Source: a virus
Strand: one strand, 5' to 3'
DNA length: 64,000 bases
IMG/VR virus record: IMGVR_UViG_3300022591_000004
Span: 1 to 64,000 of that record
Part shown: piece by piece, positions 1 to 64,000 of the stretch
How positions within the stretch are numbered: the first letter of the stretch is position 1
How the letters are laid out: every line of letters starts with the position of its first letter
Program-made: the position numbers and the translations under genes
The notes under the pieces: generated by a model
Told to the model about the DNA's origin: nothing
The model's input: only the letters and a program-made list of their open reading frames with translations
Databases searched by the model: none

Positions 1-70
1 ACCCCAGCCGTGTGGTCTGCTTGCGCTTCAGGGACGGTTCTGGGGTGTTCAGGATAAGTATATATCTTTG

Positions 71-144
71 TGCACCAAGTAGGAGTCGAACCTACAACAT
101 CTAGTTCCTAAGACTAGCGCCTCTACCAGTTGGGCTATTAGTGC
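71..144 (-). tRNA. tRNA-Leu(UAG), short variable arm
   Basis: Reverse complement folds as GCACTAA/TTGGTGC acceptor, GCC-CAACTGGTAGA-GGC D-arm, CTAGT-CTTAGGA-ACTAG anticodon arm, 5-nt variable loop ATGTT, GTAGG-TTCGACT-CCTAC T-arm; discriminator A; no encoded CCA. Confidence 0.9.
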
Positions 145-145
145 G

Positions 146-222
146 TGGTTGCGGGAGTGGGATTTGAACCCACGACCTAGAGCTTATGAGGCTCCCGAGC
201 TTCCGAGCTGCTCTATCCCGCG
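146..222 (-). tRNA. tRNA-Met(CAU), initiator-like
   Basis: Reverse complement CGCGGGA...TCCCGCA-A-CCA with C1xA72 mismatch, CTCATAA anticodon loop, TTCAAAT T-loop, encoded CCA. Confidence 0.92.
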
Positions 223-285
223 ATAAGAAACCCCCCTGGTGCGCTTTGAGTAGAGGCGTGGGAGGTGTTGTGTCTTAATTATAGC

Positions 286-317
286 AGAAAGCCCCCGATT
301 GCTCAGGGGCTTTCTTG
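286..317. terminator. Rho-independent terminator, possibly bidirectional
   Basis: AGAAAGCCCC-CGATTGCTCA-GGGGCTTTCTT hairpin downstream of the minus-strand ORF ending at 363. Confidence 0.7.
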
Positions 318-362
318 CGTTGTTAACGCACCAGTTGAGGGTATATCCGCCTCAAACTCGGA

Positions 363-569
363 TTAGTTTGATTTTGTTCCGTCAGACCAGGTAACTGGAT
401 ATGAAGGTAGTCCTGGGAAAGCGGCTCTAAGAGCAGCGAGTGCAGCGTCTTTATCAGCCTGTGTAACAGCAGCGTCAACTCCACGCAGAGCATCTATTTT
501 TGCTACAGATACGTCTGGTAGACCAGCGGTTATCTGTGCCATTACTTCTGTTTCTTTTGCAGTTAGCAT
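363..569 (-). CDS. hypothetical protein
   Basis: ORF; ATG at 569 preceded by AAGGAG RBS. Confidence 0.65.
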   Translation of the reverse strand: MLTAKETEVMAQITAGLPDVSVAKIDALRGVDAAVTQADKDAALAALRAAFPGLPSYPVTWSDGTKSN

Positions 570-580
570 TTGTTTTCTCC

Positions 581-1030
581 TTAGTTCCAATTAATGGTGA
601 GGCCTTGGGCGTATACCCAAGGGGGAACGCTTCCCAAGGACAAACCACTAGCTGCAGATACAAAGCTTCCACTAGGGTTTAGCTCAAATACTCCGTATAC
701 TAAGTACGGGCTTGACGCAAACTTAAATGTAGTTCCGTTAAGTGCGGTGTAGTCGTACGCACCCCACGCTACTACACCAGTAATGTGATATACGGTGTTT
801 ATGTCATTGTTAAGTGCGTTTCGTAAAGGCGAGTAGTCCACGCCTCCAAATAAAAATTCTGGAGCTCCAAAATAGCTACGCGACGCGTCTGCGTAATGAG
901 AGTTAAAGCTGGCACCGCTGCCAAAAGAAATTGTGAAACTATTGGCGTAGCTTGGCGCACCAGATACCAGCGAGATTGTTGCTGGGCCAGCGATAGTGGC
1001 TGGGCCAGAAAAGTTATTAGTTACGGACAT
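581..1030 (-). CDS. hypothetical Ser/Gly/Tyr-rich beta-strand protein
   Basis: 149-aa ORF with AGAGG RBS. Confidence 0.65.
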   Translation of the reverse strand: MSVTNNFSGPATIAGPATISLVSGAPSYANSFTISFGSGASFNSHYADASRSYFGAPEFLFGGVDYSPLRNALNNDINTVYHITGVVAWGAYDYTALNGTTFKFASSPYLVYGVFELNPSGSFVSAASGLSLGSVPPWVYAQGLTINWN

Positions 1031-1147
1031 GTAAAGCCTCTCTTTGATAAGACTAACAGTAAGTCTAGCAGCTAAAGCACATCGTCCCCTCCTAAAAGGG
1101 GCCGATGTGTGACAGGTAGCGAATCCGTCAGTACTAATACTATCAGT

Positions 1148-1447
1148 TTAAGCGTCTTTAAGGATTCTATTGACTTTAGTTCCACAGGTAGCGCACTTGC
1201 TTTGCGCCACCAGTCTGCCTGATTGGGTGTTGTTCACCTTGTAAAAAGTATAATTTTCCGCCTTCTTACACTTAATACAGAACATGACCATCTCACTTTG
1301 GGTAGAAGAAGGCTTAAACTTCACCAAAGCTAAAGAAATCGCCGTTGTAACGATTATGAGCGCATACCCAAATATACTCCTCATGTCAGACACCAGATAA
1401 TCAGACACATGATAGCTATGCCCGTCACCAGCGCCAGAGGCAACCAC
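1148..1447 (-). CDS. DUF5679-like zinc-ribbon protein with N-terminal hydrophobic segment
   Basis: FCIKCKK...GRLVAQSKCATCGTKVNRI pattern; true start may be downstream. Confidence 0.6.
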   Translation of the reverse strand: MVASGAGDGHSYHVSDYLVSDMRSIFGYALIIVTTAISLALVKFKPSSTQSEMVMFCIKCKKAENYTFYKVNNTQSGRLVAQSKCATCGTKVNRILKDA

Positions 1448-1610
1448 TCATCATTCTTCATCAGTATCCTCCTCTAACCGCAATACATAGCCGTTCTTAG
1501 CGCAATAATGTACCACATCACTGAGTGAGGCTTGGAGAAGGAAGTCCAAGGCAACTTCTACCAAGGCAACCTCTTCGCGCAGCTTCTTCTTTTTTCCCAT
1601 TATCTACTCC

Positions 1611-1883
1611 TTAACAATCAGCGCTATTAGGTTGAGTGGTTATAGCGTTATCGGTTTTATATATCATAGTGGTTCCATCGCAAAACTTAGAGACACCATC
1701 AGGCAAAGTTACTACAGAACTCTTAGGGTCTGGCGTTACAGTTACTGGCGGATTGTGCGGTTCGGGCGTTCTTATTGAGCGGTCGTGAATAGGAATAATT
1801 ACGAAAGTAATAACAGCCGCAAGAACGGCTCCACCAAGAGCAATAAGTATAGAGGGTCCGCCGTTTCCGTTTGGGTCACCCAT
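1611..1883 (-). CDS. small membrane-anchored protein
   Basis: N-terminal TM helix (ILIALGGAVLAAVITFVII); GAAGGAG RBS. Confidence 0.65.
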   Translation of the reverse strand: MGDPNGNGGPSILIALGGAVLAAVITFVIIPIHDRSIRTPEPHNPPVTVTPDPKSSVVTLPDGVSKFCDGTTMIYKTDNAITTQPNSADC

Positions 1884-2007
1884 TATGCGTTCTCCTTCTC
1901 TGTGACTCGGTTAGTTGACCACTCCATATAACGATTGTGGAAACAGTTAAAGCAGTATTTACCCCACTTGTTGAAGGCGTTTAGCTCTGTACGGCAATCA
2001 AGGCAGT

Positions 2008-2280
2008 TCACCCTAACTCCTTCTCAATGGCTCGAATAGTGGGGCAGGGATACGGAAATTCAATTCCACATTCTTCGCAAGTGTTGCTAGTAGGGCGAAG
2101 TTCTCCGCTTACGCTCCAAGATTCTCCGTGATGTTTATGCAATTCCACTACTGCACGAAGGGCAAGTAAAGAACGAGCAGGAAACCATTCACCACAGGCA
2201 CTAGCAAAACCGCCTTGGTCAATGTCTTTATTTATATGTTCTAGCAATTCATCGTGTGTCATTACCAGCCTCCTAAGCAA
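2008..2280 (-). CDS. hypothetical phage protein (CxxC...YPCPT family)
   Basis: ALRAVVELH...CEEC...YPCPTIRAI motif typical of small actinophage proteins. Confidence 0.65.
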   Translation of the reverse strand: MLRRLVMTHDELLEHINKDIDQGGFASACGEWFPARSLLALRAVVELHKHHGESWSVSGELRPTSNTCEECGIEFPYPCPTIRAIEKELG

Positions 2281-2582
2281 TCGTTGGAATGTGTATGTAT
2301 AGAGTACTGAAGTAAGTACGCGCCCTTGGTAGGGGCAAAGAGCTCGGTGTTACAGGCACCACACTTGCCAGACCACTCTTCGGCAAAGAAATCATAGGTC
2401 ATAGGAGACCGTCTTTCCATATTTCAAATGTTTGATGGGCGCTAATACGCTCTGGTTGAGAGCGTCGACAGTCTTCCTTATGGGTATTAGACGCGTCTTT
2501 ACCACTTAGCTCAGAAACATTTGTAGAGCAGTTGCATCCTGCAATAAGCAGTACCGTGTTGTCTAAAGTGAATTCGAGTAGC

Positions 2583-2984
2583 TTAGTCACCGCAACCACC
2601 CACCTTATCTGATACATAGCCGTGCATCCGCCACCAGAAGCGGTTCTTCCAGTAGCGTAGATTCTTTTTGCGCTTCTGTACAGTTCCTGTGCCACTACCA
2701 ATAGACCACCACTCAAGGGGACGATAGTTCATGGCTGTGGAGTACTCCACTAGAGTAATGGTGTGATACGGCTCTATCTTTTCCGACGGAGGCGTATTTG
2801 GTGTATGTACCGCGCTCCCAGCAGTACCGAGCGCTATGCGAGAGGCGTAGCGGGTAGCGTTGTTATAGCCATTGCAATAGTCTTTGTTATCGGAGCAGGC
2901 GCAGGTGCCATCGGCTATCTCGTTGGCTATCTGCTGGCGAAGCTCTGAGAGCTCTATAGCGAGTGTTTTATTCATTTGACCCAC
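2583..2984 (-). CDS. hypothetical protein
   Basis: 133-aa ORF in tightly packed minus-strand run. Confidence 0.55.
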   Translation of the reverse strand: MGQMNKTLAIELSELRQQIANEIADGTCACSDNKDYCNGYNNATRYASRIALGTAGSAVHTPNTPPSEKIEPYHTITLVEYSTAMNYRPLEWWSIGSGTGTVQKRKKNLRYWKNRFWWRMHGYVSDKVGGCGD

Positions 2985-3065
2985 TTGCGCTTGGCGGAGA
3001 TATACCCGTAGATACCAAGACCAATGCCCAATATGTCGGCAAAGGCGATGACTGCTAATAAGACT

Positions 3066-3617
3066 TTAACGTACATTGTTGACCCCTATCGGCGCCTCTG
3101 GCAACTCGTGCATGGGTCGCAGTTCTGTACGAGGAACATACCACGTGCTCTCGTTGTACTTCCACTCTGCTCTCTTGGCATCTTTTCCATACATCCATCC
3201 AAGGGCGGTATAGGGAGCACCCTTCCATTCAGGGCCGATTCTCTTCGTTTTACGTCCTAGACCACCTGCCATCAGTACATAGATGAGCTCATCGCTATCT
3301 CTGCTGGTGATGCGAAGGCCCCGTACTGCATCGGAAAATACTGGGAACTGTGGTGGAAAGGCATATCTCACCTCTCCAAAGCCTGGAATATCTAACTCTG
3401 TCTTGAAAGTATTCTCAGAGGGCACGAAATCTTTTAGGCCCAGCATTCTAGCGAAGGCAATCTCACTACCCGCGCAAATCATATGTTGGAAGGCTTCCCA
3501 TACATCGCCTTCGGAATAATTGACATTAGCCTCTGGACGCGATAAAAAGCGTAGCTGTCTCTCCCAGCCTACCCGTGCGGCTACTGCTTCCTCTTCTACA
3601 CTCAAAAAATAATCCAC
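3066..3617 (-). CDS. hypothetical phage protein
   Basis: 183-aa ORF, GTG start with GGGG RBS. Confidence 0.7.
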   Translation of the reverse strand: MDYFLSVEEEAVAARVGWERQLRFLSRPEANVNYSEGDVWEAFQHMICAGSEIAFARMLGLKDFVPSENTFKTELDIPGFGEVRYAFPPQFPVFSDAVRGLRITSRDSDELIYVLMAGGLGRKTKRIGPEWKGAPYTALGWMYGKDAKRAEWKYNESTWYVPRTELRPMHELPEAPIGVNNVR

Positions 3618-3745
3618 GTTTCCCCTTCTTCCTGTGCGATAGTTGCATAATCCTTTAACTCTTGCAGCTTCTCACTCTTCTTCTCCGTCACCTGTTCAGC
3701 AACAGAAATCATTGCTCGTAGGGCGGTAATTGATAAAGACTCCAT
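3602..3745 (-). CDS. small hypothetical protein (47 aa), probably leaderless
   Basis: Manually translated MESLSITALRAMISVAEQ...; TACTGT -10 lies 6 nt before the ATG. Confidence 0.55.
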   Translation of the reverse strand: MESLSITALRAMISVAEQVTEKKSEKLQELKDYATIAQEEGETWIIF

Positions 3746-3838
3746 ACCTGCACAGTATCACAGGGCGCCGAATTTCATAAACTCGGCTACTACTTCTGCA
3801 CAATGAGCGATACCTGTTACTGACACCTGGCCTCAATC

Positions 3839-3963
3839 CTGAGAATTGCCTGAATTAACCCTGGGGGGTGTCTGTGTGTGTAGATAGCCTGTGGATAACT
3901 CGTTGTGGACAACACGGTGTGGATATGTCGGTGCTTGACACTTATTCAGCCTAGTATTACTGT
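3839..3963 (+). promoter_or_regulatory. Composite module 0: CTGAG tandem, three DnaA-box-like sites, sigma70 promoter
   Basis: CTGAGA 3839 and CTGAAT 3850; TGTGGATAA 3890, TGTGGACAA 3904, TGTGGATAT 3918; TTGACA 3935-3940, 17 nt, TACTGT 3958-3963. Confidence 0.8.
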
Positions 3964-4007
3964 GCTCTTAGTGGACAACACGGTTCACTAATTAGACGGG
4001 GGACACA

Positions 4008-4265
4008 ATGGCAAAGGTAGACATGCCAGGCGTTCGTAGCTTGCAGAAGCTATGGACAACTATGGTCGAGCAAGGACACGACCCTATCACAGCGGGTCAG
4101 TGGATTAACGGCGCATTTGGCGCAGATTACGAAATCTGCGACTTCTGCAACAAGTACGGCGCGGATGTTTACGAGTACGACATGGGCTCGACCGCAATTT
4201 GCTCGACCTGCGAGGACAACCAACCAACAATCAACGACCTAGTGAAAATGGAGGTGGAGGCGTGA
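4008..4265 (+). CDS. hypothetical early protein with CxxC...CxxC zinc ribbon
   Basis: 85-aa ORF directly after promoter; GGGGG RBS. Confidence 0.7.
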   Translation: MAKVDMPGVRSLQKLWTTMVEQGHDPITAGQWINGAFGADYEICDFCNKYGADVYEYDMGSTAICSTCEDNQPTINDLVKMEVEA

Positions 4266-4438
4266 GCGCCTTCACCTTCCCACGCACCGACAAGACCTAC
4301 AAGGTTACTGTCGAATTCAGCTTCTACGCCGAGGACGAAACCGAGGCGCAGGAAATAATCAAGTACCAGATTCGACGCCCAATCAACACCGACCTAGTTT
4401 CGGTGGACGATGTGACGATGGTCGAGGTTCCCGAGTGA
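4262..4438 (+). CDS. hypothetical early protein
   Basis: GTGA overlap with previous stop; GGAGG RBS. Confidence 0.65.
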   Translation: MSAFTFPRTDKTYKVTVEFSFYAEDETEAQEIIKYQIRRPINTDLVSVDDVTMVEVPE

Positions 4439-4580
4439 AGCTAGCTCTAGTGTTGGGGGCGGTTCTCACCGCCCTCATCACACACCTGTTCTTCACCCCT
4501 CACTATGGAAACTGTCAGCCAACTGACATCGGCAAGACCTGTACACTCACTCATTACACTCTCAAGGAAGGCAAATAATC

Positions 4581-4742
4581 ATGGACCCACGATTTACAAT
4601 TGCAGATACTTATAAGAAATTGCAAAAGGCGGGAATTTCTTATAAGGAGTTCGAGGCAGAACTAAACAACTGCGGCGGACCCGAGAACGCTTTTAGAATC
4701 TGCTGGAAGTACCAAGACATGGCAGAGGATTCCTGCGCATGA
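4581..4742 (+). CDS. hypothetical early protein (53 aa)
   Basis: Manually translated MDPRFTIADTYKKLQ...; AAGGAAGG RBS. Confidence 0.6.
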   Translation: MDPRFTIADTYKKLQKAGISYKEFEAELNNCGGPENAFRICWKYQDMAEDSCA

Positions 4743-4974
4743 TGACCGATTTAGAGTGGATTCTCTTTCAGCTCAATGGAGTTCTGACGGGAAGCCTGAC
4801 CACCGAGCAGAAGCTCGCCAAGCTCACCGAGCTAGTGGCTAATTGCTCAGAGGAGATAGGGCTAAGCGTATGATTATCCTAGTAGCGATAGCAGTAGGAG
4901 TCTTCGGGGGGTGGCTAGGCTCACTAGCCCCCTCAGTAGAGGATGAAGCACAGATTTAGCCCCCGCTAAAACGA

Positions 4975-5010
4975 CAAGCCCGAGAGCCGTTCCTCTCGGG
5001 TTTTGTTGTT
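4975..5010 (+). terminator. Rho-independent terminator
   Basis: CCCGAGAG-CCGTTC-CTCTCGGG followed by TTTTGTTGTTT. Confidence 0.85.
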
Positions 5011-5012
5011 TC

Positions 5013-5227
5013 TTGAGACTTTCCTGAGAATTACCTGAGCGCAAAAGTTTGTGTTGGTGGTTGATATGTGTGGTGTATGTGCCTATGCCAGCCAGCGGCT
5101 TGTCTCGCTACGCTCGCCAACACAAACATTCGGGCAATTCGGACATTTCAGGCTGTGGATAAGTCGCTGTGTATAACTAGCTGTGGAGAGAGAAGGTACT
5201 TGCATTCTCTACTAATGAGAGTAATGT
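5013..5227 (+). promoter_or_regulatory. Composite module A: 11-bp tandem, IR element, 9-bp tandem, DnaA boxes, promoter
   Basis: TTGAG/CTGAG/CTGAG at 5013/5024/5035; IR 5047-5127; CATTCGGGC-AATTCGGAC-ATTTCAGGC 5127-5153; boxes 5154, 5168, 5182; TTGCAT 5200, 16 nt, TAATGT 5222. Confidence 0.85.
5047..5127. repeat. Inverted-repeat-bounded element A (81 bp)
   Basis: GTTTGTGTTGG 5047-5057 ... CCAACACAAAC 5117-5127, a perfect 11-bp IR. Confidence 0.9.
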
Positions 5228-5274
5228 TCCTCTTGTCGCTAAACGGCGAATTTTAATACAGAAAGGCAAGGCTC

Positions 5275-6267
5275 ATGGCTCACGATTTAGAACAGGGTAA
5301 CGGTCAGACCGCATTTGCACTACGCGGAGAACCTGCATGGCACAATCTAGGAACCGTATTCGACAAGGATGCGGACATCACAACGAAGCAAATGTTAGAC
5401 CTCGCACATCTCTCCAATTGGAATGTTCGTCTAGAGCCCGTTTCCTATCCTGAGGGCTACACCACTGTCAAGGACGCTTATTCGGTTGTCCGTAATCACC
5501 CATTCAACGGCAATCCCGATGTTCTGTCGGTCGTAGGCGAGCGCTACAAGGTTGTCCAAAATGAGGAACTCTTCTCATTCGGTGACGGCATGCTAGACGG
5601 TGGCGGGGCATGGGAATCGGCGGGTTCTATCAAGGACGGTCGTGTCGTGTTCGGCTCAATCGTTATTCCGCGCGAATTTATCCTCGACCCTAGCGGAATT
5701 GCCGATAAGACAGTTTCCTATCTGCTTGTCCATACATCACATGACGGCTCGACCGCTCTACAGGCGAATGTAACGCCAATTCGCGTGGTCTGCCAGAATA
5801 CCCTCAATATCGCGCTAGGCTCTAGCAAGCAATCTTTCAAGGTTCGCCACACTCAGACAATCGGCGGACGCATGGAAGAGGCACGTCGTGTACTAGGCTT
5901 AACATTCTCCTACATGGACGATTTCCAGAAGCTGGCGCAAAATCTATTCGAGAGCGAGATTACTAATGCCCAATTCGACAAGCTTGTTGCAGGGCTCTAT
6001 CCAAAGCCTGATGAAGCTAGCAAAATGGCAACCACTAAGTACACCGACAAGCTCGACACCATCCACAATCTCTATAAAGTTGCAGCAACGCAAGACGGAA
6101 TTCGTGGCACGAAATGGGGAGCGCTCAACGCGCTCACAGAACGAGTTGATTATTTCCGTACAAGCCGAACAGGAGACAATAAGTCTCTCATGGCTTCTGC
6201 CAGCGGATTCGACGTCCAGACCAACGCTGAAAAGAACAAGATTCTAAAAGCGGTCATGGCACTGTAA
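5275..6267 (+). CDS. DUF932 / phage-plasmid TIGR03299-like protein
   Basis: EPAWHNLG, YKVVQNEELF, ESAGSIKDGRVVF, SHDGS...TPIRVVCQNTL, HT and GTKWGALNALTE motifs. Confidence 0.9.
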   Translation: MAHDLEQGNGQTAFALRGEPAWHNLGTVFDKDADITTKQMLDLAHLSNWNVRLEPVSYPEGYTTVKDAYSVVRNHPFNGNPDVLSVVGERYKVVQNEELFSFGDGMLDGGGAWESAGSIKDGRVVFGSIVIPREFILDPSGIADKTVSYLLVHTSHDGSTALQANVTPIRVVCQNTLNIALGSSKQSFKVRHTQTIGGRMEEARRVLGLTFSYMDDFQKLAQNLFESEITNAQFDKLVAGLYPKPDEASKMATTKYTDKLDTIHNLYKVAATQDGIRGTKWGALNALTERVDYFRTSRTGDNKSLMASASGFDVQTNAEKNKILKAVMAL

Positions 6268-6276
6268 CAAGATAAG

Positions 6277-6303
6277 TAGAGGGGCGGGGAAACCCGCCTC
6301 TCA
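6277..6303 (+). terminator. GC hairpin, terminator-like
   Basis: AGAGGGGCGGG-AAA-CCCGCCTCTC right after the DUF932 stop; no U-tract. Confidence 0.6.
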
Positions 6304-6518
6304 CCTAATTCTCAGACACGCCCGAGCGCGTTGCAGAAAAGTTTGTGTTGGGTGGCTGGGTGGGGTGGTGGTTGTTTCCTTTAATACTTTCGTAGCTCGC
6401 TTACTCGCTTCGACACAAACATTCGCAAAACGGACATTTCGGGCTGTGGATAACCTGGTGTGGATAAAGATATACACAGGGCGAGAGTTATTGACTTCTA
6501 CGATAACAAGAGTATTGT
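6299..6518 (+). promoter_or_regulatory. Composite module B
   Basis: TCTCAC 6299 and TCTCAG 6310; IR 6341-6420; AAAACGGAC-ATTTCGGGC 6427-6444; TGTGGATAA 6445 and 6459, ATATACACA 6470; TTGACT 6491, 16 nt, TATTGT 6513. Confidence 0.85.
6341..6420. repeat. Inverted-repeat-bounded element B (80 bp)
   Basis: GTTTGTGTTGG ... TCGACACAAAC. Confidence 0.85.
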
Positions 6519-6556
6519 CCTCTCTGTAAGGCAAATAACTACTACAGAAGGAGAGA

Positions 6557-6724
6557 ATGATGATTCAGTCACCATTCACGTCACAGGAAGTCCGTAAGCT
6601 GTTCGTCCTCGTCTGCGCTTCACCAGATATTGAGATGAAGGAAGCCATCGAGCTTCTCAACAAGTTGGATTCTTTGCATATCGCCACCAAGGGCGTCGAA
6701 TATTATGAAAGTCAGGGGGTGTGA
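6557..6724 (+). CDS. hypothetical early protein (55 aa)
   Basis: Manually translated MMIQSPFTSQEVRKLF...; AAGGAG RBS directly after promoter B. Confidence 0.65.
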   Translation: MMIQSPFTSQEVRKLFVLVCASPDIEMKEAIELLNKLDSLHIATKGVEYYESQGV

Positions 6725-7007
6725 GGTGAAAACACTGGCGGATTTTAAGCGCGCACTTACTGTAGGCACTGAAGTAGAACTACTTAGCTTAGCAAAGAAC
6801 GTCAAGGGTGGGCGCTTGCAGGTTGGTATGGTGCGCCGAGTCACCAAGGCAGATACCACTGGCGTGTACTTGCAAACCGAAGGACTCGAAGGTCGAGGTT
6901 CATTCTTAGGTTGGGATAAGGCTAAAGATTGGGTGTTTGACGGCGATAGGGCTATTAATATCGTCTGGGGCTATTCATACCGAGTATTGAATAAAGAGGG
7001 CAGCTAA
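6705..7007 (+). CDS. hypothetical early protein (probable start GTG 6726)
   Basis: ORF followed by a hairpin. Confidence 0.7.
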   Translation: MKVRGCEVKTLADFKRALTVGTEVELLSLAKNVKGGRLQVGMVRRVTKADTTGVYLQTEGLEGRGSFLGWDKAKDWVFDGDRAINIVWGYSYRVLNKEGS

Positions 7008-7019
7008 TACTTAGCTAAG

Positions 7020-7042
7020 TTGAGGGGCGAAAGCCCCTCAGC
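7020..7042 (+). terminator. GAAA-tetraloop hairpin, terminator-like
   Basis: TGAGGGGC-GAAA-GCCCCTCA. Confidence 0.65.
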
Positions 7043-7239
7043 CAATTCTCAGGAAAATGTTTGTGTTGACCGAGCGAGCAGCGAGGGCAATCAGTGGCTG
7101 GCATGGGCATATACCTGCATATATCAACCGACACAAACAATTCGGACATTTCAGACAAATTGGGCTGTGGATAACTCGTTGGGGATAAAGTTATACACAA
7201 GGGGAGAGTATTTGACATATCTATAGAAAGCGATAGTCT
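7036..7239 (+). promoter_or_regulatory. Composite module C
   Basis: CCTCAG 7036 and TCTCAG 7047; IR 7059-7138; AATTCGGAC-ATTTCAGAC-AAATTGGGC 7139-7165; TGTGGATAA 7166, TGGGGATAA 7180, TTATACACA 7191; TTGACA 7212, 16 nt, TAGTCT 7234. Confidence 0.85.
7059..7138. repeat. Inverted-repeat-bounded element C (80 bp); interior is an inverted homolog of element A
   Basis: GTTTGTGTTGA ... CCGACACAAAC; interior CGAGCGAGCAGCGAG...TGGCTGGCATGGGCATATAC...ATATCAACC aligns to the reverse complement of the A interior. Confidence 0.88.
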
Positions 7240-7286
7240 TCTCTTTGTAAGGCAAACAACCACTCTAGAAAGAGAGTAAAGGCAAA

Positions 7287-7535
7287 ATGGCAAAACTTCT
7301 ACCACGCTTTGAGGTAAAGGTTACCGCAGAGTATCACTACGAGTCCGAGGACTTTGATACCGAAGGCAACCTTACCCGCGAAACTGTCGAGAATGACGCA
7401 AGTATCGCTTTCTACGACAATGTTAATAATGCCGAAATCTACTCAACCGAGATTACCAAGTCTTGGTTCGAGTGCGAGGATTGCGGCGAAGATGATGTCG
7501 AAGAAGACCACGAGTGCGAAAACGAGGCTGAGTAA
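7287..7535 (+). CDS. highly acidic hypothetical early protein
   Basis: 82 aa, D/E-rich, C-terminal CEDC...HEC. Confidence 0.7.
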   Translation: MAKLLPRFEVKVTAEYHYESEDFDTEGNLTRETVENDASIAFYDNVNNAEIYSTEITKSWFECEDCGEDDVEEDHECENEAE

Positions 7536-7768
7536 TGACACGCAAGGACTACCAGCTTATTGCTAAGACTATTTCAGACTTCCGCTACGAGGGTACGGAG
7601 TTCCGTGACCCTGTAATGATTGCCCTGATTGACCGTCTTGGGGCGCGTATTTGTGAGGCGTTGGAAAACGAAAATCCGCGCTTTAACGCCGATAAATTTC
7701 TAGAGGCTATGGAATACGGAAAACGCCCTACCACCGATGAAATCGTCATGCGAGCGTGGGGGTCGTAA
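7535..7768 (+). CDS. conserved phage hypothetical protein (MTRKDY...NPRFxxxKF)
   Basis: MTRKDYQLIA and ENPRFNADKFLEA motif. Confidence 0.75.
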   Translation: MTRKDYQLIAKTISDFRYEGTEFRDPVMIALIDRLGARICEALENENPRFNADKFLEAMEYGKRPTTDEIVMRAWGS

Positions 7769-7817
7769 TGAAAACCACCGAAGACTACTACAAGGCTTAT
7801 TACAAGGGAGAAATAGC

Positions 7818-8018
7818 GTGAAAAAAGGCATTAAAGAAGTCCTTCAGATTGCTCTAGAAGAAGCTGACGACTATAGCTACGTCCTAACACAGGAACAAGC
7901 CGCAGAACATCGGGGCGCAAAATACGCTCTATACGAGGTTTATCAGTATCTCTTTGATGAGTCATACCAGACCGAGCGTGACAAGCGCCTAGAGGCTAAA
8001 CAGAGTTCTCCCGCGTAA
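7818..8018 (+). CDS. hypothetical early protein
   Basis: GTG start with GGGAG RBS; followed by terminator. Confidence 0.6.
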   Translation: MKKGIKEVLQIALEEADDYSYVLTQEQAAEHRGAKYALYEVYQYLFDESYQTERDKRLEAKQSSPA

Positions 8019-8050
8019 GTTATTTGCCTTTCTGACGCGGTTGAGATGGG

Positions 8051-8090
8051 ACATAGAGCGGAGACTACCCTTCGCTCTTTGTTCATTTTA
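8051..8090 (+). terminator. Rho-independent terminator
   Basis: AGAGCGGAG-ACTACC-CTTCGCTCT followed by TTGTTCATTTT. Confidence 0.65.
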
Positions 8091-8118
8091 GTAGAAAATT
8101 CGCGCCTAAGCGCCAAAA

Positions 8119-8218
8119 GTTTGTGTTGGTCACTCCTTGATATGGTCATATATGTGCATAATGTGCTGTGCTGGCTATCACACGTGACAAAACCCACCCA
8201 CCCGCTACCAACACAAAC
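8119..8218. repeat. Inverted-repeat-bounded element D (100 bp)
   Basis: GTTTGTGTTGG 8119-8129 ... CCAACACAAAC 8208-8218, perfect IR. Confidence 0.9.
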
Positions 8219-8237
8219 ATTGCCAGCCTTGTCAAAT

Positions 8238-8280
8238 CTGAGAGTTAGCTGAGAGAGTTATCCACAGAGAGTTATCCACA
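8238..8280. promoter_or_regulatory. CTGAGA tandem and two perfect DnaA boxes in reverse orientation
   Basis: CTGAGA 8238/8249; TTATCCACA 8258 and 8272. Confidence 0.85.
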
Positions 8281-8335
8281 GGCTGCGAGCGCCCAAGTGG
8301 GCAAATATCGACAAATTGACATGTAAATAAAGAGA

Positions 8336-8351
8336 TGTTTCACGTGAAACG
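8336..8351. promoter_or_regulatory. parS-like centromere site
   Basis: TGTTTCACGTGAAACG; 15/16 match to the bacterial parS consensus TGTTTCACGTGAAACA, with a perfect 14-bp palindrome. Confidence 0.8.
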
Positions 8352-8441
8352 CTGATTCGGCTACTATTTAGCTGAGTAGAGAGAGTAAGCGGTGGTAAGA
8401 CCAGATTGCTGGGGGTATCCCGAGTGTTCCTATCGCATAGC

Positions 8442-8642
8442 CTGAGAAGAAGCTGAGTGAGAGCTGAGAGAGACTATCCCTATCCCCTTCCCTATCCCTA
8501 TACCTATATAAAGAAAGGCTCAGAATCGCTTAGGCGCGAAATTTTTATAGGGGGTTGTGGATAACTGCTTGTGGATAAACACCTGTGGATAACTATTTAT
8601 TTATCGTGGTGTGTTGCATTATCCCTTTTTATCCCCTAGTGT
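8442..8642 (+). promoter_or_regulatory. Composite module E: CTGAG x3, three perfect DnaA boxes, promoter
   Basis: CTGAG 8442/8453/8464; TGTGGATAA 8556/8570/8584; TTGCAT 8614, 17 nt, TAGTGT 8637. Confidence 0.85.
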
Positions 8643-8729
8643 CCTGTCTATCAGGTTATGAGTGATAACAAGTAAGCGATTAGGTAGCCCTAGTCCACCT
8701 GATACACCTACCACAACGAAAGGCAACAC

Positions 8730-9023
8730 ATGAACCTCACACAAAAGCAAAATGTCGCTAAAAGCCTGAAAAACGCTAAGGGTATCGCGTGGGATACCTG
8801 CCATAAGATTTATATTCTTATGGACGATAATCAAATGGAACTCATGCGCGGTTATGGCTATGACCCATTGGTTAGCTCAGTAGATACTACCCCTGACGAG
8901 ATGTTGGCTCTTATCGAGGATTGGTTCGACAATTCGTGCGACCTACGTTTCATTGACTCTGTAACTACTGACACCGAGAATCCTAACGCGGGATTTCTTA
9001 CTGTTGTAGGGCAGGATTTCTAA
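8730..9023 (+). CDS. hypothetical early protein
   Basis: 97 aa; GAAAGG RBS; WDTCHKIY and SCDLRFI motifs. Confidence 0.75.
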   Translation: MNLTQKQNVAKSLKNAKGIAWDTCHKIYILMDDNQMELMRGYGYDPLVSSVDTTPDEMLALIEDWFDNSCDLRFIDSVTTDTENPNAGFLTVVGQDF

Positions 9024-9355
9024 TGAGCTATATAAAGAGCCTATTAGAGGATATTAACGCCGAGTGCGAGAACGAAAATATCCCTGTCAAGGCGTTTATT
9101 GCTTATCTAGATAATGACCATATCCCGCTAGGGGAGTGGCAAGACCATATTCCTAACTTCCATGAGGCTTACGTAGGTAAGTACGATTCGGTCGCGGATT
9201 TTGCTTCTGATATGGCTGAGCGCTTGGGCGTATTTACTGAGGCTAGTAGTTATGACTCTTTCTTGGTTCGATACTTTGATTTCGAGGCTTGGGGGCGCGA
9301 TTTATTACAGGGTGATTACTGGGAGATTGACGGTTACTACTTTGGGAGTTACTAA
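9023..9355 (+). CDS. ardA: ArdA-like antirestriction protein (C-terminal domains only)
   Basis: Acidic; FHEAYVGKYDS..DFA...LVRYFDFEAWGRDL...YF matches the ArdA C-terminal signature. Confidence 0.75.
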   Translation: MSYIKSLLEDINAECENENIPVKAFIAYLDNDHIPLGEWQDHIPNFHEAYVGKYDSVADFASDMAERLGVFTEASSYDSFLVRYFDFEAWGRDLLQGDYWEIDGYYFGSY

Positions 9356-9356
9356 G

Positions 9357-9542
9357 ATGAATACACGTCACCACCACGATACCGTCAAGATTCTGTATGA
9401 CGAGTCGGTGCTATGCCTACCGTGTTGGAACGGTCAAGAGGGCGCGATTATCAGCACCGAAGAACGTTGCCCCGAGTGTAGTGGGGCGGATATTCAGGAC
9501 AAGATTACCGAGTGCGATAGTTGCGGAGAGGTTATTAACTAA
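9357..9542 (+). CDS. small Cys-rich zinc-finger protein
   Basis: CLPC, CPEC, CDSC. Confidence 0.6.
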   Translation: MNTRHHHDTVKILYDESVLCLPCWNGQEGAIISTEERCPECSGADIQDKITECDSCGEVIN

Positions 9543-9543
9543 G

Positions 9544-9813
9544 ATGAATAAATGTTACGAATGCGGTTGGTCGGATTCTGATATGGGATTCTTCACCGAA
9601 GAAGCGGGCAAACTGTATTGCTCACTTCACCGCTCGCTATCCATGCAAGAGCTTTCCGAGCTGACCCATGAGACTCAGGTCGAGCGCTTTGGGTTCTGCA
9701 CCTGTGAGGAACAAGAGAACTTTCCTTACTCAGATTGTCCTAGACCCGAGCCCGAAGAAAAAAACGACTGGTCACTCTACGGAGTGCAGAAAGGATACGA
9801 AGACCATGCTTAA
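9544..9813 (+). CDS. hypothetical Cys-containing acidic protein
   Basis: MNKCYECG...FCTCEEQENFPYSDC. Confidence 0.6.
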   Translation: MNKCYECGWSDSDMGFFTEEAGKLYCSLHRSLSMQELSELTHETQVERFGFCTCEEQENFPYSDCPRPEPEEKNDWSLYGVQKGYEDHA

Positions 9814-10060
9814 AGTAAGCTCAGTAAAGCACGAAGACACCGCTTGGGACAAGTTTATTAACCTTACTTATGAAGGTAATGAGTACCGCGCTATTCTCCA
9901 TTGGGATAAGTGGGAAGGGTACGAACTGGTGAGCTTTACAAACCCTAAGGGTGAATGGATTGACACGCCTGAGTGGGCTGTTGATTGGGAAGAACACAAC
10001 GAGAAGAGCCTTAACTATCTATTAGATGAGTTGAGCGACGAAAAACTAAAGGAGAACTAA
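9806..10060 (+). CDS. hypothetical early protein
   Basis: MLKVSSVKHEDTAW...; Trp-rich and acidic. Confidence 0.65.
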   Translation: MLKVSSVKHEDTAWDKFINLTYEGNEYRAILHWDKWEGYELVSFTNPKGEWIDTPEWAVDWEEHNEKSLNYLLDELSDEKLKEN

Positions 10061-10062
10061 AC

Positions 10063-10494
10063 ATGGGATACACACACTACTTTCAGATTCATAAAGAGAT
10101 TGCACCTACGCGCTGGAGCTACTTTATCAAGGGCGCAAATACTATCCTAAGCCACGCATGGGACTTTGCCCTAGAGGGTGAGCTTAATAGTGAGGTCGTA
10201 GTTATCAACGGCATAGGTGAAGAGGGGCATGAGACCCTGTTTATTAGTAGGACTAATACACGCTGGGAATTCGTCAAGACCGCCAAGAAACCTTATGATG
10301 ATGTGGTTACGGCTATCTTAATCCTAGCTCGTTATGTCTTTGATGAAGACTCCTTCTCCCTATCTTCTGACGGTTCATGGTCAGATTGGTCGCTAGGGCG
10401 CGAATTATTTACTGAGGCTATGTTCTTAGAACCTGCCGAGCAAACCGTATTCGGCAACACCAAGCACGTCTTTCCTGAGAGGACTCTCGCATAA
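10063..10494 (+). CDS. conserved phage hypothetical protein (MGYTHY...KT.KKPYD family)
   Basis: MGYTHYF, HETL, FVKTAKKPYD, SSDG motifs; AAGGAG RBS. Confidence 0.8.
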   Translation: MGYTHYFQIHKEIAPTRWSYFIKGANTILSHAWDFALEGELNSEVVVINGIGEEGHETLFISRTNTRWEFVKTAKKPYDDVVTAILILARYVFDEDSFSLSSDGSWSDWSLGRELFTEAMFLEPAEQTVFGNTKHVFPERTLA

Positions 10495-10973
10495 TGCACA
10501 CACTACATTGGATTGCGGTAGAGGCAGATAATGAACCTGAGGCTTTCTCAAAGGCACAAACAGAGATGATTAGCGCGGAAGGCATGTGGTGGGACTGGTA
10601 TGACAATTCTATTGGCGGTCGCTGGGCTAATAATGATTGGTGCAAAATCTATCAAGGCAAAGATATCTTGATTGGTTTAGACCATGTTAAGACTAATCGT
10701 AAAGAAGAAGTTGAGAGAGCGTTAGAGAAGATAGACCTATCTGAGTTTGAGTCTCAACTTAATAATTATGACGGAGAAGATGTAGTCACTACCGATTACT
10801 CCCTGAACCTATGGCGTATTAAAAAGCTCGCGCAGTTATTAGACGGAGAGTGGAATTGCGACTCTTACTTCTATGACATGGTTTATGGAAGCGCGAATAT
10901 GGCAGACCTATTAAAGCGCATAGAGTCTGACCCTGATAAGCAGTTCCTCGTCCCTATTGACTTTCACTTTTAA
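10494..10973 (+). CDS. hypothetical protein (WDWY..GGRW...DFH family)
   Basis: WWDWY..IGGRW and C-terminal VPIDFHF. Confidence 0.75.
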   Translation: MHTLHWIAVEADNEPEAFSKAQTEMISAEGMWWDWYDNSIGGRWANNDWCKIYQGKDILIGLDHVKTNRKEEVERALEKIDLSEFESQLNNYDGEDVVTTDYSLNLWRIKKLAQLLDGEWNCDSYFYDMVYGSANMADLLKRIESDPDKQFLVPIDFHF

Positions 10974-11058
10974 GGAGAACAACAATGAATAACGACGAAA
11001 ATGGTCTAAACATATCTCAGTTTAATATCATAGATATAAAAGTGGAAGCAGGAGAATA

Positions 11059-11223
11059 ATGGAGAAGTTTTATACACCCGCGCAGGTAGCCGAGGCTATG
11101 TCTGTCACAAGAGAGACTATCTATAAGCTGATTAAAGAGGGCAAACTGAACTCATATAAGTTTGGCGGAATGGTACGCATATCAGAGTCACAACTAAGAG
11201 AAGCATTGGAGAGTACCAAGTGA
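11059..11223 (+). CDS. excisionase/BldC-like winged-HTH DNA-binding protein (HTH_17 type)
   Basis: Manually translated MEKFYTPAQVAEAMSVTRETIYKLIKEGKLNSYKFGGMVRISESQLREALESTK; AGGAG RBS. Confidence 0.85.
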   Translation: MEKFYTPAQVAEAMSVTRETIYKLIKEGKLNSYKFGGMVRISESQLREALESTK

Positions 11224-11480
11224 ACTCAACACAAACCACGCCGATTGGCGCGACAGTAATGATTCGCTGGAAGGATATGCCTGAGGAGTTACAGTTTCAG
11301 GAATATATCTCTTTTGGGGAGTACGACGAAGATAGCGAGCAAGATGGTTTTGGCGTTGATGATTTCTTTATCTTCAGCTATGTAGATAGCCTAGAGGAGT
11401 TGCAACGCATGGAAGGAAAGCTAGATAATCTTAATTTTGATTGGTTACTAACAGAAATCGGAGAAGTGCATTATGCGTAA
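11220..11480 (+). CDS. acidic hypothetical protein
   Basis: 86 aa; GTGA overlap. Confidence 0.65.
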   Translation: MNSTQTTPIGATVMIRWKDMPEELQFQEYISFGEYDEDSEQDGFGVDDFFIFSYVDSLEELQRMEGKLDNLNFDWLLTEIGEVHYA

Positions 11481-12375
11481 GTTATTACTAGCCTTAATAG
11501 TGGGTGCGACCCTTGTCTCACCTGCCTATGCTGGTACACCAACGACACCTACGGTTGTCCTTGTGGATAGCGGAGTTAATGACTCGTTGTTTAGCGCGAA
11601 TATCGTTTATGAAGCGTGTTTTATTGAGAATACCACCTGCGCTAACGGCAAAAATTCTATGGAAGGCGTGGGGTCTGCTCAGCAAGTTACCACATCTACT
11701 AATGCTGAGGTTAATCACGGAGAAAATATGCTCTCTATCATGGTTAAAGTTAATCCTAGTATTAAAGTAATTCCTATAAAAATTGTGGGAGTTACGGCGT
11801 TAGGGAATCCCTATCTGTATTCTTTAGCCTCTGTTAAATCCTCGTTGGATTGGGTCGTGGCTAATCAAGCTAAGTTTAATATTGGAGTAGTTAATATCTC
11901 TCAAGGCGCGATATTCGCTGGGTGTGCCGTCCCTGCTGGATTACAGCAAGATATTAACATCTTACAATCAGAGAACGTTCAGGTCGTCGCCGCAACAGGT
12001 AACACCAGTAACAGAGCTCAAATGTTTGCACCTGCCTGCTTGCCTAACGTCATCTCAGTAGGAGCAACGGATAATCCGTGGGGTGGTATGCAACCTTACG
12101 CATGGGACTCAAAAGCTAATCCTAGTATTGGTCTATACAGCAACGGAAACAGTTCTACAACCCTTTACTCGAATGCTCGATACTTTGTTACTCAGCTTAA
12201 TGGAGTGGTGAAGTTTATGGCTGGCACGTCCAACGCCACAGCCGCAGTATCAGCATGGCTTAGCCTCAATAGAGGGGCAAATTGGACAACAACATACAAT
12301 AATCTGATAACATCAGCCTCGGGAACAGCAACCAACCAATGGCTTACGGGTCACTACCTATTCATTAACTCATAA
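11473..12375 (+). CDS. secreted S8 (subtilisin-like) serine peptidase
   Basis: Signal peptide MRKLLLALIVGATLVSPAYA; catalytic D (VDSG), H (NHG), oxyanion AATGN, S (GTSNA). Confidence 0.88.
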   Translation: MRKLLLALIVGATLVSPAYAGTPTTPTVVLVDSGVNDSLFSANIVYEACFIENTTCANGKNSMEGVGSAQQVTTSTNAEVNHGENMLSIMVKVNPSIKVIPIKIVGVTALGNPYLYSLASVKSSLDWVVANQAKFNIGVVNISQGAIFAGCAVPAGLQQDINILQSENVQVVAATGNTSNRAQMFAPACLPNVISVGATDNPWGGMQPYAWDSKANPSIGLYSNGNSSTTLYSNARYFVTQLNGVVKFMAGTSNATAAVSAWLSLNRGANWTTTYNNLITSASGTATNQWLTGHYLFINS

Positions 12376-12385
12376 GGAGAGAGAC

Positions 12386-12655
12386 ATGGCTAAGAAAATA
12401 GAAAAGTCGCTAGACGCGTCACTTACTAAGAACACCTCAGTAGAGCGGGGCGGTGCATGGCTTCTCACCGTAGAAGATGACAATGGCATTAACCACTCAG
12501 CTTGGTCTAATCTTTCAGCCGCTAAACGGTATCTAAAAGCGTACGTTATGGAAAACACGACACGTAAGTCTATTAAGATGGAAATTAAAGCAACAGATGA
12601 AAAAGAAAAGCCAACTCACTTAACAGGTTCTATTGCATGGAAGGTAAATGCTTAA
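12386..12655 (+). CDS. hypothetical basic protein
   Basis: 89 aa; AAGGAG RBS. Confidence 0.7.
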   Translation: MAKKIEKSLDASLTKNTSVERGGAWLLTVEDDNGINHSAWSNLSAAKRYLKAYVMENTTRKSIKMEIKATDEKEKPTHLTGSIAWKVNA

Positions 12656-12840
12656 TGAAAAAAGTAATCCTAGTGGCAACCGCTTTGACCGCGTTTTCTA
12701 TCTCATCAGCGCAGGCAAGCACCCCTAATCTTGCTGGCTATATCTGTGTGGACAAGCAAGGCGTACACCATATGTGGCAGGACGCTTTTAACGGCTCTAC
12801 ATACTGCAAGTTAATTAAGAATCCTAATAAGAAGAGCTAA
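12637..12840 (+). CDS. small secreted protein (probable start MKKV at 12655)
   Basis: Signal peptide MKKVILVATALTAFSISSAQA. Confidence 0.6.
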   Translation: MEGKCLMKKVILVATALTAFSISSAQASTPNLAGYICVDKQGVHHMWQDAFNGSTYCKLIKNPNKKS

Positions 12841-12841
12841 C

Positions 12842-12949
12842 ATGGGATTCGAAAAAGACCCGATTATCCCCGATGAAGATTGGGGCGCTACCGAACCGTT
12901 TACAGGATTCGGAGATGATGAAGATGATTACGGTGAAGACGAAGAATAA
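12842..12949 (+). CDS. tiny highly acidic protein (35 aa)
   Basis: MGFEKDPIIPDEDWGATEPFTGFGDDEDDYGEDEE. Confidence 0.5.
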   Translation: MGFEKDPIIPDEDWGATEPFTGFGDDEDDYGEDEE

Positions 12950-12953
12950 ATAA

Positions 12954-12983
12954 TAAAGCCCCTGATTTATCAGGGGCTTTTTG
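12954..12983. terminator. bidirectional terminator at convergence of early island and RNR
   Basis: AAAGCCCCTGAT-TT-ATCAGGGGCTTTTT. Confidence 0.85.
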
Positions 12984-15017
12984 CTATTGGTTATCTTTAA
13001 TTAATCTTACTTCACACGCGTCTGTTGTGCAGTAAGCCTCGCCCACCGCGTCAGCCGCCATACCAGCATAGACACCAGCAAAATCAATAGGGAAGAGAGT
13101 CATAGTCGCCTCTTCATAATCTTCTTCACTAATCTGAGTGTATGGCATCTGTGGATAAGTAGTGTTTCCTGAAGGCAAGAATGAGACGGTCTTGAGTTGT
13201 CCTTCGTGCATATGAAGAACCCTCTTAATCTCATTACTCTCTGTCTCAGGGTCAAAAGAGACCGTTACTGATACAGAATTATCTGACCACTCGTACTGTG
13301 CGGCGGCGGCTAGATGAATCTTCTCGTAAATAGAGACTTCCTTCTCAGAACGGAGAGCGTCCGACTTGACAGGGAAGAACACTACTGAGGTTGTCTTAGG
13401 AGACTCACTTGCTGGTTCGACACGATAGTTAGCCATCTTAAAGAGAGGCAACATAGGGTCAGAGTTAGCAAAGCGAATTGCACGAAGGAAGAACTTACCG
13501 CCAACAGACCAGTGCACACCTGGGCTCTCACCTGCGAGGATAGAGACTGTTCCTGATGGCTTGACAGTTGTCATCTTGATTGACTCACGAATACCGAGCC
13601 ACTCTGAGTAACCCTTATCGTATTCCTTGACAACAACGTAGCCCTCATCGAGCCACTTGCGAAGAACAGGGAGACCCTTATTATCAGAGAAGTTAGCAAC
13701 ACCTGAGACAGAGGTTCCGATACGACGGTTACGTTGCATGATGGCGTTGGTTTCTTCCCAGTGGGTAGGCAAGAGAGTCACGGTCTTGGCATAGAGATAA
13801 GCAAACTTGAGAGTGCGCTTAAAATCATCTAAGTTATCGTGACGATTAAGATAGGTCTCAACTAGAGTGCAACACTCATACGATTCAAGAGATTGTTCAG
13901 CGCATGGGTTGTATCCCATAGCACGCCAGTCCTTGTTGTTGATACCATCCTTGAGACGACCATACTTTCGTGTGACATCCATCCAGATAACACCTGGCTC
14001 TCCATTGTGGGCGATACCATCCACAATAGCGGAGAGGTCTTGACCTACCGATACCTCAACAGAGTTGTTAGACATCCACGCCCAGCCTGGGTTCTTAGGG
14101 TCATAAGAGTTGCGCTCAGGGAACTTCTCGGCGTTCTTAAGATTGAGGAAGTCTTGGTCGTCAATGCGACCCATCAACAACTCAGCTGAACGACGAACGT
14201 TTCCTGATACAACACAAACGCCAATCATATTTCCGATGTCAGCAATATCCACGCGAGTCAGCTTCTGACCTGCTCGGCCATCGAACATCTTAGTAATGTG
14301 GTTGTGAAGTTTCTCTAGTGGCTCGTGTCCCGCGGCTGTTCCTCCAAAGGTTTTAATCGGAGTACCTGCTGGGCGGATTTCTGAGTAGTCAAAGATAGGC
14401 TTCTTCGTATCTGGCTTAAGGTAGGAATTGAGGAGGGCGGTAAGTGATTCCACCCAGCCTTCTCTGGTGTCAGGAATGACATATGTATCTCCTTGGGTAG
14501 GGGCAAAAATTGCGAAGTCTTTGTCCGCACCTTTGTCGTCGAATCCAACACCTACGCCGAGCATCGACGCCTCCATGAGGAAAGCAAAAGGCTTGGCTGG
14601 GTTGAGCTTGGTCATAGAATCTGTGGAAACAAAGGCACAGTTTTGGAGCGCGGCTGAGTTGCGTTGCTCATTAACAAGCGGAGTACCCATGACCCATAGT
14701 CCGCGTCCTGGTGGTGTCCACTTGAGGTTCCATAGTCGGTCGAAAGCCTCTTTAGCGGAGGCAGCTGCCTTGGAGTCTGACCATGGAAGTCGGTTCAACT
14801 TGGCGTGGTCTTTCTGAAGCGAATACATACCGTTGATGACTCGCTCGCAGACATCTGTCCACGTCTCTTTAGTGCCATCTTCTTTGAGTCGGGAATAGGT
14901 ACGAAGGAAAGTAATCTCTCCTACCGAGTTGCCTGCCGCGTCTTGGTATCCCCACGGAACCTTCTTGTCCCGATATCCTGTCAGGAAATCTTCTGTCAGA
15001 CGGAAAGACAAACCCAT
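12984..15017 (-). CDS. nrdJ: class II (B12-dependent) ribonucleoside-triphosphate reductase
   Basis: PPGRGLW, ALQNC, GNVRRSA, NPCAE, TVKPSGT and C-terminal YCTTDAC motifs. Confidence 0.95.
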   Translation of the reverse strand: MGLSFRLTEDFLTGYRDKKVPWGYQDAAGNSVGEITFLRTYSRLKEDGTKETWTDVCERVINGMYSLQKDHAKLNRLPWSDSKAAASAKEAFDRLWNLKWTPPGRGLWVMGTPLVNEQRNSAALQNCAFVSTDSMTKLNPAKPFAFLMEASMLGVGVGFDDKGADKDFAIFAPTQGDTYVIPDTREGWVESLTALLNSYLKPDTKKPIFDYSEIRPAGTPIKTFGGTAAGHEPLEKLHNHITKMFDGRAGQKLTRVDIADIGNMIGVCVVSGNVRRSAELLMGRIDDQDFLNLKNAEKFPERNSYDPKNPGWAWMSNNSVEVSVGQDLSAIVDGIAHNGEPGVIWMDVTRKYGRLKDGINNKDWRAMGYNPCAEQSLESYECCTLVETYLNRHDNLDDFKRTLKFAYLYAKTVTLLPTHWEETNAIMQRNRRIGTSVSGVANFSDNKGLPVLRKWLDEGYVVVKEYDKGYSEWLGIRESIKMTTVKPSGTVSILAGESPGVHWSVGGKFFLRAIRFANSDPMLPLFKMANYRVEPASESPKTTSVVFFPVKSDALRSEKEVSIYEKIHLAAAAQYEWSDNSVSVTVSFDPETESNEIKRVLHMHEGQLKTVSFLPSGNTTYPQMPYTQISEEDYEEATMTLFPIDFAGVYAGMAADAVGEAYCTTDACEVRLIKDNQ

Positions 15018-15160
15018 TTCGACCTTCTCTCTTTGTAGTTAGCACCCCATCATGCGGGGAGTGTATAAGTTTAGCGATGCGTTACAGTAATGCACAGGCA
15101 GACTAAGTGCCAATTGGGGCACACGCGATTCCATAGGAGCTTTATCACTCCTATCGCATA

Positions 15161-16633
15161 TCAGCCTTCGCTGATATCTTTAATAATTTTGGTGGTCTGC
15201 TCTTCATTTAAGCCGCCGTTTGGCAGCTCTCGAAGGGCTTGCGCCTTGTCTCCAAAGATGTTAGAAAGCACACCAGCAGACCCATTTTTTGCCTCTACAG
15301 TCATGCGAATAAACGAGGCTGAGTCGTCCAAATCCTTGGTAGTTTTGATGAGCTTAAACAATCTGTCAATCTCTTGGGAAACGTTTGGGTCTGCGTATCC
15401 ACCGTTCATTTCTTCAGTAAAACGCATAAAAGCGACTCTTTGACCCTGCATTTCAATCATTGCGTTAATCAAACTCTTAAGTTGGTCTTTAGTCTTTACC
15501 TCAATAGGAAGGTTGAAAGCGCACATTGTTTGCGGCTTAAAAGCAGGGCAGTTGGCGGCTACAAAACAGGTATCGCACTGGCGAATTGTGCTACTTTGCG
15601 AGCGCACAACAGGAACGTCTTTGATGATGTCTTGACCATCTTCATCGGTCTCTACAACGGTCTTAAAGTCGTATCCGAAGACGGGTAAATTGCCCATTTC
15701 TTCTGGATTTCGGCTCTCAACTTTCCGCATGCCAATACCCTTGTTATCGCTTACGCTGGGGGTAGTTTCCCCACTATCCTCCACATCGCTCCACTCGCTG
15801 TTATGCGATAGGAAGCCGTCTTCTGCGCCACTCATGTTCATCCTCGCTTCGTATTGTTCGTATGACCATACAGCCAGACGACAGACTTCTTGTGGGTCAT
15901 CTTCCATAATCAGGTCGTAGCTCAAGCCCGCCTTTTCATACACCTTGGCGTATCGTACCCGAGCTTGCTCCTTCATACTCTTGTTGTATCTAACAAGCTT
16001 AGTACCGTCCCAGACAATCGTTTCACCGTGGAGCATGGGAGCCAGCCATGACAGGGTACTGGCGGTCTCTACCTTGACCTGACGCAGGTTGTAGGGCTTA
16101 GCGGTGTTTATGGCGTGGAAGCGGGTTCCTCGGGCTGTATAGCCCCGTGTAAGGGCGGCTAGCTGGGTCTCGTGCTCAATGTCGTCACCCATGATTCCTA
16201 TGTCTAGGTAGTGCTCGACCATCTTCTTAAAACCGTCTATGCCTGTCTGGGGCTGCCAAACTGGTTGGAACTTGGAGGGCGGAACTTCATTCCAGCAGGT
16301 CTTCCTCTGCTCTGCAATAAACTCAGGAGTGAGCATGGGGTGGACAACCTCATTAAAGCTCACAATCCTGTCTATGTTATTGGCGATGAACTCCTCGTAC
16401 AGGGCGCAAAATTCTTCTAGCTCATCCTGTGTGAGCTTTTCGACCTTGGGGATACCTGCATGGGCGTAGATATGGGTATCGGGCGTAAAGTAATTCTCTA
16501 AAAGGTATGCCTTAGTTTTGGGTAACCCACGACGATATAGGCGCCAGAAACTAACCCCAACATGGTTGGCGGTGGTGGACTCTAGAAGGGTACGGTTGGA
16601 TGGAACTTCCGCACCTAAGTAAATGATTCGCAT
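15161..16633 (-). CDS. hypothetical protein; possible TGT-like TIM-barrel N-terminus and Cys4 C-terminal domain
   Basis: FHAIN...VETASTLSWL resembles the H(G/A)xG...(D)SxSW motif of phage TGT-like proteins; CDTC...CPAF...CAF. ORF certain, function tentative. Confidence 0.5.
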   Translation of the reverse strand: MRIIYLGAEVPSNRTLLESTTANHVGVSFWRLYRRGLPKTKAYLLENYFTPDTHIYAHAGIPKVEKLTQDELEEFCALYEEFIANNIDRIVSFNEVVHPMLTPEFIAEQRKTCWNEVPPSKFQPVWQPQTGIDGFKKMVEHYLDIGIMGDDIEHETQLAALTRGYTARGTRFHAINTAKPYNLRQVKVETASTLSWLAPMLHGETIVWDGTKLVRYNKSMKEQARVRYAKVYEKAGLSYDLIMEDDPQEVCRLAVWSYEQYEARMNMSGAEDGFLSHNSEWSDVEDSGETTPSVSDNKGIGMRKVESRNPEEMGNLPVFGYDFKTVVETDEDGQDIIKDVPVVRSQSSTIRQCDTCFVAANCPAFKPQTMCAFNLPIEVKTKDQLKSLINAMIEMQGQRVAFMRFTEEMNGGYADPNVSQEIDRLFKLIKTTKDLDDSASFIRMTVEAKNGSAGVLSNIFGDKAQALRELPNGGLNEEQTTKIIKDISEG

Positions 16634-17088
16634 TAGACTCTAGGGTCTTCCTTAATCATTTCAATTTGTTTGTCTAGCTCATCCTCAATAGCTGCCCAGC
16701 TCTTCATTCCTTGACGTCCATCTGGACGGAACTCTGGGCGTAGATAAGTAGGGTGCAAAAACAGTAGGGTGTCTAGCCCAATCTCTAACAGCTTCTTGGC
16801 TAGGTCAGTGTTACCTGTGACTACCAACTCCACCTTGCCTTGGGAACGAACGTACTTGACTTGTTCAATATCTGGGTCATCTAGAACACCTGGGACATTC
16901 AGGTCTACAAGGTCATCGAACTTATTTATCTTATGCTCTAACAACCAACGATTAGTTCTTGCCTTGTCATCGCAGAGCAAAATAACGCGGACGTCTTCAT
17001 TAAACATCTTATACAAGGCAAGACCCTGATAGATAGGACTCCCTGTATCAGAACGCAATACGTCATCTACGAACATTACTATTGCCAA
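16633..17088 (-). CDS. HAD-like fold protein, degenerate
   Basis: N-terminal VMFVDDVL resembles HAD motif I. Confidence 0.5.
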   Translation of the reverse strand: MAIVMFVDDVLRSDTGSPIYQGLALYKMFNEDVRVILLCDDKARTNRWLLEHKINKFDDLVDLNVPGVLDDPDIEQVKYVRSQGKVELVVTGNTDLAKKLLEIGLDTLLFLHPTYLRPEFRPDGRQGMKSWAAIEDELDKQIEMIKEDPRV

Positions 17089-17111
17089 AATGTGCTCCGA
17101 TTGAACTTAGG

Positions 17112-18044
17112 TTAGTGCTTGTATGTTGCTGCTCTACGAACTAGAACACTAGCATCTGGTAGTGTCATTCCGTAGGTCTGTGACTCAAAATCTTCTCGTG
17201 TCTTGGTAGAAATATCTTTTAACTGCTTGAGGGCTTGCACAACTCCACCACGTTTTCCTGCCTGCCAACGGTAGTTAGCATAGTCGGCATACCCCTTACC
17301 ACTGGGGCTAAACGCAGACCCGCGTCCGTGATGGATGTCCTCAAATAACGCTGCGCCCTGGTCTACAGCCAGTTTAAGCGCAGCCTCAGCATTAAGACGA
17401 GCGGAGGCAGTAGTAGCAGAACCAATGTTGGCGAGCGCCTGTGAGTAACGTTCTAGAATCTCAACAGCCATGTTTTCATCGCGGGCAACCATCTGTTCCC
17501 ACTGTGGCTTGCTTTTGATGTTAGGCTCGCTAGGCTCTACTGTCCAGTCATCATCTGTCAGTGAGTAGGCGGCGTACGGCTTGATGTTTCTGATATCAGT
17601 ATTGACATTGACATAGAAGGTCAGCTCAAAAGAATCTAAATAGTTTTCTGTAAGCGGGTATAGCTCAGCGCGAAAATCATCATTGAACATATTGGCAATC
17701 TCTTGGTCGCTAAGACCCGCAAATTTTGTGTTGGAACGACGGAACGCTATGTAATCAACACCTACTAGACAATCAAGGTCTGCTGGTGTGCGATTAGCTG
17801 CCCACTGATAAGAAACGCCAGAGCCAGCAAGCCAAGCGTAAATGTAAGCTTCAGGGTTGTAATAGTGGCGACGCAAGTGGTCAAATAAAATACTGAGGAT
17901 GCCGTTGCGTACGCTACCGATAAGGCGATTGTTGCGAAACAGGCGTGGGTCTAAGCCAGGATTGGGTGAACTAAAGTACGAGGTTTCTGATGGCTCTAGC
18001 TCTACGGGCACAGCGTTCTTAGCTAATGCTTCGTAGATGTTCAT
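17112..18044 (-). CDS. Pol-beta-superfamily nucleotidyltransferase
   Basis: LAGSGVSYQW...ADLDCLV (hGS...DxD) plus downstream ELTFYV acidic strand. Confidence 0.75.
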   Translation of the reverse strand: MNIYEALAKNAVPVELEPSETSYFSSPNPGLDPRLFRNNRLIGSVRNGILSILFDHLRRHYYNPEAYIYAWLAGSGVSYQWAANRTPADLDCLVGVDYIAFRRSNTKFAGLSDQEIANMFNDDFRAELYPLTENYLDSFELTFYVNVNTDIRNIKPYAAYSLTDDDWTVEPSEPNIKSKPQWEQMVARDENMAVEILERYSQALANIGSATTASARLNAEAALKLAVDQGAALFEDIHHGRGSAFSPSGKGYADYANYRWQAGKRGGVVQALKQLKDISTKTREDFESQTYGMTLPDASVLVRRAATYKH

Positions 18045-18058
18045 TAGCTTAGTATAGT

Positions 18059-18295
18059 CTAGTCTTCGTCTTCTTCTTCTTCTAAAACTTCTAAATCAGG
18101 AACCATTGTGTAGAACCAGTCAGGATGTGCGCCTCTATCCGTAATAAGCGCCATTGAAATGTCTACAGGAAATCCTGCGCGACGAAATGATTTGTACAAC
18201 TCATGCAGTTGGATGGCGTGAATATCTAATGGCGTTAGCTCTTCATTTTTGACAACAGAAACTCTTTTAGTTGGTTTCTTACGAGGAGTTGCCAT
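18059..18295 (-). CDS. hypothetical protein
   Basis: HELYKSFRRAGF motif; acidic tail. Confidence 0.7.
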   Translation of the reverse strand: MATPRKKPTKRVSVVKNEELTPLDIHAIQLHELYKSFRRAGFPVDISMALITDRGAHPDWFYTMVPDLEVLEEEEDED

Positions 18296-18318
18296 AATCG
18301 CCCCTTAGGTCTGTGTAG

Positions 18319-18597
18319 TTACAGTATACCTTTGTCTGACAGCGCCTGGCGGATTGAACTAGCTGTGCGTTCTGACTCAGATTGACTGTTTGCCGCCAAT
18401 TTAGCCACAATTAAGTTAGCTAGGTCGTTATTAGACATCACTTCTAGAACGTCAGTACAGCCCCGTCGAACGTCTAGGACTGTGGCATCCCTCTGGGGAG
18501 AAAAATTGGTGTTGACGTCTGTGGTGGCAAAAAATGTACCGTCTTTGCGGAGGGCGATAGCAAACACCGCCTCTACATCTACGACAATATCACTCAT
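18319..18597 (-). CDS. hypothetical protein
   Basis: 92-aa ORF. Confidence 0.65.
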   Translation of the reverse strand: MSDIVVDVEAVFAIALRKDGTFFATTDVNTNFSPQRDATVLDVRRGCTDVLEVMSNNDLANLIVAKLAANSQSESERTASSIRQALSDKGIL

Positions 18598-19138
18598 ACA
18601 AACCGCGCTCCTTGAACGCCTTTTGTTGGTTATACATCTTTACAGGGCAAAAGTCACATAGATAAACTTTGATGTTTGACTTACCTAAGCCTTCGGCTCG
18701 GCGTTCAGCATCTGTTCCTGCGTTCAACTTCTTACGCTCATGCTTGTAATCGGAGCACTGACCCTTAGGGCTATTATGAATCTTCCAACAGCTCATTGCG
18801 TCTTGGCTGTAGGTGTCTTTAAGTCCGTAAAATCCTGTACCAAAAACATCAAGACCTGACGACGCGCCCTTACCGAAAAAGGTTTCACGCAATTCTGCAA
18901 CAATACTTTCTTTGACCTTTGGGGTCATCCAGTAGCCTTGGAGCACGTCCATAAGGGGATATCCAACATGGTCTGGTCCATGCTTACTTGCAGCCAGCTC
19001 AACAAAAGGGTTGTCGTCTTGCTTATACTTACCTTCGCCTAGATACTCACCAGTTTTAGTATAGGGAAGTTCTTCGATTGTTTGGCATGTTTTACAAACA
19101 AGAAGGTTAAAACGTTCGGTCTCAAAGGTATCGGCCAT
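18590..19138 (-). CDS. hypothetical zinc-binding protein
   Basis: CKTC, C..H...C, CDFC. Confidence 0.75.
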   Translation of the reverse strand: MADTFETERFNLLVCKTCQTIEELPYTKTGEYLGEGKYKQDDNPFVELAASKHGPDHVGYPLMDVLQGYWMTPKVKESIVAELRETFFGKGASSGLDVFGTGFYGLKDTYSQDAMSCWKIHNSPKGQCSDYKHERKKLNAGTDAERRAEGLGKSNIKVYLCDFCPVKMYNQQKAFKERGLYE

Positions 19139-19164
19139 AGCCGAAGCTTATCATAGACTCACTA

Positions 19165-19701
19165 CTAATCGTTGTAGTAATTAGCCCTAATCGGGTTGTG
19201 TCCTTCTTTAAGCTGGCGCTTTCTTTCGGCTTTTCTTTTAGCCTCTGCTGCAGTTTTTTCAGCCGCTTTTTCCGCTGCCGCTTTAGCCGCAAGGGTGGCA
19301 TCGGTCTTAATCTTTACGCCTGACGCAACGGGACCTGCGGGAGCAGCTGTCTTCTTAGGAGCAGGTTTAGCAGCAGGCTTAGGTGTTGGAGCTGCGGCTT
19401 TTTTAGGTGCTGGTGCAGACTTCTTAACCGCAGCCTTTTTAGCTGCAGGCTTCTCTTCCTTATACACATAAGGCTCAGTACGAGTATTAGTGGAGGGGTA
19501 GCGCGTCGATTGCTTAGGCTCTGATTCCATTCCAGGTGCAACAGGCATAATGATGCGCTTTTTGTTGTCCTTGCCCTTAGCCACGTCAATGTTATGGTTT
19601 ACATCTCGACTAGCCATAATTCCTTGATGAATAGGGTTCTTAGCGTCAAAATTTACGACACGAAGGCTGCTAGGTCCGCGGTCTTCTACTCCTTCAGCCA
19701 T
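19165..19701 (-). CDS. Lys/Ala/Pro-rich histone-H1-like protein
   Basis: KPAAKKAAVKKSAPAPKKAAAP repeats; start MAEG at 19701. Confidence 0.65.
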   Translation of the reverse strand: MAEGVEDRGPSSLRVVNFDAKNPIHQGIMASRDVNHNIDVAKGKDNKKRIIMPVAPGMESEPKQSTRYPSTNTRTEPYVYKEEKPAAKKAAVKKSAPAPKKAAAPTPKPAAKPAPKKTAAPAGPVASGVKIKTDATLAAKAAAEKAAEKTAAEAKRKAERKRQLKEGHNPIRANYYND

Positions 19702-19846
19702 TGTTAATCTTCTTCTGTGAGTGCTCTCGAGGCTGCGTGCTGGTGAAATGGTTTTCCATCTCATCCATGGTTTCTGGGGTTAGGTAGTCCCAGCCTTCTG
19801 GACGGTCGTCAGTCTGCTCAGGAAATTGTGACTCTGTTGGCTTCAC
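19694..19846 (-). CDS. small protein with N-terminal PxESQF motif
   Basis: Manually translated MKPTESQFPEQTDDRPEGWDY... Confidence 0.6.
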   Translation of the reverse strand: MKPTESQFPEQTDDRPEGWDYLTPETMDEMENHFTSTQPREHSQKKINNG

Positions 19847-20232
19847 TTTTTGCTCGAATCAATGTCAATAACTTTACGCTCTTTGCCAGGAAAATGGGCT
19901 TTACCTACCGTACGTGATTTTTCTGCGTCTTTATTTTGCGCTTCACGAACAGCTGAATTGTACTTAGCAATGGTTCCTTCTTTTGTAGCATTAGTAAGCT
20001 CAGTACTAATTTTATTAAAGTGCTCTTTAGAAAGGGGCGGAACTCCGTGCTTATTTTCCTTGTGAACTACAGTCACATTAGGCGAAAATTTTTCACGGGT
20101 TGTTCCAAGAGATGCATGACCCATGACGTTATCTGAAACTTCCATAGGAAGTCCGCCAGAACCTGTGGTGCCTCGTGTGTATCCACGCAAAGTCTCTGGA
20201 AGCTTTGGAAATTGGCTTTCTTTTGGCTCCAT
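19843..20232 (-). CDS. basic protein with N-terminal PKESQF motif
   Basis: MEPKESQFPKLP... Confidence 0.7.
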   Translation of the reverse strand: MEPKESQFPKLPETLRGYTRGTTGSGGLPMEVSDNVMGHASLGTTREKFSPNVTVVHKENKHGVPPLSKEHFNKISTELTNATKEGTIAKYNSAVREAQNKDAEKSRTVGKAHFPGKERKVIDIDSSKK

Positions 20233-20234
20233 GA

Positions 20235-20432
20235 TTATTCCTTTTCCCATGCTGCACGCTGAGCTTGCCATTCACGGTTATGCTCACGAGCTGCTTCGTA
20301 GTCATCAATACTAATATGACGATAGTCGTCGTCGCCACCTGCAGCAATAGCGCCCTTAGGCCACATATGTGGCTGTGGGAAGTTAGGTATGCTCTTGCCT
20401 TTATCGGCAAACTGCGACTCTTTAGGGTTCAT
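20235..20432 (-). CDS. small protein with N-terminal PKESQF motif
   Basis: MNPKESQFADK... Confidence 0.7.
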   Translation of the reverse strand: MNPKESQFADKGKSIPNFPQPHMWPKGAIAAGGDDDYRHISIDDYEAAREHNREWQAQRAAWEKE

Positions 20433-20674
20433 TACTTACCTGGATTCCATTCAACTTTAGCAGGCTTTGGCATGCCACCTTTAATTGCTCGTGCAATGTG
20501 CATACCAACATCTTTAGAAGTTGCTTCTGGATGTACGTCAAATTCATAGCTGGCTGTGGCGTAGTGCTGTACATCTTCTTCAGCAGGTGTTACCAAAACA
20601 TGTTGTCTTGGTCCAAGCATTTCTGCTGCAGAACCAGTAACTCGCTTAGAATCGTGTGCGCGGTCTTTTGTCAT
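20432..20674 (-). CDS. hypothetical protein (ends NPGK)
   Basis: 80 aa; TAATG coupling. Confidence 0.65.
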   Translation of the reverse strand: MTKDRAHDSKRVTGSAAEMLGPRQHVLVTPAEEDVQHYATASYEFDVHPEATSKDVGMHIARAIKGGMPKPAKVEWNPGK

Positions 20675-20675
20675 A

Positions 20676-20882
20676 TTACTTACCTGGATTAACCTTGTTG
20701 GCTTCTTCAGAGTTGATGAAGCCGTAGTTCATATATGGGTGCAGACCTGCACGCTCTTGCTTAACAATCTGGTCACCAAGACCAGGAATAACAGTGGTAT
20801 TTGGACGTGCCTTACGGTACTTGCCGTCGGTTGCGCCCTCATCAAGTGAAACGTTCATGGAACGCGAATTATTTACGGTCAT
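20676..20882 (-). CDS. hypothetical protein (ends NPGK)
   Basis: 68 aa; TAATG coupling. Confidence 0.7.
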   Translation of the reverse strand: MTVNNSRSMNVSLDEGATDGKYRKARPNTTVIPGLGDQIVKQERAGLHPYMNYGFINSEEANKVNPGK

Positions 20883-21181
20883 TAGGCCATCCGTCCTTTG
20901 AGGTGTTTAGCTTGCTTACGGCGTGTGCAATTTGGGCACGTATCCGTATGTAACGATTGTACGGGATTTAAGGTCATGCCACATTCAATACAAGGCTTAG
21001 AGCCGTTGTAATAGGTCTTTCTGAGGTCACGCTGGGTGTCTAGGCGCACATCTTCAGCCCCTGCCATGCCATCGCCTGTGGAATCTGTTAACAGACCTGG
21101 GTCGTTATTCATCTGACAACCCTGCGCGTTCATGAGCTTCTTTAATTCTTTTATCGGGGGAGGGCATAAAAGCAGGAACAT
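20882..21181 (-). CDS. small zinc-ribbon protein (true start likely MNND)
   Basis: CIECG...CPNC. Confidence 0.6.
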   Translation of the reverse strand: MFLLLCPPPIKELKKLMNAQGCQMNNDPGLLTDSTGDGMAGAEDVRLDTQRDLRKTYYNGSKPCIECGMTLNPVQSLHTDTCPNCTRRKQAKHLKGRMA

Positions 21182-21362
21182 TCTTGCCCCTGTGAGCTAA
21201 ACGAGTAGAAAGACCTGCGCTTGCTCCCATCCTATCATTTACTTTTGAGTTTAAATCAGCTGCTTCTTCCCAAACAATTGTTTTATCACGATTATATGCT
21301 TGAGCAATATCTTGTGGGGACGGTTCTACACCAACTTTAAAATCTTGGTTATTACGTGGCAT
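21105..21362 (-). CDS. hypothetical protein
   Basis: MPRNNQDF... Confidence 0.65.
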   Translation of the reverse strand: MPRNNQDFKVGVEPSPQDIAQAYNRDKTIVWEEAADLNSKVNDRMGASAGLSTRLAHRGKNVPAFMPSPDKRIKEAHERAGLSDE

Positions 21363-21718
21363 TAGACGGCTCCTCCGAGGTCGTTGCGGCTTGATGATTC
21401 TGTGGTATTTGGGGTTTGGCTAAAGTCTGATTCTACACGTTGCTGAGCACGTCCAGGGAGTTGAACAATGTCTTCAAGGGTCAATTCTGTATCTGTGTAT
21501 CCATAGCGCTCAGGAAATAGTACAACTTGGGGTAGTGGAGGGCGCACATATTCTTGTAATTCGGCGCCTGTCATTAAGTTAGCTGCTAATGATTGGCTCA
21601 GTAGACGCTCTTGATTAGAGGCAAAGGGGCCGATATAAGCTTGGGGTGGGTAGGCAGCCTCTGGTGGTGCTTGCCACGGTTTACGGGAGTAAACACCGTC
21701 TGACATTCTTCCTGTCAT
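21362..21718 (-). CDS. hypothetical protein
   Basis: 118 aa; TAATG coupling. Confidence 0.7.
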   Translation of the reverse strand: MTGRMSDGVYSRKPWQAPPEAAYPPQAYIGPFASNQERLLSQSLAANLMTGAELQEYVRPPLPQVVLFPERYGYTDTELTLEDIVQLPGRAQQRVESDFSQTPNTTESSSRNDLGGAV

Positions 21719-22116
21719 TAAAATCCCCCTGAACTTGGAATTTTTCGCTGGTGAGTTTCAAATATTTCTACGGGGACATCAGCTTCTGGGTCGTGAGCCA
21801 GCTGAGACGCCAACCTATGGTTACCGTTAACTAAATTAAGACCCTTGTTATTTGGTCCCGTAAAAATGCGTAATGGTTCTTTAATTCCGTTTTTTTCAAT
21901 ATCATCATGGAAGCTATTTAGTCTTCCAGATGTAGCGTCAGATTGATTTTGAGTTAACTTTCTAGAAAGCATCTCACGTTCAGAAGATTTTTGTTTTTCA
22001 GACTTTGGTTTACCAGGAACACTGGGCTCACTGTGCACGGCCTCATCTAAATTTATATGCTCAGCAATATCTTTAGCCTTCATATACTGCTTAAAAGGAG
22101 ATTCACTTGGAATCAT
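21718..22116 (-). CDS. ParB/Sulfiredoxin N-terminal-domain protein
   Basis: DIEKNGIKEPLRI...LVNGNHRLA...VPV motif. Confidence 0.7.
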   Translation of the reverse strand: MIPSESPFKQYMKAKDIAEHINLDEAVHSEPSVPGKPKSEKQKSSEREMLSRKLTQNQSDATSGRLNSFHDDIEKNGIKEPLRIFTGPNNKGLNLVNGNHRLASQLAHDPEADVPVEIFETHQRKIPSSGGF

Positions 22117-22117
22117 A

Positions 22118-22657
22118 TTACTTCCAGTTCGGTGATAGTGAGCTCAAACGCTTTGCGCGGTTGAGATTAACGCCCATAGGTGAATCGCTCTTCGCTGCTG
22201 GACCCGCCTTACCGTCGTTAGGCAAGTGTGGTGCTGGAGCTAGGTATTGGTTATCTGTATTGCGCTTAGTTCTAATAACGTTACCGTCACGAACGCCAGC
22301 CATTTGACGGCGAATTCCACGCTCTGGACCTAAGTCAGCTGGGTAGTAATAACCAGCAGCGTCGATGCGCTCGCCTTTGTGCACACCACGTTGATAACCG
22401 CGTTGTGTGATGCGAACCTTGAGTGAGTCTAAGACGTTTTCTGATGTGGAACCTGGACGACCGCGGTCATCACGACGTGTACGAATGGTCCCAAGATAGC
22501 CTTCAGGATACTCCGCAGAAGGCTGACGACCTACGCCTAAACGTAAGAAGTCAAGTTCACTCCTGGCGACTGGGACGCCGCCTCCGCCGTAGCTTGTATT
22601 TGTACCATACATACCTGCGGCACCTAGATTTTGAACGTTTTGATGCGGACCTGGCAT
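22118..22657 (-). CDS. hypothetical Gly/Arg-rich protein
   Basis: 179-aa ORF. Confidence 0.7.
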   Translation of the reverse strand: MPGPHQNVQNLGAAGMYGTNTSYGGGGVPVARSELDFLRLGVGRQPSAEYPEGYLGTIRTRRDDRGRPGSTSENVLDSLKVRITQRGYQRGVHKGERIDAAGYYYPADLGPERGIRRQMAGVRDGNVIRTKRNTDNQYLAPAPHLPNDGKAGPAAKSDSPMGVNLNRAKRLSSLSPNWK

Positions 22658-23055
22658 TAGATGTCCACCCGCTTTCTACGCTCAGCTGTTCTTATAGCGT
22701 GACAGTTAGCGCAAACAACTTCGCACTTTGCTATCTCTAACCATATAGATTCTACGCTCCTATTACCGATTTCTTCACCTATATTAAAAAGCTTTTTTGT
22801 TCCTGGTAAATGGTCGAACTCAAGAGCAGCTGGGTGTTTGTTAAACCCGCAATCGGCGCATCCTTTTTCTAACTGATACGCATGTACTTTTGCCAGTTTT
22901 CTTTCTATGTTTGGTCGCGTGTACTTAACGTACAAGCACCGATTGCACATAGCTTGTCTAGTACCACTTTGCCGACCTTTAGCCCATCGCATCTTAAACT
23001 TAGTTTCAGGAAACGACTGCTTGCAGGATGTACAGGTTTTTAGAGTATCCATCAT
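22657..23055 (-). CDS. HNH endonuclease
   Basis: CADCG...LEFDH...CEVVCANCH. Confidence 0.85.
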   Translation of the reverse strand: MMDTLKTCTSCKQSFPETKFKMRWAKGRQSGTRQAMCNRCLYVKYTRPNIERKLAKVHAYQLEKGCADCGFNKHPAALEFDHLPGTKKLFNIGEEIGNRSVESIWLEIAKCEVVCANCHAIRTAERRKRVDI

Positions 23056-23106
23056 TACTCCAGGATACTCTATTAATAGCCATTATTGACGCCAAAGGCG
23101 TTCGTT

Positions 23107-24285
23107 CTAGCGAAACCCGCCTAGTACTACTAACTCACGACGGGCATCAAAACCCTGACCTACAACTAAAGACACGATTCCTGGGTGCGATTCCAAACCC
23201 GACTTATCACGCCACCAACCTGAACCGTTGTCCATAGCTGGGTTTTGGATGAATAGTCTAGTTCCTACGCTTTGAACATCGTAGTGGTGAAGGTGACCGA
23301 CATTGAGGATATCTGCCTGTGCAACTGCACAGTTACCCATAACTTGACCCGACCACCACTTGACCATATCTGCTTTTTGGTGACCATGAGCCATGCCGTA
23401 CATAGTGCCATTTAAATTAACGCACAAGGTGCTGTCGTCTTTAGCTGGGTAGCGAAATTCCACCTTGTTACGAAGGTACTCGTTCTCTTGGCAAGCGTCC
23501 TCTACGGCGCGAACAATTTCAATCTGCCAGGAATCTTCTGGGCGCGAAACTAAGAAGCGCTGAACTTCATCGTGGTTTCCTGGCACTACAGGAACGATAA
23601 TCTTGCTGGCAAAGGGTGCCATGGCCTTAATCTGTGCCATGAGCACACGACGACCAACCTGTACCTGTTGTGCTACTCCAATATCGTGGCGACCCATGAC
23701 TTTACCTTTTTGGCTGGTCATTCCCTCGATGCAGTCGCCAAGCTGGGGAAGGGCAATCTGTGTGATGCGATTGGGATACTTCTTCATCAACAATTTATGG
23801 TGCTCTACGCACTCATCAAATGCACGTAATACTCGGTCAACAATAGCTGGCGTATCATCTTTTCCATATTGAGTATCACCAAGGCTGTAAACGGCTGTTA
23901 AATCTCCACCAGTTTGCTCATGTGATTTTCCTGGCTTCCACTTATTAAGCTCGTCAATAAGGGCTTGAGCATCGTAATCAATTCCTACGCCACTAGCAGG
24001 AACAATGTTAAGTCGCAAGGACTCTAGCCATTCTCCATCGTAACGTTGCCAACGTCCACGTCGTACAGAAGTAACTGTCCATTCATCGGGATTTAGATTG
24101 GCTTCAATAAGTGCGTCTCGTGCGCCTGGAACTGTTTCACCAGCTGCTGGCGAGGAAACTACATAACCGCCTGTTTCGCTAATCTCAGAACGTGGTCGCC
24201 ACGCTTCTGGCACATCTTTTGTAACGTTATCTGAACCTTCTTTTCCTGCCTTTATAAAATTATTAAAGTCATCTTTTATAGACAT
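23107..24285 (-). CDS. calcineurin-like metallophosphoesterase
   Basis: GDTQ, LGDC, PGNHD, AHGH, GHLH motifs. Confidence 0.85.
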   Translation of the reverse strand: MSIKDDFNNFIKAGKEGSDNVTKDVPEAWRPRSEISETGGYVVSSPAAGETVPGARDALIEANLNPDEWTVTSVRRGRWQRYDGEWLESLRLNIVPASGVGIDYDAQALIDELNKWKPGKSHEQTGGDLTAVYSLGDTQYGKDDTPAIVDRVLRAFDECVEHHKLLMKKYPNRITQIALPQLGDCIEGMTSQKGKVMGRHDIGVAQQVQVGRRVLMAQIKAMAPFASKIIVPVVPGNHDEVQRFLVSRPEDSWQIEIVRAVEDACQENEYLRNKVEFRYPAKDDSTLCVNLNGTMYGMAHGHQKADMVKWWSGQVMGNCAVAQADILNVGHLHHYDVQSVGTRLFIQNPAMDNGSGWWRDKSGLESHPGIVSLVVGQGFDARRELVVLGGFR

Positions 24286-24530
24286 GAGCACCAATGGTTT
24301 CTGTGTGAACGAAATGTGGTTGTTCGGAAAGGTAAATCAGGAAACTTTAAAACTAAAAACCTATGTAGCTCTAGTGTGGATGTCTTTGTCTCTAACAACT
24401 CTTTAAATTCAGCTACTAATTGGTCATCTTGCTCTTTTAGCCATTCACCAACTGAACATCTACCTTTAGAAGCAGGTCCCGCACTAGCGGTAGCTTTTGT
24501 TAAGTTAGCTAGTTCATCTTTTAATGACAT
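24276..24530 (-). CDS. hypothetical protein
   Basis: CSVG...HRNHWCSC; couples with the phosphoesterase. Confidence 0.7.
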   Translation of the reverse strand: MSLKDELANLTKATASAGPASKGRCSVGEWLKEQDDQLVAEFKELLETKTSTLELHRFLVLKFPDLPFRTTTFRSHRNHWCSCL

Positions 24531-24570
24531 GGGTGTTATTCAACCACACCTTGAGGGTTATATCAAACAA

Positions 24571-24600
24571 AAAGCCCCCCATTTCTGGAGGGCGTTTTGC
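24571..24600 (-). terminator. terminator-like hairpin
   Basis: AAAGCCCCCCA-TTTC-TGGAGGGCGTTTT. Confidence 0.55.
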
Positions 24601-24607
24601 AAGTTTT

Positions 24608-24934
24608 TTATTCAGCCATACCTGCTGAAAAGTTAGGCTTGCTACGGTTAATCGCTGGGGGAATCAAACGACCGTTACCCTGGGTTGCGCCAGCTTCTGG
24701 TGATGTCTGCTTCTCAAATCCAACCTTGATACCGTAACGAGCGCCTGAGCGCGCCTTAACGTGTGAGCGGTGTCCTGCATCCTTGATAGATGGGTCGCCA
24801 GCTTGTGCGCCCTTCTTCTTCATCAGCTTGCCCTTTTCAGGTGCAACTGTCTTGAAATCAACCTTGCTTACTTTAGCCGAGGCTGGAGCAATGTGTGGAT
24901 TGCTTTTTGCTTTTTCCATGGGTTTCCTTTGCAA
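24608..24934 (-). CDS. basic hypothetical protein
   Basis: K-rich; probable start MEKAK. Confidence 0.65.
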   Translation of the reverse strand: MQRKPMEKAKSNPHIAPASAKVSKVDFKTVAPEKGKLMKKKGAQAGDPSIKDAGHRSHVKARSGARYGIKVGFEKQTSPEAGATQGNGRLIPPAINRSKPNFSAGMAE

Positions 24935-24978
24935 AGGGGGTTAAATAAGAATAGAACCTTTAGGCGCGGAATTAGTGC

Positions 24979-25263
24979 TTAACGGGCTTCGACTACGAAC
25001 ACGATGGCAGAAATCTGCCCATCGTGGCTCTCAATGCTGGCAAAGCCAGGAATGCAACTGAGGTCTAAGCCGCGTGGAGCTGTGTATCCACGGGCGATTG
25101 CAATGGCTTTAACGGCTTGATTTACTGCGCCTGCGCCAACGGCACGAATCTTGCATCCGCGAGTCTCATAGATGCTGTGGGCAATTGCTGATGCTACGGC
25201 TTGTGGGTTGCTTCCTGCGCCTACGCGGAGGATGCCCTCTTCTTCTTTTACTACTTCAGACAT
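24979..25263 (-). CDS. spoVS: SpoVS-family (Alba-fold) nucleic-acid-binding protein
   Basis: LRVGAGSNPQAVASAIA...AVGAGAVNQAVKAIAIARG...IPGF...ISAI is the SpoVS signature. Confidence 0.93.
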   Translation of the reverse strand: MSEVVKEEEGILRVGAGSNPQAVASAIAHSIYETRGCKIRAVGAGAVNQAVKAIAIARGYTAPRGLDLSCIPGFASIESHDGQISAIVFVVEAR

Positions 25264-25503
25264 GTTTACCTTCTTATGCTCGGATTAGTATTACCCATAA
25301 AGTATGGGTTTCCAAGCGCCGAATTTCAGGCTAAACGTCTATGGGAGTTGGTGCTGTGGCCTTTGAACCGCAAAGGGCGCACTCCATGTCCAGCATATAT
25401 AAGGATATTTCGCCGTCCTCAAACATGGCTTGGACGTTCCAAAGCATAGACCCACAGATACAGACGTGTAGGGGATTGTCTTTATCTCGTAGGTCAAGGG
25501 CCA

Positions 25504-25752
25504 TTAGAGCAGCTCAATCTTCTTTTCTAGTTGAGCGCGCATAATACGGGGGGATGCAAAGGTCAATACCTCGCGCCAATAACAATCCATACATCCGCAA
25601 TAAGGCTGACCTGAAAGGGTTTCCACATCTTCGTCTGAGTCTACACTGTCCTGTACAACCATCATGTACTCATCAAGGTCTTTTTGGAACTGTGATGCCC
25701 ATGCTGGGTCATTAATTACAAATGACTCTTCAATCATCATTGTCCGCCCCAC
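25504..25752 (-). CDS. hypothetical protein
   Basis: YCGCMDCYWRE motif. Confidence 0.65.
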   Translation of the reverse strand: MGRTMMIEESFVINDPAWASQFQKDLDEYMMVVQDSVDSDEDVETLSGQPYCGCMDCYWREVLTFASPRIMRAQLEKKIELL

Positions 25753-26052
25753 CCTCCGCCTTTAAACTGCAGTCCTGGTACCGAATATACCTTGGTCATA
25801 TCGTAACCACATTTGGGGCAAGGAACGGTAGGCGACTCTTGCATACCGTGATTGACCTCAATGGTTGTATCACATTCAATACATGTGTAATCGTAACGTG
25901 GCATTATCCAGCTCGCTTAGCTGCACGGACCTTTAGCTTGGCTGGTGAATAGCCGCCTACGGTCTTACCCTTTTTAACGTTAGTCTTAGGGTTCTTCTTA
26001 GATGCCTTGCCGTTTGGACGGGCATCGTTTCTATTTCCTTTAGCTTTAGCCA

Positions 26053-26604
26053 TTATCTCTCCCTGAACTTGGGGTCTTGTAGTTTAGTATACACATCCTT
26101 TTCGTACTCCAACTCCGCTGAACCTGAAACAAGCTTAGCTAAGGCGTAGGAGTCTGCAGCATTGTCATCGCTAATGTCTGCTCCCCACTTCTTAAATACG
26201 TATAGGAGCATTTGGCTTTTAGATATACCGTTGCCTTTGCCTGTCACGTATTTCTTCAAGTTAGTGGGAGGGACAATAAGGGGATAAACGCCAAATTCAT
26301 ACATGGTCATCTTGACCACTGCGCCAAGCTCTCCCAGCATATTTGCCATCTGAGAACCAAAAGCATAACCCTCCATGGCGGCATCTACAATTTCATACTG
26401 GTATAGAACATCCATCATAAAGCCCTGAATATTTTTTAGGCGCTGAACGCCTGCACCTTCAGCTTTATATACAATGCTGTAGTAATCAGTCTTGTTCTCT
26501 GCGTCTAGGGCTGTTATGGCAAATCCACTATAGGACTGGTCAATACCTATGTAGACAGGCTTGCCTTCTACCAACCCGCCATTAAAAAGCTTAGGCTTTG
26601 CCAT
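26053..26604 (-). CDS. ruvC: RuvC-like Holliday junction resolvase
   Basis: IGIDQS, MEGY, LGELG, LKKYVTGKGN..K, DNAADS. Confidence 0.88.
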   Translation of the reverse strand: MAKPKLFNGGLVEGKPVYIGIDQSYSGFAITALDAENKTDYYSIVYKAEGAGVQRLKNIQGFMMDVLYQYEIVDAAMEGYAFGSQMANMLGELGAVVKMTMYEFGVYPLIVPPTNLKKYVTGKGNGISKSQMLLYVFKKWGADISDDNAADSYALAKLVSGSAELEYEKDVYTKLQDPKFRER

Positions 26605-27101
26605 TAAGCAGTAAATCTATTGTTGCGCATACGGTCTCTATCACTAGAGGTACGGCGTGTAAGCTCACGACTAACAAGATTGTAGTAGCGCTCCATATTA
26701 TCCTGTGTGGTCTCCATAAGCTTGCGGTAAGCGTATACATAACTCTTTACCTGTAGCTTTTCTTGGATTTCAGGGCGCAATAAAACAGCGGCTTTGAGTA
26801 AACCAGCCTTCTCTGTGGCCTTTCCTGTAGAGGTCTGCATAAGGGCATACGCCTCAGCGCGGTCGTATTCGTTCTCTGCCTCTAGCTCTGCAACCTGAGC
26901 GCACGCGGTCTGCGTGCGCATCATGTTGTAGTTCTCCATGTACTTAGAAGCCATCACCATAAGCTCTTGGTCGTCTACCAACGTAATGTCCTCGGGAAAC
27001 TCTGGCATATCTAGGTCGAGCACTTGGCGGATATTTAATCCCTGCTCTCCCAAGAGCTTAATGATGTCTTTACTAACTCCTGTGGCTTCAAGCTTGAACA
27101 T
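26604..27101 (-). CDS. hypothetical helical protein, possible recombination mediator
   Basis: Start MFKLEAT; SRELTRR C-terminus; coiled-coil character. Confidence 0.65.
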   Translation of the reverse strand: MFKLEATGVSKDIIKLLGEQGLNIRQVLDLDMPEFPEDITLVDDQELMVMASKYMENYNMMRTQTACAQVAELEAENEYDRAEAYALMQTSTGKATEKAGLLKAAVLLRPEIQEKLQVKSYVYAYRKLMETTQDNMERYYNLVSRELTRRTSSDRDRMRNNRFTA

Positions 27102-27966
27102 CGTTATACACCTTACACTGGTAGCAACCTTCGTTATGGTCAATATTACACGCAGGTGCTTCTTTCTTGTCAACTGCATCCACAATCATCTGGGCAGCTT
27201 CTAGTATATGGCTAATACCAAAGTCGCTCTTAGGAACAACGAATTCCTTTTGCGTTTGATTAGCTTTGTTCTCGTAAAGGAATAGCGCTTCCTGAGGTTG
27301 AATCTCTAGGTTCATTAGCTCGGCTAGCTTCATATACATCTGTGCCTGCTTAATATGTGACATGAAAGGGGCGTCTAGTGCCTTCCACATGGCGTCTAAA
27401 TTACCGTCGTGTTCTGCCATAAGGTTAGGGGCTTCAAATCTAAAGGTACCTGCTCCAATGGACTTAATCTCAAGGAGTAGCGGGTCGCCAAAATTTAATA
27501 GAATTCCATCCGCATGACCTGCGATGCGCAACGGCTCATATACTAGAGGCACTTCTCTGTACTCTAAATAGCTGGCGTCAGCTTTGTGGTCAGACGGAGT
27601 ACCAATAAACGTTGAACGGCAGTCTTTGCAGTAGTACTTGCCCCACAGGTTTCCCATATCTTTAAATATGTTTTGCCAACCATTATGGATATCGTGACCT
27701 GTTTGGAACACGCGCTTTTGACTTAAAGTTACACGATATTTGCTAGGAGGTGGTGGGAATCCTAGTAGCTGAAAGTATGACCCTCTGTAGCACCAATCGT
27801 CTTTAACCATGGCTGAAGGGTGCAATACGTCCGAACGACGTGAGGTATCGGCTGGTAGTGTGATAAGGAATCGTTCTACGGTAGTAAGGACCCGTGACTC
27901 TTTCTTACCTGCTTCAAGAAAACGTTTGAGCGTTCCCTCTGGCTTAAACTTTTCTTCCTTTGCCAT
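27088..27966 (-). CDS. Cas4-like PD-(D/E)xK exonuclease
   Basis: HPS...C.R, GHADG, LEIKS, QAQMYM, C-terminal C...CYQC. Confidence 0.85.
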   Translation of the reverse strand: MAKEEKFKPEGTLKRFLEAGKKESRVLTTVERFLITLPADTSRRSDVLHPSAMVKDDWCYRGSYFQLLGFPPPPSKYRVTLSQKRVFQTGHDIHNGWQNIFKDMGNLWGKYYCKDCRSTFIGTPSDHKADASYLEYREVPLVYEPLRIAGHADGILLNFGDPLLLEIKSIGAGTFRFEAPNLMAEHDGNLDAMWKALDAPFMSHIKQAQMYMKLAELMNLEIQPQEALFLYENKANQTQKEFVVPKSDFGISHILEAAQMIVDAVDKKEAPACNIDHNEGCYQCKVYNDVQA

Positions 27967-28282
27967 GTTTTTCCAACCAACCTTCTAGTGAGAGACCAAC
28001 CTTAGCAGCTTTTCGTTTCAATGCGTTACGCTCTCGGTGGCTGAGTCCTCCCCATATACCGTGCTGTTCATCCATCTCTTCTGCATAAAGCAGACATTTA
28101 AGACGAACTGGACATTCAGGGGCGCCATCTTTACCAAAGCAAACGGCTTTAGACTTATCGGCTATGTTTTTGTATTTAGATTTATCGCGTGGCGGGTACC
28201 ATAACTCTGTATCCATGCCACGGCATTTAGCGCTATGACGCCAGTCTTCTACGTAGCCTGAGCTTTCGTACGACAAGTGCAC
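27944..28282 (-). CDS. whiB: WhiB-family Fe-S transcription factor
   Basis: AKC...VC...CPVRLKCL...HGIWGGLS.RER. Confidence 0.92.
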   Translation of the reverse strand: MHLSYESSGYVEDWRHSAKCRGMDTELWYPPRDKSKYKNIADKSKAVCFGKDGAPECPVRLKCLLYAEEMDEQHGIWGGLSHRERNALKRKAAKVGLSLEGWLEKHGKGRKV

Positions 28283-28593
28283 TCCTGAATATTCTGGCGA
28301 AGTTCCAGGAAGTCGTCTTCTAAAAGCATTACATAATTCTCGTTGTTTAGACTAATACCTAATACGGGCATTCGGCTATCAAGAATTGCTTCGTTGACAA
28401 TCTTCTCCAAAACTGTCGCTTTGACAGTGAAGGATGCTTTGCCCGTCCACTTATGTTCTATAAGTAAATCGCTACTTCGGACATCGCCTTTACGATTCCA
28501 AAAAGCTCCGCTAGCAGCTGTACGCTTGCCATCGATAGCTTTTGCTAATCGTGCCTCATGCTTCTTAGACTGCTTTTGTCCTTCACTCCTCAT
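28249..28593 (-). CDS. Hjc-like PD-(D/E)xK nuclease
   Basis: ASGA...KGDV...IEHK. Confidence 0.75.
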   Translation of the reverse strand: MRSEGQKQSKKHEARLAKAIDGKRTAASGAFWNRKGDVRSSDLLIEHKWTGKASFTVKATVLEKIVNEAILDSRMPVLGISLNNENYVMLLEDDFLELRQNIQECTCRTKAQAT

Positions 28594-29641
28594 CGGAGTA
28601 TTCGCCTACAAACTTTGACCCCGCTTTAATGGAGTCTAGTACGTCGCGCTCTAGGGCTTCTTTCAGGTCTATCTCTTCCCGTATAGAGCCAAGCATACCA
28701 TCTGCCCCTTGCCACTGGCGACCTGCGTACCGATAATAGGCTCCTGCGCGTGTTATGACCTTGTTGATGATTCCCATAGCAACTATCTCTTTGGCGAAGT
28801 CATAATTACCGCGGTCAACCACTCCCCCAGGGGCAAAATAGAAGTCAATGAAGGCGGTCTGCTGTGGGGGAGCGGACTTATTCTTCAGGGTGCGAATCTT
28901 GATGGTCTGTCCCACACGGTGCTTATCCTGACCTGTGCCTTCTTCAATCCAGTCATCGCGCTTAATTTCAATTCGAGTAAAGAAGGCGTAATCCTTGCCC
29001 AGTCCACCTGGGGTGGTGCGTGGGTCTCCATACATAACGCCAATCTTGGAGCGCCACTGGTTAATCATAATGCCGATAAAAGGGCGTTCAGACTCTGTGA
29101 GGGAGCGCTTAGACGCTTTTCCTACCTTACGGAAGAACTTGTTAGTCAGCAGGGCTGTACGACCTACTGTTGACTCTTCCATTTCTTTCTCGTTCTCTGA
29201 GCTAGGAACAAGGGCAGGAAGACTATCAATGACAACGCAATCAACAGCCTTACTCTCGACGATTTCAATGACCGCTTCATAAGCGTCCTCCATGATGTTA
29301 GTTGAGATAACGTAGATGCGCGATAAATCAACCCCACACATCTCAGCGTATGCAGGAACCCATTCTTCTGCGGCTACCCATACAGTAGTGAACTCTGGGT
29401 CTTTAGCTTGGTTTGCTGCAATAGTCTTGAGGGCGATAGCGGTCTTACCGTTGGATGCTTCACCAATAATTTCATGCCATTGGTTGACTGGCCATCCGCC
29501 GCCAAGTGCAACGTCAAAGGACAAAGAACCTGTGGTCATACGTCCGCTAATATCAATAATGTCTTCACCAAGCACAACTGTATCGGCGCCCAGCTTTTTG
29601 TTAATCTTGTTAATTACTTTAAGAAGCTCTGCATTTGCCAT
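28583..29641 (-). CDS. recA: RecA recombinase
   Basis: TGSLSFDVALGGG, Walker A GEASNGKT, VIDSL, INQWR.KIGVMYG.P.TTPGG. Confidence 0.95.
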   Translation of the reverse strand: MANAELLKVINKINKKLGADTVVLGEDIIDISGRMTTGSLSFDVALGGGWPVNQWHEIIGEASNGKTAIALKTIAANQAKDPEFTTVWVAAEEWVPAYAEMCGVDLSRIYVISTNIMEDAYEAVIEIVESKAVDCVVIDSLPALVPSSENEKEMEESTVGRTALLTNKFFRKVGKASKRSLTESERPFIGIMINQWRSKIGVMYGDPRTTPGGLGKDYAFFTRIEIKRDDWIEEGTGQDKHRVGQTIKIRTLKNKSAPPQQTAFIDFYFAPGGVVDRGNYDFAKEIVAMGIINKVITRAGAYYRYAGRQWQGADGMLGSIREEIDLKEALERDVLDSIKAGSKFVGEYSDEE

Positions 29642-30033
29642 TAAATGTGTCCAATGATTGTCTGTGGATTAAACCCGCCTGATGCTACTTGTTTTGCTGG
29701 AATTGCAGCGCCTCCGCTGCTTCCTCCTTGACCAACAATTCCTTTACCTAAACCTGAACCCGACTGTTGAACTGGGTAACCGCAATCATAACAGCGAGCC
29801 ATGGCTTGCATGCCACGCGCTGCATCTGTAAGACTTCCGTAGTTACCGCTACCGCATCCAGGACAACGTGGCGCTTGTGGCACCATCTGTTGCTGCGGTG
29901 GGTACTGCGGTTGTTGTGGTGCAGCGTACTGCGCTGGCTGTGGGGCAGCATATTGAGGAGTAGGGGCTTGTGGTGCCTGCGGTTGTGCGGGTGCTCCTGT
30001 TAACTTTGTAGCCCACCAGTTACTACTCATCAT
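29641..30033 (-). CDS. Pro/Gln-rich zinc-ribbon protein
   Basis: CPGCGSGNY...RCYDCGYP. Confidence 0.75.
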   Translation of the reverse strand: MMSSNWWATKLTGAPAQPQAPQAPTPQYAAPQPAQYAAPQQPQYPPQQQMVPQAPRCPGCGSGNYGSLTDAARGMQAMARCYDCGYPVQQSGSGLGKGIVGQGGSSGGAAIPAKQVASGGFNPQTIIGHI

Positions 30034-30487
30034 CTTCCTCTCTATAGCCTGTCCCAGTACCTATTGTATGGGTATGAAGAATATCAAGTTGTATGCCAGA
30101 TGAAAAGGCGGTTACTAATGCCGAAAAACCTATGGCTTTATAGAAACTACCCATCGCCTCTATCTCCTCTTCGCTGGGAGGAGTTAAGTCCCAGCTAGGC
30201 AAATCACGTACCTGCGTAGCGACTACAACCTTTGCGTTTAATTCACTAATAACATCTATGTAAGGAATTAACTCGTCTATGTAGGACAGCCTAATCTCGC
30301 TGTCTTCGACTTCTTTGTTATCCCCTTCTTCGCTGACGGGATTAAGTCCAAGACTAACTGCTACCTCGTTAGGGTTCTCAATACTGAGGTCGTACAACGC
30401 CCAGCGCAATATGGTGCTAAAAGGAACCTCAGTGCGTTCAACGCTGGATTCCTCATTGTTTCTAAAAAACTTATCGAACCAACTCAC
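30023..30487 (-). CDS. hypothetical acidic protein
   Basis: GTG start overlapping the polA stop. Confidence 0.65.
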   Translation of the reverse strand: MSWFDKFFRNNEESSVERTEVPFSTILRWALYDLSIENPNEVAVSLGLNPVSEEGDNKEVEDSEIRLSYIDELIPYIDVISELNAKVVVATQVRDLPSWDLTPPSEEEIEAMGSFYKAIGFSALVTAFSSGIQLDILHTHTIGTGTGYREEDDE

Positions 30488-32484
30488 TTTGCCTCTCCCC
30501 AACGCTGGACTACTTTGACGTCTGCTAATAAAGGTACATCTAGAAGGTTGATGCCTTCCATGGCCTCTCTAATAGCTTCTGCCGTCTCCGCAGCTTTACT
30601 ATCGGGAGTTAGGGTGACAAGTTCATCATGTACGGTAAGGAGTATCTTAGCCTCTTTAGGAACCATATCCTGTGCGCGAATCATGGCGAGTTTAATAATA
30701 TCTGCCGCTGAACCTTGGATACGCGTGTTAAACGCCTGACGTTCAGCGCTGGACTTTTCGCTAAAGCTCTTGGAGTTAATCTCTGGAAGGTATCTACGGC
30801 GCCCAAGAAGCGTGGTGACGTACCCTCGTTTACGAGTAGTTGATATGACAATATTACGATAAGTATTGACGGAACCAAATTTCTCCGCAAAATCATTCAA
30901 AAGCTGTTTAGCCTCGTTGAGCTTACAACCAATCTGATGAGCAATCTTGTCTGGACCTACGCCGTATGCCATGGCTAGGACAAGGACCTTTCCAGCTTTG
31001 CGGTTGACTCCCATGGTGTTACCTACTGTTGTATAGATATCTTCGCCCTCTAGGTAGTTCTGCATCATAATAGGGTCTTTTGACATAGACGCAATAACTC
31101 TAGGCTCAATCTGCGAGTAATCGGCTACCACTAATTTGTACCCTGGTGGGGCGTAGAACAGATTACGAAGCATACGACCATACTGTTTATCCTCTGGAAC
31201 CTTCTCAGGGTCTTCAGGAGCGGGAATATTCTGCAAATTAGGATTCTTACTAGAAAAACGACCTGTCTCAGCCCCGTGCTGAACAAAGTCGCAGTGAATC
31301 TTGCCGTTAATCAAAATGCTCTCTTTAGTCTCTGTCTTTGACTTTCCAGCTGTGGTTCGAGTTACCTCTCCACCCAGGTAAGGGATGACATAAGTAGACA
31401 ATAACTTGTTAAGGTCAGCGTATTCGAGCATAGCGTTGACTAACTTGTTGCTGTTTCGGTAAGGCTCCAAAGCGTCAGCTGCTACTGAGTAATCAGACAG
31501 CTCTAAAGGAATGTTCTCTGCCTCTTTTGCCTGTCCTTTTGGAGTCAAAATCTTTGGCTTTAGACCCTGACCTCCATTCTCTACGCTCCCATAAAGAATC
31601 TGTTGCTTCTCTGGGTTAGAGTTAATGTTAAAGACTTTGCCAGCAATACGATAAATATCTGAGCGCGCCTTTTCAATGTTAATTTCTAGCTGGTCGTGGA
31701 GCTTAACAAGCTGCTCGGTATCTATAGGGGCACCAGCAAGCTTCATTTCACAAAGAACCTTAAGGACACCCATCTCTAGGTGCATTACCTTGGTTAACTG
31801 TCCTTCTTCTAATTTCTTAACAAGGACATTCTTGTAAAGCAAAAATGTGTACTTAGCGTCAAGGTAAGCGTACTTAGCTACCGTACTGAACGAGTACTTC
31901 TCGACCTCTTTACCGACGCCTTTAACCATGTGATAGCCGAACTCTCGAGCTAAGCAGTCATCAAGACTGACCTTGTTCTTGTTCTTGTTATCGTATAAAA
32001 ACGAAGCTATTAACGTGTCAAAGTAAGGACCTGTGGGGACCTGTCCGTCATAGTATTTAGCCACAGACGTTAAATCAAAAATTAAGTTGTGACCAACAAG
32101 GGTTCTGCCAGTGCCGAACATCAAAGGCTTAAGCGCCTCAAAAACTTCTGCAGGGAATAGCTGCTTAGGTGAAGGGCCAAAGGTAACTGTGGCTTTTTTC
32201 TTGTCTTTTGAATAATCGATTTCACGCAAGGTAAGACCTGCTGCAGCTCTTTTTTCGCCAACACCTGTTAGGGGAAACTCTTCTGAGAGAAACTCGCCGT
32301 TAGGGTGACCTAATGGGATTACATCTCCTCGCCCGTGTGTTGCGAGAGAAATCCATAAAACTTCGTTTACTACAGTAATAACTCTTTGTGGACCTACGGT
32401 TTCTACGTCATAGGCAAACGCGTCTTGCTGGAGATAATAATTAACTAACTCATCTAACTGTTCTTTGGTCGTAATAATGTTCAT
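30484..32484 (-). CDS. polA: family A DNA polymerase (3'-5' exonuclease and polymerase)
   Basis: DVET, HNLIFD, TGRFSS.NPNLQNIP, DYSQIEPR, K...LAMAYG, QGSAAD, VHDE. Confidence 0.95.
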   Translation of the reverse strand: MNIITTKEQLDELVNYYLQQDAFAYDVETVGPQRVITVVNEVLWISLATHGRGDVIPLGHPNGEFLSEEFPLTGVGEKRAAAGLTLREIDYSKDKKKATVTFGPSPKQLFPAEVFEALKPLMFGTGRTLVGHNLIFDLTSVAKYYDGQVPTGPYFDTLIASFLYDNKNKNKVSLDDCLAREFGYHMVKGVGKEVEKYSFSTVAKYAYLDAKYTFLLYKNVLVKKLEEGQLTKVMHLEMGVLKVLCEMKLAGAPIDTEQLVKLHDQLEINIEKARSDIYRIAGKVFNINSNPEKQQILYGSVENGGQGLKPKILTPKGQAKEAENIPLELSDYSVAADALEPYRNSNKLVNAMLEYADLNKLLSTYVIPYLGGEVTRTTAGKSKTETKESILINGKIHCDFVQHGAETGRFSSKNPNLQNIPAPEDPEKVPEDKQYGRMLRNLFYAPPGYKLVVADYSQIEPRVIASMSKDPIMMQNYLEGEDIYTTVGNTMGVNRKAGKVLVLAMAYGVGPDKIAHQIGCKLNEAKQLLNDFAEKFGSVNTYRNIVISTTRKRGYVTTLLGRRRYLPEINSKSFSEKSSAERQAFNTRIQGSAADIIKLAMIRAQDMVPKEAKILLTVHDELVTLTPDSKAAETAEAIREAMEGINLLDVPLLADVKVVQRWGEAK

Positions 32485-32548
32485 ATAGTTCCCCTTATGG
32501 GCGGAAAAGGCAGACCAAGGGGATAGGTCTGCCTTTCCCACATCTATG

Positions 32549-33202
32549 TTAGACGAGTGCGTCTACGACTTCGTTAAGCTCTTCAACAGACTTACGAATT
32601 ACTGACTCAGCAGTAAATGGAACCATCTCTGCAATTGCAGCTTCGGCGGTAGCCTCGTCGATGCTCCAGTCTTCTTGGAGGTCACGACCCTTAACAGGGT
32701 TGAGGATGTAAGTAGTTTGCTGCATCTGACCGCGACGAGCAACTGCCCAATAGTTCTTGGACAATGGGCCCGCTGGTGAATGATGCGCTGCATGAAGCGA
32801 CTTAAAGAACAATGGAGAAACGACCATCTTTGTTAGGGTGGTTCCCTCAGGTGTGAGAACCGCTACAGAGAACGCATACTTCTTCTCTGGCTTGTGGTTA
32901 AGACGAACGCAAATTGGGCATCCGCTACCAAGGCACGTGTATGAACGTTGTCCTTCTGTTTTTTCAGTAAGGAAGTGAAACCCGTAAATAGCGTATGGGC
33001 CATCTGGGTCAAGGAACTTGATTACCTGAAGAGTCTCGGTAATCTTGAAGTCTTTTGCAAACTCCTTGGGCTTAATCAGAGCTTCTGCTGCTTCCCAACC
33101 AGACTTAATTGCGTCTGTGGGATTTCCTGTTGGACGGTCATCTACGTTTTCGATAGAAAACTCGTCAACCTCTGGAACGAATGAATCTGTTTGAACTGAC
33201 AT
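32549..33202 (-). CDS. probable single-stranded DNA-binding protein
   Basis: KFLD...H...C....CPIC zinc site; acidic ends; next to the polymerase. Confidence 0.65.
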   Translation of the reverse strand: MSVQTDSFVPEVDEFSIENVDDRPTGNPTDAIKSGWEAAEALIKPKEFAKDFKITETLQVIKFLDPDGPYAIYGFHFLTEKTEGQRSYTCLGSGCPICVRLNHKPEKKYAFSVAVLTPEGTTLTKMVVSPLFFKSLHAAHHSPAGPLSKNYWAVARRGQMQQTTYILNPVKGRDLQEDWSIDEATAEAAIAEMVPFTAESVIRKSVEELNEVVDALV

Positions 33203-33246
33203 GGGTACTGCTCCTTTGTATGTTTGAACTGCTTGGCTTTGAACTG

Positions 33247-33714
33247 CTAGATTTTTGTTTCGGTAGCCAGGATTTTACTCCAAGCCTCAGCTATCTCCAC
33301 AGGGAGCTGCTGGTGTTCAGACCATTCTATACGCTTGACTTCTAAAAGTCCAGCCTTATCAAATAAGTCCACCGCAGCTTCAATCATGGCTCGGCTATAG
33401 AGGCGACGCCCCTTATGTTCCTCACCATGCTTGTTCTTTTTCGTAGGTAGGCGGTACGGAGCGGTAGGAAGGTAACCTAACTTGTTCCACAATCTGATGG
33501 AAGCAAATGGCCTTCCTAAAGCTTGAGCTAGTGAACCCGCAGCAAACAACTCAATGTCTTTACCATTGGATAATGTTTTTACAAAGGGTTTGGCGTCCCA
33601 AGCAGGCACGTCTGCTCTGACTTCCTTTACCTTGGGCTCACGTCGCTTTCGTTTACTGCCTGGGTAAAAGACGTCCAGGTCGGCAAACGTTGAGTCAATG
33701 AAGTCGTCGGACAT
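33247..33714 (-). CDS. MerR-like HTH DNA-binding protein
   Basis: GSLAQALGR...IRLW...GYLP...GRRLYS. Confidence 0.7.
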   Translation of the reverse strand: MSDDFIDSTFADLDVFYPGSKRKRREPKVKEVRADVPAWDAKPFVKTLSNGKDIELFAAGSLAQALGRPFASIRLWNKLGYLPTAPYRLPTKKNKHGEEHKGRRLYSRAMIEAAVDLFDKAGLLEVKRIEWSEHQQLPVEIAEAWSKILATETKI

Positions 33715-33716
33715 TG

Positions 33717-34106
33717 TTATCCGTTGACTAGAAATGCGTAGGAGACTTTGACAGGGAACATCTTTTCAATCTCTTCTTCTGTAAGCAGGTCTTTTGCATA
33801 TGCAATCATAATCGCATCTTGGTCTAAGGTAGTTACTACCTTAGTGCAGGACTCTTCCAAGCCATGCTCTTGAAGGATTTGTTTTGCTATATCCATATCG
33901 AGGTTTTGAGACTCTTTACGCTGTTTAGTTAACTTGATTCCGTCAACTTCGAGAACGGTATGTCCTCTAGCGTCTAGCTCACCAATAGCCTCTACTGATT
34001 CCAGAAGGCGCTTTTTAAGCTCTGATTCGCGTTCAGATAAGAACTTCATCTGTTGCTTCAGAGCAACGTATTGCTTTGCGTATTGATTGACTTCTGTTGT
34101 GTCCAT
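33717..34106 (-). CDS. hypothetical coiled-coil protein
   Basis: 129-aa ORF. Confidence 0.7.
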   Translation of the reverse strand: MDTTEVNQYAKQYVALKQQMKFLSERESELKKRLLESVEAIGELDARGHTVLEVDGIKLTKQRKESQNLDMDIAKQILQEHGLEESCTKVVTTLDQDAIMIAYAKDLLTEEEIEKMFPVKVSYAFLVNG

Positions 34107-34145
34107 TAAATCCCCTTCGATTCATGGACGAGATTAGTAGGCTAC

Positions 34146-34295
34146 TTATGCCTTGTCAACTAGATAGGACTCAAGCGCGTCAATAATTACGCTGGTCACA
34201 GTTACGCCTTCGCTGGCAGCCTTCTTCTGTACGGCTTTCCAGATGTCGTCAGAAACGCGAATAGTACGCGTAGGGGTCTTAGGCATATTAGGCAT
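34146..34295 (-). CDS. ribbon-helix-helix DNA-binding protein (49 aa)
   Basis: Manually translated MPNMPKTPTRTIRVSDDIWKAVQKKAASEGVTVTSVIIDALESYLVDKA. Confidence 0.8.
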   Translation of the reverse strand: MPNMPKTPTRTIRVSDDIWKAVQKKAASEGVTVTSVIIDALESYLVDKA

Positions 34296-34343
34296 CCCTA
34301 TAGTCTAAAGAATACGCGTTAAAAAAAGTCCTTAAAAGGCTTT

Positions 34344-35936
34344 TTATACTGAGGCTAGTTGTAAAAACTGGCGCAAACTACCCACTGTAAGGGGTACTCC
34401 GCCCTTATCGTCGATACCTTCTCCGTCAATAATAGCGCTAGCCACTGACGTCTTTTGCTGGAGTGATTCGTACTGGCGCTCTTCAATAGAGCCCGCAATT
34501 AATATATCTTGAATGACTATTGAGGGCCAAGTAGAGGACGCACGTTTGATTCGTCCGTTACGTTGAGTAGCAGCGCCTGAAGACCAAGGTAAATCATAGT
34601 TAACCAGTAGATTTGCGGCGGGCAAATCAACGCCATAACCACCTGCATCAGAGCTAATGAGCACCCGTACTTCCAGTAACGTGTTGAAAGCAATTTTATT
34701 CTCCTCTTTAGTCTTAGCGTCTAACTTACCTGAGTATAGACGGCAACGGTCAGCCCCTAAGCGTTCCGCTATCTTGTCTAGCATGTCTACATAGGTGGCA
34801 AAAATAACTACCTTATTGGCTGGGTTAGCGTCTAGAAAATCAGATACGTACTCTACAAGAGTCTCTAGCTTGCTAGAGCTGGTAAGACCTTCTAAAAGCC
34901 CTTCTTGGACAAGCTCATTAGCATAGCTAGAACCCTCTCCACTGAGCTGTAAAAACTTCTGTGCGCTGGTACGCAATAAGTCTGGGTGAGAGCACAGCAT
35001 CTTTAGGGCGCCAATTTTAGACATAATCTTGCCACGCCATTCATCTTCTGGGCCGTTGCGTTTACTCTCATAGCCGTAGTGAGCCATGATGTTAAACGAG
35101 CCACCAAAGAGTGCTTGAGCCTCATCTAAATCAGCAAGCAAGTCTTTTCTAATTCGTTCGTAGAGACGAGAAGACTTTCTATCAAAGACGACCTTGATAG
35201 GGTCTTTGTGGATGGAGTCAGGCAAGAAAGGAGCAACGTCTGGGTCTTTTTGAGATTTGCGAACAGACGCAGTTTGCATAATTCCAAAGAGAACGTCTAG
35301 ATTTTTATAGCGCTCTACTCCACCCCACGAATTGCGAATGATGTATAGCTGGTCAAAGTAATCAAACCTTTTGAGAACGTCGGGGTCTACAAACTGCATG
35401 ATAGAGAACAGCTCTTCGGGCTTACCGTTTTCAATAGGAGTTCCCGTAAGAGCAAACTTAAATTCTGCTGTGCCTAAACGCTTTGTGTATTTAGACCTCT
35501 TAGACTTAAAAGACTTGATAGCAGTTGCTTCGTCAAGTACTACAAATCCTCTGGGGAGTTTTTTGACGAAATCCCAGTCGTTAACAATTTGCTCATAATT
35601 GAGGATAATGTAGTCGACTTTGGTGGTTCGCCAATTGTATGCAGCGTCGTACTGCTCTGCTCTTTTAGCTTTGGTTCCATCAATGACCAAAGCACGTGAA
35701 GTACCATCGGTAAATTTCTCAATCTGATTAGCCCACTGATATTTCAGTGATGATAAACAGATTACCAAACCAGGCTCTTTAATTTGTCGTGAATCCATAA
35801 GCCGTTCTATAGCGGCAATAGTTAACACAGTCTTACCTAAACCTAAATCATAAGCAACGAGCATCTTCTTGCGCTCGCACATACGTTCTACTGCTTCGGG
35901 TTGGTAAGGAAGCAGTGTTCCTTTAAACGACATCAA
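34344..35936 (-). CDS. SNF2-family helicase
   Basis: DLGLGKT, DEAT, LTGTPIEN, GYGVDL, QRNGRI.R. Confidence 0.92.
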   Translation of the reverse strand: MMSFKGTLLPYQPEAVERMCERKKMLVAYDLGLGKTVLTIAAIERLMDSRQIKEPGLVICLSSLKYQWANQIEKFTDGTSRALVIDGTKAKRAEQYDAAYNWRTTKVDYIILNYEQIVNDWDFVKKLPRGFVVLDEATAIKSFKSKRSKYTKRLGTAEFKFALTGTPIENGKPEELFSIMQFVDPDVLKRFDYFDQLYIIRNSWGGVERYKNLDVLFGIMQTASVRKSQKDPDVAPFLPDSIHKDPIKVVFDRKSSRLYERIRKDLLADLDEAQALFGGSFNIMAHYGYESKRNGPEDEWRGKIMSKIGALKMLCSHPDLLRTSAQKFLQLSGEGSSYANELVQEGLLEGLTSSSKLETLVEYVSDFLDANPANKVVIFATYVDMLDKIAERLGADRCRLYSGKLDAKTKEENKIAFNTLLEVRVLISSDAGGYGVDLPAANLLVNYDLPWSSGAATQRNGRIKRASSTWPSIVIQDILIAGSIEERQYESLQQKTSVASAIIDGEGIDDKGGVPLTVGSLRQFLQLASV

Positions 35937-36459
35937 ACTCCCCTAGATTGGCTGCAATCTGACCTTTGAGACCATCCAACCCTGTGTTATTCATAATTAC
36001 TCGGTCAAACTTCCAATAGTCTAACGCTGACTCTGAAGGATGGTCGTTTACTGGTGAGTAACCTGGTCGCATAACGCGCCATACTTCACCATTCAAATCT
36101 TTGATAGCGCTGGCTTCATTAGGAAACCGAACATCGGTAAAGACGACCTTCTGTGACGAAGATACTCCCTTCATCGCTTGGTCAATCCAAAAGTTCTCGC
36201 CAAACATATCTCGACCTACTTCAGTGCCAAATACTTGTAGAAGACGTCGAGCGTCGGTATAACGCTTGGCATACTCCCATCCGTGCATGTCAATTATTTC
36301 TTGAAGTCGTGTCCCTCCTGCAACAAAAGGGTTTAGCGCGTAAAGAGCGGTACGCATGGGCTCAGCAAAAGCGCGGTTGTCGTAACCATGCAGTCCAATA
36401 AGCATTCCTGCCACGGTGTCCTTGCCAGATTGTGCGTATCCTGATAGACCAATAATCAT
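35923..36459 (-). CDS. deoxynucleoside monophosphate kinase
   Basis: GYAQSGKDT, RRLLQ.FGTE.GR, TDVRFPNE, HPSE. Confidence 0.9.
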   Translation of the reverse strand: MIIGLSGYAQSGKDTVAGMLIGLHGYDNRAFAEPMRTALYALNPFVAGGTRLQEIIDMHGWEYAKRYTDARRLLQVFGTEVGRDMFGENFWIDQAMKGVSSSQKVVFTDVRFPNEASAIKDLNGEVWRVMRPGYSPVNDHPSESALDYWKFDRVIMNNTGLDGLKGQIAANLGEFDVV

Positions 36460-37385
36460 AAGAAAGCCCTCTTTCCGTGGATGGAGTGACGTGCGTTGTT
36501 TAACCCGAACATTATCTCAGCCTTGCTCATTCCTCCAATGTCCTTCATGTCTGTTTGCTCATAGTTGAAGAACCAACACTCAAATCCCATGGTGCGCGAA
36601 TACTCTAATAAAGTCGCTGATGAGCTTATTCCAGCTTCATCATTATCCATAGCAAAGACAACCCTATCGGCTGAACGAATAAGGTTAATCTGTTCTTTAG
36701 ATACTCCAGAGCCACAGGTAGAGACGCCGCCTAAGATGCCTACAGAAGCTAAACGAGCTACATCCAACGGAGACTCTACAACAATCATTTCAGAGCCGAT
36801 GTAGCGTTCATAGCCAAATAAACACGAAGACTTACTTACCTTAGGAGGAAAGTTATTAAATCGTCGTTCTTTAAACCACTTCTCTTGCCAACCAATTAAC
36901 TTATTAGTAAAAGGGTCGCGTAAGGGCAAAATCCAACTGCTGTTCTTCTCATTCCACAAGATGCCGTAATAGTCCGCAGCGACACCTGTCAATCCGCGAG
37001 ATTTAAGCGCATAGTCTGGAGGGGTAACAAAAGCGCTTAACATAGACTCAGTAACAGGCTCTGTGCGCTCAGGTAGTGGGGCTGGAGTAATCAGCTTTTG
37101 AAACGCTTTGCTAAGGTTGCGTTCCCCGCTGTTTACCCATTGAGTTGCCATCTCTGAATCAAATCCCTGAACATAAGAAACAAGACTTTGTACACCACCT
37201 TTGAAGTGGCAGGAGAAGCAGTTATGAGCACCTGTATCGGCGTTGATAGACCACGAAGGGTTGCTGTCTAGCTTTCCCTTGCGCTCTAAGTGAGCTGGGC
37301 AGTGCCCTTTAATTTCATCGCCGTTGATAGAAACAATCTCAATACCCAGTCTGTCGAGCAGGTCTTCCATCTCTTCTACGGTCAT
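36456..37385 (-). CDS. DNA primase (CHC2 zinc finger and TOPRIM)
   Basis: CPAH...CFSC; VESPLD; MDNDEAG. Confidence 0.9.
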   Translation of the reverse strand: MTVEEMEDLLDRLGIEIVSINGDEIKGHCPAHLERKGKLDSNPSWSINADTGAHNCFSCHFKGGVQSLVSYVQGFDSEMATQWVNSGERNLSKAFQKLITPAPLPERTEPVTESMLSAFVTPPDYALKSRGLTGVAADYYGILWNEKNSSWILPLRDPFTNKLIGWQEKWFKERRFNNFPPKVSKSSCLFGYERYIGSEMIVVESPLDVARLASVGILGGVSTCGSGVSKEQINLIRSADRVVFAMDNDEAGISSSATLLEYSRTMGFECWFFNYEQTDMKDIGGMSKAEIMFGLNNARHSIHGKRAFL

Positions 37386-38608
37386 AGGTCGGTCTCGTCA
37401 ATCTCTCGGAAAGCGCCAGTATTCCAATCCCACAACATGGATACTTCCATGTTTCCTGAGTTACGTGAAGCAATAACTTTAAGAAGACGAGTGCTGTCTA
37501 CATTTTCGTCTTCGCGTTGAAGACCAAAAATAACATCCGCGTCTTGGTGGAATGAGGAAGAGTAGCCAATAGCGTCAGTTGTTACTTGGCCGTTGCGCAT
37601 TTTATTTTCCAAAATCTGAGTGGAAATAATGACAGGCTTATTTACACGCTGAGCCAAACGCTTGAGAGAACGAGTGATATTAGTAAGCGCTTGTGGGCTG
37701 CCTGGCTTCTCACCGTTTTCATCAATCATCAAGTACATACCGTCAATGAACACCACATCAGGCTGAAGTATCTGAATCTTGCTAGCTACCGCTGAAACGG
37801 TTGAACCCTCTGTTGCCCCTACCAACCAAAACTTTTCACGCATTTGAGAAACCGCTTTCAGCTTTGCTTTAACGCGGGACTCTTCTTCGTCTGTTAAAGC
37901 TCCGCTTTGATAACGCGTGTGTGAGACACGTGAGCGCATAGCGACATAGCGAGAGAGCTGCTCTTGGTTCGTCATCTCAAACGACTGAAACATTGGAGTA
38001 CTACCTTTAAGGTGGATGTTCTGAGCAATCTGCATAGCAAGAGTGGACTTACCCGTCTTTGGCGGTGCAACAATAATAATCAGTTGACCATTTTGTAATC
38101 CATTTGTTGCCTTATCAATCGTAGGAAACCCTGTGGGAACTCCTAGCAATCCTGGATTGCTTTTGCGGTACAGGTAGTCGTCCCACAACTGCATGGGGTT
38201 TTCGGTAATGTCAATGTCAGAAGACTTTGTTAGTCCTTCTTCTTCTAACTTAACTATTCCACGTTGTAGAGAAATAAGTGCGGCTTCGTGGTCGCGTTCT
38301 TTTTCTAATTGGTCAATCGCTTCTCCCACCATACTGATGGTGGCAATCTTGCGACGACGAGCGACAATCTCATCTAATAGGTAATCAATACTGTCCTGGA
38401 CAGGTGCAACTTTGTATGTAGGAAAATTTTCTGTGACTACATCAAGGCTCGGGCACTCGCCATACTTAGTAAAATGAGATTTAAGAAGAGCCCACACTTT
38501 GCGGTCTTCGTTATCCATGAACCATGAGTCATTGACATTGCGCTCAAATAACTTAGTCAGGTCACGTGTCTCAATGACCTTGCTAAGAAGCAGCTGCTCT
38601 TTGTTCAT
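37382..38608 (-). CDS. dnaB: DnaB-like replicative helicase
   Basis: PTGF..ID..T.GL, APPKTGKST, SFEM, IDGMYL, QDADV. Confidence 0.92.
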   Translation of the reverse strand: MNKEQLLLSKVIETRDLTKLFERNVNDSWFMDNEDRKVWALLKSHFTKYGECPSLDVVTENFPTYKVAPVQDSIDYLLDEIVARRRKIATISMVGEAIDQLEKERDHEAALISLQRGIVKLEEEGLTKSSDIDITENPMQLWDDYLYRKSNPGLLGVPTGFPTIDKATNGLQNGQLIIIVAPPKTGKSTLAMQIAQNIHLKGSTPMFQSFEMTNQEQLSRYVAMRSRVSHTRYQSGALTDEEESRVKAKLKAVSQMREKFWLVGATEGSTVSAVASKIQILQPDVVFIDGMYLMIDENGEKPGSPQALTNITRSLKRLAQRVNKPVIISTQILENKMRNGQVTTDAIGYSSSFHQDADVIFGLQREDENVDSTRLLKVIASRNSGNMEVSMLWDWNTGAFREIDETDL

Positions 38609-39012
38609 AGTTGTGTGAAGTCCAATCCCCAATGTCCGTACCGTAGCAGCCTAGTCGGTAAATCCAAAACCCCAACAACTTCTGGTCGGTATGGCAGTTC
38701 AGAGACTAGGTGCTCTACTGATTCATACTTAGTAAAATAACGAAAGGGATTAGTCCCCATCTCATCCAAGTGGTTAATCATCTCTTGAAGGGCGTCCTCG
38801 TTTAAGGTAAAGGATGCAAGCTCCATGGTATACCCCTTATTTTGGGAGTATACGTAAAGACGGCTAAGTAACGTCCTATTGAGCTTAGCTTCTTTAGACG
38901 CTACTGGTATTACTTTAAGAACCTTTTTTACGGTAATGTCGTAATCAAAAAAAGTATCAGTAGTAACGATAATGCGCTTAGGCAAATCGTTACTGATGTC
39001 CCCTTTGTACAT
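38605..39012 (-). CDS. hypothetical protein
   Basis: 135-aa ORF in the replication cluster. Confidence 0.7.
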   Translation of the reverse strand: MYKGDISNDLPKRIIVTTDTFFDYDITVKKVLKVIPVASKEAKLNRTLLSRLYVYSQNKGYTMELASFTLNEDALQEMINHLDEMGTNPFRYFTKYESVEHLVSELPYRPEVVGVLDLPTRLLRYGHWGLDFTQL

Positions 39013-39327
39013 TTACAAAACCTCTGGTATTCCAAACTTTAGTAAGAACTCTCTATTATGTTTAGTAGAAAGCTTGGCCTTAGCCACATCTGTTTCTGTA
39101 ACGTTTTTAGATAAAGAAGGCTCATAAATACCGTCATTCATATCCATGCGAAGCTGGACAAGATTAACGTGTTTGCACCTTCCTCGCCCTTTGTAATTTG
39201 GGCAGGTGCAGACAAGCTTGTCATCAAGGGTAAGACCAACTTCAAAAACGCTGGGTGAAGGGATTTGAGTGTCGTTCAGAAAAATCTGAAACAACATGAT
39301 GTCCTCTTGCACTGCACGCTCCTTCAT
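39013..39327 (-). CDS. SWIM-type zinc-finger protein
   Basis: CTCP...CKH. Confidence 0.75.
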   Translation of the reverse strand: MKERAVQEDIMLFQIFLNDTQIPSPSVFEVGLTLDDKLVCTCPNYKGRGRCKHVNLVQLRMDMNDGIYEPSLSKNVTETDVAKAKLSTKHNREFLLKFGIPEVL

Positions 39328-40022
39328 CGTTGAGACCTTCTTAAGTCTAACTCTCCGTCTACGGGAACATAAAGAAACGCTTCTCGTATAAAGCTTCCTG
39401 TGGCGTCTCCGTACGTTTCTGCCCAGTTGTCTCGCTTGATATTGCTAGTAACAATCGTAGGCAATCCATTGTTGAATCTGGTGCGCAACACATGATGAAG
39501 CATATTTTTTTGCCATCCAGACAGACTAGAGTGCTCTTTTCCTATGTCATCAATAATCAAAATTCTAATGTTGTAAGCATCATCTCGGCATTCACCAAGC
39601 ATTCCGTCATACAGGACTTTATCGCTCTCATACGGCTCGTCGTCCATAAGGCGCCCTTTTAGGTCTAAGACATCGTTAAAGGTGGCAAAGTAACATGGGC
39701 GAACAATGACCTTGCCCTCTTGAGGTACAAAAGCCTCTAGTGGAAACGTAGCCATAACCTCTTGGATAACCGCCAAAGCAAGGGTAGTTTTTCCTCTACC
39801 TGGCTCTCCGTAAAAAAGGATTCCTCGGCCGCATTTAGCCCCTCCAGCCTTCAGGATGTATTCACCTGACAAAGCAAGCTTAACCCAGCCTCTAACGGCC
39901 TCTAAAGCCTTTTCTGGGGCATCTGTACAGTCACCTAAAGTCCACCCTAAACGAGCTGTGGGTATAGAGGCGGACTGCACCCATGAACGACGGCGAATTT
40001 TTAGGTCTTCTAGCTTAAACAC
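39324..40022 (-). CDS. DnaC/IstB-like AAA+ helicase loader
   Basis: GEPGRGKT, IIDDIGKE, R.NNGLPTIVTSN. Confidence 0.88.
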   Translation of the reverse strand: MFKLEDLKIRRRSWVQSASIPTARLGWTLGDCTDAPEKALEAVRGWVKLALSGEYILKAGGAKCGRGILFYGEPGRGKTTLALAVIQEVMATFPLEAFVPQEGKVIVRPCYFATFNDVLDLKGRLMDDEPYESDKVLYDGMLGECRDDAYNIRILIIDDIGKEHSSLSGWQKNMLHHVLRTRFNNGLPTIVTSNIKRDNWAETYGDATGSFIREAFLYVPVDGELDLRRSQR

Positions 40023-40881
40023 CAAAATCCTCCCCAAACTCTCGTTTCCACTCTTCTTCTGCCTCAACCATAGCGGTTGCCAAATCATCTGACGAATTGA
40101 GACGGGCTTTGGCTTGAAGAGCTAGCTCAGGAAACCGTTTGATAAAGGTTTTCCACAACATGTCACCGTTAGTCTCTTTATTGACTTTAAGGGCGCCAAA
40201 AAACAACCGCATCATTTCTTGTTCTACTTCTCCGTCAGTGTCGTATGTCTGACGAGCTTTGGACAGGGCTATAAAAAATCGGCTTCCAGCAAGTTTCCAC
40301 GGAGGAATCCCCCAAATGGCACTCATCTGAGAAACAAACTCATTAGCGGACTGGTTAACGTTCCAGCCTTTAGGAGAAGCGGTTTCTCTGTCAACGACGT
40401 CTTTAGCGTGTTTTTCTGACTTCTGCTCTTGATAGGTAGCTTTGCGCTCAGCCATCGCTTTAAGGCGTTCGGCTTGGCGCTCATCAGCATCGGAGCTTGA
40501 GGTGCTCTTGAAAAACTCGTACCCCACCTTTTCCTCCAATCGCCCGATTGATGTTTTATTAATATCTATAACTGAATTAGCTAATACTTGTATTAAGCTA
40601 TTCTGCTCACTGTGTAGTATCTGAGGACGGCTTTTCAGGCCCCAGGAAGCCGCCTCCATAAATCCCTTTTCAGTTACATAACTTACAGTCTTGACCTCAT
40701 TGTTGACCCGTTCTTTGCGGGTAACAATCAGTCCAGCCTCTCGCAGCTCTTTCAGTGCGGTTCGTATTGCGTCTCGTCCTTCAGCTACCTCTTCGGCAAG
40801 GCGTGCAGCACTGATAGACATATCAGCGTTGATGAAGTACGCCAAAGCACCACGTGCCCGAAGAGATAGTTTTTTATCCAC
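40015..40881 (-). CDS. phage replication initiator-like protein (N-terminal wHTH)
   Basis: LSLRARGALAY...GRDAIRTALKELREAGLI; directly upstream of the DnaC-like loader. Confidence 0.7.
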   Translation of the reverse strand: MDKKLSLRARGALAYFINADMSISAARLAEEVAEGRDAIRTALKELREAGLIVTRKERVNNEVKTVSYVTEKGFMEAASWGLKSRPQILHSEQNSLIQVLANSVIDINKTSIGRLEEKVGYEFFKSTSSSDADERQAERLKAMAERKATYQEQKSEKHAKDVVDRETASPKGWNVNQSANEFVSQMSAIWGIPPWKLAGSRFFIALSKARQTYDTDGEVEQEMMRLFFGALKVNKETNGDMLWKTFIKRFPELALQAKARLNSSDDLATAMVEAEEEWKREFGEDFGV

Positions 40882-41444
40882 TATAGTGTCTTTAATGTTT
40901 CCTTGAGAGTCTTAACGAGCTCTTCAGCGTTTTTAAGCGCCTTTTCTACTTGAGCCCTAGTGTCTTCTAGGATAGGTGAGCTTAATGGCAGCTGGTCAGG
41001 CTCTTCCTTTACAGCCAGCTTCGGCGTTTCCTTAGGTTCTTCTACCTCATTGAGGGGGACAAGCCCGTCACAGAGATTAAAGGCGGGAATTTGGCTAGCG
41101 ATGCAGGACGCCAAAATACTGTTGTCCTCATTCCACAGTAGGTAGGCAACAGAATCCTGACCCGCCATAAACTTGATAGCGTCCTCTACAGGATTAAGAG
41201 ATGGGGATTGCGAGGCGCCAGGAATTCCTATAGTGCTGGCGTCGTCGTTGCAAAAAACCATAAGGTCTTTGCCTACTTCTTTTGAGTATTGGGCGGCAAA
41301 ACTTTGGCTCTTAGTAGGTTGCTTGTCGTAAGCAACGACTAGAGTTCCTTCTTCACCTTTTGCGTAATAGTGGTCTTCCACCAGGGCTTCAATATTTGCC
41401 CGAGTGCTTTCTCCACTACCCGCAACTAAAACGTAATAAGTCAT
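40881..41444 (-). CDS. hypothetical protein
   Basis: AAGGAGG RBS; 187 aa. Confidence 0.7.
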   Translation of the reverse strand: MTYYVLVAGSGESTRANIEALVEDHYYAKGEEGTLVVAYDKQPTKSQSFAAQYSKEVGKDLMVFCNDDASTIGIPGASQSPSLNPVEDAIKFMAGQDSVAYLLWNEDNSILASCIASQIPAFNLCDGLVPLNEVEEPKETPKLAVKEEPDQLPLSSPILEDTRAQVEKALKNAEELVKTLKETLKTL

Positions 41445-41480
41445 GGGTCCTCCTTTGATGGAGGCACAGACTACACAGGT

Positions 41481-41765
41481 TTAGCGCTCTTTGCCAACTG
41501 CGTGGATAACCGCGGCTTGGTAGGTGTTGATGCGTTCTGCCACGATAACTAACAGAGAGCCAAAAAATGCTCCAGAAACAGAGTAAATAATAAAGTTCTT
41601 TACTCCGCCTACGTTACTAAGGCCAGTAGCTCCAGCAGAGGTAAGAAGGCATAAAAACGCCCGAATAAGGCGCATATCCATAAAAGCTTCTAAAACAGAA
41701 ATAAGTTGGTTAATGACCGCAAAAACAAACGCGGTAAATCCAGAGATAAGAAGTAAGGTCAGCAT
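41481..41765 (-). CDS. small membrane protein, holin candidate
   Basis: Up to three hydrophobic segments. Confidence 0.55.
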   Translation of the reverse strand: MLTLLLISGFTAFVFAVINQLISVLEAFMDMRLIRAFLCLLTSAGATGLSNVGGVKNFIIYSVSGAFFGSLLVIVAERINTYQAAVIHAVGKER

Positions 41766-41777
41766 GAACCTATCATA

Positions 41778-43808
41778 CTATGTATTAGGTTGTGCAAAGA
41801 ACAACTCAAAAGTGCTGCCTGACATTATCCAATCAGGGATTTTAGCGATAAGGCGACTTTCAATAGAAAATCGGTTTTTATAATAGTGGCTTCTGGAAGC
41901 GTCTGTAGTGCCTTCCCAGAATACGTCACTCAGTTCTGCTACGCCGTGTGACCCATCAAAGTACGTGTTCATACTAGAGCTTTTTTCAAAGAGGGCAGAG
42001 TCGACCACAACCTGATTTCCTGTTCCAGCACTTCCAGCAGCGGTGGCGGTCCAGGTTATTCCTACAACAGCAGTAGCTGCGGTATCGGGGGCAATATCAG
42101 TAACAAAAGGGCGAACAAAGTGGGTAGTCGCTGTCTGAGGCGTACCAGTAGCAGTACTGATTAACGAGTTACTGCTGTCATACCACTTAATAAACGCAGT
42201 GACTGGCGTCGGAGAATCTCCTGCATCAGTCGCACACGAATAAGCACTAAACGTGTAGTCGTTATTTGCAAGGATGTTCATAGGCGCTGAAGAAAGAGTC
42301 ACCGTTCCAGCAGAGCTAGCATACATTTCCCCTGCTTCAGTACTGTTAACGACAGAACCCGCCAAACCCAAAATATCTCTAGGGTCTGTGGAGAGCGCAA
42401 TAGTTCCGTTATCTACGGACCAAAATGTTTGAGGAAATGCAAAGTTTGGGTTAAGAATTTCGTTAATACGAGTGGCAATTAATGTGATTTCTATTTGACG
42501 AGCGTCTTGGAAAAAAGTAGCTGAAAAACCAGATTCAAACTGAAGCGCATCAAAGTAGTGCTTTTCTCCCAAAGATGGGCTGGCAATCTTAATGTTTGGA
42601 ACGGCAAACGCTGCAGATGAAGGAGCTGTAACAGATGATGTTATACGAGTCCAAGAGCTAGTATTAGTTGTTGTAGTAGAACCGTAAGAAGATGCAGTTA
42701 GCGCGGCGCCTTTAATGTCGTACCAAAGTATTTGCGCATTAACCGCACGACCAGTGGAACCAGCTTTACTGTACGCGGTAAAAGTGTAACTAGAGCCTCC
42801 TGTTACGGGAATTCCGTAATGAAGCGGCGTATCCCCAGACAATCCAATGATTACGTTTGCGCTAGCAACAGCAGATACCTGCAACGTTGCCTTTTGTAGA
42901 TTAGGGAACTGTGCCTGACTAGAAGATTCAATATAAGGTGTTATAGTAGGTGAGTCTGTAGACAAGTGTCTTATCAAAGTAGCGTTTGATACAGATACCC
43001 AATTACCAATAGTTTGTTCAAAGGAAGAATCGTTTTGGTCCAACATTAAATTTTTTCCTCTAACAATAGTGTTGTCGTATCCAGCATACGATTTAATAAA
43101 GTCTTTTAGTCCTAGTAAAGTTCCTTTAATAAGAAACAAGCGTGAGATATTACGCAAAAAGATTTTAGACTGCTTGATTCCTAGTGCAGGTTCGTATTTA
43201 AGTCCAAATTCTTGCATAAAGGTAGGAATAAGAAGCCCATTGAGATTGGTTACATCATAACGATTGGTGATATTTTCAGCAGAGCTTTTGTACACATCTA
43301 GTTGAAAAGCAAAGAGAGTGATAAAACGCTGTAAAAAAGTGTTTGTTGATTCTAATGAAGTGTCATTAGGAATCTGTGAGCTAAGAATTTCAGGCAAGTA
43401 CCTAAACATTGCCGAAGAAGTTCCGTAATCTTTAACAGAAACTCCAATAGCGTCACCAGCACGCTGCCAGGTGTAGTGCACAGTTTCTCGTACAAATAAG
43501 CTGTAATAATATGGCTTAGCTGGGCCAAGCTTAACGTTATTTGGTACTTGACCCGAATCTAGATAGGAAGTTCGTGAGGCGCCGTTTTCATCCTCAAACA
43601 ATACGTCGCCATCTTCAGCGTTTACAGCAAATCCGTATGGGCTGCGAACCAAGCGAATAAAGTCCCATGCTCCTGAAGGAGTAAACCACGAAAGCTGAAC
43701 CTGTTGGTAGTAATAAGGCTTAGCTAGGAAGTTTCCCGCAACGTATTCTGTAAGATTATTGGCACCGTAATACGCGGTGTCATAATAATCAATTCCATAT
43801 TTAGCCAA
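41778..43808 (-). CDS. baseplate wedge/tail protein with carbohydrate-binding-like domains
   Basis: YLP...FL.RF...KGT..GL P2-gpI-like core; SSFE..IGNW and NPNF CBM-like repeats. Confidence 0.75.
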   Translation of the reverse strand: MAKYGIDYYDTAYYGANNLTEYVAGNFLAKPYYYQQVQLSWFTPSGAWDFIRLVRSPYGFAVNAEDGDVLFEDENGASRTSYLDSGQVPNNVKLGPAKPYYYSLFVRETVHYTWQRAGDAIGVSVKDYGTSSAMFRYLPEILSSQIPNDTSLESTNTFLQRFITLFAFQLDVYKSSAENITNRYDVTNLNGLLIPTFMQEFGLKYEPALGIKQSKIFLRNISRLFLIKGTLLGLKDFIKSYAGYDNTIVRGKNLMLDQNDSSFEQTIGNWVSVSNATLIRHLSTDSPTITPYIESSSQAQFPNLQKATLQVSAVASANVIIGLSGDTPLHYGIPVTGGSSYTFTAYSKAGSTGRAVNAQILWYDIKGAALTASSYGSTTTTNTSSWTRITSSVTAPSSAAFAVPNIKIASPSLGEKHYFDALQFESGFSATFFQDARQIEITLIATRINEILNPNFAFPQTFWSVDNGTIALSTDPRDILGLAGSVVNSTEAGEMYASSAGTVTLSSAPMNILANNDYTFSAYSCATDAGDSPTPVTAFIKWYDSSNSLISTATGTPQTATTHFVRPFVTDIAPDTAATAVVGITWTATAAGSAGTGNQVVVDSALFEKSSSMNTYFDGSHGVAELSDVFWEGTTDASRSHYYKNRFSIESRLIAKIPDWIMSGSTFELFFAQPNT

Positions 43809-44294
43809 TTACATTCCGCCTAATAGTAAGTTTTCTGTGTAGTCGGTTGCACCTAGCTGAGGGTTAGTTGCATACAAAATGCCATCTGGACCGATACGCG
43901 TCATCACCGTTCCGCTGGAGTTCTTCCATTGCATAAGGTCAGCGGTTTGGCCCGAGGCAGCAGTAATAGTAATACCTACTGTGCTGGCTGTAGGGGAAAT
44001 AGTGCTTCCACCAGCCACTTTTACATACTGAGAGTGCGTATCAGCAACGATTCCTGCTTCAATATTTGCAAGACGAGCAATAACGGTGGAAAAATCACGT
44101 CCATCGTTGTACCAAGAAGATGATGCCGTTGGAGAAGTAGAGAGTGAAGGGGTAACTCCCAAAGTGGTTTCAATAGAAACTACCTCTACACGAAGTGTAT
44201 TTGGGTCAGCTGCGTCAATAATGTCAACGTTGTTTTGCTTATTAGGCCCAAAGTTAACAACGCTAGCTGGATATGTAGGTGTGTATGAGGTCAT
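43809..44294 (-). CDS. minor tail/structural protein
   Basis: EVVSIETTLG...RLANIE; lies within the baseplate operon. Confidence 0.6.
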   Translation of the reverse strand: MTSYTPTYPASVVNFGPNKQNNVDIIDAADPNTLRVEVVSIETTLGVTPSLSTSPTASSSWYNDGRDFSTVIARLANIEAGIVADTHSQYVKVAGGSTISPTASTVGITITAASGQTADLMQWKNSSGTVMTRIGPDGILYATNPQLGATDYTENLLLGGM

Positions 44295-44302
44295 TTTTAT
44301 CC

Positions 44303-46039
44303 TTAACTTATGATTCCGCCGAGAGGAGTAATATCGAATACTCCGCGCATAGGGAGCTCGTTTAGTGCACAAGAAACAGTATTAACTCCAGTTAACGCTA
44401 ATGAAGATGTCCAGATATTAGCGCTTGCGTTTGTTCCAGTGCCTCCAGCATTAGCAGACATAGTGATGGTTCCTGAGCCCTTGTTAATAGCTGTTATTGT
44501 CGTACCATCAGGAATAGTTACTGCGCTAGAGATACCTGCGACAAGAGACACATCTTGTCCCACAGCCACGTTTAAAAATGAAGATACGCTGCTAATGGTG
44601 GGTGAGCCCGCTGTAATGCTCCCTGTAAACGTTGCATCTGCTCGAGTAAGGAGGGTTACATCTACGTAGTCCACGCCAGGGACAGATGCAGAGATAACGT
44701 TGTGAATGTATTGAAGAGCAACCGTTTCTCCAAATACCACATTGTCAAAGTCAAGAAGAGATAGCAAAGCTGCGTTAATTCCCTTTGTTACATCGCTCTG
44801 TTTGTAGTTAGGAAGAATATGCGCGTTTAACGAAATGTTAATAGGTACATAGGTTGGGGGGTTAATAGTAATTGTCGTAGTAGCGGGAGCCTTATCCGTA
44901 ATAAAAGTGATGACGTCACCAGATGCGTTAGTAAAGGTTGTTGTCTGACTTCCGTCAGCAGCTACGCCAGGAGTTCCTAGACTAGAGTCTCCAAAAGGCG
45001 CGATATACAGAACAATGCTGTTGTAAGCAGCGCCAGAATCCGCGATAGCTTTGGCTACGGATGGAACCTGCACAGCAAGCGCTCCAGCGTCAGCTAGTGA
45101 TACTAGGCGGTTCAGAGCCGTGTACGCTAGGGGAGCATTGATACGAATGCTGTCTGTAGTCTCTGGGTCAGCTCCACCAGTAGCCGCAGATGCGTTGGTA
45201 ACTCGTAGTCCTGCAACAACGTTGTTTAGTTGATAGGTCAGCGTTCCTGGACCAACGTTTCCTGAAGCTCCGCCACCTACGCGGTAAGTAACATAGATAG
45301 AGCTTGTAGGAGGAATTCGTCCGCTGATACCGTCGCCAAATGTAATATATGAAACGTTGTTGGCGTCTGTGGATACAGAGTACACAGGGTCGTTATAGCC
45401 AGCATCAATAAGGTAAGAGAGCTCTGTGTACGAAGAACCTGTTGGTACTCCACCGACTAGTGAACCGACAATGACGCTTGATGTGTTAGCAATTAAAGGG
45501 GACTTAGATAGAGAGAATACCTGGTTAGCATTTCCGTTTGAGTCACCTACATACTCGTAATTAATCGTAGTTCCTTGAGTAGCGGTAACAGAAACAGATG
45601 AGTTAGCTGCCACGCTTACAGGAGTTGTGTTATCTGTTTCAAAAACAATCTGAGTATTGACGCCGTTAACAGTAGTGGTAGTAGCCACTTGAGTCTTTGG
45701 TCCCACGTTTAGTGTAGAGCCCGTAGAGTTTGTAAATGTTAACGTTACCTTTGCAGGAGCTCCTGGGCTAGGAGTGTATCCAAGCATGTTAGCAATAGAC
45801 AATACTGAGCTACGTTGTGTAGCTGTCTGGATAAAGCCTTCGTTGGCTGCTCGGTCGATATAGTAGTTCAGCATGTCACCCATGTAGGCAAACAGCTCAA
45901 TAAGGGTGATACCAAAGTCTGAGGCATCTGTACTTGTCCACTCTGGCAAAAGAGACGGAATAAGGTTAATCATGTCGTCACGAATAGCAGCATAATCACG
46001 TGAGGTGTAGTCCACCTGCGGGATAAAGTTCGATGCCAT
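44303..46039 (-). CDS. baseplate J-like wedge protein
   Basis: DYTSRDY, EWT...SDFG..LIELFAY, FGDG.SG.IPP, GGADPET. Confidence 0.9.
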   Translation of the reverse strand: MASNFIPQVDYTSRDYAAIRDDMINLIPSLLPEWTSTDASDFGITLIELFAYMGDMLNYYIDRAANEGFIQTATQRSSVLSIANMLGYTPSPGAPAKVTLTFTNSTGSTLNVGPKTQVATTTTVNGVNTQIVFETDNTTPVSVAANSSVSVTATQGTTINYEYVGDSNGNANQVFSLSKSPLIANTSSVIVGSLVGGVPTGSSYTELSYLIDAGYNDPVYSVSTDANNVSYITFGDGISGRIPPTSSIYVTYRVGGGASGNVGPGTLTYQLNNVVAGLRVTNASAATGGADPETTDSIRINAPLAYTALNRLVSLADAGALAVQVPSVAKAIADSGAAYNSIVLYIAPFGDSSLGTPGVAADGSQTTTFTNASGDVITFITDKAPATTTITINPPTYVPINISLNAHILPNYKQSDVTKGINAALLSLLDFDNVVFGETVALQYIHNVISASVPGVDYVDVTLLTRADATFTGSITAGSPTISSVSSFLNVAVGQDVSLVAGISSAVTIPDGTTITAINKGSGTITMSANAGGTGTNASANIWTSSLALTGVNTVSCALNELPMRGVFDITPLGGIIS

Positions 46040-46434
46040 TAGTACTCCTGAATAACGTCGCCAGAACGGGTAAGGGTTCCTGTCTTCAAAGAAGTTTGAG
46101 CTTTTTCTTTATTAGGCAGGGTATAGTCAATTGTAATGGTTAATATGCCTGATTGCTGGTCCATACTGACCGACACATTGTTAAGTACGAGGGCGTCTAA
46201 GTGCTTGGTGAATACTTCGCGCACGCTTGCAGCCGCTGTGTTAGCCGCGTCTTGTGGAGCCTGAAATAGAGCGCTTCGTATAGTGCCGCCGTATCCGTTT
46301 CTAAATACTCGTTCCCCAACGCCAGTCATAACGGCAGCAGTTACTCGGCTTTGCCAGATTGCTCGTTGGTCATTGGACGACAGAATTGAGCCCGAAGCAT
46401 CCACAGAAAAAGGAAGAATTATTGCGCGTTCCAT
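46039..46434 (-). CDS. gp25/GPW-like baseplate protein
   Basis: LPF...T.VGERVFR.GYG. Confidence 0.85.
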   Translation of the reverse strand: MERAIILPFSVDASGSILSSNDQRAIWQSRVTAAVMTGVGERVFRNGYGGTIRSALFQAPQDAANTAAASVREVFTKHLDALVLNNVSVSMDQQSGILTITIDYTLPNKEKAQTSLKTGTLTRSGDVIQEY

Positions 46435-46782
46435 TTAGTACACTCCTACCCATAGAGGAAAGTTGGTATCTCCACCTTCAAACATAACCCATACACCTTG
46501 ACCGATAGACGGAACTTTAATGTGGTCAGAATGTGCTGAGTTTAAAGTTACAGAATGCGTGTGGGACCCATAGCTTCCCACGCTAGCCGCCGTAGTCGTG
46601 TAAGAATCCGTATGGGGGTCGTGCGTAGAGTTTCCTGTAATTGGGTTTACTGGATAGGCCCAGGTTGTCCAATTTGTATTTAGCACCTGTGGGACCGTAA
46701 GGCGAATTTTATTTGCGTTATCAGGGTCCTGGTTATCCTGGCATACGCCTCGGTATATTCCGTAGTACATGTTATCGACCAT
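46435..46782 (-). CDS. baseplate spike OB-fold protein (gp5/gpV-like)
   Basis: YRGV...DP..., P.IG.GVWVMFEGGD..FP.WVG. Confidence 0.85.
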   Translation of the reverse strand: MVDNMYYGIYRGVCQDNQDPDNANKIRLTVPQVLNTNWTTWAYPVNPITGNSTHDPHTDSYTTTAASVGSYGSHTHSVTLNSAHSDHIKVPSIGQGVWVMFEGGDTNFPLWVGVY

Positions 46783-48094
46783 GTGTGTTCACCATTTTTT
46801 TCATAACTGCTGCTGGCATCTTTTTCTCTGCAATAGTGGGGGCTTTTAAGTTCCCTCCAGCCCCTACCCATTGGTGCGTAGGAATGCCCTTGGCAGAGAC
46901 CTTAGAAACGTTTTTTACTTTAGACACAGGAGCTTTGTATGACTCCTTTACTGTAACTCCGACCTTTTTTAGCGACGTAGTTGGCAAAGAGTTCTTTTGA
47001 CGTACTCCAGGGGTGACAACTCTTTTTATAGTCTCGTTGGGAGACACGATGTTTTTGTTATCTGTCCACTGAGTAGATAGTCCTAAGGAATCCGCACCTA
47101 CTGTTATAGTAGTTGTGTATTCAGCGTTGCCTTTAATGTTATGAGATACAGAGAGCACTGTCCAGTATCCAGAATACGTAGGGCCTATTCCATCAAGATA
47201 TACAGGGCTATCAGGCAATAACGAGGGGTTTCCTAAAACAACTGCCTCGCCTCGGTAGGCATATCGGTTTCTTTCGTCAGCAGCGGTAGCCTCATACTGC
47301 GCAATTTCATAGGTAGGTGCTACTACTTTAGTGTGATAAGCGTCAAATATAGGAGCAACTTGCTTTGCTCTCGTATGGTTAATAGGGGTTTGGTTAACAT
47401 GGGTATGCTCGGTAACAGACGACCTATCTACGCCACTAACAGCAACTGTAGTTTTAGTTGCATCTGCGTAAGGAATGGCTTCTCCCACCATAGGAGTGAA
47501 AGAGAATATACCTGTAAATTTTACGTCTAACCCTTTCATTATGAAATACGCAGCCTCTTGGCGAGTATCAGTAAACTCTTGGGTTAACGGTTGAAAGATG
47601 ATAGTTGTGTTATCGGCTTTTAAGGAGTACCCGTTTTGTTTTGCTAGTTTTACCATGAACTCCCAGTCAGACAGACCTGCCTGTGAAATTTGGTCGTACA
47701 TACGTGGCGTAGGCACTGCAATATACGAAAAGTTATTAGCATTAGCTATATCGGCTATTACTTGGTCCGCAGTTGTGTTTAACCACACTCTTTGAGATTG
47801 TTGCTTAAGTATCCTAGAGGCACCAATAAGGGTGATATCCACATAGTTTTTATCTGGAGCTAGGTCAGGGACAATATGATGAACATACCCATTAAAAACT
47901 CTGTTATTACCTACTCCGCGGATATTAACAGTGACGGGGGTTCCGTCTGAAATTGAGTCGTAAGGGACAGCCCAGTCGATAAATCTAACGGTTAAAAGCT
48001 CGTGCTCGTACCTAGCCCAAGACGAGTGCAGGCTGTATCCACGACTAGGCGGAATACTTAATGTAGGAAACTCTACGTTAAGGTAATTAAACAC
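46772..48094 (-). CDS. baseplate hub (gpD/gp27/VgrG-like)
   Basis: FNGYVHHI, QAGLSDWEFM.KLA..NG, G.W.V..VSH. Confidence 0.8.
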   Translation of the reverse strand: MFNYLNVEFPTLSIPPSRGYSLHSSWARYEHELLTVRFIDWAVPYDSISDGTPVTVNIRGVGNNRVFNGYVHHIVPDLAPDKNYVDITLIGASRILKQQSQRVWLNTTADQVIADIANANNFSYIAVPTPRMYDQISQAGLSDWEFMVKLAKQNGYSLKADNTTIIFQPLTQEFTDTRQEAAYFIMKGLDVKFTGIFSFTPMVGEAIPYADATKTTVAVSGVDRSSVTEHTHVNQTPINHTRAKQVAPIFDAYHTKVVAPTYEIAQYEATAADERNRYAYRGEAVVLGNPSLLPDSPVYLDGIGPTYSGYWTVLSVSHNIKGNAEYTTTITVGADSLGLSTQWTDNKNIVSPNETIKRVVTPGVRQKNSLPTTSLKKVGVTVKESYKAPVSKVKNVSKVSAKGIPTHQWVGAGGNLKAPTIAEKKMPAAVMKKMVNTHGR

Positions 48095-48365
48095 GAGGAA
48101 CCTTAATGATTGTTCCAGGAGCGATATTAATAAAATCTACAATTGTAGGGTTGTACTCAGGTATGACCCACCACAACTCAGGACGTTTGTAGTACTGGTA
48201 CGCAATTTGTTCCAGCCGCTCACCCTCGACGTATTGGTGCTCCCACCAGCTGATAAGGCCAGGGGCATCTACGTTGTAGTAAACAATAGGGTTGGCGTTG
48301 CCATCCTCAGTAATTGCAACAAAGTCAATCAGTTCGTTGTAGTAACGAGAGTTTTGGTAAATCAA
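48087..48365 (-). CDS. LysM-like tail X / gp53-type protein
   Basis: GERLEQIAYQYY..PELWW.I...NP...I.PGT.IKVP. Confidence 0.85.
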   Translation of the reverse strand: MIYQNSRYYNELIDFVAITEDGNANPIVYYNVDAPGLISWWEHQYVEGERLEQIAYQYYKRPELWWVIPEYNPTIVDFINIAPGTIIKVPRV

Positions 48366-49843
48366 TTGCCCACCAACCCACTATTTGTGACCATCTGCGT
48401 ATTAACACGAAGGTCAATAGTCACACTGACATCTGTTCTAATAGGAATCATATCCCTAGTGAACGCTAAATGCGTTACGTTTACGCCAGAAAGAACGCCT
48501 ACAAATTTTTGCTGACCTAAGTCTACACGCACGTAGGCCATTTTTAAGTACCCAATATTAGCTGTAATTTTTCCACCGATACCGATAGCATCTTTTCCAT
48601 TTGTAGACGCATACAGATACTCTAGGTCAGCCTCAGTACCATAAGTAAGAAGGTCAATAACTTTTTGCTCAATTTCAGTATCAGAACCGCTTGGAGTCCC
48701 AATATTGTAATAATCCAAATAGCTTTTTTTAATTACTGGCAGTGTATCTAATTTCTTTTTAGAAGAGCCAGCATTAGCAAGCTCAATAAGTTTATTGTTA
48801 GCGATACTAGCGCCAATATCCATATCGCCTTTCATAGACGCAAAGTCATTAGTGCGGTCTAACCGAAGAGTAAAGGTCAACGAAGAATTACCTGTTACAA
48901 ATCCTGTAGATGCTGCAGAGGGGTCAGATGCGTTTGGAGTGATGTTAGAGTTCGTAGACGTATCTTGACTAAACGTTTCTGGGTTCCAAATAAACTGAAA
49001 TCCATAATTATTTGTTGTTGGAGGAGGGGCTGCCTTTCCTTTTTTAGAAGATGCAGTTGTTGGAGTTCCCGTAGTTGTAGTTCCTAAATAAGGTTGGTAC
49101 ATCCAAATGCGCCCACGACGAGTTTGGTGAAAGTTATCTAACCTTTTATTAGTAGCGTCAGGCGCAATATCATAAGGGTCTACAGGTAGGCTCCATGCGT
49201 GAGGAGGCAAGTTCCACATAAAATTATCGGGTGGATTTTCTGGAGGTAACTCTTGAGTTTGAGGTTGCGCAGGAGGGACCTTCTTTGCTGATGTTCCCGA
49301 AAACAAAGTATTAGTGTTTTTATTAATTAGGCTATTATTTTTAGCGAGAGCGGACTTTAAGCTGTTTACCTTAGTTTGAATTTTTGACGTTTGGTTAAGC
49401 AGGTAAGTAATGTCGCTGTTCAACAACGCTTTGTCAGGAGAGCTTAATGTGCCACTATACGCAGAGGTTCCTACACGAGCGTGTATCTGTCTGTTATACG
49501 TGTTAGTTATAGTGGAGCTTGGGACAGGAGTAGCTAAGGTGTAGTTGGCGCCCCAGTCACTGTCGGTTACTATATTTTGCTCCCAAATGATTACTTTGTT
49601 GTAGGCAGCAATCTGTTCTTCCATAGTAGTAGCGCTAGCTCTATCACTAGGAAAAAGGTCATTAGAAGGAATTCCGTAGGTGCTTGTAAGCTGAGCATTG
49701 ATAGAGTCGTTCGCTTTAATAAGCGTAGATAGTTTAGTATTAGCTTGTTGAGCTTCCAGCGCTAGTTTGTGTTGGGCGATAGCTTTATCAAGAGTAGTTT
49801 GAACGCTAACGGCGCCCTTTTTTGACGTGTTTATGCTTGACAT
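48362..49843 (-). CDS. tail tube initiator-like protein
   Basis: FQFIWNPE and F....IPIR.DVSV motifs; follows the tape measure. Confidence 0.65.
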   Translation of the reverse strand: MSSINTSKKGAVSVQTTLDKAIAQHKLALEAQQANTKLSTLIKANDSINAQLTSTYGIPSNDLFPSDRASATTMEEQIAAYNKVIIWEQNIVTDSDWGANYTLATPVPSSTITNTYNRQIHARVGTSAYSGTLSSPDKALLNSDITYLLNQTSKIQTKVNSLKSALAKNNSLINKNTNTLFSGTSAKKVPPAQPQTQELPPENPPDNFMWNLPPHAWSLPVDPYDIAPDATNKRLDNFHQTRRGRIWMYQPYLGTTTTGTPTTASSKKGKAAPPPTTNNYGFQFIWNPETFSQDTSTNSNITPNASDPSAASTGFVTGNSSLTFTLRLDRTNDFASMKGDMDIGASIANNKLIELANAGSSKKKLDTLPVIKKSYLDYYNIGTPSGSDTEIEQKVIDLLTYGTEADLEYLYASTNGKDAIGIGGKITANIGYLKMAYVRVDLGQQKFVGVLSGVNVTHLAFTRDMIPIRTDVSVTIDLRVNTQMVTNSGLVGN

Positions 49844-52122
49844 TATGAACTAGCCACCTTTGAGTGTATACCTATAGACATAAGCTCTTTTTTAATAAGA
49901 GATGCAAGCTTTTGCTCGTCAAATTGTGAACCTTGTGGCACCGTAATAGGAATCGTTATATCCCCATATGTGATGGTTGTACCACCATTGTTTGAAGATG
50001 GGTCAAGTGTACCATTCTTAGGATTAATAGATAAGTATGATTTTGCCATTTTTGCAGAAGAGTAGTTGAGGGTTGACGAGCTAGCTCCCTGCCCAATACC
50101 AGAGCCACCTGCCATTCCACCGCTCATAGCGGAAGATGGTGAGTACCCCATAAGCTCATTCATGTTAAGGCCCTGGATGCCACCGCCAGTCATGCCACCC
50201 GACAAGCTAGCCATAAAGCTGTTTAGGTCTCCTACAGCTCCGTTGCTTCCTGAACCGTTGAGCAAGTTGCTGTTAATAGATGTTCCAGTCGCACCATTAA
50301 TGACGCGTCGTGCAGCCACTACAGTACTGAGGTCTACACCGACGACTTCTACAGCACCGCCTGTATGAGGCGCCTGAATAATTTGGTTGTTACCCATGTA
50401 GATAGCTACGTGACCTGGTGCGTTAGCTGGGCCATCAAAGAACAACAGGTCACCAGGCTGTGCATTGCGAGGGTCAACCGCTGTACCACAATTTACCTGT
50501 GCGTAAGTAGTACGTGGAAGCATCACACCGACCTTGGCAAATGCGTACTGAACAAAAGATGAGCAGTCAAAACCTACTGTGTTAGAGCCCTGATTAGTTC
50601 CCCGTGTAGGGCCGCCAATACTTCCGCCTCCCCATGAATAAGGGGTGCCTACCGCAGATAGACCAGCACGTAGAGCGCCAGATACTCCAGACGAGCTTGA
50701 AACACTGGTAGTTTGTGGCTTTACTGTTGCGCCTAAACCAAGACCACCAGAAGCCGCTGCCCCTGCAGCACCAGCTACAGCTGAGGTTCCCGCTAAAATA
50801 GCGGCGTCAACGAGTAGGCCTCCGCCAGCAGGGTCAACAATTTCTCCTGCAATTCCTCCAGCAGCCAGTTCAACGTCTTTTATAATGCTCTTGCCTTTAA
50901 ACAGGCTACCTATTTTAGAGAATAAACTTTGTCCAGTCTTGCTTCCAGCAAGAGCTTTTCCTGCGCCCAAAAATCCACCCAAAGCAGATGCAATTCCACC
51001 AGCAATTGACTGGCCAATATTATTGTTAAGACCTGTTTCTAGCTTAGCTAGCTGCTTAACAAGCCCTTGATTTGCGGTCACAATTTGCGCTAATTGATTC
51101 GTTGCCTTAACAAGAAGGTTGTTTGCTTCTGTAAATCCTTGAGCCATAGGATTCTGAGCAGCGGCAGTTAAACCAAACTGAGATTGATTAAGTGCACTTG
51201 CGGAGTTAAGAGCCGCGGTAGTCTGACCAGTTGCTGTCGTGCTTGCTTTACTTAGGCTACCTCCTTGAGCAAATTGAAGTGCTGCAGTCTGTAGTGCTTG
51301 GAATAGAGTAGGGTCTCCAGCTGAAGCGGCTTGAAGAAGGTTGTACAAACCGTTTCCAGGCTGAAGGGCAATAGCAATATTGCTTGCGTTTAGCTTTCCA
51401 CCTGATTGAGAGACAGCCAAATTCCAAATATCTTTAAAGATAGCGGCTGGACTACGCTCAGCTCCGTTTGAACCTCGAACTTGAATGCCCATCATACGTA
51501 ATGTGTTAACGGATTGAGCAGAGTTTAAAGAGGCTGTAGCTTTCATTGCGCTCTGGAAACTGCCCGTAAGGTTGGATACCTGAGCTACTCCAGGAAGAAT
51601 CTGACTGTTGTAGCCAGGAAGTCCTGGAAGAACTCCATTGGCCGTTCCTTGCGCAATAGCCTGTTGTAAATCAGATGAGCTAGAAGAAGTTCCCATGCCC
51701 ATAATATTTCGTACAGTGGCGTTTACGTTCCCCTGCATCCCTGAAAATTTTGCTTGGGAAGTTAATAGCTGTGAGGAAACTGCTTGTTGAACAGTAGGAA
51801 GGGCGTTAGCAAAAGAGGCTCCCATTCCCAAAGCAGCAGTTCCTAAAGATGAGACAACTCCACCAATAGTAGAGAGTGCACCCCCACCAGAGCCAAATCC
51901 ACCAGTAAAGCTTCCTCCGCCAGCTGCTATCGAGGAACCACCACCGCCAAGAACACTACTAAGAAATCCAGAGGCGCCAGAAGTACCGCCAAGATTCTTA
52001 GCGATACTTTTGGTCTTGTCATCCATAGCCCCCAACATAGTAAGGGCTTTTTGCAACGCGGTATTAAGGTCGGCAACAGCCTTGCTCATAGTGCCAGAGT
52101 CCATATTAAACTCGTTAGCCAT
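49843..52122 (-). CDS. tape measure protein with NlpC/P60 peptidoglycan hydrolase domain
   Basis: Ala/Gly-rich helical region; GTPYSWGG...GFDCSS...LPRTT..Q...PGDLLFF...HVAIY. Confidence 0.9.
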   Translation of the reverse strand: MANEFNMDSGTMSKAVADLNTALQKALTMLGAMDDKTKSIAKNLGGTSGASGFLSSVLGGGGSSIAAGGGSFTGGFGSGGGALSTIGGVVSSLGTAALGMGASFANALPTVQQAVSSQLLTSQAKFSGMQGNVNATVRNIMGMGTSSSSSDLQQAIAQGTANGVLPGLPGYNSQILPGVAQVSNLTGSFQSAMKATASLNSAQSVNTLRMMGIQVRGSNGAERSPAAIFKDIWNLAVSQSGGKLNASNIAIALQPGNGLYNLLQAASAGDPTLFQALQTAALQFAQGGSLSKASTTATGQTTAALNSASALNQSQFGLTAAAQNPMAQGFTEANNLLVKATNQLAQIVTANQGLVKQLAKLETGLNNNIGQSIAGGIASALGGFLGAGKALAGSKTGQSLFSKIGSLFKGKSIIKDVELAAGGIAGEIVDPAGGGLLVDAAILAGTSAVAGAAGAAASGGLGLGATVKPQTTSVSSSSGVSGALRAGLSAVGTPYSWGGGSIGGPTRGTNQGSNTVGFDCSSFVQYAFAKVGVMLPRTTYAQVNCGTAVDPRNAQPGDLLFFDGPANAPGHVAIYMGNNQIIQAPHTGGAVEVVGVDLSTVVAARRVINGATGTSINSNLLNGSGSNGAVGDLNSFMASLSGGMTGGGIQGLNMNELMGYSPSSAMSGGMAGGSGIGQGASSSTLNYSSAKMAKSYLSINPKNGTLDPSSNNGGTTITYGDITIPITVPQGSQFDEQKLASLIKKELMSIGIHSKVASS

Positions 52123-52124
52123 GG

Positions 52125-52280
52125 CTACCTACCTCGTCTCTTTATGGCTCTTTCAAGCCAGTTGTTACGCTCTCTAAAAGAAAGAGAACGTATGTCACTT
52201 AATGTCCAACCTGGAAACGCTCTAGTAAGCGCCTCAAAGGAATCTAATAAGTTTTCGTACTGTTCGCTGCTATAGGCGAA
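52125..52280 (-). CDS. second tail-assembly-chaperone ORF, probably a frameshift extension
   Basis: Open +1 frame without ATG: FAYSSEQYENLLDSFEALTRAFPGWTLSDIRSLSFRERNNWLERAIKRRGR. Confidence 0.65.
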   Translation of the reverse strand, partial: FAYSSEQYENLLDSFEALTRAFPGWTLSDIRSLSFRERNNWLERAIKRRGR

Positions 52281-53061
52281 ACAAAGCTACGAGACTAATA
52301 GGAGTATCAACAGATGCTCCACATGCCTCGCAGTTCTTCTTCACCTCCCCAAGGCGTGGGCCTGGGTTCTTTTCTAAAATTTCATTGATGATAGTTTCGC
52401 GGTCCTGCATGCCCAGCTTAAGAACTGTTGATGCTCCCAGTGAGCCCTTGCCGTTTACCGAAAGGACGCAACCTTCAAGAAGAATGGTATTCAGCTCAGC
52501 TGAAGTTTTATCTGCATTCTCTGTTAGTAGCCGTTGCACGTAGCCATTAGGCAAAGTAAGGACTGCTGTGCCGTTCTTTAACTGAACTTCCCAGTTACGG
52601 TCATCGATTGGGTTCTTTAAATAGATGGTTGGGATATCCTCGTTTAAATCAATAGGGACAACAGAGGTTACTCCGCAGTTACATGTAAACTGATAGTCTG
52701 CTGTATCTCCAAAGGTTACTCGACGAATAGCAAGAAGAATTGCATCGCGGTCTGCAGCAAGGATGTCATCTAGGTCCTCTTTGCGAACCTTTTCTCCACC
52801 AATGCTTACTAACCCTCTTTGAAGAATGGTAGTCAAGACACGTCCTAGACCGCCAGCTTTTGCAATAGCTTCTTCATCAGCACCATTAAGTTCTCGCACT
52901 TCTGCGTACTTAACTAGGGTGCCTTCCTGGGTAATAAAACCCCCAGGAAGGTTAACCTCACTATTTGATGGTGGTACCGTTGTTACCTGTGGTGCTGCTT
53001 CTTTTGTTACTTCCTCAATAGCAGCGCTAACTGCCTTGGGGTCTTGTGTTAATGTGCTCAC
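52270..53061 (-). CDS. tail assembly chaperone / T4 gp26-like baseplate assembly protein
   Basis: VRELNGADEE, DRDAILLAIRRVTFG, CNC, C..CG; located between tube and tape measure. Confidence 0.8.
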   Translation of the reverse strand: MSTLTQDPKAVSAAIEEVTKEAAPQVTTVPPSNSEVNLPGGFITQEGTLVKYAEVRELNGADEEAIAKAGGLGRVLTTILQRGLVSIGGEKVRKEDLDDILAADRDAILLAIRRVTFGDTADYQFTCNCGVTSVVPIDLNEDIPTIYLKNPIDDRNWEVQLKNGTAVLTLPNGYVQRLLTENADKTSAELNTILLEGCVLSVNGKGSLGASTVLKLGMQDRETIINEILEKNPGPRLGEVKKNCEACGASVDTPISLVALFRL

Positions 53062-53085
53062 GTATTATGCTCCTTAGAGTGTTAG

Positions 53086-53727
53086 TTAATTAGCGACTCC
53101 GCCAGAAGTACTGGCGTCATCGGCTCCTGCTGTAGACATAAAGCCAACAGATAGACCTTCGTGTACAAGCGTCATTTGCTCGAACAAGATGTTCTGGTCA
53201 CCAGCGTTTAGGTCTGAGTACTGAAGGGTGGTAATCCAAGCGTTGTGCACCTTGAAGTGCATTTTTGCTGACTTTACTAAGTCGTCTTTATCGCCCACCT
53301 GTGCAGGATGGTCAAGAACGTAGATATCCACATCAACGCGGAAATCTCCACTACCTGCAGCGGTAGCGATTCCTTCTCCAGCAGCAGCTGCAAAAAGCCC
53401 GCGCATCCACTTGATGCCCTGGTAGTTACCTACAAGGGTACCGTGTTGGAAGGTGATAGGTGTGAAAGTCGTCATTCCTGGAATCTGGTGAATGGTGGTG
53501 TTGTATCCGCCTTCACGGTAAGGAATAGACTGAGTGTTAATTCCCAAACCAGTGATGCTGGTAAAACCAGCTACGGTTGTAGGGGTGATATCAGTGCTGA
53601 AGACTCCTGTGCTTCCGTTCTTAGTCGCCGCAGAAAACTCTGCAATGAACTTAAAGTTACGTAAGGGGTCTGTCGCAAGACTTGACCAACGTTGGATACT
53701 TGATGTTGGAGTTGGGGGTGTTGCCAT
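53086..53727 (-). CDS. tail tube protein (T4 gp19-like)
   Basis: DPLRNFKF, GF..ITGL, YREGG, PG.T.F.PIT, NAW, L.HEG. Confidence 0.92.
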   Translation of the reverse strand: MATPPTPTSSIQRWSSLATDPLRNFKFIAEFSAATKNGSTGVFSTDITPTTVAGFTSITGLGINTQSIPYREGGYNTTIHQIPGMTTFTPITFQHGTLVGNYQGIKWMRGLFAAAAGEGIATAAGSGDFRVDVDIYVLDHPAQVGDKDDLVKSAKMHFKVHNAWITTLQYSDLNAGDQNILFEQMTLVHEGLSVGFMSTAGADDASTSGGVAN

Positions 53728-53739
53728 TTATTGGGCTCC

Positions 53740-55236
53740 TTACGCCACAGTGACGGTTGCGCCGCCATCGAACTGACCGATATTGATTACTACGAACTCA
53801 GCTGGACGCTGCAACGCAACGCCTACCTGAATGTTGACCTGACCCGCCTCTACAGTAGACAAGGTGTTGTTTGAAGAGTCGCACAGCACAAAGAAAGCTT
53901 GCTGAGGAGTAGAGCCACGAAGTCCGCCTTGAGACCAGAAATTAGTCAAGAATCCATTAAGGATGCTGCTAATACGACGGTAAAGAACAGTGTCGTTTGG
54001 CTCAAAGATGGCAAAGTTGGTGAGGTCAACAAGCGCCTTCTCTAAGTAGATAAGCGAACGACGTACTGGTACGTACATACTTGCGTAACCAGACTCAAGT
54101 GTGCGAGCGCCCATAACAACGATTCCAGAACCGTTAATATAGCGAATCGCGTTCACTGGAGCTCCAGCGCTATTTAGAGCGTCCAAGTTAGCGTTAGTTA
54201 ACGACGGAACTGAAACAGCTCCTGCAAGGCGCACAGAAAGTCCAGCTGGAGCTTTCCATACACCGCGTGCCTTATCCGTAGCAGCATACTTACCTACAAT
54301 TGCTCCGCCTGGGTTTGCAGCCGTAATTACTGTTCCTGGCGTGCTATTTGTTGGGTCGTTGATAGTAATAGGTGGATAGTAAACTGCTCCGTACGAAGTT
54401 TGAGTGTATGCAGCTGACAACGTTAGTTGGTTAGTTACCGTGTCATTGATTGGGTCAATAACAACAAATACATCACCACGTGCTGAGGCATACGCCAATA
54501 GCTCGTTAACAGATGTTGAGTCGGTTACGCCTGGCGCGTTTAAAATAAGAGACTGTGTAACAGTATCAAACGCATTAACTCCGCCAGCAATATCAGATGC
54601 TCCAGGAGCCGTACCGTCAGCTCCAGATGTTAGGGCTGTCACTGATTGTGGAGAAGGGTTACGAAGAGCTCCAGAACCAGATGAACCTGCGTCTACAGCT
54701 ACAATATACGCAGACTGTGAGTTAATCACAGAAGTAGCGTATCGAGCATCAGATGCTGTCATTGACAAGTTAGTATAGGTTTCTACCTTGTTTGATGCAG
54801 CAGTTCCGCCGTAGTACACGATAAGGTCAAAGGTGTTAGCTGAACCTGGTGAGTTCTGGATAAGGATGTTAATTCCATTCCCCCACGCACCAGGGTTATT
54901 AGCCTTGATAGTCAAAGTATTTGCTGGGGATTCTTGGTTATCTTGGAATGTACGGGTTGCCTGTGCAGTAGAGCCCTTAATTACGCGTGTAACGTACGCT
55001 TGGCTTCCACCGTTAGCAAAGTACAAGAACACGGCAAGAGCGAGGCTATTATTAGCTCCCCAACCGCCGAACTTGTTGAGGTAATCACTCCACGAGCTAA
55101 CGAGAGTAGGTGTCAGAGGACCACGAGCGTTGACGCCAATAAAAGCGGCTACTGAATCGGAGTTTGCTCCAACAACAGGTGCGATTGGGTTCAGGGTTTC
55201 CTGAACGTACACTCCTGGGCGTTGATATGCAGTCAT
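53740..55236 (-). CDS. contractile tail sheath protein
   Basis: RPGVYVQE, YFANGG, RGVWKAPAG, YVPVRR, FEPND, RPAEFV. Confidence 0.95.
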   Translation of the reverse strand: MTAYQRPGVYVQETLNPIAPVVGANSDSVAAFIGVNARGPLTPTLVSSWSDYLNKFGGWGANNSLALAVFLYFANGGSQAYVTRVIKGSTAQATRTFQDNQESPANTLTIKANNPGAWGNGINILIQNSPGSANTFDLIVYYGGTAASNKVETYTNLSMTASDARYATSVINSQSAYIVAVDAGSSGSGALRNPSPQSVTALTSGADGTAPGASDIAGGVNAFDTVTQSLILNAPGVTDSTSVNELLAYASARGDVFVVIDPINDTVTNQLTLSAAYTQTSYGAVYYPPITINDPTNSTPGTVITAANPGGAIVGKYAATDKARGVWKAPAGLSVRLAGAVSVPSLTNANLDALNSAGAPVNAIRYINGSGIVVMGARTLESGYASMYVPVRRSLIYLEKALVDLTNFAIFEPNDTVLYRRISSILNGFLTNFWSQGGLRGSTPQQAFFVLCDSSNNTLSTVEAGQVNIQVGVALQRPAEFVVINIGQFDGGATVTVA

Positions 55237-55251
55237 TATTTATCTCCTTGA

Positions 55252-55869
55252 TTAGGGTTGAACGGGTGTAAAACCAGTTGGTATGTTCGTAGTAATCCGA
55301 TTGATTTCAACAGTTTGTACGGTGGATAGGGCGCTATTAGCAGTCGATGGTGTCATCTCACTAATAACTCTTACGGTGAAGACGCTTCTAAAGAGGCGTC
55401 GTCCATCCTCAATCATGTCTCGCTTAACGAAACCATCGAGGAACATACTGCGGTATGCAGTCTCTGTACCAAGCTCATTAGGGACTTCTAGGCTTCCGTA
55501 TTGGCTTGGAAATTTATTCTGTAGCTGGAAAAGTATGCCGCGGTCATGCCGTGGATGGCGCGAATATGCAGCTACTTGATAGGTAATGTCATAAGGCAAC
55601 GGTGTTTGGTAGCGGTAGACAGAGCCTTCTGCAGGTGCGACTGTTCCACGATTGTCGTTGTCATAAATCATTCCTGACATCTGACGCTCTTTGGCAGCAC
55701 GAATGTCAATAAGCTCAATAATAATATAAGGATAGCTTTGAACAGTAACTTCAACGTCTGGGTATCCAAACCACACTTTGACAGGTCGTACTGACGCCTT
55801 TTCATCAGAGACGTTAATTCCCTGAAGCAAGTTCTTCATGGCAGCGTCTTCAGCAAGGATAAAGCTCAT
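55252..55869 (-). CDS. tail terminator / sheath-stabiliser-like protein
   Basis: Position upstream of sheath; YP.I.I, P.PYDITYQV. Confidence 0.65.
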   Translation of the reverse strand: MSFILAEDAAMKNLLQGINVSDEKASVRPVKVWFGYPDVEVTVQSYPYIIIELIDIRAAKERQMSGMIYDNDNRGTVAPAEGSVYRYQTPLPYDITYQVAAYSRHPRHDRGILFQLQNKFPSQYGSLEVPNELGTETAYRSMFLDGFVKRDMIEDGRRLFRSVFTVRVISEMTPSTANSALSTVQTVEINRITTNIPTGFTPVQP

Positions 55870-56210
55870 TAGAACATCCTCATTTCTGCCATGATAGCTA
55901 CAACGCTATCTTCAAGGATATTTCCTAGGTGTCCACCAACCCGAGCAACAAATGGGCGAATAACAGATGAGGAGGCTGAGTTAGGAGTTCCGTACTCTAA
56001 GTTGTTTACTTCGTCGTCCAGCTCTTCTGGGTAGGAGACATGTAGCTCTCCGTCCTGAGGCTTGATAGAAAGGCTAAGCGCAACATCCGCAGGCCATCCC
56101 GCAGCAAGAGCAAATTTTTGTAACATGGGGGTGAGTTGTTCAGACGCTTTTTCACTAGCGTCTTTGACGGCTGTGCTTACGGCCGCGTTCACTTGCGAAA
56201 CAATCGCCAC
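55869..56210 (-). CDS. neck/tail completion protein candidate
   Basis: LEYGT...IRPF motif. Confidence 0.6.
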   Translation of the reverse strand: MAIVSQVNAAVSTAVKDASEKASEQLTPMLQKFALAAGWPADVALSLSIKPQDGELHVSYPEELDDEVNNLEYGTPNSASSSVIRPFVARVGGHLGNILEDSVVAIMAEMRMF

Positions 56211-56394
56211 AAAGCAGCAGCGAGAATACCCTTAGCTAACACATGGTTGTCTGGAGCAGAGGGTGCAGAAAACGCGCCCTGTACAAACTCTTTCTCAGAC
56301 GGCTTGTCAATTTCAGCCATAGCAAAACTCCATTCGGAGGGTATTACGCAAGGTACTGCCTGAAGCCCCGCACAGGACTTCCCTTAAAGTATAA

Positions 56395-56421
56395 AGGCCC
56401 CCCTATTTCTAGGAGGGCCTA
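56395..56421 (-). terminator. terminator-like hairpin
   Basis: AGGCCCCCCTA-TTTC-TAGGAGGGCCT, with a T-run on the minus strand. Confidence 0.55.
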
Positions 56422-56434
56422 ACTACTAAGTCTT

Positions 56435-56644
56435 TTACTTAGACTTCTTTACCTTAGAGGCTAGTGCCTTGTCCATCTTGGCATCTGCCTTAGCCGATGG
56501 CTTCTTTGCATCCATCTTCTTGTCAGCCTTTTCAAAAGCTGACTTCTGCTTAGGAGACATGCCCTTCATTACCTTGGCATCTTGCTTCTTATCGGCCTTC
56601 TTAGACATAGGGCCCTTTTTACCGCATCCACATGTAGCGCACAT
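56435..56644 (-). CDS. small Lys-rich protein with MCATCGCG N-terminus
   Basis: 69 aa, very basic. Confidence 0.7.
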   Translation of the reverse strand: MCATCGCGKKGPMSKKADKKQDAKVMKGMSPKQKSAFEKADKKMDAKKPSAKADAKMDKALASKVKKSK

Positions 56645-56892
56645 TATTCGGCATCCTCTTCTTCGTCGTCAGAATCATCTTCTGAATCTTCTGAATCATC
56701 CCAGTCTTCGTCTGAATCGTCAGAGTCGTCTTCTGAATCATCAGCCTCAATAGCTGAGTCATCTTCTGAGGTTTCGTCCGCTTCTGGAGCGTCTACTGGG
56801 GCTGTTGTCACATCGTCTGCAGGAGCAGCGGCGTCAGCAACAGGAGCAGCGACGTCAGTTGCGTCTACTGGAGTTGTTGTATCGTCAGACAT
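56644..56892 (-). CDS. extremely acidic small protein
   Basis: MSDDTTT...DDSEDDSDDEEEDAE. Confidence 0.65.
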   Translation of the reverse strand: MSDDTTTPVDATDVAAPVADAAAPADDVTTAPVDAPEADETSEDDSAIEADDSEDDSDDSDEDWDDSEDSEDDSDDEEEDAE

Positions 56893-56978
56893 TTTTGTAC
56901 CTTTTTTCCTGGCTAAGCGCCGTTGGTTTTTAGCAGCCCTCTTATGTCGGGCTAAGCTAATTTTAACATTATTCTTTT

Positions 56979-57158
56979 TCACTTCTTACCTTTAGCAGCC
57001 ATTTTTTCCATCTTAGCCACGCCGTACTTTTTGATGCCAGCGGCAGCTGCTACAGCGGCTGGATTCTTGGCGCCAGACTTCTTAGCCTTCTTTTCAATCG
57101 CTTCAAAGCGCTCTCCTGAACCGAGCTTAGCCTTTTTTGCGGTCTTCTTTTCTGCCAT
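56979..57158 (-). CDS. small Lys/Ala-rich protein (59 aa)
   Basis: Manually translated MAEKKTAKKAKLGSGERF...IKKYG...AAKGKK. Confidence 0.7.
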   Translation of the reverse strand: MAEKKTAKKAKLGSGERFEAIEKKAKKSGAKNPAAVAAAAGIKKYGVAKMEKMAAKGKK

Positions 57159-57279
57159 TTTTCTTACCTACTTTCTTGGGCAACGTCTTGCCCTGAGGGG
57201 TTTCTTTCTGCCATTGTCGTGCCATCTTTGGGTGAGTAGCGTACATCCACCCTTTTTGCGCCTCTGATTTAAAAGGCAT
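57127..57279 (-). CDS. small basic protein, MPFKSEAQ family (50 aa)
   Basis: Manually translated MPFKSEAQKGWMYATHPKMARQWQKETP...LPKKV. Confidence 0.7.
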   Translation of the reverse strand: MPFKSEAQKGWMYATHPKMARQWQKETPQGKTLPKKVGKKNGRKEDRKKG

Positions 57280-57896
57280 TAAGGCGTTCCTCCATCAATA
57301 ACTGTTTCTGAAGGGGGAGGCAGCATAATTGTAGGAGAAGGATAAGGAGGGTAAGTGTTTGCTGGTGCTTCCCAATTGTCAGGTACATTTGAGGCGTAGT
57401 CAAGGAATTGAGTGGAGTTGACCATTTCTTCAGGGGCAAGCTGGATACAGTCAACTACTACAAGGGCAAATCGCTCACCGATAATTCCGCGCTGCTGAAC
57501 ACCATAAGGACGGAAGATTTCGCCCTTCCATAAGATGCGGCCACGGTTTTGGATATCGGGGTTGTTCAAGACATTAGAGTCAATCTTCTCAATGTCTCGA
57601 GAGTTTAAGGTTAGATGAAGAGTATCGGTGTTGTAGAAGCCGCGCTCATCCTGAGGAACTTGACCTTGAGAAATGACCGCCCGAACGATGGGAAGCTTGT
57701 AAGGGCCTTTCCATACGAGACCTTCTGTAGAGCTGCCCGTGTCATAAATAGGGTCTACCGTAGAGTGAACGTTGTCGTATACCCACCACAAGGCATGAGT
57801 TCCTACTGGGTTCTTGAGGTCCCAGTCAATGCCGTCTTGGATGGCATCAAATTCATAGTCGGCGTCAAAACGACCGCCAGGAGTATACCCGCGCAT
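57279..57896 (-). CDS. head-closure/neck protein candidate
   Basis: 205 aa upstream of tail genes; function inferred from synteny. Confidence 0.55.
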   Translation of the reverse strand: MRGYTPGGRFDADYEFDAIQDGIDWDLKNPVGTHALWWVYDNVHSTVDPIYDTGSSTEGLVWKGPYKLPIVRAVISQGQVPQDERGFYNTDTLHLTLNSRDIEKIDSNVLNNPDIQNRGRILWKGEIFRPYGVQQRGIIGERFALVVVDCIQLAPEEMVNSTQFLDYASNVPDNWEAPANTYPPYPSPTIMLPPPSETVIDGGTP

Positions 57897-57937
57897 ATAA
57901 GTATTATCTCCTACTTGCAGGTAGTTGTAAGGTCTTT

Positions 57938-58921
57938 CTAACGATTGTAGGCAGGAGGAATGTACCGCTCCATATATGGCCCATAAATAGGATGGACTTT
58001 GGCGTACTTGTAAAACCTATCAATTTTGTCTTTATTACTAGGGTCTTTAACAAAAGTTAAATAAGACTGCTTAATCTCATCAGCGTATTCCTTTTTAGAA
58101 AGCAGTTTGGGGTTGGCCCCACTAAGTCGGTAGCTATCTGATTCAACAACAAAGTTTACATTATTTAAGTACAGATGTGATATAGGGACTACTTGATTAG
58201 GAGAAACTAAAGAAAACCCTGCGTCTAGCAAATTCATGGTTTGAATGAGTTCTTCTTCCCAAAATATAGTTGTTTCAGGAAGACCTGAGTATTCATAGAA
58301 ATGCTTATTTGAAAACGCGAACTGAGCACTGAACTTTACTGCAGGCAAAAACAGCTCACCTCTTAAAAATGAGGGTTCATGCACCAGGTCTTTATCTTCC
58401 CAACTAGGCAAACCACCAGCAAATTTAAAGTCTTTTATAAAAAAACAGTACTTAGCAACACGTGGTCGGTTGTAGTAATCACGCATCCCTGCGTCATCAT
58501 GCTCGTAAGAAGGAAGATAAGACGTTAAAATCGTCTTCTCATTTTTAGTTTCCTTAACTGCATCTGTAAACATATCAACAAGTTTGGTATCCCAGTCCTT
58601 ATCAAACATTGTGTGAGAGTCTATCTGCAGTATGTAATCCTCGTTATTGTACATAGATAAAGCAGTGTTTCTACCGAACCCAATGCTAGGTGTGTACTCT
58701 CCAACTTTAAAGTGTTTAATCTGTATTTGTGGGTACCTTTTTAACGGTAAAACTTTATTGTTAAAGAACTCACTTTCGGATAAACCATTGTTTGCAGGAA
58801 CCTCCATGAATACAAGACCAATTGAAATGTCCTGCGGGTTACTGGCGTTCTCTATGGCTTCCTGAACGGTAAAGGGCAACTGATTGTCTAAAAAACTAGG
58901 TATAGCAATGTAGATAGACAT
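57938..58921 (-). CDS. glycosyltransferase (GT-A, Skp1 GlcNAc-transferase-like)
   Basis: IYIAIPSF.D, R..A.S.Y..EDYILQIDSH..F..DWD, F.EE, HLY. Confidence 0.85.
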   Translation of the reverse strand: MSIYIAIPSFLDNQLPFTVQEAIENASNPQDISIGLVFMEVPANNGLSESEFFNNKVLPLKRYPQIQIKHFKVGEYTPSIGFGRNTALSMYNNEDYILQIDSHTMFDKDWDTKLVDMFTDAVKETKNEKTILTSYLPSYEHDDAGMRDYYNRPRVAKYCFFIKDFKFAGGLPSWEDKDLVHEPSFLRGELFLPAVKFSAQFAFSNKHFYEYSGLPETTIFWEEELIQTMNLLDAGFSLVSPNQVVPISHLYLNNVNFVVESDSYRLSGANPKLLSKKEYADEIKQSYLTFVKDPSNKDKIDRFYKYAKVHPIYGPYMERYIPPAYNR

Positions 58922-59090
58922 TACTGCTCAACCTCAACAAAGGTGGGGTTGCTTAAAAATAACGCCGCTAAACGAGGAGTATTAACTTGAAACTTTTCAA
59001 TAATGACGCCCTCTACAACAACTCCTAATGTTATGGGAGGAAACTCCACATACTCTGTTGGTGGAGGGGGTAAAAACTTAGCGGATTTTT

Positions 59091-59771
59091 TCACGAGTAG
59101 TCCTTTATCTTTCTCCATACTTTTTTATACATGGCTTTTCCTGACCGTGTTTTTGCCGCCAGTAGCGCTGTTTTTTCAGTGCTTGTCCAGTCTTGGGCAT
59201 ACGTCCAGCTATCACGTTTAATAGGTATTATTTGCGCGTACGGAGTTCCTGCAGGGATTACTCCTTCAAAACCAGATTTAATAAAAAATGGGATATTTCC
59301 CCAAGCGGGGTATACATCAGAGTCCACAATTGCAGACATGGTGGTAAAGGGGAGCTCAAAGCGATTTAGGGGATGAGTAACCAAACTGCTAAATCCTTTT
59401 GGTGTTTTCCATCCCCATTGACTTGGCCAAATTAAATGGTTGTCCTCATGCCCAGCAGGACGAGGAATAGTGGTTCCTGTCTGCCCTTTACGCTCACCCA
59501 CTAAAGGTTCTTTTGATTCCCATTCAAGTTTTAAGTTGCCTTCAGAATCCCGTGAAACAAAAATATCTTCAGGAGTTACTAGCGCATAACCAGAAATAAG
59601 GCCGTCTAAAAATGGAGCACATGTTTTTAGCCCAGGTACTTCTTCCCCGTGAGGGGTCTTGTAATAACGTTCTGCACGGGTATACCATTCAGGAATAAGT
59701 CCCTTTATTGGTACAGGCCGTTTCCAACTTTTATCCACATTATGACTAGGTATGAACTTTACAAGCTTCAT
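59091..59771 (-). CDS. conserved phage hypothetical protein (beta-barrel, dUTPase-like C-terminus)
   Basis: PEWY, CAPFLD, TPKG.S.L.THP.NR, IPAGTP..QIIP. Confidence 0.6.
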   Translation of the reverse strand: MKLVKFIPSHNVDKSWKRPVPIKGLIPEWYTRAERYYKTPHGEEVPGLKTCAPFLDGLISGYALVTPEDIFVSRDSEGNLKLEWESKEPLVGERKGQTGTTIPRPAGHEDNHLIWPSQWGWKTPKGFSSLVTHPLNRFELPFTTMSAIVDSDVYPAWGNIPFFIKSGFEGVIPAGTPYAQIIPIKRDSWTYAQDWTSTEKTALLAAKTRSGKAMYKKVWRKIKDYS

Positions 59772-59787
59772 GTATGCTCCTTATTAT

Positions 59788-61542
59788 TTAACCCGTTACT
59801 TGTGCCGTAAAGCTTCCTATAGTGTTTCCTTGGTTTTGCGGTGATTGGACAAGAATAATACCATGCAGGTTACCCGAAGGGGTAACGGAGGATGTTGTTG
59901 CAGAGCCTACTGATGTGGCAAGCGTGTTGTCGCTATACGCGGTTGCCGTAACCGTATTTCCACTTACTACGACTTTTAAAGCAGTAGAAATAGCTGTAAG
60001 GGCGGACGAAACTACTGTAGTGACCGTTCCTGCTACAGATTGGTACAAGTTAATCGCGTAGGAAGTTACTGCCTTTGAATCAGGCGCTGGATTAGCGTAG
60101 GCAGTATACGCGTAGTAGTAGTAGCTTGTAAACGCGCTATTGTATACATAGTATGTATAAGGGGAATAGTACGAGTACGTGTAGTAATAGTGAGGGGGAG
60201 TGTATCCTACGCCATGTATCCAAGCTGTACCGTTGTACGGTCCAGATGTTCCTGCTGGGTGATACGATGAGCCTGTTCCTGTAGCCGAGTAAGAGTAGGT
60301 ATATGCGTAAGTGTATGTATCGTTTTCTACGCTAACAGCGGCCCACCAGTTGTTGGTGTCCTGAACCATAAAAGCAATACCAGTACCTAAAGAAGCATTT
60401 AGTGAGGTTACTGTAACAAGGGGGCTTTGTAGGTCAACAGCCGCTATGGATGCGCTTGTTGAGCTAACAGTATCGTCTGATTCCGCTAATCCACTTTTAG
60501 CGTACCAAACTCCTTTAATGGCTTGCCATAAAGTTCCCGATGTAGTTGTGCCCAAAGAACCAGAAGTAGTGCGATTAAAATCGTCCGTAACAATAGGAAT
60601 AGGCGCCACCGAGTTAGATGCGGAAGAAGGCAAAGAAGAACCATTTGCATTAACAACAGTAACAGTAAACGTGTAAAAAATACTGGGCAAAAAGTTTCCA
60701 GTAACTGTGAGTGGGCTAGAGGAGCCCGATACAGTAAGGGGAATACTAGGAGAGCTTGTTACCGTGTAAGAGGTTATTGACGAACCTCCAGTAGCCCCTG
60801 GTGTAAAAGGAATAGAAACTGTCGTAGAGTTTGTAACAGATACAGTGCCAATAACTGGGGCATCAGGAACTGTTTTTATTGTTACAGAGGATGATGCGGA
60901 AGAGGCGTTTGATATTCCGTTGTCGTTTGTAGCCGTTACTGTAAAGGTATAAGAAGTATTTGAGTTTAGCCCTGTAACCGTAACAGGGGAGTTTCCCGTT
61001 GCAGTAACGCCGCCAGGACTAGATGTTACCGTGTACTGTGTTATTGCTTTTCCACCAGAAGCAGGAGAGGTAAAAGAAACTGTAGCCCGTCCATTATTAA
61101 ATCCAGAGCCTGAGTTTACTGCGATAGCAGAGGTTATTGTTGGAGAGTCAGGCACAGATGTAGGGGTTACAGATGTAGTTGTAAAAGGCGATGATGAGCC
61201 TGCTCCACTTGTACCCCGAACGGAAAATGTGTAGGAAGTACCTGGAGTAAGTCCAGTAGCGATAAGTGGGTTTTGCGAACTACTTGATGTAACACTGTCT
61301 GGGGTAGAGGTAGCCGTAAGCCCTGTAGCTGTTCCTCCAGTAGAAGCAACAGTAATCGGGATAGATACTGCCGCGCTATTAAAAGGTCTATTTGTACCAA
61401 TATCCGTAGGAGTTCCTACCGATAATAAATCAGGAACATCAGGTATCTTTACTGAAGGACGACTTATCTGGCCCTTTTGATACTGCTTATCTGAAGACGT
61501 TCTAGCAGAGGCAGACTCTTCGCTGACGTGTCTAGGACCCAT
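59788..61542 (-). CDS. fibronectin type III repeat tail fibre/adhesin
   Basis: Three FN3 repeats (GL..GTSYTF.V), DDFNR lectin-like C-terminal domain, Tyr-rich insert. Confidence 0.8.
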   Translation of the reverse strand: MGPRHVSEESASARTSSDKQYQKGQISRPSVKIPDVPDLLSVGTPTDIGTNRPFNSAAVSIPITVASTGGTATGLTATSTPDSVTSSSSQNPLIATGLTPGTSYTFSVRGTSGAGSSSPFTTTSVTPTSVPDSPTITSAIAVNSGSGFNNGRATVSFTSPASGGKAITQYTVTSSPGGVTATGNSPVTVTGLNSNTSYTFTVTATNDNGISNASSASSSVTIKTVPDAPVIGTVSVTNSTTVSIPFTPGATGGSSITSYTVTSSPSIPLTVSGSSSPLTVTGNFLPSIFYTFTVTVVNANGSSLPSSASNSVAPIPIVTDDFNRTTSGSLGTTTSGTLWQAIKGVWYAKSGLAESDDTVSSTSASIAAVDLQSPLVTVTSLNASLGTGIAFMVQDTNNWWAAVSVENDTYTYAYTYSYSATGTGSSYHPAGTSGPYNGTAWIHGVGYTPPHYYYTYSYYSPYTYYVYNSAFTSYYYYAYTAYANPAPDSKAVTSYAINLYQSVAGTVTTVVSSALTAISTALKVVVSGNTVTATAYSDNTLATSVGSATTSSVTPSGNLHGIILVQSPQNQGNTIGSFTAQVTG

Positions 61543-61551
61543 GTGAACCCC

Positions 61552-61893
61552 TTAAGCGCTGATGTCGCCGTATAGTACCCAAGCATCTGTAGAGACTTGA
61601 ATAAGCTCTGCTCGAGAGTATTGGGCGCGAGTTTTTAATCCAGGTGTTCCGTTGATAGTAACTCCAGAAGCACCAGCAAAAGTTACTTGTCCAGCACCGT
61701 ACTGAATAACAGATACTTTGCTACCGACAGGGATTCCTGCCACAGAGTACAAGGGAACGGTAATAGTGTTTGAGCTGCTGCTCGTCGCCAAGATAACCTT
61801 AGAAGCATCTGTTGACGCTAAGGTGTATGAGGAAGATTGCGAGTTAATCGCGCTTGGTTGCCCGATGAGTCCGCTAACGTTGGAGACAGACAT
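61552..61893 (-). CDS. tail-fibre-associated protein
   Basis: SYTL..TD, QYGAGQVTF, WVLYGDI. Confidence 0.7.
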   Translation of the reverse strand: MSVSNVSGLIGQPSAINSQSSSYTLASTDASKVILATSSSSNTITVPLYSVAGIPVGSKVSVIQYGAGQVTFAGASGVTINGTPGLKTRAQYSRAELIQVSTDAWVLYGDISA

Positions 61894-62228
61894 TAAGAGA
61901 GCTCACTTCCAAAGGCGCTAAATGACATGGTTGCACTAGAGCCGTATACCTGAATTTTATCGCCAGAAGCTAGAGTCAAACCAAGAGTCAGAACTGTAGA
62001 GTCAGAACCAGCAACAGTTGCGCCGTAGATAATCCAGTGTTTAGCGGCAGTAGAGCTGTCTGCTGACGGACGGACGGCAATGCGGTAGGTAGCTGGGGTT
62101 GAAGCTTGGTTACAGATGGTGACTGTAGAAACAATCGCCTGAGCACCTGCGGTGTAAAGGGTGCCTTCTGTAGTTGCCCCAAGGGTAGCTGTTGCTACTT
62201 GACCCAAGACCTTATATGTGGTTGCCAT
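61893..62228 (-). CDS. virion structural protein
   Basis: YKVLGQ...ICNQ...SAFGSE family. Confidence 0.7.
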   Translation of the reverse strand: MATTYKVLGQVATATLGATTEGTLYTAGAQAIVSTVTICNQASTPATYRIAVRPSADSSTAAKHWIIYGATVAGSDSTVLTLGLTLASGDKIQVYGSSATMSFSAFGSELS

Positions 62229-62284
62229 TGATACTCCTTAAATGCGGTAGTTAATTATCTCCATATGGCGCCTTTTTTGTGCGC

Positions 62285-62848
62285 TTAACTAATCTTGCTG
62301 AGGTTGTTTTCTACCGCTGTCTTATACATAGGGGCAAGGTCTTTTTCTAAAAGGTCATTAAAGAGCTGGATAGACTCGTCCTTGCGCCCAACCCACCATG
62401 CGGCAACGGCCTTTTGAAAAGTCAAAACGTACGGGTCTATATACCCTAAGGTGAGGGGTAGAAGGCCAAGCTCTTGGGTGGAAAAGTACAGGCCAACCTC
62501 AGCTGCTGTGTAGGACTCTTGCCACTTTTTATTGCGCTCATAGTATTGCGCCAACACAAACCATGCCTCTGGACGATTAGGTAGGTAAGCAATTGCTTTG
62601 TCTATTAAGTTCTTTACTGTATTGGTGCGATTTTTTTGGCGCTCAAAGCAGTTAGAGGATTCTAATAGTGCTGCGTAGACAAGCTCTGGGGTTGAATAGT
62701 ATCCGTACTCAGCAGTGCGTAGGTAAAACGAGACGGCGCTCGCAGTCTGCCCAATCTTTTCGTACTCAACTGCAGTCATAAAGCTAAGAGCAGGATTAAA
62801 TGGGTCGTTGGAAATGTCGACAATTAGTTTGTTAATAGCCTCATACAT
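62285..62848 (-). CDS. TPR-repeat protein
   Basis: P.RPEAWF.LA.YYE, AVAAWWVG. Confidence 0.7.
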   Translation of the reverse strand: MYEAINKLIVDISNDPFNPALSFMTAVEYEKIGQTASAVSFYLRTAEYGYYSTPELVYAALLESSNCFERQKNRTNTVKNLIDKAIAYLPNRPEAWFVLAQYYERNKKWQESYTAAEVGLYFSTQELGLLPLTLGYIDPYVLTFQKAVAAWWVGRKDESIQLFNDLLEKDLAPMYKTAVENNLSKIS

Positions 62849-63839
62849 TGAGTGCCTCCTCGATGAGTTCATCTACCACTGTAGCTGGCACTTCTAGTAC
62901 AAAGGCAGCGTTATCAACAAAACCAAAACTAATAATAAGAGAACTGTCATGTACTGCTGCTCCTGCCGCGAATTCAATTTGACCATCTAAGAATGACCAT
63001 GACTGTGGGGATACTCCAATTAGGTTAAGCTCAGAATCCCACACACATAAACGATGGCGGTAAGTGCCATTTTTTTGCCCCAAGTAATTCTTAAAGAGAA
63101 CTACCTCATGGGTAATAGCAATATAGTTATCGCCCCACTTGACGAGCTGGCTACCGCCACGTTGGTCAGCGTTGACTACTTTACCTGGTGTTACCTGTAC
63201 CTGAGTGCACTTCTCTTCATTAGGGTAAGCCTGAACAACCTCAGTAGGAGAAGTCCACTTGATGTACTGGTATTCTTTATCAAGAATAGGCATCCAGTTT
63301 TTTTCGCAGTAAGACTCTGGATTAACAGGGGCAGGTATGCGAGTGCGCGAAATCTCTTTCGCTGTCCATGCATCCTTATCAATCTCTAGCTCAGAAAGCT
63401 CCATACGCCCCTGACCATTAGTGGTGGTGTCTCGGCGCACACCAGTTCCGTAATACCTGCCGTCCCATTTTACGAGTCGAGCATCTTCTAGACCAACAAA
63501 TGTCCAGATAGGTTGAACGTCTAACAGGGTAGTGTCGATAAGGGTGTAGTTAATGACGTTGTAGTCTTTATCCAAACGGCAGAAATAGTTCGCTGTTACT
63601 AAGCGTTGGTCTTCTTCTGGATGCAGATAAGAAAGCGGGCCCCAGATGCTAGGAAAGCGCTGGTCGTTCTCAGCGTGATAAAGGGTGTAGTTGATATGGC
63701 GCAAGATACAAAGGATGTCCCCATCATCGTCTATAAAGATAGATGGGTTCATCAGCCCTGTACCCTGAGTAACCTCAGCGGGGATAATAAGCGGCTTTAA
63801 TCTACCGCCAGCCTGTACCGATTTTTGCACCAAGTTCAT
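62841..63839 (-). CDS. five-bladed beta-propeller glycoside hydrolase-like protein
   Basis: NPSI, GLEDARL, EKNWMP, RGGS, IEF..G, SFG..D. Confidence 0.75.
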   Translation of the reverse strand: MNLVQKSVQAGGRLKPLIIPAEVTQGTGLMNPSIFIDDDGDILCILRHINYTLYHAENDQRFPSIWGPLSYLHPEEDQRLVTANYFCRLDKDYNVINYTLIDTTLLDVQPIWTFVGLEDARLVKWDGRYYGTGVRRDTTTNGQGRMELSELEIDKDAWTAKEISRTRIPAPVNPESYCEKNWMPILDKEYQYIKWTSPTEVVQAYPNEEKCTQVQVTPGKVVNADQRGGSQLVKWGDNYIAITHEVVLFKNYLGQKNGTYRHRLCVWDSELNLIGVSPQSWSFLDGQIEFAAGAAVHDSSLIISFGFVDNAAFVLEVPATVVDELIEEALNV

Positions 63840-63855
63840 GGATTAAGTGTAGCGT

Positions 63856-64000
63856 TTATTCCTCAGTACGTGTGTTCCACCACATCGTGTAGTAGTCATA
63901 ATCAAAGTTAAAGCGCTTCATATGCTGAGCGATAGCCCCAGTATGGGCGTGGACAGGAACTCCAACAGCTTTTAATTTACGAAAAAAGACAATATCTTCG
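63856..64000 (-). CDS. glycosyltransferase family 2, C-terminal part (truncated by window edge)
   Basis: EDIVFFRKLKAVGVPVHAHTGA...H; ED..F GT-A motif. Confidence 0.65.
   Translation of the reverse strand, partial: EDIVFFRKLKAVGVPVHAHTGAIAQHMKRFNFDYDYYTMWWNTRTEE

Follow-up and report, generated by a model that had tools for sequence, protein, structure and literature searches.

Six intergenic modules (M1 to M6) divide the early gene block of an uncultured freshwater myovirus. They are best explained, with a probability of about one half, as reiterated terminator/hairpin/promoter cassettes that resemble the PeSLs of T4-type myoviruses and in which host DnaA co-regulates the early promoters. 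The window, i.e., the whole stretch of 64,000 nucleotides that was analyzed, holds all six, and the observation itself is confirmed as real and well above chance. A preliminary description of this DNA had proposed six modules with shared parts that keep one order where complete; the parts are present where it placed them, and the full ordered set only occurs in M2 to M4.

The Phage and Its Host

The phage contig originates from freshwater metagenomes, measures 95.7 kb and looks circular. From the T4-type Pfam domains of the large terminase, it can be surmised that the genome is permuted and headful packaged. The genome contains two WhiB genes, and the cellular sequences nearest to them are almost all labeled Actinomycetota; these genes and labels point to Actinobacteria as the host. 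The phage was said to have its own replication proteins, and DnaB, a DnaC-like loader, a primase and PolA were indeed recovered. A 288-aa gene without assignment adjoins the loader gene. Neither DnaA domain IV (DnaA_C) nor ParB (ParB_N) was found in the phage, and no integrase, transposase (including Y1) or resolvase family was detected among 59 further ORFs scanned. None of the RNA runs contained phage sequence.

Architecture of the Modules

Unless stated otherwise, the stranded features are on the plus strand. M1 has a CTGAG-type direct repeat with 11-bp phase (TCCTGAGAATTGCCTGA; 3837–3853), followed by three DnaA-type boxes 14 bp apart (TGTGGATAA, TGTGGACAA, TGTGGATAT; 3890–3926) and a promoter-like site (TTGACA, 17 nt, TACTGT; 3935–3963). 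An extra box-like AGTGGACAA (3970–3978) lies within a 20-nt repeat of 3899–3918. The small genes of this first cassette (4008–4960) end at an intrinsic terminator hairpin with a T-rich tail (4976–5003). M2 then consists of three (C/T)TGAG units in 11-bp phase (5011–5039), the hairpin element with its conserved stem base (5044–5133), a degenerate 9-bp tandem (TTCGGGCAA, TTCGGACAT, TTCAGGCTG; 5129–5153), the boxes TGTGGATAA and TGTGTATAA plus a degenerate TGTGGAGAG in 14-bp phase (5154–5190), and a promoter-like site (TTGCAT, 16 nt, TAATGT; 5200–5227) ahead of a DUF932 gene (5275–6267). The 9-bp repeat is lineage-specific, being found in the window and otherwise only in L042, the closest relative; its exact form, ATTCGGAC, is present just twice in the region.

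M3 and M4 are preceded by GC hairpins that lack a T-run, and their CTGAG unit is inverted. In M3, this unit (6300–6315) overlaps the GC hairpin (6279–6315 together). The hairpin element (6338–6425), two perfect boxes 14 bp apart with an inverted imperfect box at 6471–6479 (6445–6479 in all) and a promoter-like site (TTGACT, 16 nt, TATTGT; 6491–6518) follow. M4 has the GC hairpin at 7022–7041 and the CTGAG unit at 7037–7054 (7022–7054 together), the hairpin element at 7056–7143, the boxes TGTGGATAA and TGGGGATAA with an inverted TGTGTATAA at 7166–7199, and a promoter-like site (TTGACA, 16 nt, TAGTCT) at 7212–7239. No Pfam family was assigned to the M3 cargo genes (6557–6724 and 6726–7007) and no family to those of M4 (7287–8018), which include an acidic 82-aa protein; the cargo of M3, M4 and M6 has no homolog in the related loci.

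The two remaining modules are located in a gene-free stretch (8040–8729; 690 bp), the largest non-coding stretch of the early block, which opens with an intrinsic terminator (8055–8078). M5 faces left. It comprises a long-form element of 108 nt with CCCACCC repeats (8116–8223, minus strand) and a minus-strand unit (8230–8280) with two perfect boxes (8258–8266 and 8272–8280), CTGAG repeats (8238–8254) and TTGACA (8230–8235), for which no clear −10 was seen. A perfect parS 14-mer (GTTTCACGTGAAAC), the sole copy in the genome, is positioned at 8337–8350. M6 consists of three CTGAG units in 11-bp phase (8442–8469) and CCCTATCC-type short repeats (8442–8497 together), three perfect boxes 14 bp apart (8556–8592) and a promoter-like site (TTGCAT, 17 nt, TAGTGT; 8614–8642). 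It heads the genes from 8730 on, including an ArdA-like gene (9023–9355). M1 and M6 are without the inverted-repeat element.

DnaA Boxes and Their Register with the Promoters

The motifs are enriched over shuffled DNA. At up to one mismatch, TGTGGATAA has 41 matches in the window compared to 14.0 ± 3.5 in shuffles, a count reached in 0 of 100 shuffles of the window, and 16 of the 41 fall in 3890–8592. Ten of the 14 perfect boxes in the genome are within these 4.7 kb. CTGAG-N6-CTGAG occurs five times in the 95.7 kb, always within the module region (shuffles: mean 0.22, maximum 2). The boxes are identical to the canonical DnaA box at 9/9 positions, in agreement with the proposed host-DnaA-type sites, and follow each other at 14 bp, measured from start to start. 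The module grammar is common to at least 34 related IMG/VR loci, which are non-independent samples. Among the 67 distinct GTTTGTGTTGG...CCAACACAAAC elements of these loci, 40 have a perfect TGTGGATAA at most 45 nt away on one side, and the distribution of box mismatches is bimodal (0 in 40, 1–2 in five and 3–4 in 22).

In the rightward modules M1 to M4, the first box starts 45–46 nt 5′ of the −35 hexamer, a register that is kept in these paralogous modules though the remaining sequence has diverged. The first box of M5 lies 45 nt from the minus-strand TTGACA, and the distances in M6 are 58, 44 and 30 nt, with preservation of the 14-bp register. The module promoters are predicted from consensus matches alone, and a promoter scan of the region showed no enrichment (15, compared to 12.2 ± 3.8 in shuffles).

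This fixed spacing favors promoter control over pure titration. As a host-factor sponge, the boxes and parS would chiefly soak up DnaA and ParB during amplification of the phage DNA, thereby blocking host re-initiation and segregation, and the promoters would merely be incidental neighbors. We consider this unlikely, although the genome combines its perfect boxes and parS with the absence of an own DnaA or ParB, the boxes are strictly perfect instead of degenerate and therefore of presumably high affinity, and the region, with its ArdA-like gene, is of the host-takeover type. However, a sponge does not require the −35 register, box clusters away from promoters in the style of datA-like loci were never seen, and parS occurs in just 3/6 complete genomes. 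Moreover, most relatives have a single box per module and some almost none. Box number ranges widely across relatives, and the difference in box use among lineages argues against an indispensable decoy. Titration is compatible with DnaA-controlled cassettes as a second effect, and it is plausible that DnaA and ParB titration is a side effect or second purpose of these cassettes.

In three of the five complete relatives, perfect boxes are few and GTTAT(C/A) or other repeats occupy the slot; DnaA control is therefore not universal in this phage family. Such replacement, by GTTATC or GTCCTACCCTTGA, would be expected from co-evolution of a regulator with its sites. This brings in the improbable alternative that the boxes are operators of a phage-encoded early regulator, in the style of the phiC31 CIR operators or of other phage stoperators, with a coincidental identity to the DnaA box. 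Their location at early promoters in fixed register would suit such operators, as would the conserved C...CT context that exceeds the 9-mer (C at −1 in 39/42 and at +9 in 33/42 boxes). Nevertheless, a 9/9 canonical match at 40 sites is very unlikely by chance, CTGTGGATAAC arrays with 14-bp phase are also present in unrelated phage contigs, and the boxes occur together with a perfect host-type parS. Nor do they come with a conserved DNA-binding gene: the HTH_17 gene has no homolog in the related locus L106, in which both its neighbors have one and the boxes are retained.

parS and the Gene-Free Stretch

The resemblance to ParB sites noted earlier holds for the perfect parS 14-mer, which adjoins a hairpin each time it occurs, but not for the 80–100-bp inverted repeat, which is not parS-like. 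The assignments to OmpR/PhoB-family and BldC/Xis-type regulators were based on resemblance alone and found no support. In the gene-free stretch, perfect boxes (two on the minus and three on the plus strand) flank parS and a 21-nt inverted repeat (8092–8112 and 8527–8547; 90% complementary), whose arms enclose the long element, the reversed boxes, parS and CTGAG repeats. Short iteron-like repeats and AT-rich tracts are present as well. An equivalent region is present in relatives and contains tandem repeats and a long-form element, of which there is one per related genome.

Such a layout, with inverted box sets around parS in the largest non-coding stretch, could belong to a DnaA-dependent origin mimicking the host oriC-parS region, or hairpin and box together could form ssi-like priming sites, where DnaA could recruit the phage helicase, loader and primase. 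A replication role of either kind is nonetheless hardly probable. Ordinary cassettes are also headed by boxes at promoter distance, box number varies widely among relatives, and the 288-aa gene beside the DnaC-like loader occupies the usual place of a phage initiator with internal origin. The box is moreover outside the hairpin stem, unlike in the A-site type of DnaA-dependent priming signal, in which it reportedly lies in the stem.

The Hairpin Element

Four paired GTTTGTGTYGR...YCRACACAAAC elements are found at 5044–5133, 6338–6425, 7056–7143 and 8116–8223. Most elements come straight after a GC hairpin with a T-run. Their 11-bp stem base shows sequence conservation, although this base was set by the search pattern and its breadth was measured only among matches. 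Copies inside one genome are highly divergent, and the element is present in both orientations; the M4 interior is a reverse-complement copy of that of M2 (score 24.5, null −7.6 ± 3.7). Stem positions 12–22 are paired in 70–82% of the elements, compared to 39–55% with shuffled partners, with 4–6 pair types per position, i.e., covariation. Wobble pairs favor the sense strand (G.T 62 vs. A.C 21, p = 7.5e-6). The sense RNAs of M2, M3 and M4 fold with −34.3, −29.9 and −28.5 kcal/mol (z −2.8, −3.8 and −2.8); the antisense fold of M3, an element with many G-U pairs, reaches −12.3 kcal/mol (z −1.1). In most relatives, the interior has z scores of −5 to −9. Because the stem covaries and wobble pairs favor the gene-sense strand, the hairpin most likely works as RNA at cassette boundaries. 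A ParB/parS-like, OmpR or duplex protein site was rejected, as the hairpin covaries and folds best as sense RNA. Many hairpins of relatives are perfect Watson–Crick palindromes, which a DNA cruciform fits equally well. Why the 11-bp stem base is so strictly conserved is not explained by a plain terminator or stabilizer role.

Cassette Turnover

Diverged relatives show the same module grammar with other cargo, which bears out the proposed selection on the modules: the first downstream genes of 39 modules form 16 unrelated clusters. In complete relatives, elements and boxes are restricted to a few kb. Cassette shuffling, which the preliminary description had considered, is supported as well. L042 (~90% identical to the window) has an extra cassette of ~1 kb exactly between the terminator at 4976–5003 and the M2 hairpin, and 18% of homology breakpoints are at most 60 nt from a hairpin, compared to 7% at random.

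This position at an indel boundary and at breakpoints would also suit an element that is mobile or recombines, be it a MITE-like transposon or a single-strand site of the attC kind that moves cassettes. So would the two orientations, the conserved ends around a variable, structure-preserving interior, as in attC and REP elements, and the favored strand, as for attC. We regard this as very unlikely: none of the recombinase families mentioned above was found among the 59 ORFs, no target-site duplication was seen at the element, its copies within a genome are highly divergent, and none of 185,579 prokaryote genomes contains its pattern. In addition, the ends differ from the attC core (RYYYAAC and GTTRRRY) and the cassettes bring their own promoters.

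Comparison with Known Systems

PeSLs are promoter-early stem-loop cassettes of T4-type myoviruses (PMC2839356, PMC4122927). As in PeSLs, small composite units of terminator and early promoter recur in a plastic early region, where they lie between small genes that vary and are mostly unknown, and unit-bounded indels distinguish close relatives. The modules differ in belonging to an unrelated (actinophage) family, in their far larger size (~250 bp) and in adding a long hairpin with conserved base, perfect DnaA boxes, CTGAG repeats and parS.

The first-step-transfer DNA of T5 has untranslated repeat regions with DnaA boxes (injection stop signal region); these regions are more conserved than neighboring ORFs and their function is putative (10.1101/866236). 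Both phages combine conserved non-coding DNA by early or pre-early genes with fixed consensus DnaA boxes, inverted repeats and palindromes. T5 boxes form pairs with a 3-bp spacing, within the two large inverted repeats of one region of the terminal repeat. Module boxes have a spacing of 14 bp, and every cassette carries its own set upstream of the early promoter.

With bacterial oriC, datA, DnaA-regulated promoters and chromosomal parS, the modules share an identical 9-mer and an identical 14-mer palindrome. Their tandem boxes have the same orientation, as in bacterial DnaA-box clusters, and are placed as in DnaA-controlled genes. Unlike such clusters, they are located on a lytic phage with its own helicase, loader, primase and polymerase, and are spread over five promoters that face right and one promoter-like unit that faces left. 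Integron attC sites likewise separate unrelated small genes by imperfect palindromes with conserved ends, variable pairing interiors and a favored strand, but the core sequences differ, no integrase was found among the ORFs scanned, and the phage cassettes have promoters and terminators.

The SPO1 host-takeover module consists of many short early operons, each with a strong promoter and terminator, and conserved long hairpins between early genes of T7 act in RNA as RNase III sites. The modules share the short operons with the former and the intergenic long hairpins, with a candidate RNA role, with the latter, although there is no sequence relation, and we know of no host DnaA or ParB sites reported for either phage.

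Proposed Function

Taken together, the modules would serve as control cassettes for the early genes (a block for host takeover and anti-restriction) of a lytic actinophage from freshwater. The GC hairpin or terminator of each cassette would end the upstream small operon, and the long hairpin, folded on the sense strand, would most likely serve as RNA back-up terminator, processing site or 3′-end stabilizer. The next operon would start from the sigma-70/HrdB-type promoter of the cassette. Since the same ~250-bp unit flanks unrelated genes, it may supply homology for cassette gain, loss and swap, as PeSLs do. The single parS would load host ParB on phage DNA near the large gene-free control region. 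Host DnaA, bound to the perfect boxes upstream of the promoter, would tune early transcription, probably by activation, and this would tie phage take-off to the replication state of the host. As related phages share the module layout, this suggests a link between their early expression and the replication and segregation proteins of the host.

DnaA-type boxes in register with early promoters

Six intergenic modules, M1 to M6, head the early gene cassettes at 3839-8642; M5 faces left and the others right. A DnaA box is defined by the 9-mer TTATCCACA (TGTGGATAA) or by the consensus TT(A/T)TNCACA. With at most one mismatch, TGTGGATAA occurs 41 times in the window, compared to 14.0 +/- 3.5 times in shuffled sequence, and 16 of these matches lie within 3890-8592. 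The same interval holds 10 of the 14 boxes that are perfect genome-wide. The boxes are spaced 14 bp, start to start, and the first box starts 45, 46, 46 and 46 nt upstream of the -35 hexamer in M1, M2, M3 and M4, respectively, the promoters and terminators being consensus matches and the promoter scan not being enriched over shuffles. M6 follows the same register, with three perfect boxes 58, 44 and 30 nt before the -35 hexamer. M5 is a leftward version of the unit, having two minus-strand boxes and a minus-strand TTGACA exactly 45 nt from the first of them, with no clear -10.

Relatives were gathered by an exact-pattern scan of IMG/VR for the inverted-repeat element of the modules, so that the sample consists of element-bearing phages. 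Among 67 distinct related elements, 40 have a perfect TGTGGATAA at most 45 nt away on one side, only 5 have a site with one or two mismatches, and the other 22 do not differ from background. The bases next to the box are kept as well, with C before it in 39/42 cases and, after it, C in 33/42 and then T in 35/42. Because the boxes are either perfect at all nine canonical positions or absent, chance resemblance is hard to accept, and the identification of the 9-mer as a DnaA box in the preliminary description is upheld. The HTH_17 (Xis/MerR-like) protein of the phage was considered as the common binder and rejected, since the related locus L106 has no homologue of it, although the boxes and both neighbours of the gene are kept there. 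DnaA_C (domain IV) is absent from the phage proteins searched.

However, three of the five complete relatives speak against an indispensable role of the boxes, as they have few perfect ones and other short repeats in that slot. In relatives with one DnaA box or none (L087, L088, L089, L093 and L113), GTTAT(A/C) repeats are found in the module spacers, at a spacing of about 11 bp, between box or hairpin and promoter. In another locus, L115, GTCCTACCCTTGA is found at each promoter instead. The slot between hairpin and promoter seems to accept different sets of sites.

We favour a reading in which host DnaA would control these promoters, because paralogous modules preserve the spacing between the boxes and the -35 hexamer. 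Titration of DnaA and ParB, which is compatible with promoter control, may be a second effect.

Unrelated phage contigs carry CTGTGGATAAC arrays in the same 14-bp phase. An IMG/VR scan for such arrays yielded 84 stretches (L001-L084, e.g., L038:780-920, L019:330-800 and L005), compared to approximately 3 expected by chance according to our own estimate. The arrays hold up to about nine CTGTGGATAAC boxes, many in 14-bp phase, on contigs of 30-60% GC, and often lie just upstream of a gene without a Pfam family; in L005, 23 boxes fall within about 600 bp. The genes downstream of box arrays in these unrelated contigs were uninformative.

The other motifs described as reused among the modules proved real as well. 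CTGAG-N6-CTGAG occurs 5 times in 95.7 kb, always in the module region, compared to a shuffle mean of 0.22; in M3 and M4, the 16-nt unit has the opposite orientation. The 9-bp tandem between element and boxes also exists, but it is degenerate and, outside the window, occurs in the closest relative alone. Alignment of M2-M4 gives a mean column identity of 70%, with much of the invariance within motifs, in agreement with the claim that motifs are kept amid divergent sequence. In M2-M4 and M6, a promoter-like site comes after a terminator or GC hairpin.

A hairpin element at the cassette boundaries

The paired inverted repeat GTTTGTGTYGR...YCRACACAAAC occurs four times in the genome, once in each of M2-M5. 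Folding of the four elements as single-stranded DNA gives no significant structure, and they were at first read as plain paired sites. This reading was dropped after the relatives had been folded and RNA parameters applied. In most relatives, the whole element forms a near-perfect long hairpin or a three-way junction, with interior z-scores of -5 to -9. The 11-bp base of the stem is fixed by the search pattern, its conservation being measured among hits alone. Further inward, positions 12-22 from both ends are paired in 70-82% of elements, compared to 39-55% with shuffled partners, and four to six pair types are found per stem position, i.e., the stem covaries.

The structure is also strand-biased. 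When elements are oriented with the box downstream, G.T pairs outnumber A.C pairs 62:21 (p = 7.5e-6), with 27:10 for hairpin-type elements alone, and folding is better on the sense than on the antisense strand (Wilcoxon p = 1.8e-5). In the window, folding of the sense RNA gives z-scores of -2.8, -3.8 and -2.8 for M2, M3 and M4, respectively, and the energy of M3 is -29.9 kcal/mol on the sense strand versus -12.3 kcal/mol on the antisense strand. For M5, the minus strand, which is the sense strand of this leftward unit, reaches -32.5 versus -28.4 kcal/mol, with z-scores of -1.5 and -1.7, neither of which is significant. Most likely, hairpin structure matters on one strand, and it probably does so in RNA.

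Directly upstream of most elements in the relatives lies a GC hairpin with a T-run. We read the long elements themselves as marking transcript boundaries, where they would back up a terminator, serve as a processing site or act as a stabiliser. Such a boundary role leaves the invariant 11-bp stem base unexplained, which suggests that a protein reads the stem or that recombination homology is under selection. Rfam 15 gave no match in the window and, in the relatives, only sub-threshold hits resembling miRNA precursors, which reflect generic long hairpins.

In one sub-lineage (L088:3775-3859, 4849-4937 and 6096-6184; L085:10317-10406 and 11619-11713), the element is a three-way junction in which an outer stem of about 20 bp surrounds two hairpins, one GC-rich and one made of A/T only (AAAAATA...TATTTTT). 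By our own reading, the order of these inner hairpins along the direction of the genes does not differ between the two loci.

A parS site in a gene-free stretch

The palindrome GTTTCACGTGAAAC, the core of the parS 16-mer, served to recognize parS. A perfect 14-mer is present at 8337-8350, with no second match in the genome at up to two mismatches. Perfect sites recur in two of the five complete relatives (G001 and G005), each beside a hairpin element, and the chance expectation is about 3.5e-4 per genome by our own estimate. The resemblance to ParB sites that had been noted for the modules is thus borne out by this site, but the inverted-repeat element itself is a covarying, strand-biased hairpin. 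The ParB_N domain is absent from the phage proteins searched, and we infer from the site that host ParB could load at the phage parS. A literature search combining phage parS with host ParB returned nothing relevant. Within the long element, window:8176-8190 is centred on CACGTG and has the CACGTGA core found in parS; with more than three mismatches to the 14-mer, it is not a parS site.

The parS site belongs to a gene-free stretch of 690 bp (8040-8729) with a symmetric layout. A 21-nt inverted repeat (90% complementary; arms at window:8092-8112 and 8527-8547) encloses the long element, reversed boxes, parS and CTGAG repeats. An origin function of the stretch is possible; box sets in opposite orientation and the 21-nt repeat flank 8092-8547.

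Phage genome and host

The window forms the first 64 kb of a record of 95,668 bp, and the contig closes on a 99-bp overlap of its ends. The phage is a myovirus with tail sheath and baseplate wedge genes; its large terminase is of T4 type and its portal of SPP1 type. Even the nearest cultured phages are only distantly related, the sheath reaching no more than 38% identity with its counterpart in Streptomyces phage BRock. Besides ribonucleotide reductase and a queuine tRNA-ribosyltransferase-like enzyme, it encodes PolA, DnaB, a DnaC/IstB-like loader, primase and RecA, confirming that it possesses a replication set of its own. The queuine tRNA-ribosyltransferase-like (DpdA/TGT-type) gene at window:15161-16633 (minus strand) adjoins ribonucleotide reductase, and guanine in the phage DNA may be replaced by a 7-deazaguanine derivative.

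Nearly all genes are on the minus strand. The exception is a plus-strand block of small genes at 4008-12840, with the modules at its head, encoding DUF932, an ArdA-like protein, the HTH_17 protein and a subtilase. In a Pfam scan of ten early-cassette proteins (4008-9023), nine had no family, DUF932 being the exception. The DUF932 gene was also the sole match in a nucleotide search of cultured phages (65-68% identity, Streptomyces cluster BE-type phages). A tie of DUF932 to plasmid leading regions was set aside, as no confirmation was found in literature. The subtilase (Peptidase_S8) gene at window:11473-12375 (plus strand) is kept in L106 at 68% identity. Elsewhere, one of 27 ORFs scanned as a batch across window:16633-41765, and not individually located, matches SpoVS (E = 2.5e-28), a family of small nucleic-acid-binding proteins.

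Two WhiB-family genes are present, at window:28019-28243 (minus strand) and at 86527-86712 of the complete genome (G000:C1, plus strand). Their closest matches in cells, at 34-44% identity, come mostly from Acidimicrobiales MAGs, and nearly all bear the label Actinomycetota. Too distant to give a genus, these matches hint at a freshwater actinobacterial host. The phage RecA, used as a host-search query, found no relative. The public runs containing phage DNA are viral and freshwater metagenomes, with no RNA run among them.

Turnover of the cassettes

The IMG/VR scan for the element gave 34 loci with at most 5 copies each, and many of the contigs are close to 95 kb long. In the five complete relatives, the elements fall within a few kb. 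The phages found by the scan are diverged, as their DUF932 proteins share 49-73% identity with that of the window, or 97% in the case of the closest relative, L042. As had been anticipated, the relatives share the module grammar with different cargo: the first genes behind 39 hairpin-plus-box modules fall into 16 unrelated clusters, of which DUF932 is the most frequent, and the window cargo of M3, M4 and M6 has no homologue in any related locus. Compared with the window, to which it is about 90% identical, L042 carries one more cassette of roughly 1 kb. This addition brings a long element, three boxes and a promoter of its own, and it lies exactly between the terminator at 4976-5003 and the M2 hairpin. 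Homology breakpoints lie at most 60 nt from a hairpin in 18% of cases versus 7% at random (maximum of 500 draws, 17%), the loci being related and not independent. The proposal that shared modules allow cassette shuffling is supported by the L042 cassette and, modestly, by this enrichment.

Homologous recombination is the likely route of exchange, the phage having RecA; no integrase or transposase family was found among 59 further ORFs scanned. The hairpin pattern has 0 hits in 185,579 prokaryote species genomes, which rules out both a host repeat and a feature of prophages. A MITE- or REP-like mobile repeat was rejected on the same count, together with divergent interiors and no visible target-site duplication. 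Integron attC was rejected as well: the element ends are GTTTGTG/CACAAAC versus the core RYYYAAC/GTTRRRY, and the 59 ORFs include no integrase.

Comparison with known systems and implications

The nearest known concept is that of the promoter-early stem-loop cassettes (PeSLs) of T4-type phages, which join a terminator and a promoter in one unit, lie on either side of variable early genes and allow these to be exchanged as modules (PMC4122927, PMC2839356). The modules likewise combine an intergenic stem-loop or terminator with an early promoter, their repeated copies flank phylogenetically variable genes, and indels between close relatives are bounded by them. However, PeSLs belong to T4-type phages, where excised circles have been demonstrated experimentally, whereas the present phage is an actinophage myovirus. 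The modules work like PeSLs but are not members by descent.

For the boxes, the nearest precedent is the pre-early untranslated repeat region of T5, which contains conserved DnaA boxes among inverted repeats and palindromes; known since 1987, as cited there, these boxes have a function that is still debated (10.1101/866236). In the T5 injection stop region, the boxes are enclosed by large inverted repeats of an untranslated region, which belongs to the terminal repeat that is first to enter. The symmetry of the 690-bp stretch recalls the IRD'/IRC' arrangement of T5. Altogether, the modules combine PeSL-type and T5-type features, adding the conserved hairpin and parS.

The most far-reaching reading, to which we give roughly one chance in five, is that a whole family of freshwater actinophages directly reads the host chromosome-cycle machinery. 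DnaA-switched early promoters would fire only in cells competent to initiate replication. With rising phage copy number, the same sites together with parS would put host initiation and segregation out of action, and a family-specific structured RNA would mark each cassette boundary. If true, the phages would have assembled from host cis-sites a sensor and decoy that is encoded in DNA and needs no protein, along with a new structured RNA. The hairpin is an undescribed structured element with an invariant 11-bp base, a covarying stem and 67 natural variants. For a perfect host parS on a lytic phage without its own ParB, no earlier report was found, and the site gives a way to ask whether ParB is put to use by phages or sabotaged. 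The cassettes show how uncultured actinophages of abundant lake bacteria swap early (anti-defence) genes. Many early promoters of a diverged family have the same perfect box at a set distance upstream, which turns the T5-style association into a testable promoter-level hypothesis.

Follow-up and report, generated by a model that had tools for sequence, protein, structure and literature searches.

DnaA-type box arrays at putative early promoters of a lake actinophage: a probable link between early transcription and the host replication initiator

Introduction

Why should a phage without a dnaA gene carry rows of DnaA-like 9-mers in front of a series of its own genes? The question is raised by a 4.7-kb region (3890-8592) of G000, a lake phage of actinobacteria whose complete genome is 95,668 bp long; the window, that is, the whole stretch of DNA that was analysed, comprises 64,000 nt of it. 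The initial annotation had seen at least 12 DnaA boxes in this region, 14 bp apart and directly upstream of -35 elements, and had suggested that a cooperative DnaA oligomer assembles there, tying early gene expression to host DnaA or sequestering the protein.

Two WhiB genes are present in the phage, which is why we place its host among the Actinobacteria, at the phylum level only. The phage encodes a DnaB-like helicase, a DnaC-like loader, a primase and a polymerase; dnaA and dnaN are absent, and no DnaA domain III or IV was found in the phage proteins. A search of the phage genome for sigma factors gave none, so that its early promoters are probably read by the host RNA polymerase. Most of the small early ORFs have no Pfam match, and the product of 40015-40881 is initiator-like, its N-terminus giving a weak winged-helix, DnaD/O-like signal.

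Results

The window contains 12 exact copies of the 9-mer TTATCCACA, whereas shuffled sequences have 0.44 on average and never more than 2. In the 95,668-bp genome there are 14 such sites, 10 of which lie within 3890-8592 (Poisson P ~3e-22 for at least 10 exact sites in this region). The clustered boxes are intergenic and fall into six arrays, A to F, and the two isolated copies in the window, at 13150 and 59731, are those that had been noticed before. A comparison of the count with expectation had been proposed in the initial annotation, whose ten perfect sites are all present and whose figure of at least 12 boxes in 4.7 kb holds: the region contains 10 perfect TTATCCACA sites, two copies of TTATACACA (5168 and 7191) and one TTATGCACA, in agreement with the DnaA consensus TTATNCACA, or TT(A/T)TNCACA. 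One mismatch is found at 3904 (TTGTCCACA), 3918 (ATATCCACA) and 7180 (TTATCCCCA), and two mismatches to TTATCCACA at 5182 (CTCTCCACA) and 6470 (ATATACACA), while the TTATGCACA site, at 8153, and a near-box at 3970-3978 extend the earlier list. Besides the 14 perfect boxes, the phage genome holds at least seven degenerate ones.

Five of the arrays are followed by promoter-like elements on the plus strand. Array A (3890-3926, minus strand), consisting of TTATCCACA, TTGTCCACA and ATATCCACA, precedes a putative promoter, TTGACA-17 nt-TACTGT (3935-3963), for the first rightward gene, which has its start codon (ATG) at 4008. Array B (5154-5190, minus strand), consisting of TTATCCACA, TTATACACA and CTCTCCACA, precedes the putative promoter TTGCAT-16 nt-TAATGT (5200-5227) for the DUF932 gene (5275-6267). 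Arrays C (6445-6478) and D (7166-7199), both on the minus strand, end in an inverted, plus-strand box: array C has two perfect boxes and the inverted ATATACACA (6470-6478), and array D has TTATCCACA, TTATCCCCA and the inverted TTATACACA (7191-7199). Their putative promoters are TTGACT-16 nt-TATTGT (6491-6518) and TTGACA-16 nt-TAGTCT (7212-7239), respectively. Array F (8556-8592, minus strand) has three perfect boxes and lies upstream of the putative promoter TTGCAT-17 nt-TAGTGT (8614-8642) of an operon that starts at 8730 and includes ArdA (9023-9355). Array E (8258-8280) consists of two perfect boxes in the opposite orientation (plus strand) on the left side of a gene-free stretch.

These promoters were assigned by eye, and the strict promoter scanner passed only the one at 6491-6518. 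Measured from the start of the first box to the start of the -35-like hexamer, the distance is 45, 46, 46 and 46 bp in arrays A to D, which thus share a fixed register, and 58 bp by eye in array F, which stands 12 bp further out. The earlier view that the boxes lie directly upstream of -35 elements therefore stands, by eye, for five arrays, but not for array E, where inspection by eye revealed no convincing -10 or promoter. The gene block served by these elements looks early. The near-box at 3970-3978, TTGTCCACT on the minus strand, lies just downstream of promoter A within a 20-nt repeat of array sequence, the copies at 3899-3918 and 3965-3984 being 90% identical; its position hints at repression there.

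The geometry within the arrays is strict. Every pair of same-orientation neighbours is exactly 14 bp apart (3890/3904/3918, 5154/5168/5182, 6445/6459, 7166/7180, 8258/8272 and 8556/8570/8584), and the inverted third boxes of the arrays at 6445 and 7166 follow 11 bp after the second, just as first described, whereas the 5-bp spacers between the boxes all differ in sequence. This bears on the idea that the boxes have little function of their own and were simply carried along when a mobile promoter cassette was duplicated. Modules B to E do look paralogous, sharing other repeats (GTTTGTGTTGG inverted repeats and CTGAGA repeats); however, the spacers have diverged while boxes and pitch were kept, and boxes are found in unrelated phage groups with different cassettes, so that we give this idea very little credence.

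Apart from this phage, only its nearest relative has the 14-bp pitch. Over all lineages the boxes are spaced by 11, 12, 14 or 21-22 bp when direct and by 11 or 23 bp when inverted, the other relatives using 11, 12 or 21-23 bp and either orientation, and tandem boxes in an IMG/VR sample peak at 11-13, 20-22 and 32-34 bp, with none at 14-16 bp. The oriC arrays of sampled actinobacteria have a pitch of mainly 12 bp, and also of 22 bp. A pitch of 14 bp is off the helical repeat, and neighbouring DnaA molecules would not be expected to sit on one face of the DNA. Being lineage-specific, out of phase with other phage arrays and unlike the 12-bp oriC spacing with which it was to be compared, it lends no support to the cooperative oligomer that had been read from it. 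The freedom of orientation and pitch among lineages would suit a protein that recognises an asymmetric site as a monomer.

Several observations suggest that this binder is DnaA. Among 84 degenerate partner sites, the mismatches at positions 1 to 9 number 25, 10, 30, 2, 30, 9, 8, 5 and 1; positions 1, 3 and 5 thus account for 71% of them and positions 4, 8 and 9 for 7%, compared with 29% and 36% in the background (chi-square P=4e-19). The usual replacements at position 3 are T and G, and position 5 accepts every base, giving TT(A/T)TNCACA, with the CACA half kept. Both TTTTCCACA and TTATCCACA are documented DnaA boxes (PMC5835720), and perfect TGTGGATAA arrays lie within ~1 kb of dnaA in sampled genomes of the Actinobacteria, the phylum being the level to which the phage host can be placed.

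The box word is also conserved among phages. When the 200 bp in front of the DUF932 homologues are compared, no 9-mer is as widely shared as TGTGGATAA: 26 of the 50 distinct regions contain it, and none contains the reversed word. The boxes of the complete relatives G001 and G002 are confined to an early block of ~6 kb, with about one per module, and six modules of G001 have an inverted pair of boxes with a gap of 4 bp to a TTGnnn-N18-TAnAnT element downstream. When G000 is compared with its closest relative, 1 of the 81 positions within boxes has changed, as against 48 of 533 positions elsewhere (P=0.013), and this one change affects position 5, which is degenerate. Boxes recur across unrelated phage groups: box-bearing G003 has almost nothing in common with G000 besides DUF932, RNR and WhiB. 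About half of the relatives have no boxes at the corresponding place and carry a different motif instead, so the boxes are dispensable for this class of promoter.

Given the exact consensus, the DnaA-like substitutions, the conservation without a shared DNA-binding protein and the occurrence of this word in the oriC of actinobacteria, the view that the 9-mers behave as DnaA-type boxes, already taken in the initial annotation, seems well supported. The opposing view, which we regard as unlikely, is that they are operators or iterons for another protein, such as an early protein of the phage, the product of 40015-40881 or a different host regulator whose site looks like a DnaA box. It may draw on the small early ORFs without Pfam matches, which may include an unrecognised DNA-binding protein, on the weak winged-helix fold of the initiator-like product, and on the different motif in half of the relatives, as if regulators had been swapped. 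Yet the initiator-like gene, which had been named as the alternative binder, is lacking in G002, which is rich in boxes, and occurs in G409, which has none. Over the seven genomes compared, no phage ORF follows the boxes by occurring in every genome that has them and in none that lacks them, and the small early ORFs of G000 are shared with G001 alone. In addition, the degeneracy matches the specificity of DnaA, and the free orientation and pitch speak against a dimeric helix-turn-helix protein.

Two specific candidates of this kind were rejected. Phage iterons with their own initiator do not agree with the distribution of the initiator-like gene, which also lies 31 kb away. A sigma-28-type (WhiG/FliA) -10 element, GCCGATAA, fails because the part corresponding to GATAA, at box positions 1-5, is the one that varies; moreover, the boxes are tandem and inverted, and there is no TAAA at the required distance (15 nt upstream).

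The gene-free stretch 8020-8729 invites another explanation, namely that it is a DnaA-dependent phage origin, at which DnaA would open the DNA for the loader and the helicase, the promoter boxes being offshoots. Its ~700 bp contain five perfect boxes in both orientations, in the opposed arrays E and F, and between these a parS-like palindrome (8336-8351, unstranded) that matches TGTTNCACGTGAAACA at 15 of 16 positions. A parS-like site is also found in the early region of G002. An origin here would suit a phage that encodes its loader and helicase, as it would the boxed G002, in which no homologue of the initiator-like protein could be detected; relatives also retain a non-coding piece, conserved in part, with a terminal box module on either side. 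By eye, however, there is only a short (13-nt) AT-rich run after array F and no clear unwinding element or DnaA-trio-like repeat, the GC skew tracks the way in which the genes are transcribed, with no sign of an origin, and an origin accounts for two arrays but not for arrays A to D with their fixed promoter register. Compared with actinobacterial oriC, dnaA is absent and the pitch is 14 instead of 12 bp, and we consider an origin improbable.

Discussion

We have described six arrays of DnaA-type boxes in a lake actinophage, and the question is what they do. On the evidence of sequence, our preferred reading, which we hold to be reasonably but by no means strongly probable, is that TGTGGATAA/TTATCCACA sites are bound by host DnaA upstream of early-promoter -35 elements and that bound DnaA gates early transcription. 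The phage would have placed the boxes just upstream of the early -35 hexamers of promoters read by the host RNA polymerase, two or three boxes spanning roughly -81 to -45 at four promoters, and the DnaA of its actinobacterial host would occupy them. Since the boxes are clear of the core promoter, activation would be more probable than repression. The early genes would thus probably be tied to host DnaA, and the onset of infection to how much of the host initiator is present or which nucleotide it carries. It should be noted that DnaA binding, the role of the hexamers as promoters and the direction of the effect are inferred, and that the off-helix 14-bp pitch, array E with no evident promoter, array F 12 bp further out and the lack of boxes at this place in about half of the relatives speak against this reading.

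An alternative is that the arrays chiefly soak up host DnaA, so that oriC stops firing as phage DNA enters and multiplies, the position at promoters being secondary. There is a precedent in Escherichia coli, where initiation is known to be controlled through titration by boxes on the chromosome (PMC5835720, PMC13674477). The perfect boxes of sampled actinobacterial genomes (1.4-3.2 Mb) number only 12-40 per genome, and in the two 3-Mb genomes oriC holds about half of them; because each phage genome brings 14 perfect and at least seven degenerate boxes, a few phage copies would exceed all host sites; having its own helicase, loader, primase and polymerase, the phage would not be harmed by the loss of DnaA. 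A sink, however, needs no fixed register to the -35, yet 45-46 bp is kept in four arrays and a 4-bp gap in G001; one box per promoter, as in relatives, makes a poor sink; and the boxes are restricted to the promoters of one gene block, neither spread nor massed. As the chief function, sequestration therefore appears doubtful to us. Of the two roles initially offered, the fixed register to promoters favours the coupling of expression over sequestration, and promoter control is, as judged from the arrangement of the boxes, the most likely function, with titration a plausible second effect because the box count of one phage matches that of a host chromosome.

A more speculative possibility, to which we assign a low probability, combines these elements. 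The early region would imitate host origin-proximal DNA, with tandem boxes and parS, and load DnaA, and perhaps ParB, within minutes. It would gauge the replication or growth state for early firing and, when multiplying, strip oriC of DnaA and arrest initiation, the off-phase 14-bp pitch allowing tight DnaA binding without a same-face oligomer that opens the DNA.

That DnaA is both a transcription factor and a titratable initiator, and that lambda makes modest use of it, is known. Our literature search found no paper describing DnaA-box arrays on phage early promoters, and as far as it reached, a phage early programme wired wholly to DnaA has not been described before. If DnaA binds the arrays, many uncultivated lake actinophages would sense or disable the host replication initiator at the first step of infection, and in slow-growing freshwater bacteria the outcome of infection would be linked in a simple way to the growth state of the host. 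Within its family this phage, with six arrays, 10 perfect boxes and a strict pitch open to a 2-bp alteration, is the best suited to bench work, and close relatives with and without boxes offer natural controls.

Among known systems, datA has as accessory features an IHF site and DnaA-ATP hydrolysis. The phage arrays resemble datA and the chromosomal titration clusters (PMC5835720, PMC13674477) in having several high-affinity-type boxes close together outside oriC, and in a count (14 perfect) comparable to the whole complement of a host (12-40 in sampled genomes of the host phylum), but they are divided among promoters in a fixed register. With sampled actinobacterial oriC they share the same perfect 9-mer in tandem and a nearby parS-like site, as at chromosomal origins; the pitch of oriC, however, is mainly 12 and 22 bp beside dnaA, whereas that of the phage is 14 bp, with neither dnaA nor dnaN. 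In lambda, as proposed for G000, host DnaA on phage DNA modulates transcription by the host RNA polymerase, but the few weak boxes of lambda lie downstream of promoters and are linked to origin activation, whereas this actinophage has tandem arrays with perfect boxes upstream of five putative promoters. Promoter-proximal boxes at which DnaA acts as a transcription factor are found at the E. coli dnaA and nrdAB promoters and in the Bacillus subtilis DnaA regulon. As there, consensus 9-mers form small clusters ~100 bp or less from a housekeeping-type promoter, and the expected read-out is the level or nucleotide state of DnaA; what sets the present case apart is a lytic-type phage with an array per early operon and strict 14-bp tandems at about -81 to -45.

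Organization of the putative DnaA-box arrays

The exact word TTATCCACA occurs 12 times in the window against 0.44 expected, and TTATNCACA 16 times against 2.5. The clustering reported in the initial annotation was borne out, as were the coordinates of all its boxes: 10 of the 14 exact sites of the whole genome lie within 3890-8592 (P ~3e-22). They belong to six arrays, all of them intergenic, at 3890-3926 (A), 5154-5190 (B), 6445-6478 (C), 7166-7199 (D), 8258-8280 (E) and 8556-8592 (F). The 14-bp spacing that had been noticed is exact in nine out of nine pairs of same-orientation neighbours, and the nine 5-bp spacers between boxes differ in sequence. In two arrays, an inverted third box follows 11 bp past the second. 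When degenerate copies are included, the total rises to 17-19 sites, which include TTATGCACA (8153) and, downstream of the first promoter (A), a near-box (3970-3978). Outside the early block there are four isolated perfect boxes (0.6 expected; P=0.004), two of which, at 13150 and 59731, fall in long ORFs, and two of which, at genome positions 66110 and 78645, are beyond the window.

The genes up to 3745 point leftward, those between 4008 and ~12.9 kb rightward, and those beyond leftward again. The rightward genes, which comprise small ORFs and the genes for a DUF932 protein (5275-6267), the antirestriction protein ArdA and a subtilase, have the appearance of an early block.

Putative promoters associated with the arrays

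A generic promoter scanner performed no better in this region than on shuffled sequences, promoter C being its single find, and the promoters were therefore aligned by eye. In four arrays, the start of the first box is 45, 46, 46 and 46 bp from a TTGACA-like hexamer, with TAnTGT or TAGTCT 16-17 nt further on. The sixth array (F) has its first box 58 bp from the hexamer, and the fifth (E) is flipped in orientation and has no convincing -10. The view that the arrays are placed directly upstream of -35 elements thus holds for four arrays at an almost constant distance and for the sixth at a longer one, but not for the fifth. We infer that the hexamer pairs at the arrays are promoters.

Other repeats surround these modules. 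Direct repeats containing CTGAGA, with 11-bp spacing, are found upstream of several modules and flanking array E (3837-3853, 5011-5038, 8235-8257 and 8439-8472), and inverted repeats of the form AAAGTTTGTGTTGG ... CCAACACAAAC, with 60-90 variable bases between their arms, immediately precede arrays B to E (5044-5133, 6338-6425, 7056-7143 and 8116-8221). The CCAACACAAAC arm precedes a box in many relatives, and CAACACAAA is present in 14 of 50 upstream regions.

Conservation of the boxes among related phages

With the DUF932 protein as query, 139 relatives were identified in IMG/VR, and 80 loci were retained. Exact boxes occur in these loci at 0.25 per kb, ~33x the random rate. No other 9-mer in the 200 bp preceding the DUF932 gene is as widely shared as TGTGGATAA, which is present in 26 of the 50 distinct upstream regions and ranks above the ribosome-binding site; the reversed word is found in none of the 50. 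In G001 and G002, complete genomes of the same phage family, the boxes are limited to an early block of ~6 kb, with about one per promoter module. Compared with the closest relative, only 1 of 81 box positions has changed, versus 48 of the 533 remaining intergenic positions (P=0.013), and the sole change is at position 5 of the box.

The arrangement of the boxes is free across lineages: direct repeats have a pitch of 11, 12, 14 or 21-22 bp, inverted pairs one of 11 or 23 bp, and within this set 14 bp is seen only here and in the nearest relative of this phage. Roughly every second relative lacks a box, and a different motif, of the type TTAYAACGATTNGATAAC, takes its place; it is seen upstream of DUF932 in the box-less loci L012-L018, L022-L023 and L033-L038. 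One locus (L024) combines a box with CGTTAT/TGTTAT repeats, and partner motifs are lineage-specific, such as CTGAGA (L029) and GTGAACA/ATGAACA (L041, L057).

Identity of the binding protein

In 84 distinct degenerate sites adjoining perfect boxes, 71% of the mismatches are at positions 1, 3 and 5, and 7% at positions 4, 8 and 9; for similar words far from boxes these values are 29% and 36% (P=4e-19). The replacement at position 3 is T (20 sites) or G (6); position 5 accepts any base. This pattern of variation is the one predicted by the DnaA consensus TT(A/T)TNCACA. Both TTATCCACA and TTTTCCACA are documented DnaA boxes (PMC5835720).

The boxes might instead be bound by a phage protein. No DnaA domain III or IV was detected in the phage; a search for a phage-encoded DnaA DNA-binding domain yielded only a weak AAA+ match, which corresponds to a DnaC-like loader. 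We also compared all ORFs of this phage with six whole related genomes. This phage, the box-rich G001 and G002, and G409 form one family (major capsid protein identities of 97, 90 and 83%), and G409 has only 2 boxes in 88.5 kb. The other three genomes (G003, G411 and G413) have 34-39% GC and share little with this phage besides DUF932, RNR and WhiB. No ORF of this phage was present in all box-bearing and absent from all box-less genomes of this comparison. The initiator-like product of 40015-40881, which had been proposed as a rival binder, is missing in the box-rich G002 and present in the box-less G409, which disfavours this proposal.

Because orientation and pitch are free, a monomeric binder of an asymmetric site would fit the data better than a dimeric repressor. 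Reading the word as a sigma-28-type -10 element was ruled out, since its GATAA half is the variable half. CRP sites have N8 between their half-sites; by inspection, the inverted pairs in G001 are TGTG-N12-CACA, and this phage has direct repeats, so that a CRP-like palindrome was also rejected. Taken together, the degeneracy, the lack of a detected phage DnaA, the lack of a co-occurring ORF, the free arrangement and the sigma-28 misfit make it probable that the 9-mers are DnaA-type sites, in agreement with the initial annotation.

The 14-bp pitch

The 14-bp pitch is real, strictly kept in this phage, and recurrent elsewhere. Pairs of perfect boxes with this pitch were found in bacteria of many phyla (more than 120 stretches) and in 84 IMG/VR contigs; of the 80 loci retrieved from the latter, just 3 have a protein in common with this phage. 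None of the five actinobacterial 14-bp sites examined, including a Streptomyces site at lpqB, is located at dnaA. The Streptomyces site, CCCC-TGTGGATAA-N5-TGTGGATAA, is a conserved intergenic site with two perfect DnaA boxes that follows lpqB and precedes a ComF-like gene and hpf, with dnaA on another contig (L100, L112, L125, L136, L175, L181, L190, L201, L207 and L208). Similar pairs are present in Bifidobacterium, Nocardioides, Pseudarthrobacter and an Acidimicrobiales MAG.

The fixed spacing had been taken as a sign of cooperative oligomer assembly. In 120 IMG/VR contigs among the matches listed (L331-L450) that contain tandem perfect boxes with gaps of 0-30 nt, the pitch peaks at 11-13, 20-22 and 32-34 bp, i.e., at whole helical turns, and none of 108 pairs has a pitch of 14-16 bp. 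The 14-bp pitch is therefore a minority, off-phase arrangement in which neighbours are rotated by ~120 degrees, and it does not constitute evidence for the same-face cooperative arrays known from origins.

An unrelated group of IMG/VR phages has four or five DnaA boxes wrapped round one promoter (L217, L221, L222, L234, L235, L237, L238, L241, L250, L252 and others). Boxes at 11- and 14-bp pitch are followed by a TTGAC that overlaps an inverted box, and then by a box that overlaps the TGTGCATAAT -10; in 15 contigs, the TTGAC is 26 nt past the first box. This promoter looks like one repressed by DnaA.

The phage and its relation to host chromosomes

The record is complete (95,668 bp with 98-bp terminal repeats), and the window is its first 64 kb. 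The phage encodes a family A DNA polymerase, a class II ribonucleotide reductase, an SNF2 helicase, a baseplate J protein and an NlpC/P60 domain protein, as well as a DnaB-like helicase, a primase, the DnaC-like loader and a weak DnaD/O-like winged-helix protein. It also encodes a queuine tRNA-ribosyltransferase-like protein (15161-16633), and tRNA-Leu(TAG) and tRNA-Met genes are present at the left end (70-222). Since no sigma factor was found in the phage, its transcription probably relies on the host polymerase. There are two WhiB genes, a family that to our knowledge is essentially confined to Actinobacteria and their phages; in a control search of 14 named genomes, Corynebacterium alone scored above the cut-off. 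The DNA was detected in viral and freshwater metagenomes (DNA runs with at least a fifth of the sampled words); no RNA run was among those listed. By DNA polymerase, the closest cultured phages are the Streptomyces phages Alone3 and BRock (~39% identity). Their boxes are only dispersed and form no cluster, so cultured relatives offer no annotated precedent, and a megablast search of GenBank phages with 3600-9000 gave no match.

Tandem perfect boxes were found in 57 of 401 actinobacterial genomes. A recurrent group of ~3-Mb genomes has arrays of many perfect TGTGGATAA, which in five of them are at most about 1 kb from the dnaA gene and therefore correspond to oriC. The dominant pitch in these oriC arrays is 12 bp, 22 bp is common and 14 bp is rare, which argues against 14 bp being a host oriC pitch. 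Counted over whole genomes of 1.4-3.2 Mb, perfect boxes number only 12-40; in the two 3-Mb genomes, oriC accounts for about half.

The gene-free stretch 8020-8729

The stretch 8020-8729 is gene-free and contains boxes in both orientations and a parS-like palindrome, located between arrays E and F (8336-8351), which matches at 15 of 16 positions and has a perfect GTTTCACGTGAAAC core. Sites of this kind are present in the early region of a few relatives (G002:C1:85709, in the early block; L029:5793; L030:4316), with ~0.006 expected by chance in 818 kb. The best-conserved non-coding piece of the stretch is 8354-8405, with 86.5% identity over 52 nt to G001, and its GGCTACT and CCAGATT motifs recur in more distant relatives. 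It may encode a small RNA or form the core of an origin. No Rfam family matched 3600-9000, this piece included, and GC skew gave no origin signal. The stretch as a whole may serve as a replication origin or as a place where host origin proteins load.

Possible role of DnaA and comparison with known systems

That the register to the -35 element is fixed (45-46 bp here, and a 4-bp gap in G001) speaks for an effect of the boxes on transcription and against their being no more than a sink or an origin. They would lie upstream of the core promoter, the usual position of an activator, and the near-box downstream of promoter A could repress. We lean slightly towards the view that host DnaA bound at the arrays controls the early promoters. 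Titration of host DnaA is a credible second effect, and the numbers favour it: with 14 perfect boxes per phage genome versus 12-40 per genome of the host phylum, it would take only a few copies of the phage to exceed the number of host sites.

Our literature searches turned up no account of DnaA boxes, or of arrays of them, on the early promoters of phages, nor of such boxes in actinophages. DnaA acts as a transcription factor at bacterial promoters, and these promoters are among the closest known systems. So is phage lambda, in which DnaA boxes near pO are reported to have been footprinted and transcriptional activation of the origin to be stimulated by DnaA (PMC3985674 and references therein), and so are the known DnaA-box clusters that titrate DnaA (PMC5835720, PMC13674477). 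What distinguishes the present phage from these systems is the tandem 14-bp arrays on every early promoter, together with the accompanying parS-like site.

Follow-up and report, generated by a model that had tools for sequence, protein, structure and literature searches.

Elements with conserved inverted ends between the early-gene cassettes of an uncultured lake phage: fixed boundaries rather than switches?

What are the short elements with inverted ends that stand between the early genes of an uncultured lake phage, and do their interiors flip? The phage is a myovirus with a complete genome of 95,668 bp (about 96 kb); its portal is closest (57%) to that of the Streptomyces phage BRock group, and it is not T4-type. 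A sequence-only reading of the window, a stretch of 64,000 nucleotides of this genome, had described four elements of 80–100 bp and taken them for invertible micro-switches upstream of promoters or for phased protein-looping sites. We put the chances at about even that they are instead fixed cis-acting boundary elements of the early-gene cassettes. The practical outcome is negative for the more exciting reading, as flipping switches find no support.

The boundaries of all four elements proved exact (Table 1). Inverted ends of the form GTTTGTGT(Y)G(R) bound each of A, B, C and D, and no further pair of GTTTGTGTYGR with its reverse complement occurs in the 95,668-bp genome, where the reversed pattern, searched as a control, gave 0 pairs. 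The 11-mer at no more than one mismatch occurs 13 times in the window, compared with 4.1 ± 2.1 in shuffles, and its first 8 nt (GTTTGTGT) are identical at all eight element ends. The flanks are conserved module sequence, with A-runs before and ATT after, and the absence of a target-site duplication noted earlier is borne out. The interior of C was rightly recognized as homologous to that of A in inverted orientation: reverse-complemented, C is about 75% identical to A and aligns with it at a local score of 42 over some 57 interior columns, which none of 500 shuffles equals, while the comparison in direct orientation is not significant. Of the likeness proposed between the left side of B and the inverted right side of D, a 10/11 match of G-runs stands as marginal (p ~0.04), with nothing beyond the G-run, and the right end held to be common to A and B amounts to a short repeat of the CTCGCT type, without significance by itself. 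The left part of D, for its part, is a direct homologue of the left part of A, a relation absent from the earlier reading. Element A folds with −34.3 kcal/mol on the + strand and −27 kcal/mol on the − strand; beyond the 11-bp terminal stem the interiors in this phage fold only modestly, which would make a structural role weak here.

Table 1. Features of the early array and lone copies of the end word (window positions unless stated).
Feature	Position	Strand	Description
Intrinsic-terminator-like hairpin	4976–5003	+	T-rich tail; closes the cassette ahead of A
Element A	5047–5127	.	81 bp; ends GTTTGTGTTGG / CCAACACAAAC; interior G/T-rich on the left, CTCGCT repeat on the right
Promoter module after A	5128–5227	+	AATTCGGAC-type repeats; DnaA-box-like TGTGGATAA at 5154, 5168
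Predicted promoter after A		+	−35 TTGCAT at 5200; −10 TAATGT at 5222; 72 nt from element to −35
A–B cassette gene	5275–6267	+	330 aa; matches phrog_1221
GC-rich hairpin before B	6279–6302	+	GAAA loop, no T-run; after the DUF945-like gene
Element B	6341–6420	.	80 bp; G-run block adjoins left end, CTCGCT repeat adjoins right end; right end with 2 changes (…TCGACACAAAC)
Promoter module after B	6421–6518	+	TGTGGATAA at 6445, 6459
Predicted promoter after B		+	−35 TTGACT at 6491; −10 TATTGT ending 6518; 70 nt from element to −35
B–C cassette	6557–7007	+	two small ORFs, no family match
GC-rich hairpin before C	7021–7040	+	GAAA loop, no T-run
Element C	7059–7138	.	80 bp; interior an inverted homologue of A
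Promoter module after C	7139–7239	+	TGTGGATAA at 7166, variant at 7180
Predicted promoter after C		+	−35 TTGACA at 7212; −10 TAGTCT at 7234; 73 nt from element to −35
C–D cassette	7287–8018	+	three small ORFs, no family match
Terminator-like hairpin before D	8055–8078	+	T-rich tail
Element D	8119–8218	.	100 bp; CCCACCCACCC block adjoins right end
Lone exact 11-mer outside the array	49765–49775	+
Second lone exact 11-mer	62551–62561	−
Third lone exact 11-mer	84940 (genome position)		outside the window

Every one of the four elements is preceded by a terminator-like hairpin and followed by an early-promoter module. The modules after A, B and C hold AATTCGGAC repeats, DnaA-box-like pairs and a sigma-70-like promoter predicted from its consensus match, which upholds the placement of the elements upstream of promoters; the distance from element to −35 is near constant (70–73 nt for A–C), and the predicted −35/−10 spacer is 16 nt in all three. 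The array is one-directional, contains many DnaA-box-like sites and counts an ArdA-like gene among its genes; homologues of the A–B gene in Streptomyces phages are annotated ‘DUF945 domain-containing protein’. The elements are confined to this early array both in the target phage (four copies) and in four complete relatives, and it probably lies at the end of the genome that enters first and serves host takeover. Neither the first early promoter (~3935) nor the genes after 8730 have such an element, which is therefore not needed at every early promoter.

The case for programmed micro-switches, in which an interior would flip between the terminal inverted repeats and alter expression, starts from the non-palindromic interiors flanked by 11-bp repeats, from the inverted homology of A and C, and from an extra element in the related strain L005 that is homologous, in inverted orientation, to A and B. 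The lack of an identifiable recombinase, first noted for the window, extends to the complete genome: profile searches whose positive controls worked (PF00239, PF00589) returned no match to Phage_integrase (PF00589), Resolvase (PF00239) or Y1_Tnp. The proposal to look for both orientations in mapped reads was taken up with assembled Logan contigs in place of reads. The contigs of four runs, two of them independent 2017 lake metagenomes with variant strains, agree on one orientation and contain no joint at which the strand changes, with the reservation that contigs drop rare variants. Orientation in relatives, also suggested for comparison, is the same at matching positions, down to about 60–78% protein identity of the neighbouring gene. 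Since most relatives carry near-perfect palindromes, flipping there would change nothing, and the predicted promoters after A–C lie 70–73 nt outside the element and not within an invertible segment. C is inverted relative to both A and D, and the inversion that relates A and C appears to be old and fixed, a rearrangement or a duplication in opposite orientation, and not ongoing switching. The interpretation of the 20-bp length differences as two helical turns also falls, and with it helical phasing of the two ends, as lengths in the family form a continuum between 59 and about 146 bp.

Relatives were found with the A–B cassette gene (330 aa, phrog_1221) as anchor. Elements of the same type stand in the same places at about 40 of 80 related loci, in uncultured phages, and direct orthologues of element B were recognized in four of them (L006, L022, L026 and L034). 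Their terminal 11–13-mers are specific to the phage lineage and are paired head-to-head or tail-to-tail; the end word is (T)GTTTGTGTTGG in the target phage and of the TTGTT-NN-GTTGG type in other lineages. In most relatives the interior is a near-perfect palindrome, which differs by locus with its complementarity kept; long stems of 30–37 bp occur in relatives. A canonical hairpin with a T-run abuts most of these elements on the upstream side. In the proposed covariation check pairing is kept, with changes on both sides in 11 of the 21 consensus pairs and 12 basal pairs almost invariant. The arms match in the target phage at 22–24 of about 38 positions, compared with 31–37 in relatives. The elements appear, from sequence comparison, to be the local form of an element common to the relatives of this phage; in the phage and its closest relatives palindromy seems to have been largely lost and G-runs and AGCGAG repeats gained, with the end words intact. 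In the cultured relative BRock, the early array shows only ordinary hairpins between genes and lacks palindromes with conserved ends. We found no description of this palindromic boundary element in the published literature. A scan of 185,579 species genomes for paired end words returned three stretches on two MAG contigs, which have no tblastx similarity to the phage; about 2 matches are expected by chance according to our arithmetic, and with matches at this near-chance level bacterial genomes hold no family of such elements.

The suggestion that cassettes are reshuffled at the elements is supported by gain, loss and replacement between relatives. Strain L005, about 94% identical to the target over the neighbouring 1.5 kb, carries one more cassette, 1 kb long and equipped with an element of its own, which lies between the terminator (target 5010) and A (target 5043). 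A variant contig of run X5 joins 6541 to 7034, spanning the B–C cassette, and variant contigs replace or join across coding parts between conserved modules. Comparison shows the putative terminator–palindrome–promoter blocks to be seams for the gain, loss and replacement of cassettes among related phages. The junctions of the L005 indel do not both fall exactly in end words, and the elements mark the seams but are unproven as crossover points. The phage encodes a general recombination system (UvsX-like recombinase, exonucleases), and exchange presumably proceeds through it.

What could be the role of such an element? We infer an element that works in cis as a boundary or operator and is recognized by a putative sequence-specific factor. 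Its anatomy would consist of two inverted copies of an 11–13-bp recognition word and a spacer, a perfect palindrome in most relatives; the unit follows immediately on one cassette's terminator and precedes the −35 of the next by a set distance (70–73 nt for A–C). A DNA-binding factor of phage or host might read both words, and the palindromic spacer would allow the unit to extrude as a cruciform or hairpin that unites both words in a single stem. In its bound or extruded state the element could insulate neighbouring transcription units as a roadblock or as a second terminator for read-through, and perhaps serve the early promoter as an operator from upstream as well. As canonical terminators precede most elements, there may be no need of a second one. 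The boundary reading is favoured by the preservation of the end words at 8/8 ends despite the weak match of the arms and by the three extra exact 11-mers elsewhere in the genome, for which about 0.05 copies would be expected from length alone by our arithmetic. The earlier notion of protein sites survives in so far as the ends look like such sites. Two other readings of the end word were considered and rejected: the resemblance to a parS half-site (TGTTT...) covers only 5/8 positions and is lost in other lineages, and derivation from the preceding terminator's U-rich tail is at odds with tail-to-tail copies, which also follow a complete hairpin and T-run.

The elements are best read as a variant of the regulatory cassettes known from T4-type phages as PeSL, or promoter-early stem-loop (PMC2839356, PMC4122927). 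In both systems units of a terminator hairpin and a sigma-70-like early promoter stand on either side of small accessory genes, in an early region that is plastic; from one related phage to another, cassettes are inserted, deleted or replaced at the units, and a dedicated recombinase is unnecessary. The sequence here holds a sigma-70-like promoter in the unit, an adjacent stem-loop (the predicted terminator) and indels and replacements at the units. PeSL, however, belong to the hyperplastic regions of T4-type myoviruses, whereas the present phage is of another type, and the units described here have, between terminator and promoter, an extra palindrome of 60–146 bp with lineage-specific conserved ends of 11–13 bp, along with extra operator-like words (DnaA-box-like pairs, AATTCGGAC repeats). 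The authors of the PeSL studies, too, speculate on a DNA-binding protein that reads the stem (PMC2839356, PMC4122927). Early regions of large phages see the fastest turnover of anti-defence and host-takeover genes, and a group-wide punctuation element with fixed ends and free self-complementary interiors would mark the exchangeable modules and imply a putative reader protein; such a protein, if found, would show how these phages keep their first-expressed genes insulated, set their timing and exchange them.

Among the alternatives, transcribed RNA hairpins, serving as RNase III-type processing sites, 3′ stabilisers or U-tract-less terminators for read-through, fare best, and we consider them unlikely. 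They would account for the long stems in relatives, for compensatory changes that keep the pairing and for the better folding of A and B on the + strand through G-U pairs, and the lack of T-runs in the hairpins before B and C makes read-through into the element likely. Most relatives, however, have a canonical hairpin and T-run immediately ahead of the element, and the − strand folds better in some copies. Arm mismatches comprise 75 G-T and 56 A-C, a strand bias that is not significant among mismatches that are not independent, which speaks for a palindrome at the DNA level and not for an RNA from one strand. The basal 11–13 bp are conserved in sequence and not in pairing alone, with the word in either polarity to the loop, and Rfam gave no match at E ≤ 1 over positions 3500–13000.

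It is improbable that the elements are DNA-entry checkpoints or decoys for host proteins, comparable to the injection-stop repeat and DnaA-box region of T5. The one-directional array with its ArdA-like gene at the probable first-entering end and the numerous DnaA-box-like sites would fit, and the first-step-transfer region of T5-like phages likewise has conserved palindromes, spacered inverted repeats and paired DnaA boxes in its pre-early/early part (bioRxiv 10.1101/866236). The T5 repeats, however, lie in long untranslated regions with a fixed 52-bp spacer and have no sequence similarity to ours; here one element with a variable interior stands upstream of each of four successive cassettes, spread out and not massed in one untranslated stop region, and the assembly closes on a 98-bp overlap. 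We hold it to be just as improbable that a putative phage factor reads the end words and interiors in folded form, as a cruciform or hairpin, times or insulates the early anti-defence cassettes and also catalyses or targets their exchange, in the manner of an integron in a lytic phage lacking a Tyr/Ser recombinase match.

Ranking below these are MITE-like non-autonomous transposable elements inserted in either orientation. Terminal inverted repeats, paralogous interiors in both orientations and presence or absence between strains would suit them, but there is no target-site duplication and no transposase was found in the complete genome. The elements occupy a constant slot in the module, with a fixed distance to the promoter, their positions are conserved in diverged phages with locus-specific interiors, the four copies in the early array are not accompanied by dispersed near-identical interiors, and the bacterial matches are unrelated to the phage.

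Folded recombination sites like integron attC, at which an unrecognised recombinase would capture and shuffle cassettes, are very improbable. The likeness lies in imperfect palindromes of 57–146 bp, in the attC size range, with conserved ends and complementary variable interiors, between small cassettes of a one-directional array with indels at its seams; some tail-to-tail lineage variants fit the RYYYAAC ... GTTRRRY core. This core, however, carries little information, and neither the end word of the target phage nor the head-to-head majority conforms to it. Moreover, the complete genome has no IntI integrase match, every cassette has its own predicted promoter and terminator, and the arms are symmetric. 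Programmed flipping, set against the single orientation in contigs and relatives and the symmetry of most family members, is the least probable of all.

Two further systems are similar in part. The hrs of baculoviruses are imperfect palindromes bound by the immediate-early protein IE-1, through which they are reported to act as enhancers, and they resemble our elements by analogy only, as palindromes dispersed in a virus genome (PMC2834656). They belong to eukaryotic viruses and form tandem arrays, and they have no sequence or protein relation to the elements described here. REP/BIME elements are bacterial intergenic palindromes with a conserved stem base that follow genes in either orientation, are associated with RAYT and exist in many copies. 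The phage elements share their position after genes, the conserved stem base and the occurrence in either orientation, but they are specific to phages rather than abundant in bacterial genomes, come with no RAYT/Y1 match and are tied to promoter modules.

Four elements of 80-100 bp (A to D; see the table) lie between the early gene cassettes of this lake phage, and their best-supported interpretation is that of fixed boundary or operator elements. Each is delimited by the end word GTTTGTGTYGR paired with its reverse complement, and the whole genome contains exactly these four pairs (none with the reversed control), which confirms the set picked out by the sequence-only reading; GTTTGTGT is common to all eight ends. 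Almost the entire interior of A can be aligned with C in reverse complement (score 42, reached in 0 of 500 shuffles), and the direct alignment is not significant, so that the inverted homology claimed for these two is upheld, as is the absence of target-site duplications. The inverted likeness claimed for the G-rich ends of B and D does exist (10 of 11 positions in the G-run of B-left and D-right), but its significance is marginal; the left part of D is a direct homologue of the left part of A.

Every element is placed between an upstream terminator-like hairpin and a downstream promoter module. The modules after A, B and C contain repeats of the AATTCGGAC type and two or three boxes of the TGTGGATAA type, together with a sigma-70-like promoter (-35 and -10), and the distance from element to -35 is 70-73 nt in all three cases. 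D is followed by 500 bp without genes. All cassettes are on the + strand and belong to a block (about 3.9-12.9 kb) that is the genome's only long one on this strand. Just 5' of elements, CTGAGAATT and its reverse complement are repeated in both orientations (3837-3853, 5011-5038, 6307-6316 and 7045-7054). Another conserved word, CTCGGGCGTGTC, which contains GACAC, adjoins elements in several lineages (e.g. the flanks of the related loci L011 and L026) and also precedes B on the opposite strand (6313-6326).

Features of the early array and neighbouring genes (window positions)
Feature	Position	Strand	Remark
Hairpin before A	4976-5003		terminator-like
Element A	5047-5127		
Hairpin before B	6279-6302		terminator-like
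Element B	6341-6420		
Hairpin before C	7021-7040		terminator-like
Element C	7059-7138		
Hairpin before D	8055-8078		terminator-like
Element D	8119-8218		
Gene-free stretch	8219-8729		500 bp
DnaA boxes, inverted	8258, 8272		perfect
parS-like palindrome	8336-8351		15/16
DnaA boxes, direct	8556, 8570, 8584		
ArdA-like antirestriction gene	9023-9355	+	Pfam E 8e-10; early array
Small Xis/MerR-type HTH	11059-11223		+ strand block
Subtilase-like gene	11473-12375		early array
Queuine tRNA-ribosyltransferase homologue	15161-16633		also in BRock (gp36)

Could the elements instead be invertible micro-switches, as was first proposed? Contigs from two probable source runs cover 3600-8800 and display no difference from the target, and in two independent 2017 lake metagenomes, which hold variant strains, the contigs over A, B, C and D keep the same orientation. 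No strand-change joints were reported in the contigs of the runs, which are blind to rare variants; the joints observed replace or skip coding parts between conserved modules. Orientation is recognisable in the target because the interiors are asymmetric, which makes a reversed copy such as C detectable. Among related IMG/VR loci, direct alignments link elements 1 and 2 of L006 with A and B, and elements of L022, L026 and L034 with B. Orientation is thus kept in orthologues at the same position; where a match is inverted, as with C and the extra element of L005, the element is a paralogue located elsewhere. Searches of the complete genome with the Phage_integrase, Resolvase and Y1_Tnp profiles gave no match, with positive controls working, which extends the earlier statement on the lack of an identifiable recombinase. 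These observations speak against a switch; flipping at a low level, which contigs would miss, has no support.

The fixed elements belong to a wider family. The 330-aa gene between A and B served to retrieve 80 related loci from IMG/VR; about 22 of them carry elements with this end word at matching positions (on both sides of the anchor gene and farther down the array), and about 18 more carry the same kind of element with other, lineage-specific end words (TTGTTGAGTTGG, TTGTTAGGTTGG, TTGTTACGTTGG, TTGTTGGGTTGG, TGTTTGGGTTGG). More distant, AT-rich relatives lack such elements. Most relatives have a near-perfectly palindromic interior, which varies between loci and matches at 31-37 positions per arm. 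An alignment of 16 palindromic elements displays 12 almost invariant basal pairs, and 11 of its 21 consensus pairs have two-sided changes that preserve pairing. The end words are paired head-to-head or tail-to-tail, both types being preceded by a full hairpin with a T-run and followed by a promoter region, and the arm mismatches (75 G-T against 56 A-C) give no clear strand bias. Taken together, end-word conservation, paired interior changes, occurrence in either polarity and the lack of a clear strand bias indicate a DNA-level palindrome with a sequence-specific basal word rather than a one-strand RNA.

In L007, L008, L011, L028 and L047, tail-to-tail elements lie 5' of the DUF945-like gene and head-to-head elements 3' of it (four of each, in this order, in L011). 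Polarity changes along the array in this way, and gene direction is constant throughout. Some long elements of relatives are strings of mini-hairpins with GAA/TTC triloops (GCGAAGC / GCTTCGC type) or CTTCGG loops, found on either strand (L034:3877-4002, L034:1801-1873, L036:4770-4845).

In the sub-group formed by the target, L005, L006, L022, L026 and L034, the end words are intact and the interiors have lost most of their palindromy (A and C match at 22-24 positions), containing instead G-runs or C-runs adjoining the ends, AGCGAG-type repeats and a TTGATATG block. RNA-model folds of A-D add little past the terminal stem, and the + strand fold advantage of A and B stems from G-U pairs that a G-rich arm forms with a pyrimidine-rich one.

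In four complete relatives the end word is concentrated in the early array, lone copies elsewhere being rare. An exact-word scan of IMG/VR found elements in 37 stretches (about 33 contigs); matches in the bacterial genomes searched were at chance level and unrelated to the phage, and literature searches found no published description of the element. Outside its early array the target has three lone exact 11-mers (49765-49775, 62551-62561 and genome position 84940) against about 0.05 expected from sequence length alone, at least one of them inside a tail gene.

The reshuffling of cassettes that the sequence-only reading anticipated is visible in relatives as gain, skipping and replacement at the seams. 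L005, ~94% identical to the target over the neighbouring 1.5 kb, has a strain-specific extra 1-kb cassette (L005:3727-4768). This comprises a promoter module, four small ORFs (one an XRE-type HTH, one Cys/His-rich) and an end-word element, which is an inverted paralogue of the A/B type. The cassette lies between the terminator (target 5010) and A, homology returning at target 5043, four bases 5' of A. A variant contig of run X5 joins 6541 to 7034, bridging the coding part that separates the B module from the hairpin before C. The target phage has general recombination genes, for a UvsX-like recombinase and exonucleases. All this agrees with the mode of working proposed for the promoter-early stem-loop (PeSL) cassettes of T4-type phages (PMC2839356, PMC4122927). 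Crossover points inside the end words are not proven.

How might such boundary elements work? We infer that the two inverted word copies would be read by a putative sequence-specific factor, and that the spacer joining them was ancestrally foldable and might be extruded. Placed at the seam between the stop signal of one early cassette and the start signal of the next, the unit could serve as an insulator or operator, and the marking of exchangeable modules would be a by-product.

The gene-free stretch after D, with its DnaA boxes and parS-like palindrome, also contains CTGAGAG and CCCTATCCC repeats. It may be the replication origin of the phage, a candidacy suggested by the DnaD-like and DnaC-like loaders, DnaB-like helicase and primase that the phage encodes.

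The window covers the first 64 kb of a 95,668-bp IMG/VR record; the ends of this record overlap by 98 bp, so that the assembly is closed, and the DNA is present in one 2023 virome and in 2017 freshwater metagenomes. The gene set is that of a contractile-tail phage (sheath, baseplate and tail proteins), with a family-A DNA polymerase, helicase, ribonucleotide reductase, SPP1-type portal, T4-type large terminase, collagen-like fibres and a CHAP/PG_binding_1 lysin. The portal is 57% identical to portals of BRock-group Streptomyces phages, and homologues of the A-B gene are widespread in actinobacteriophages; an actinobacterium is our best guess for the host. The queuine tRNA-ribosyltransferase homologue suggests that the phage DNA may carry 7-deazaguanine modification.
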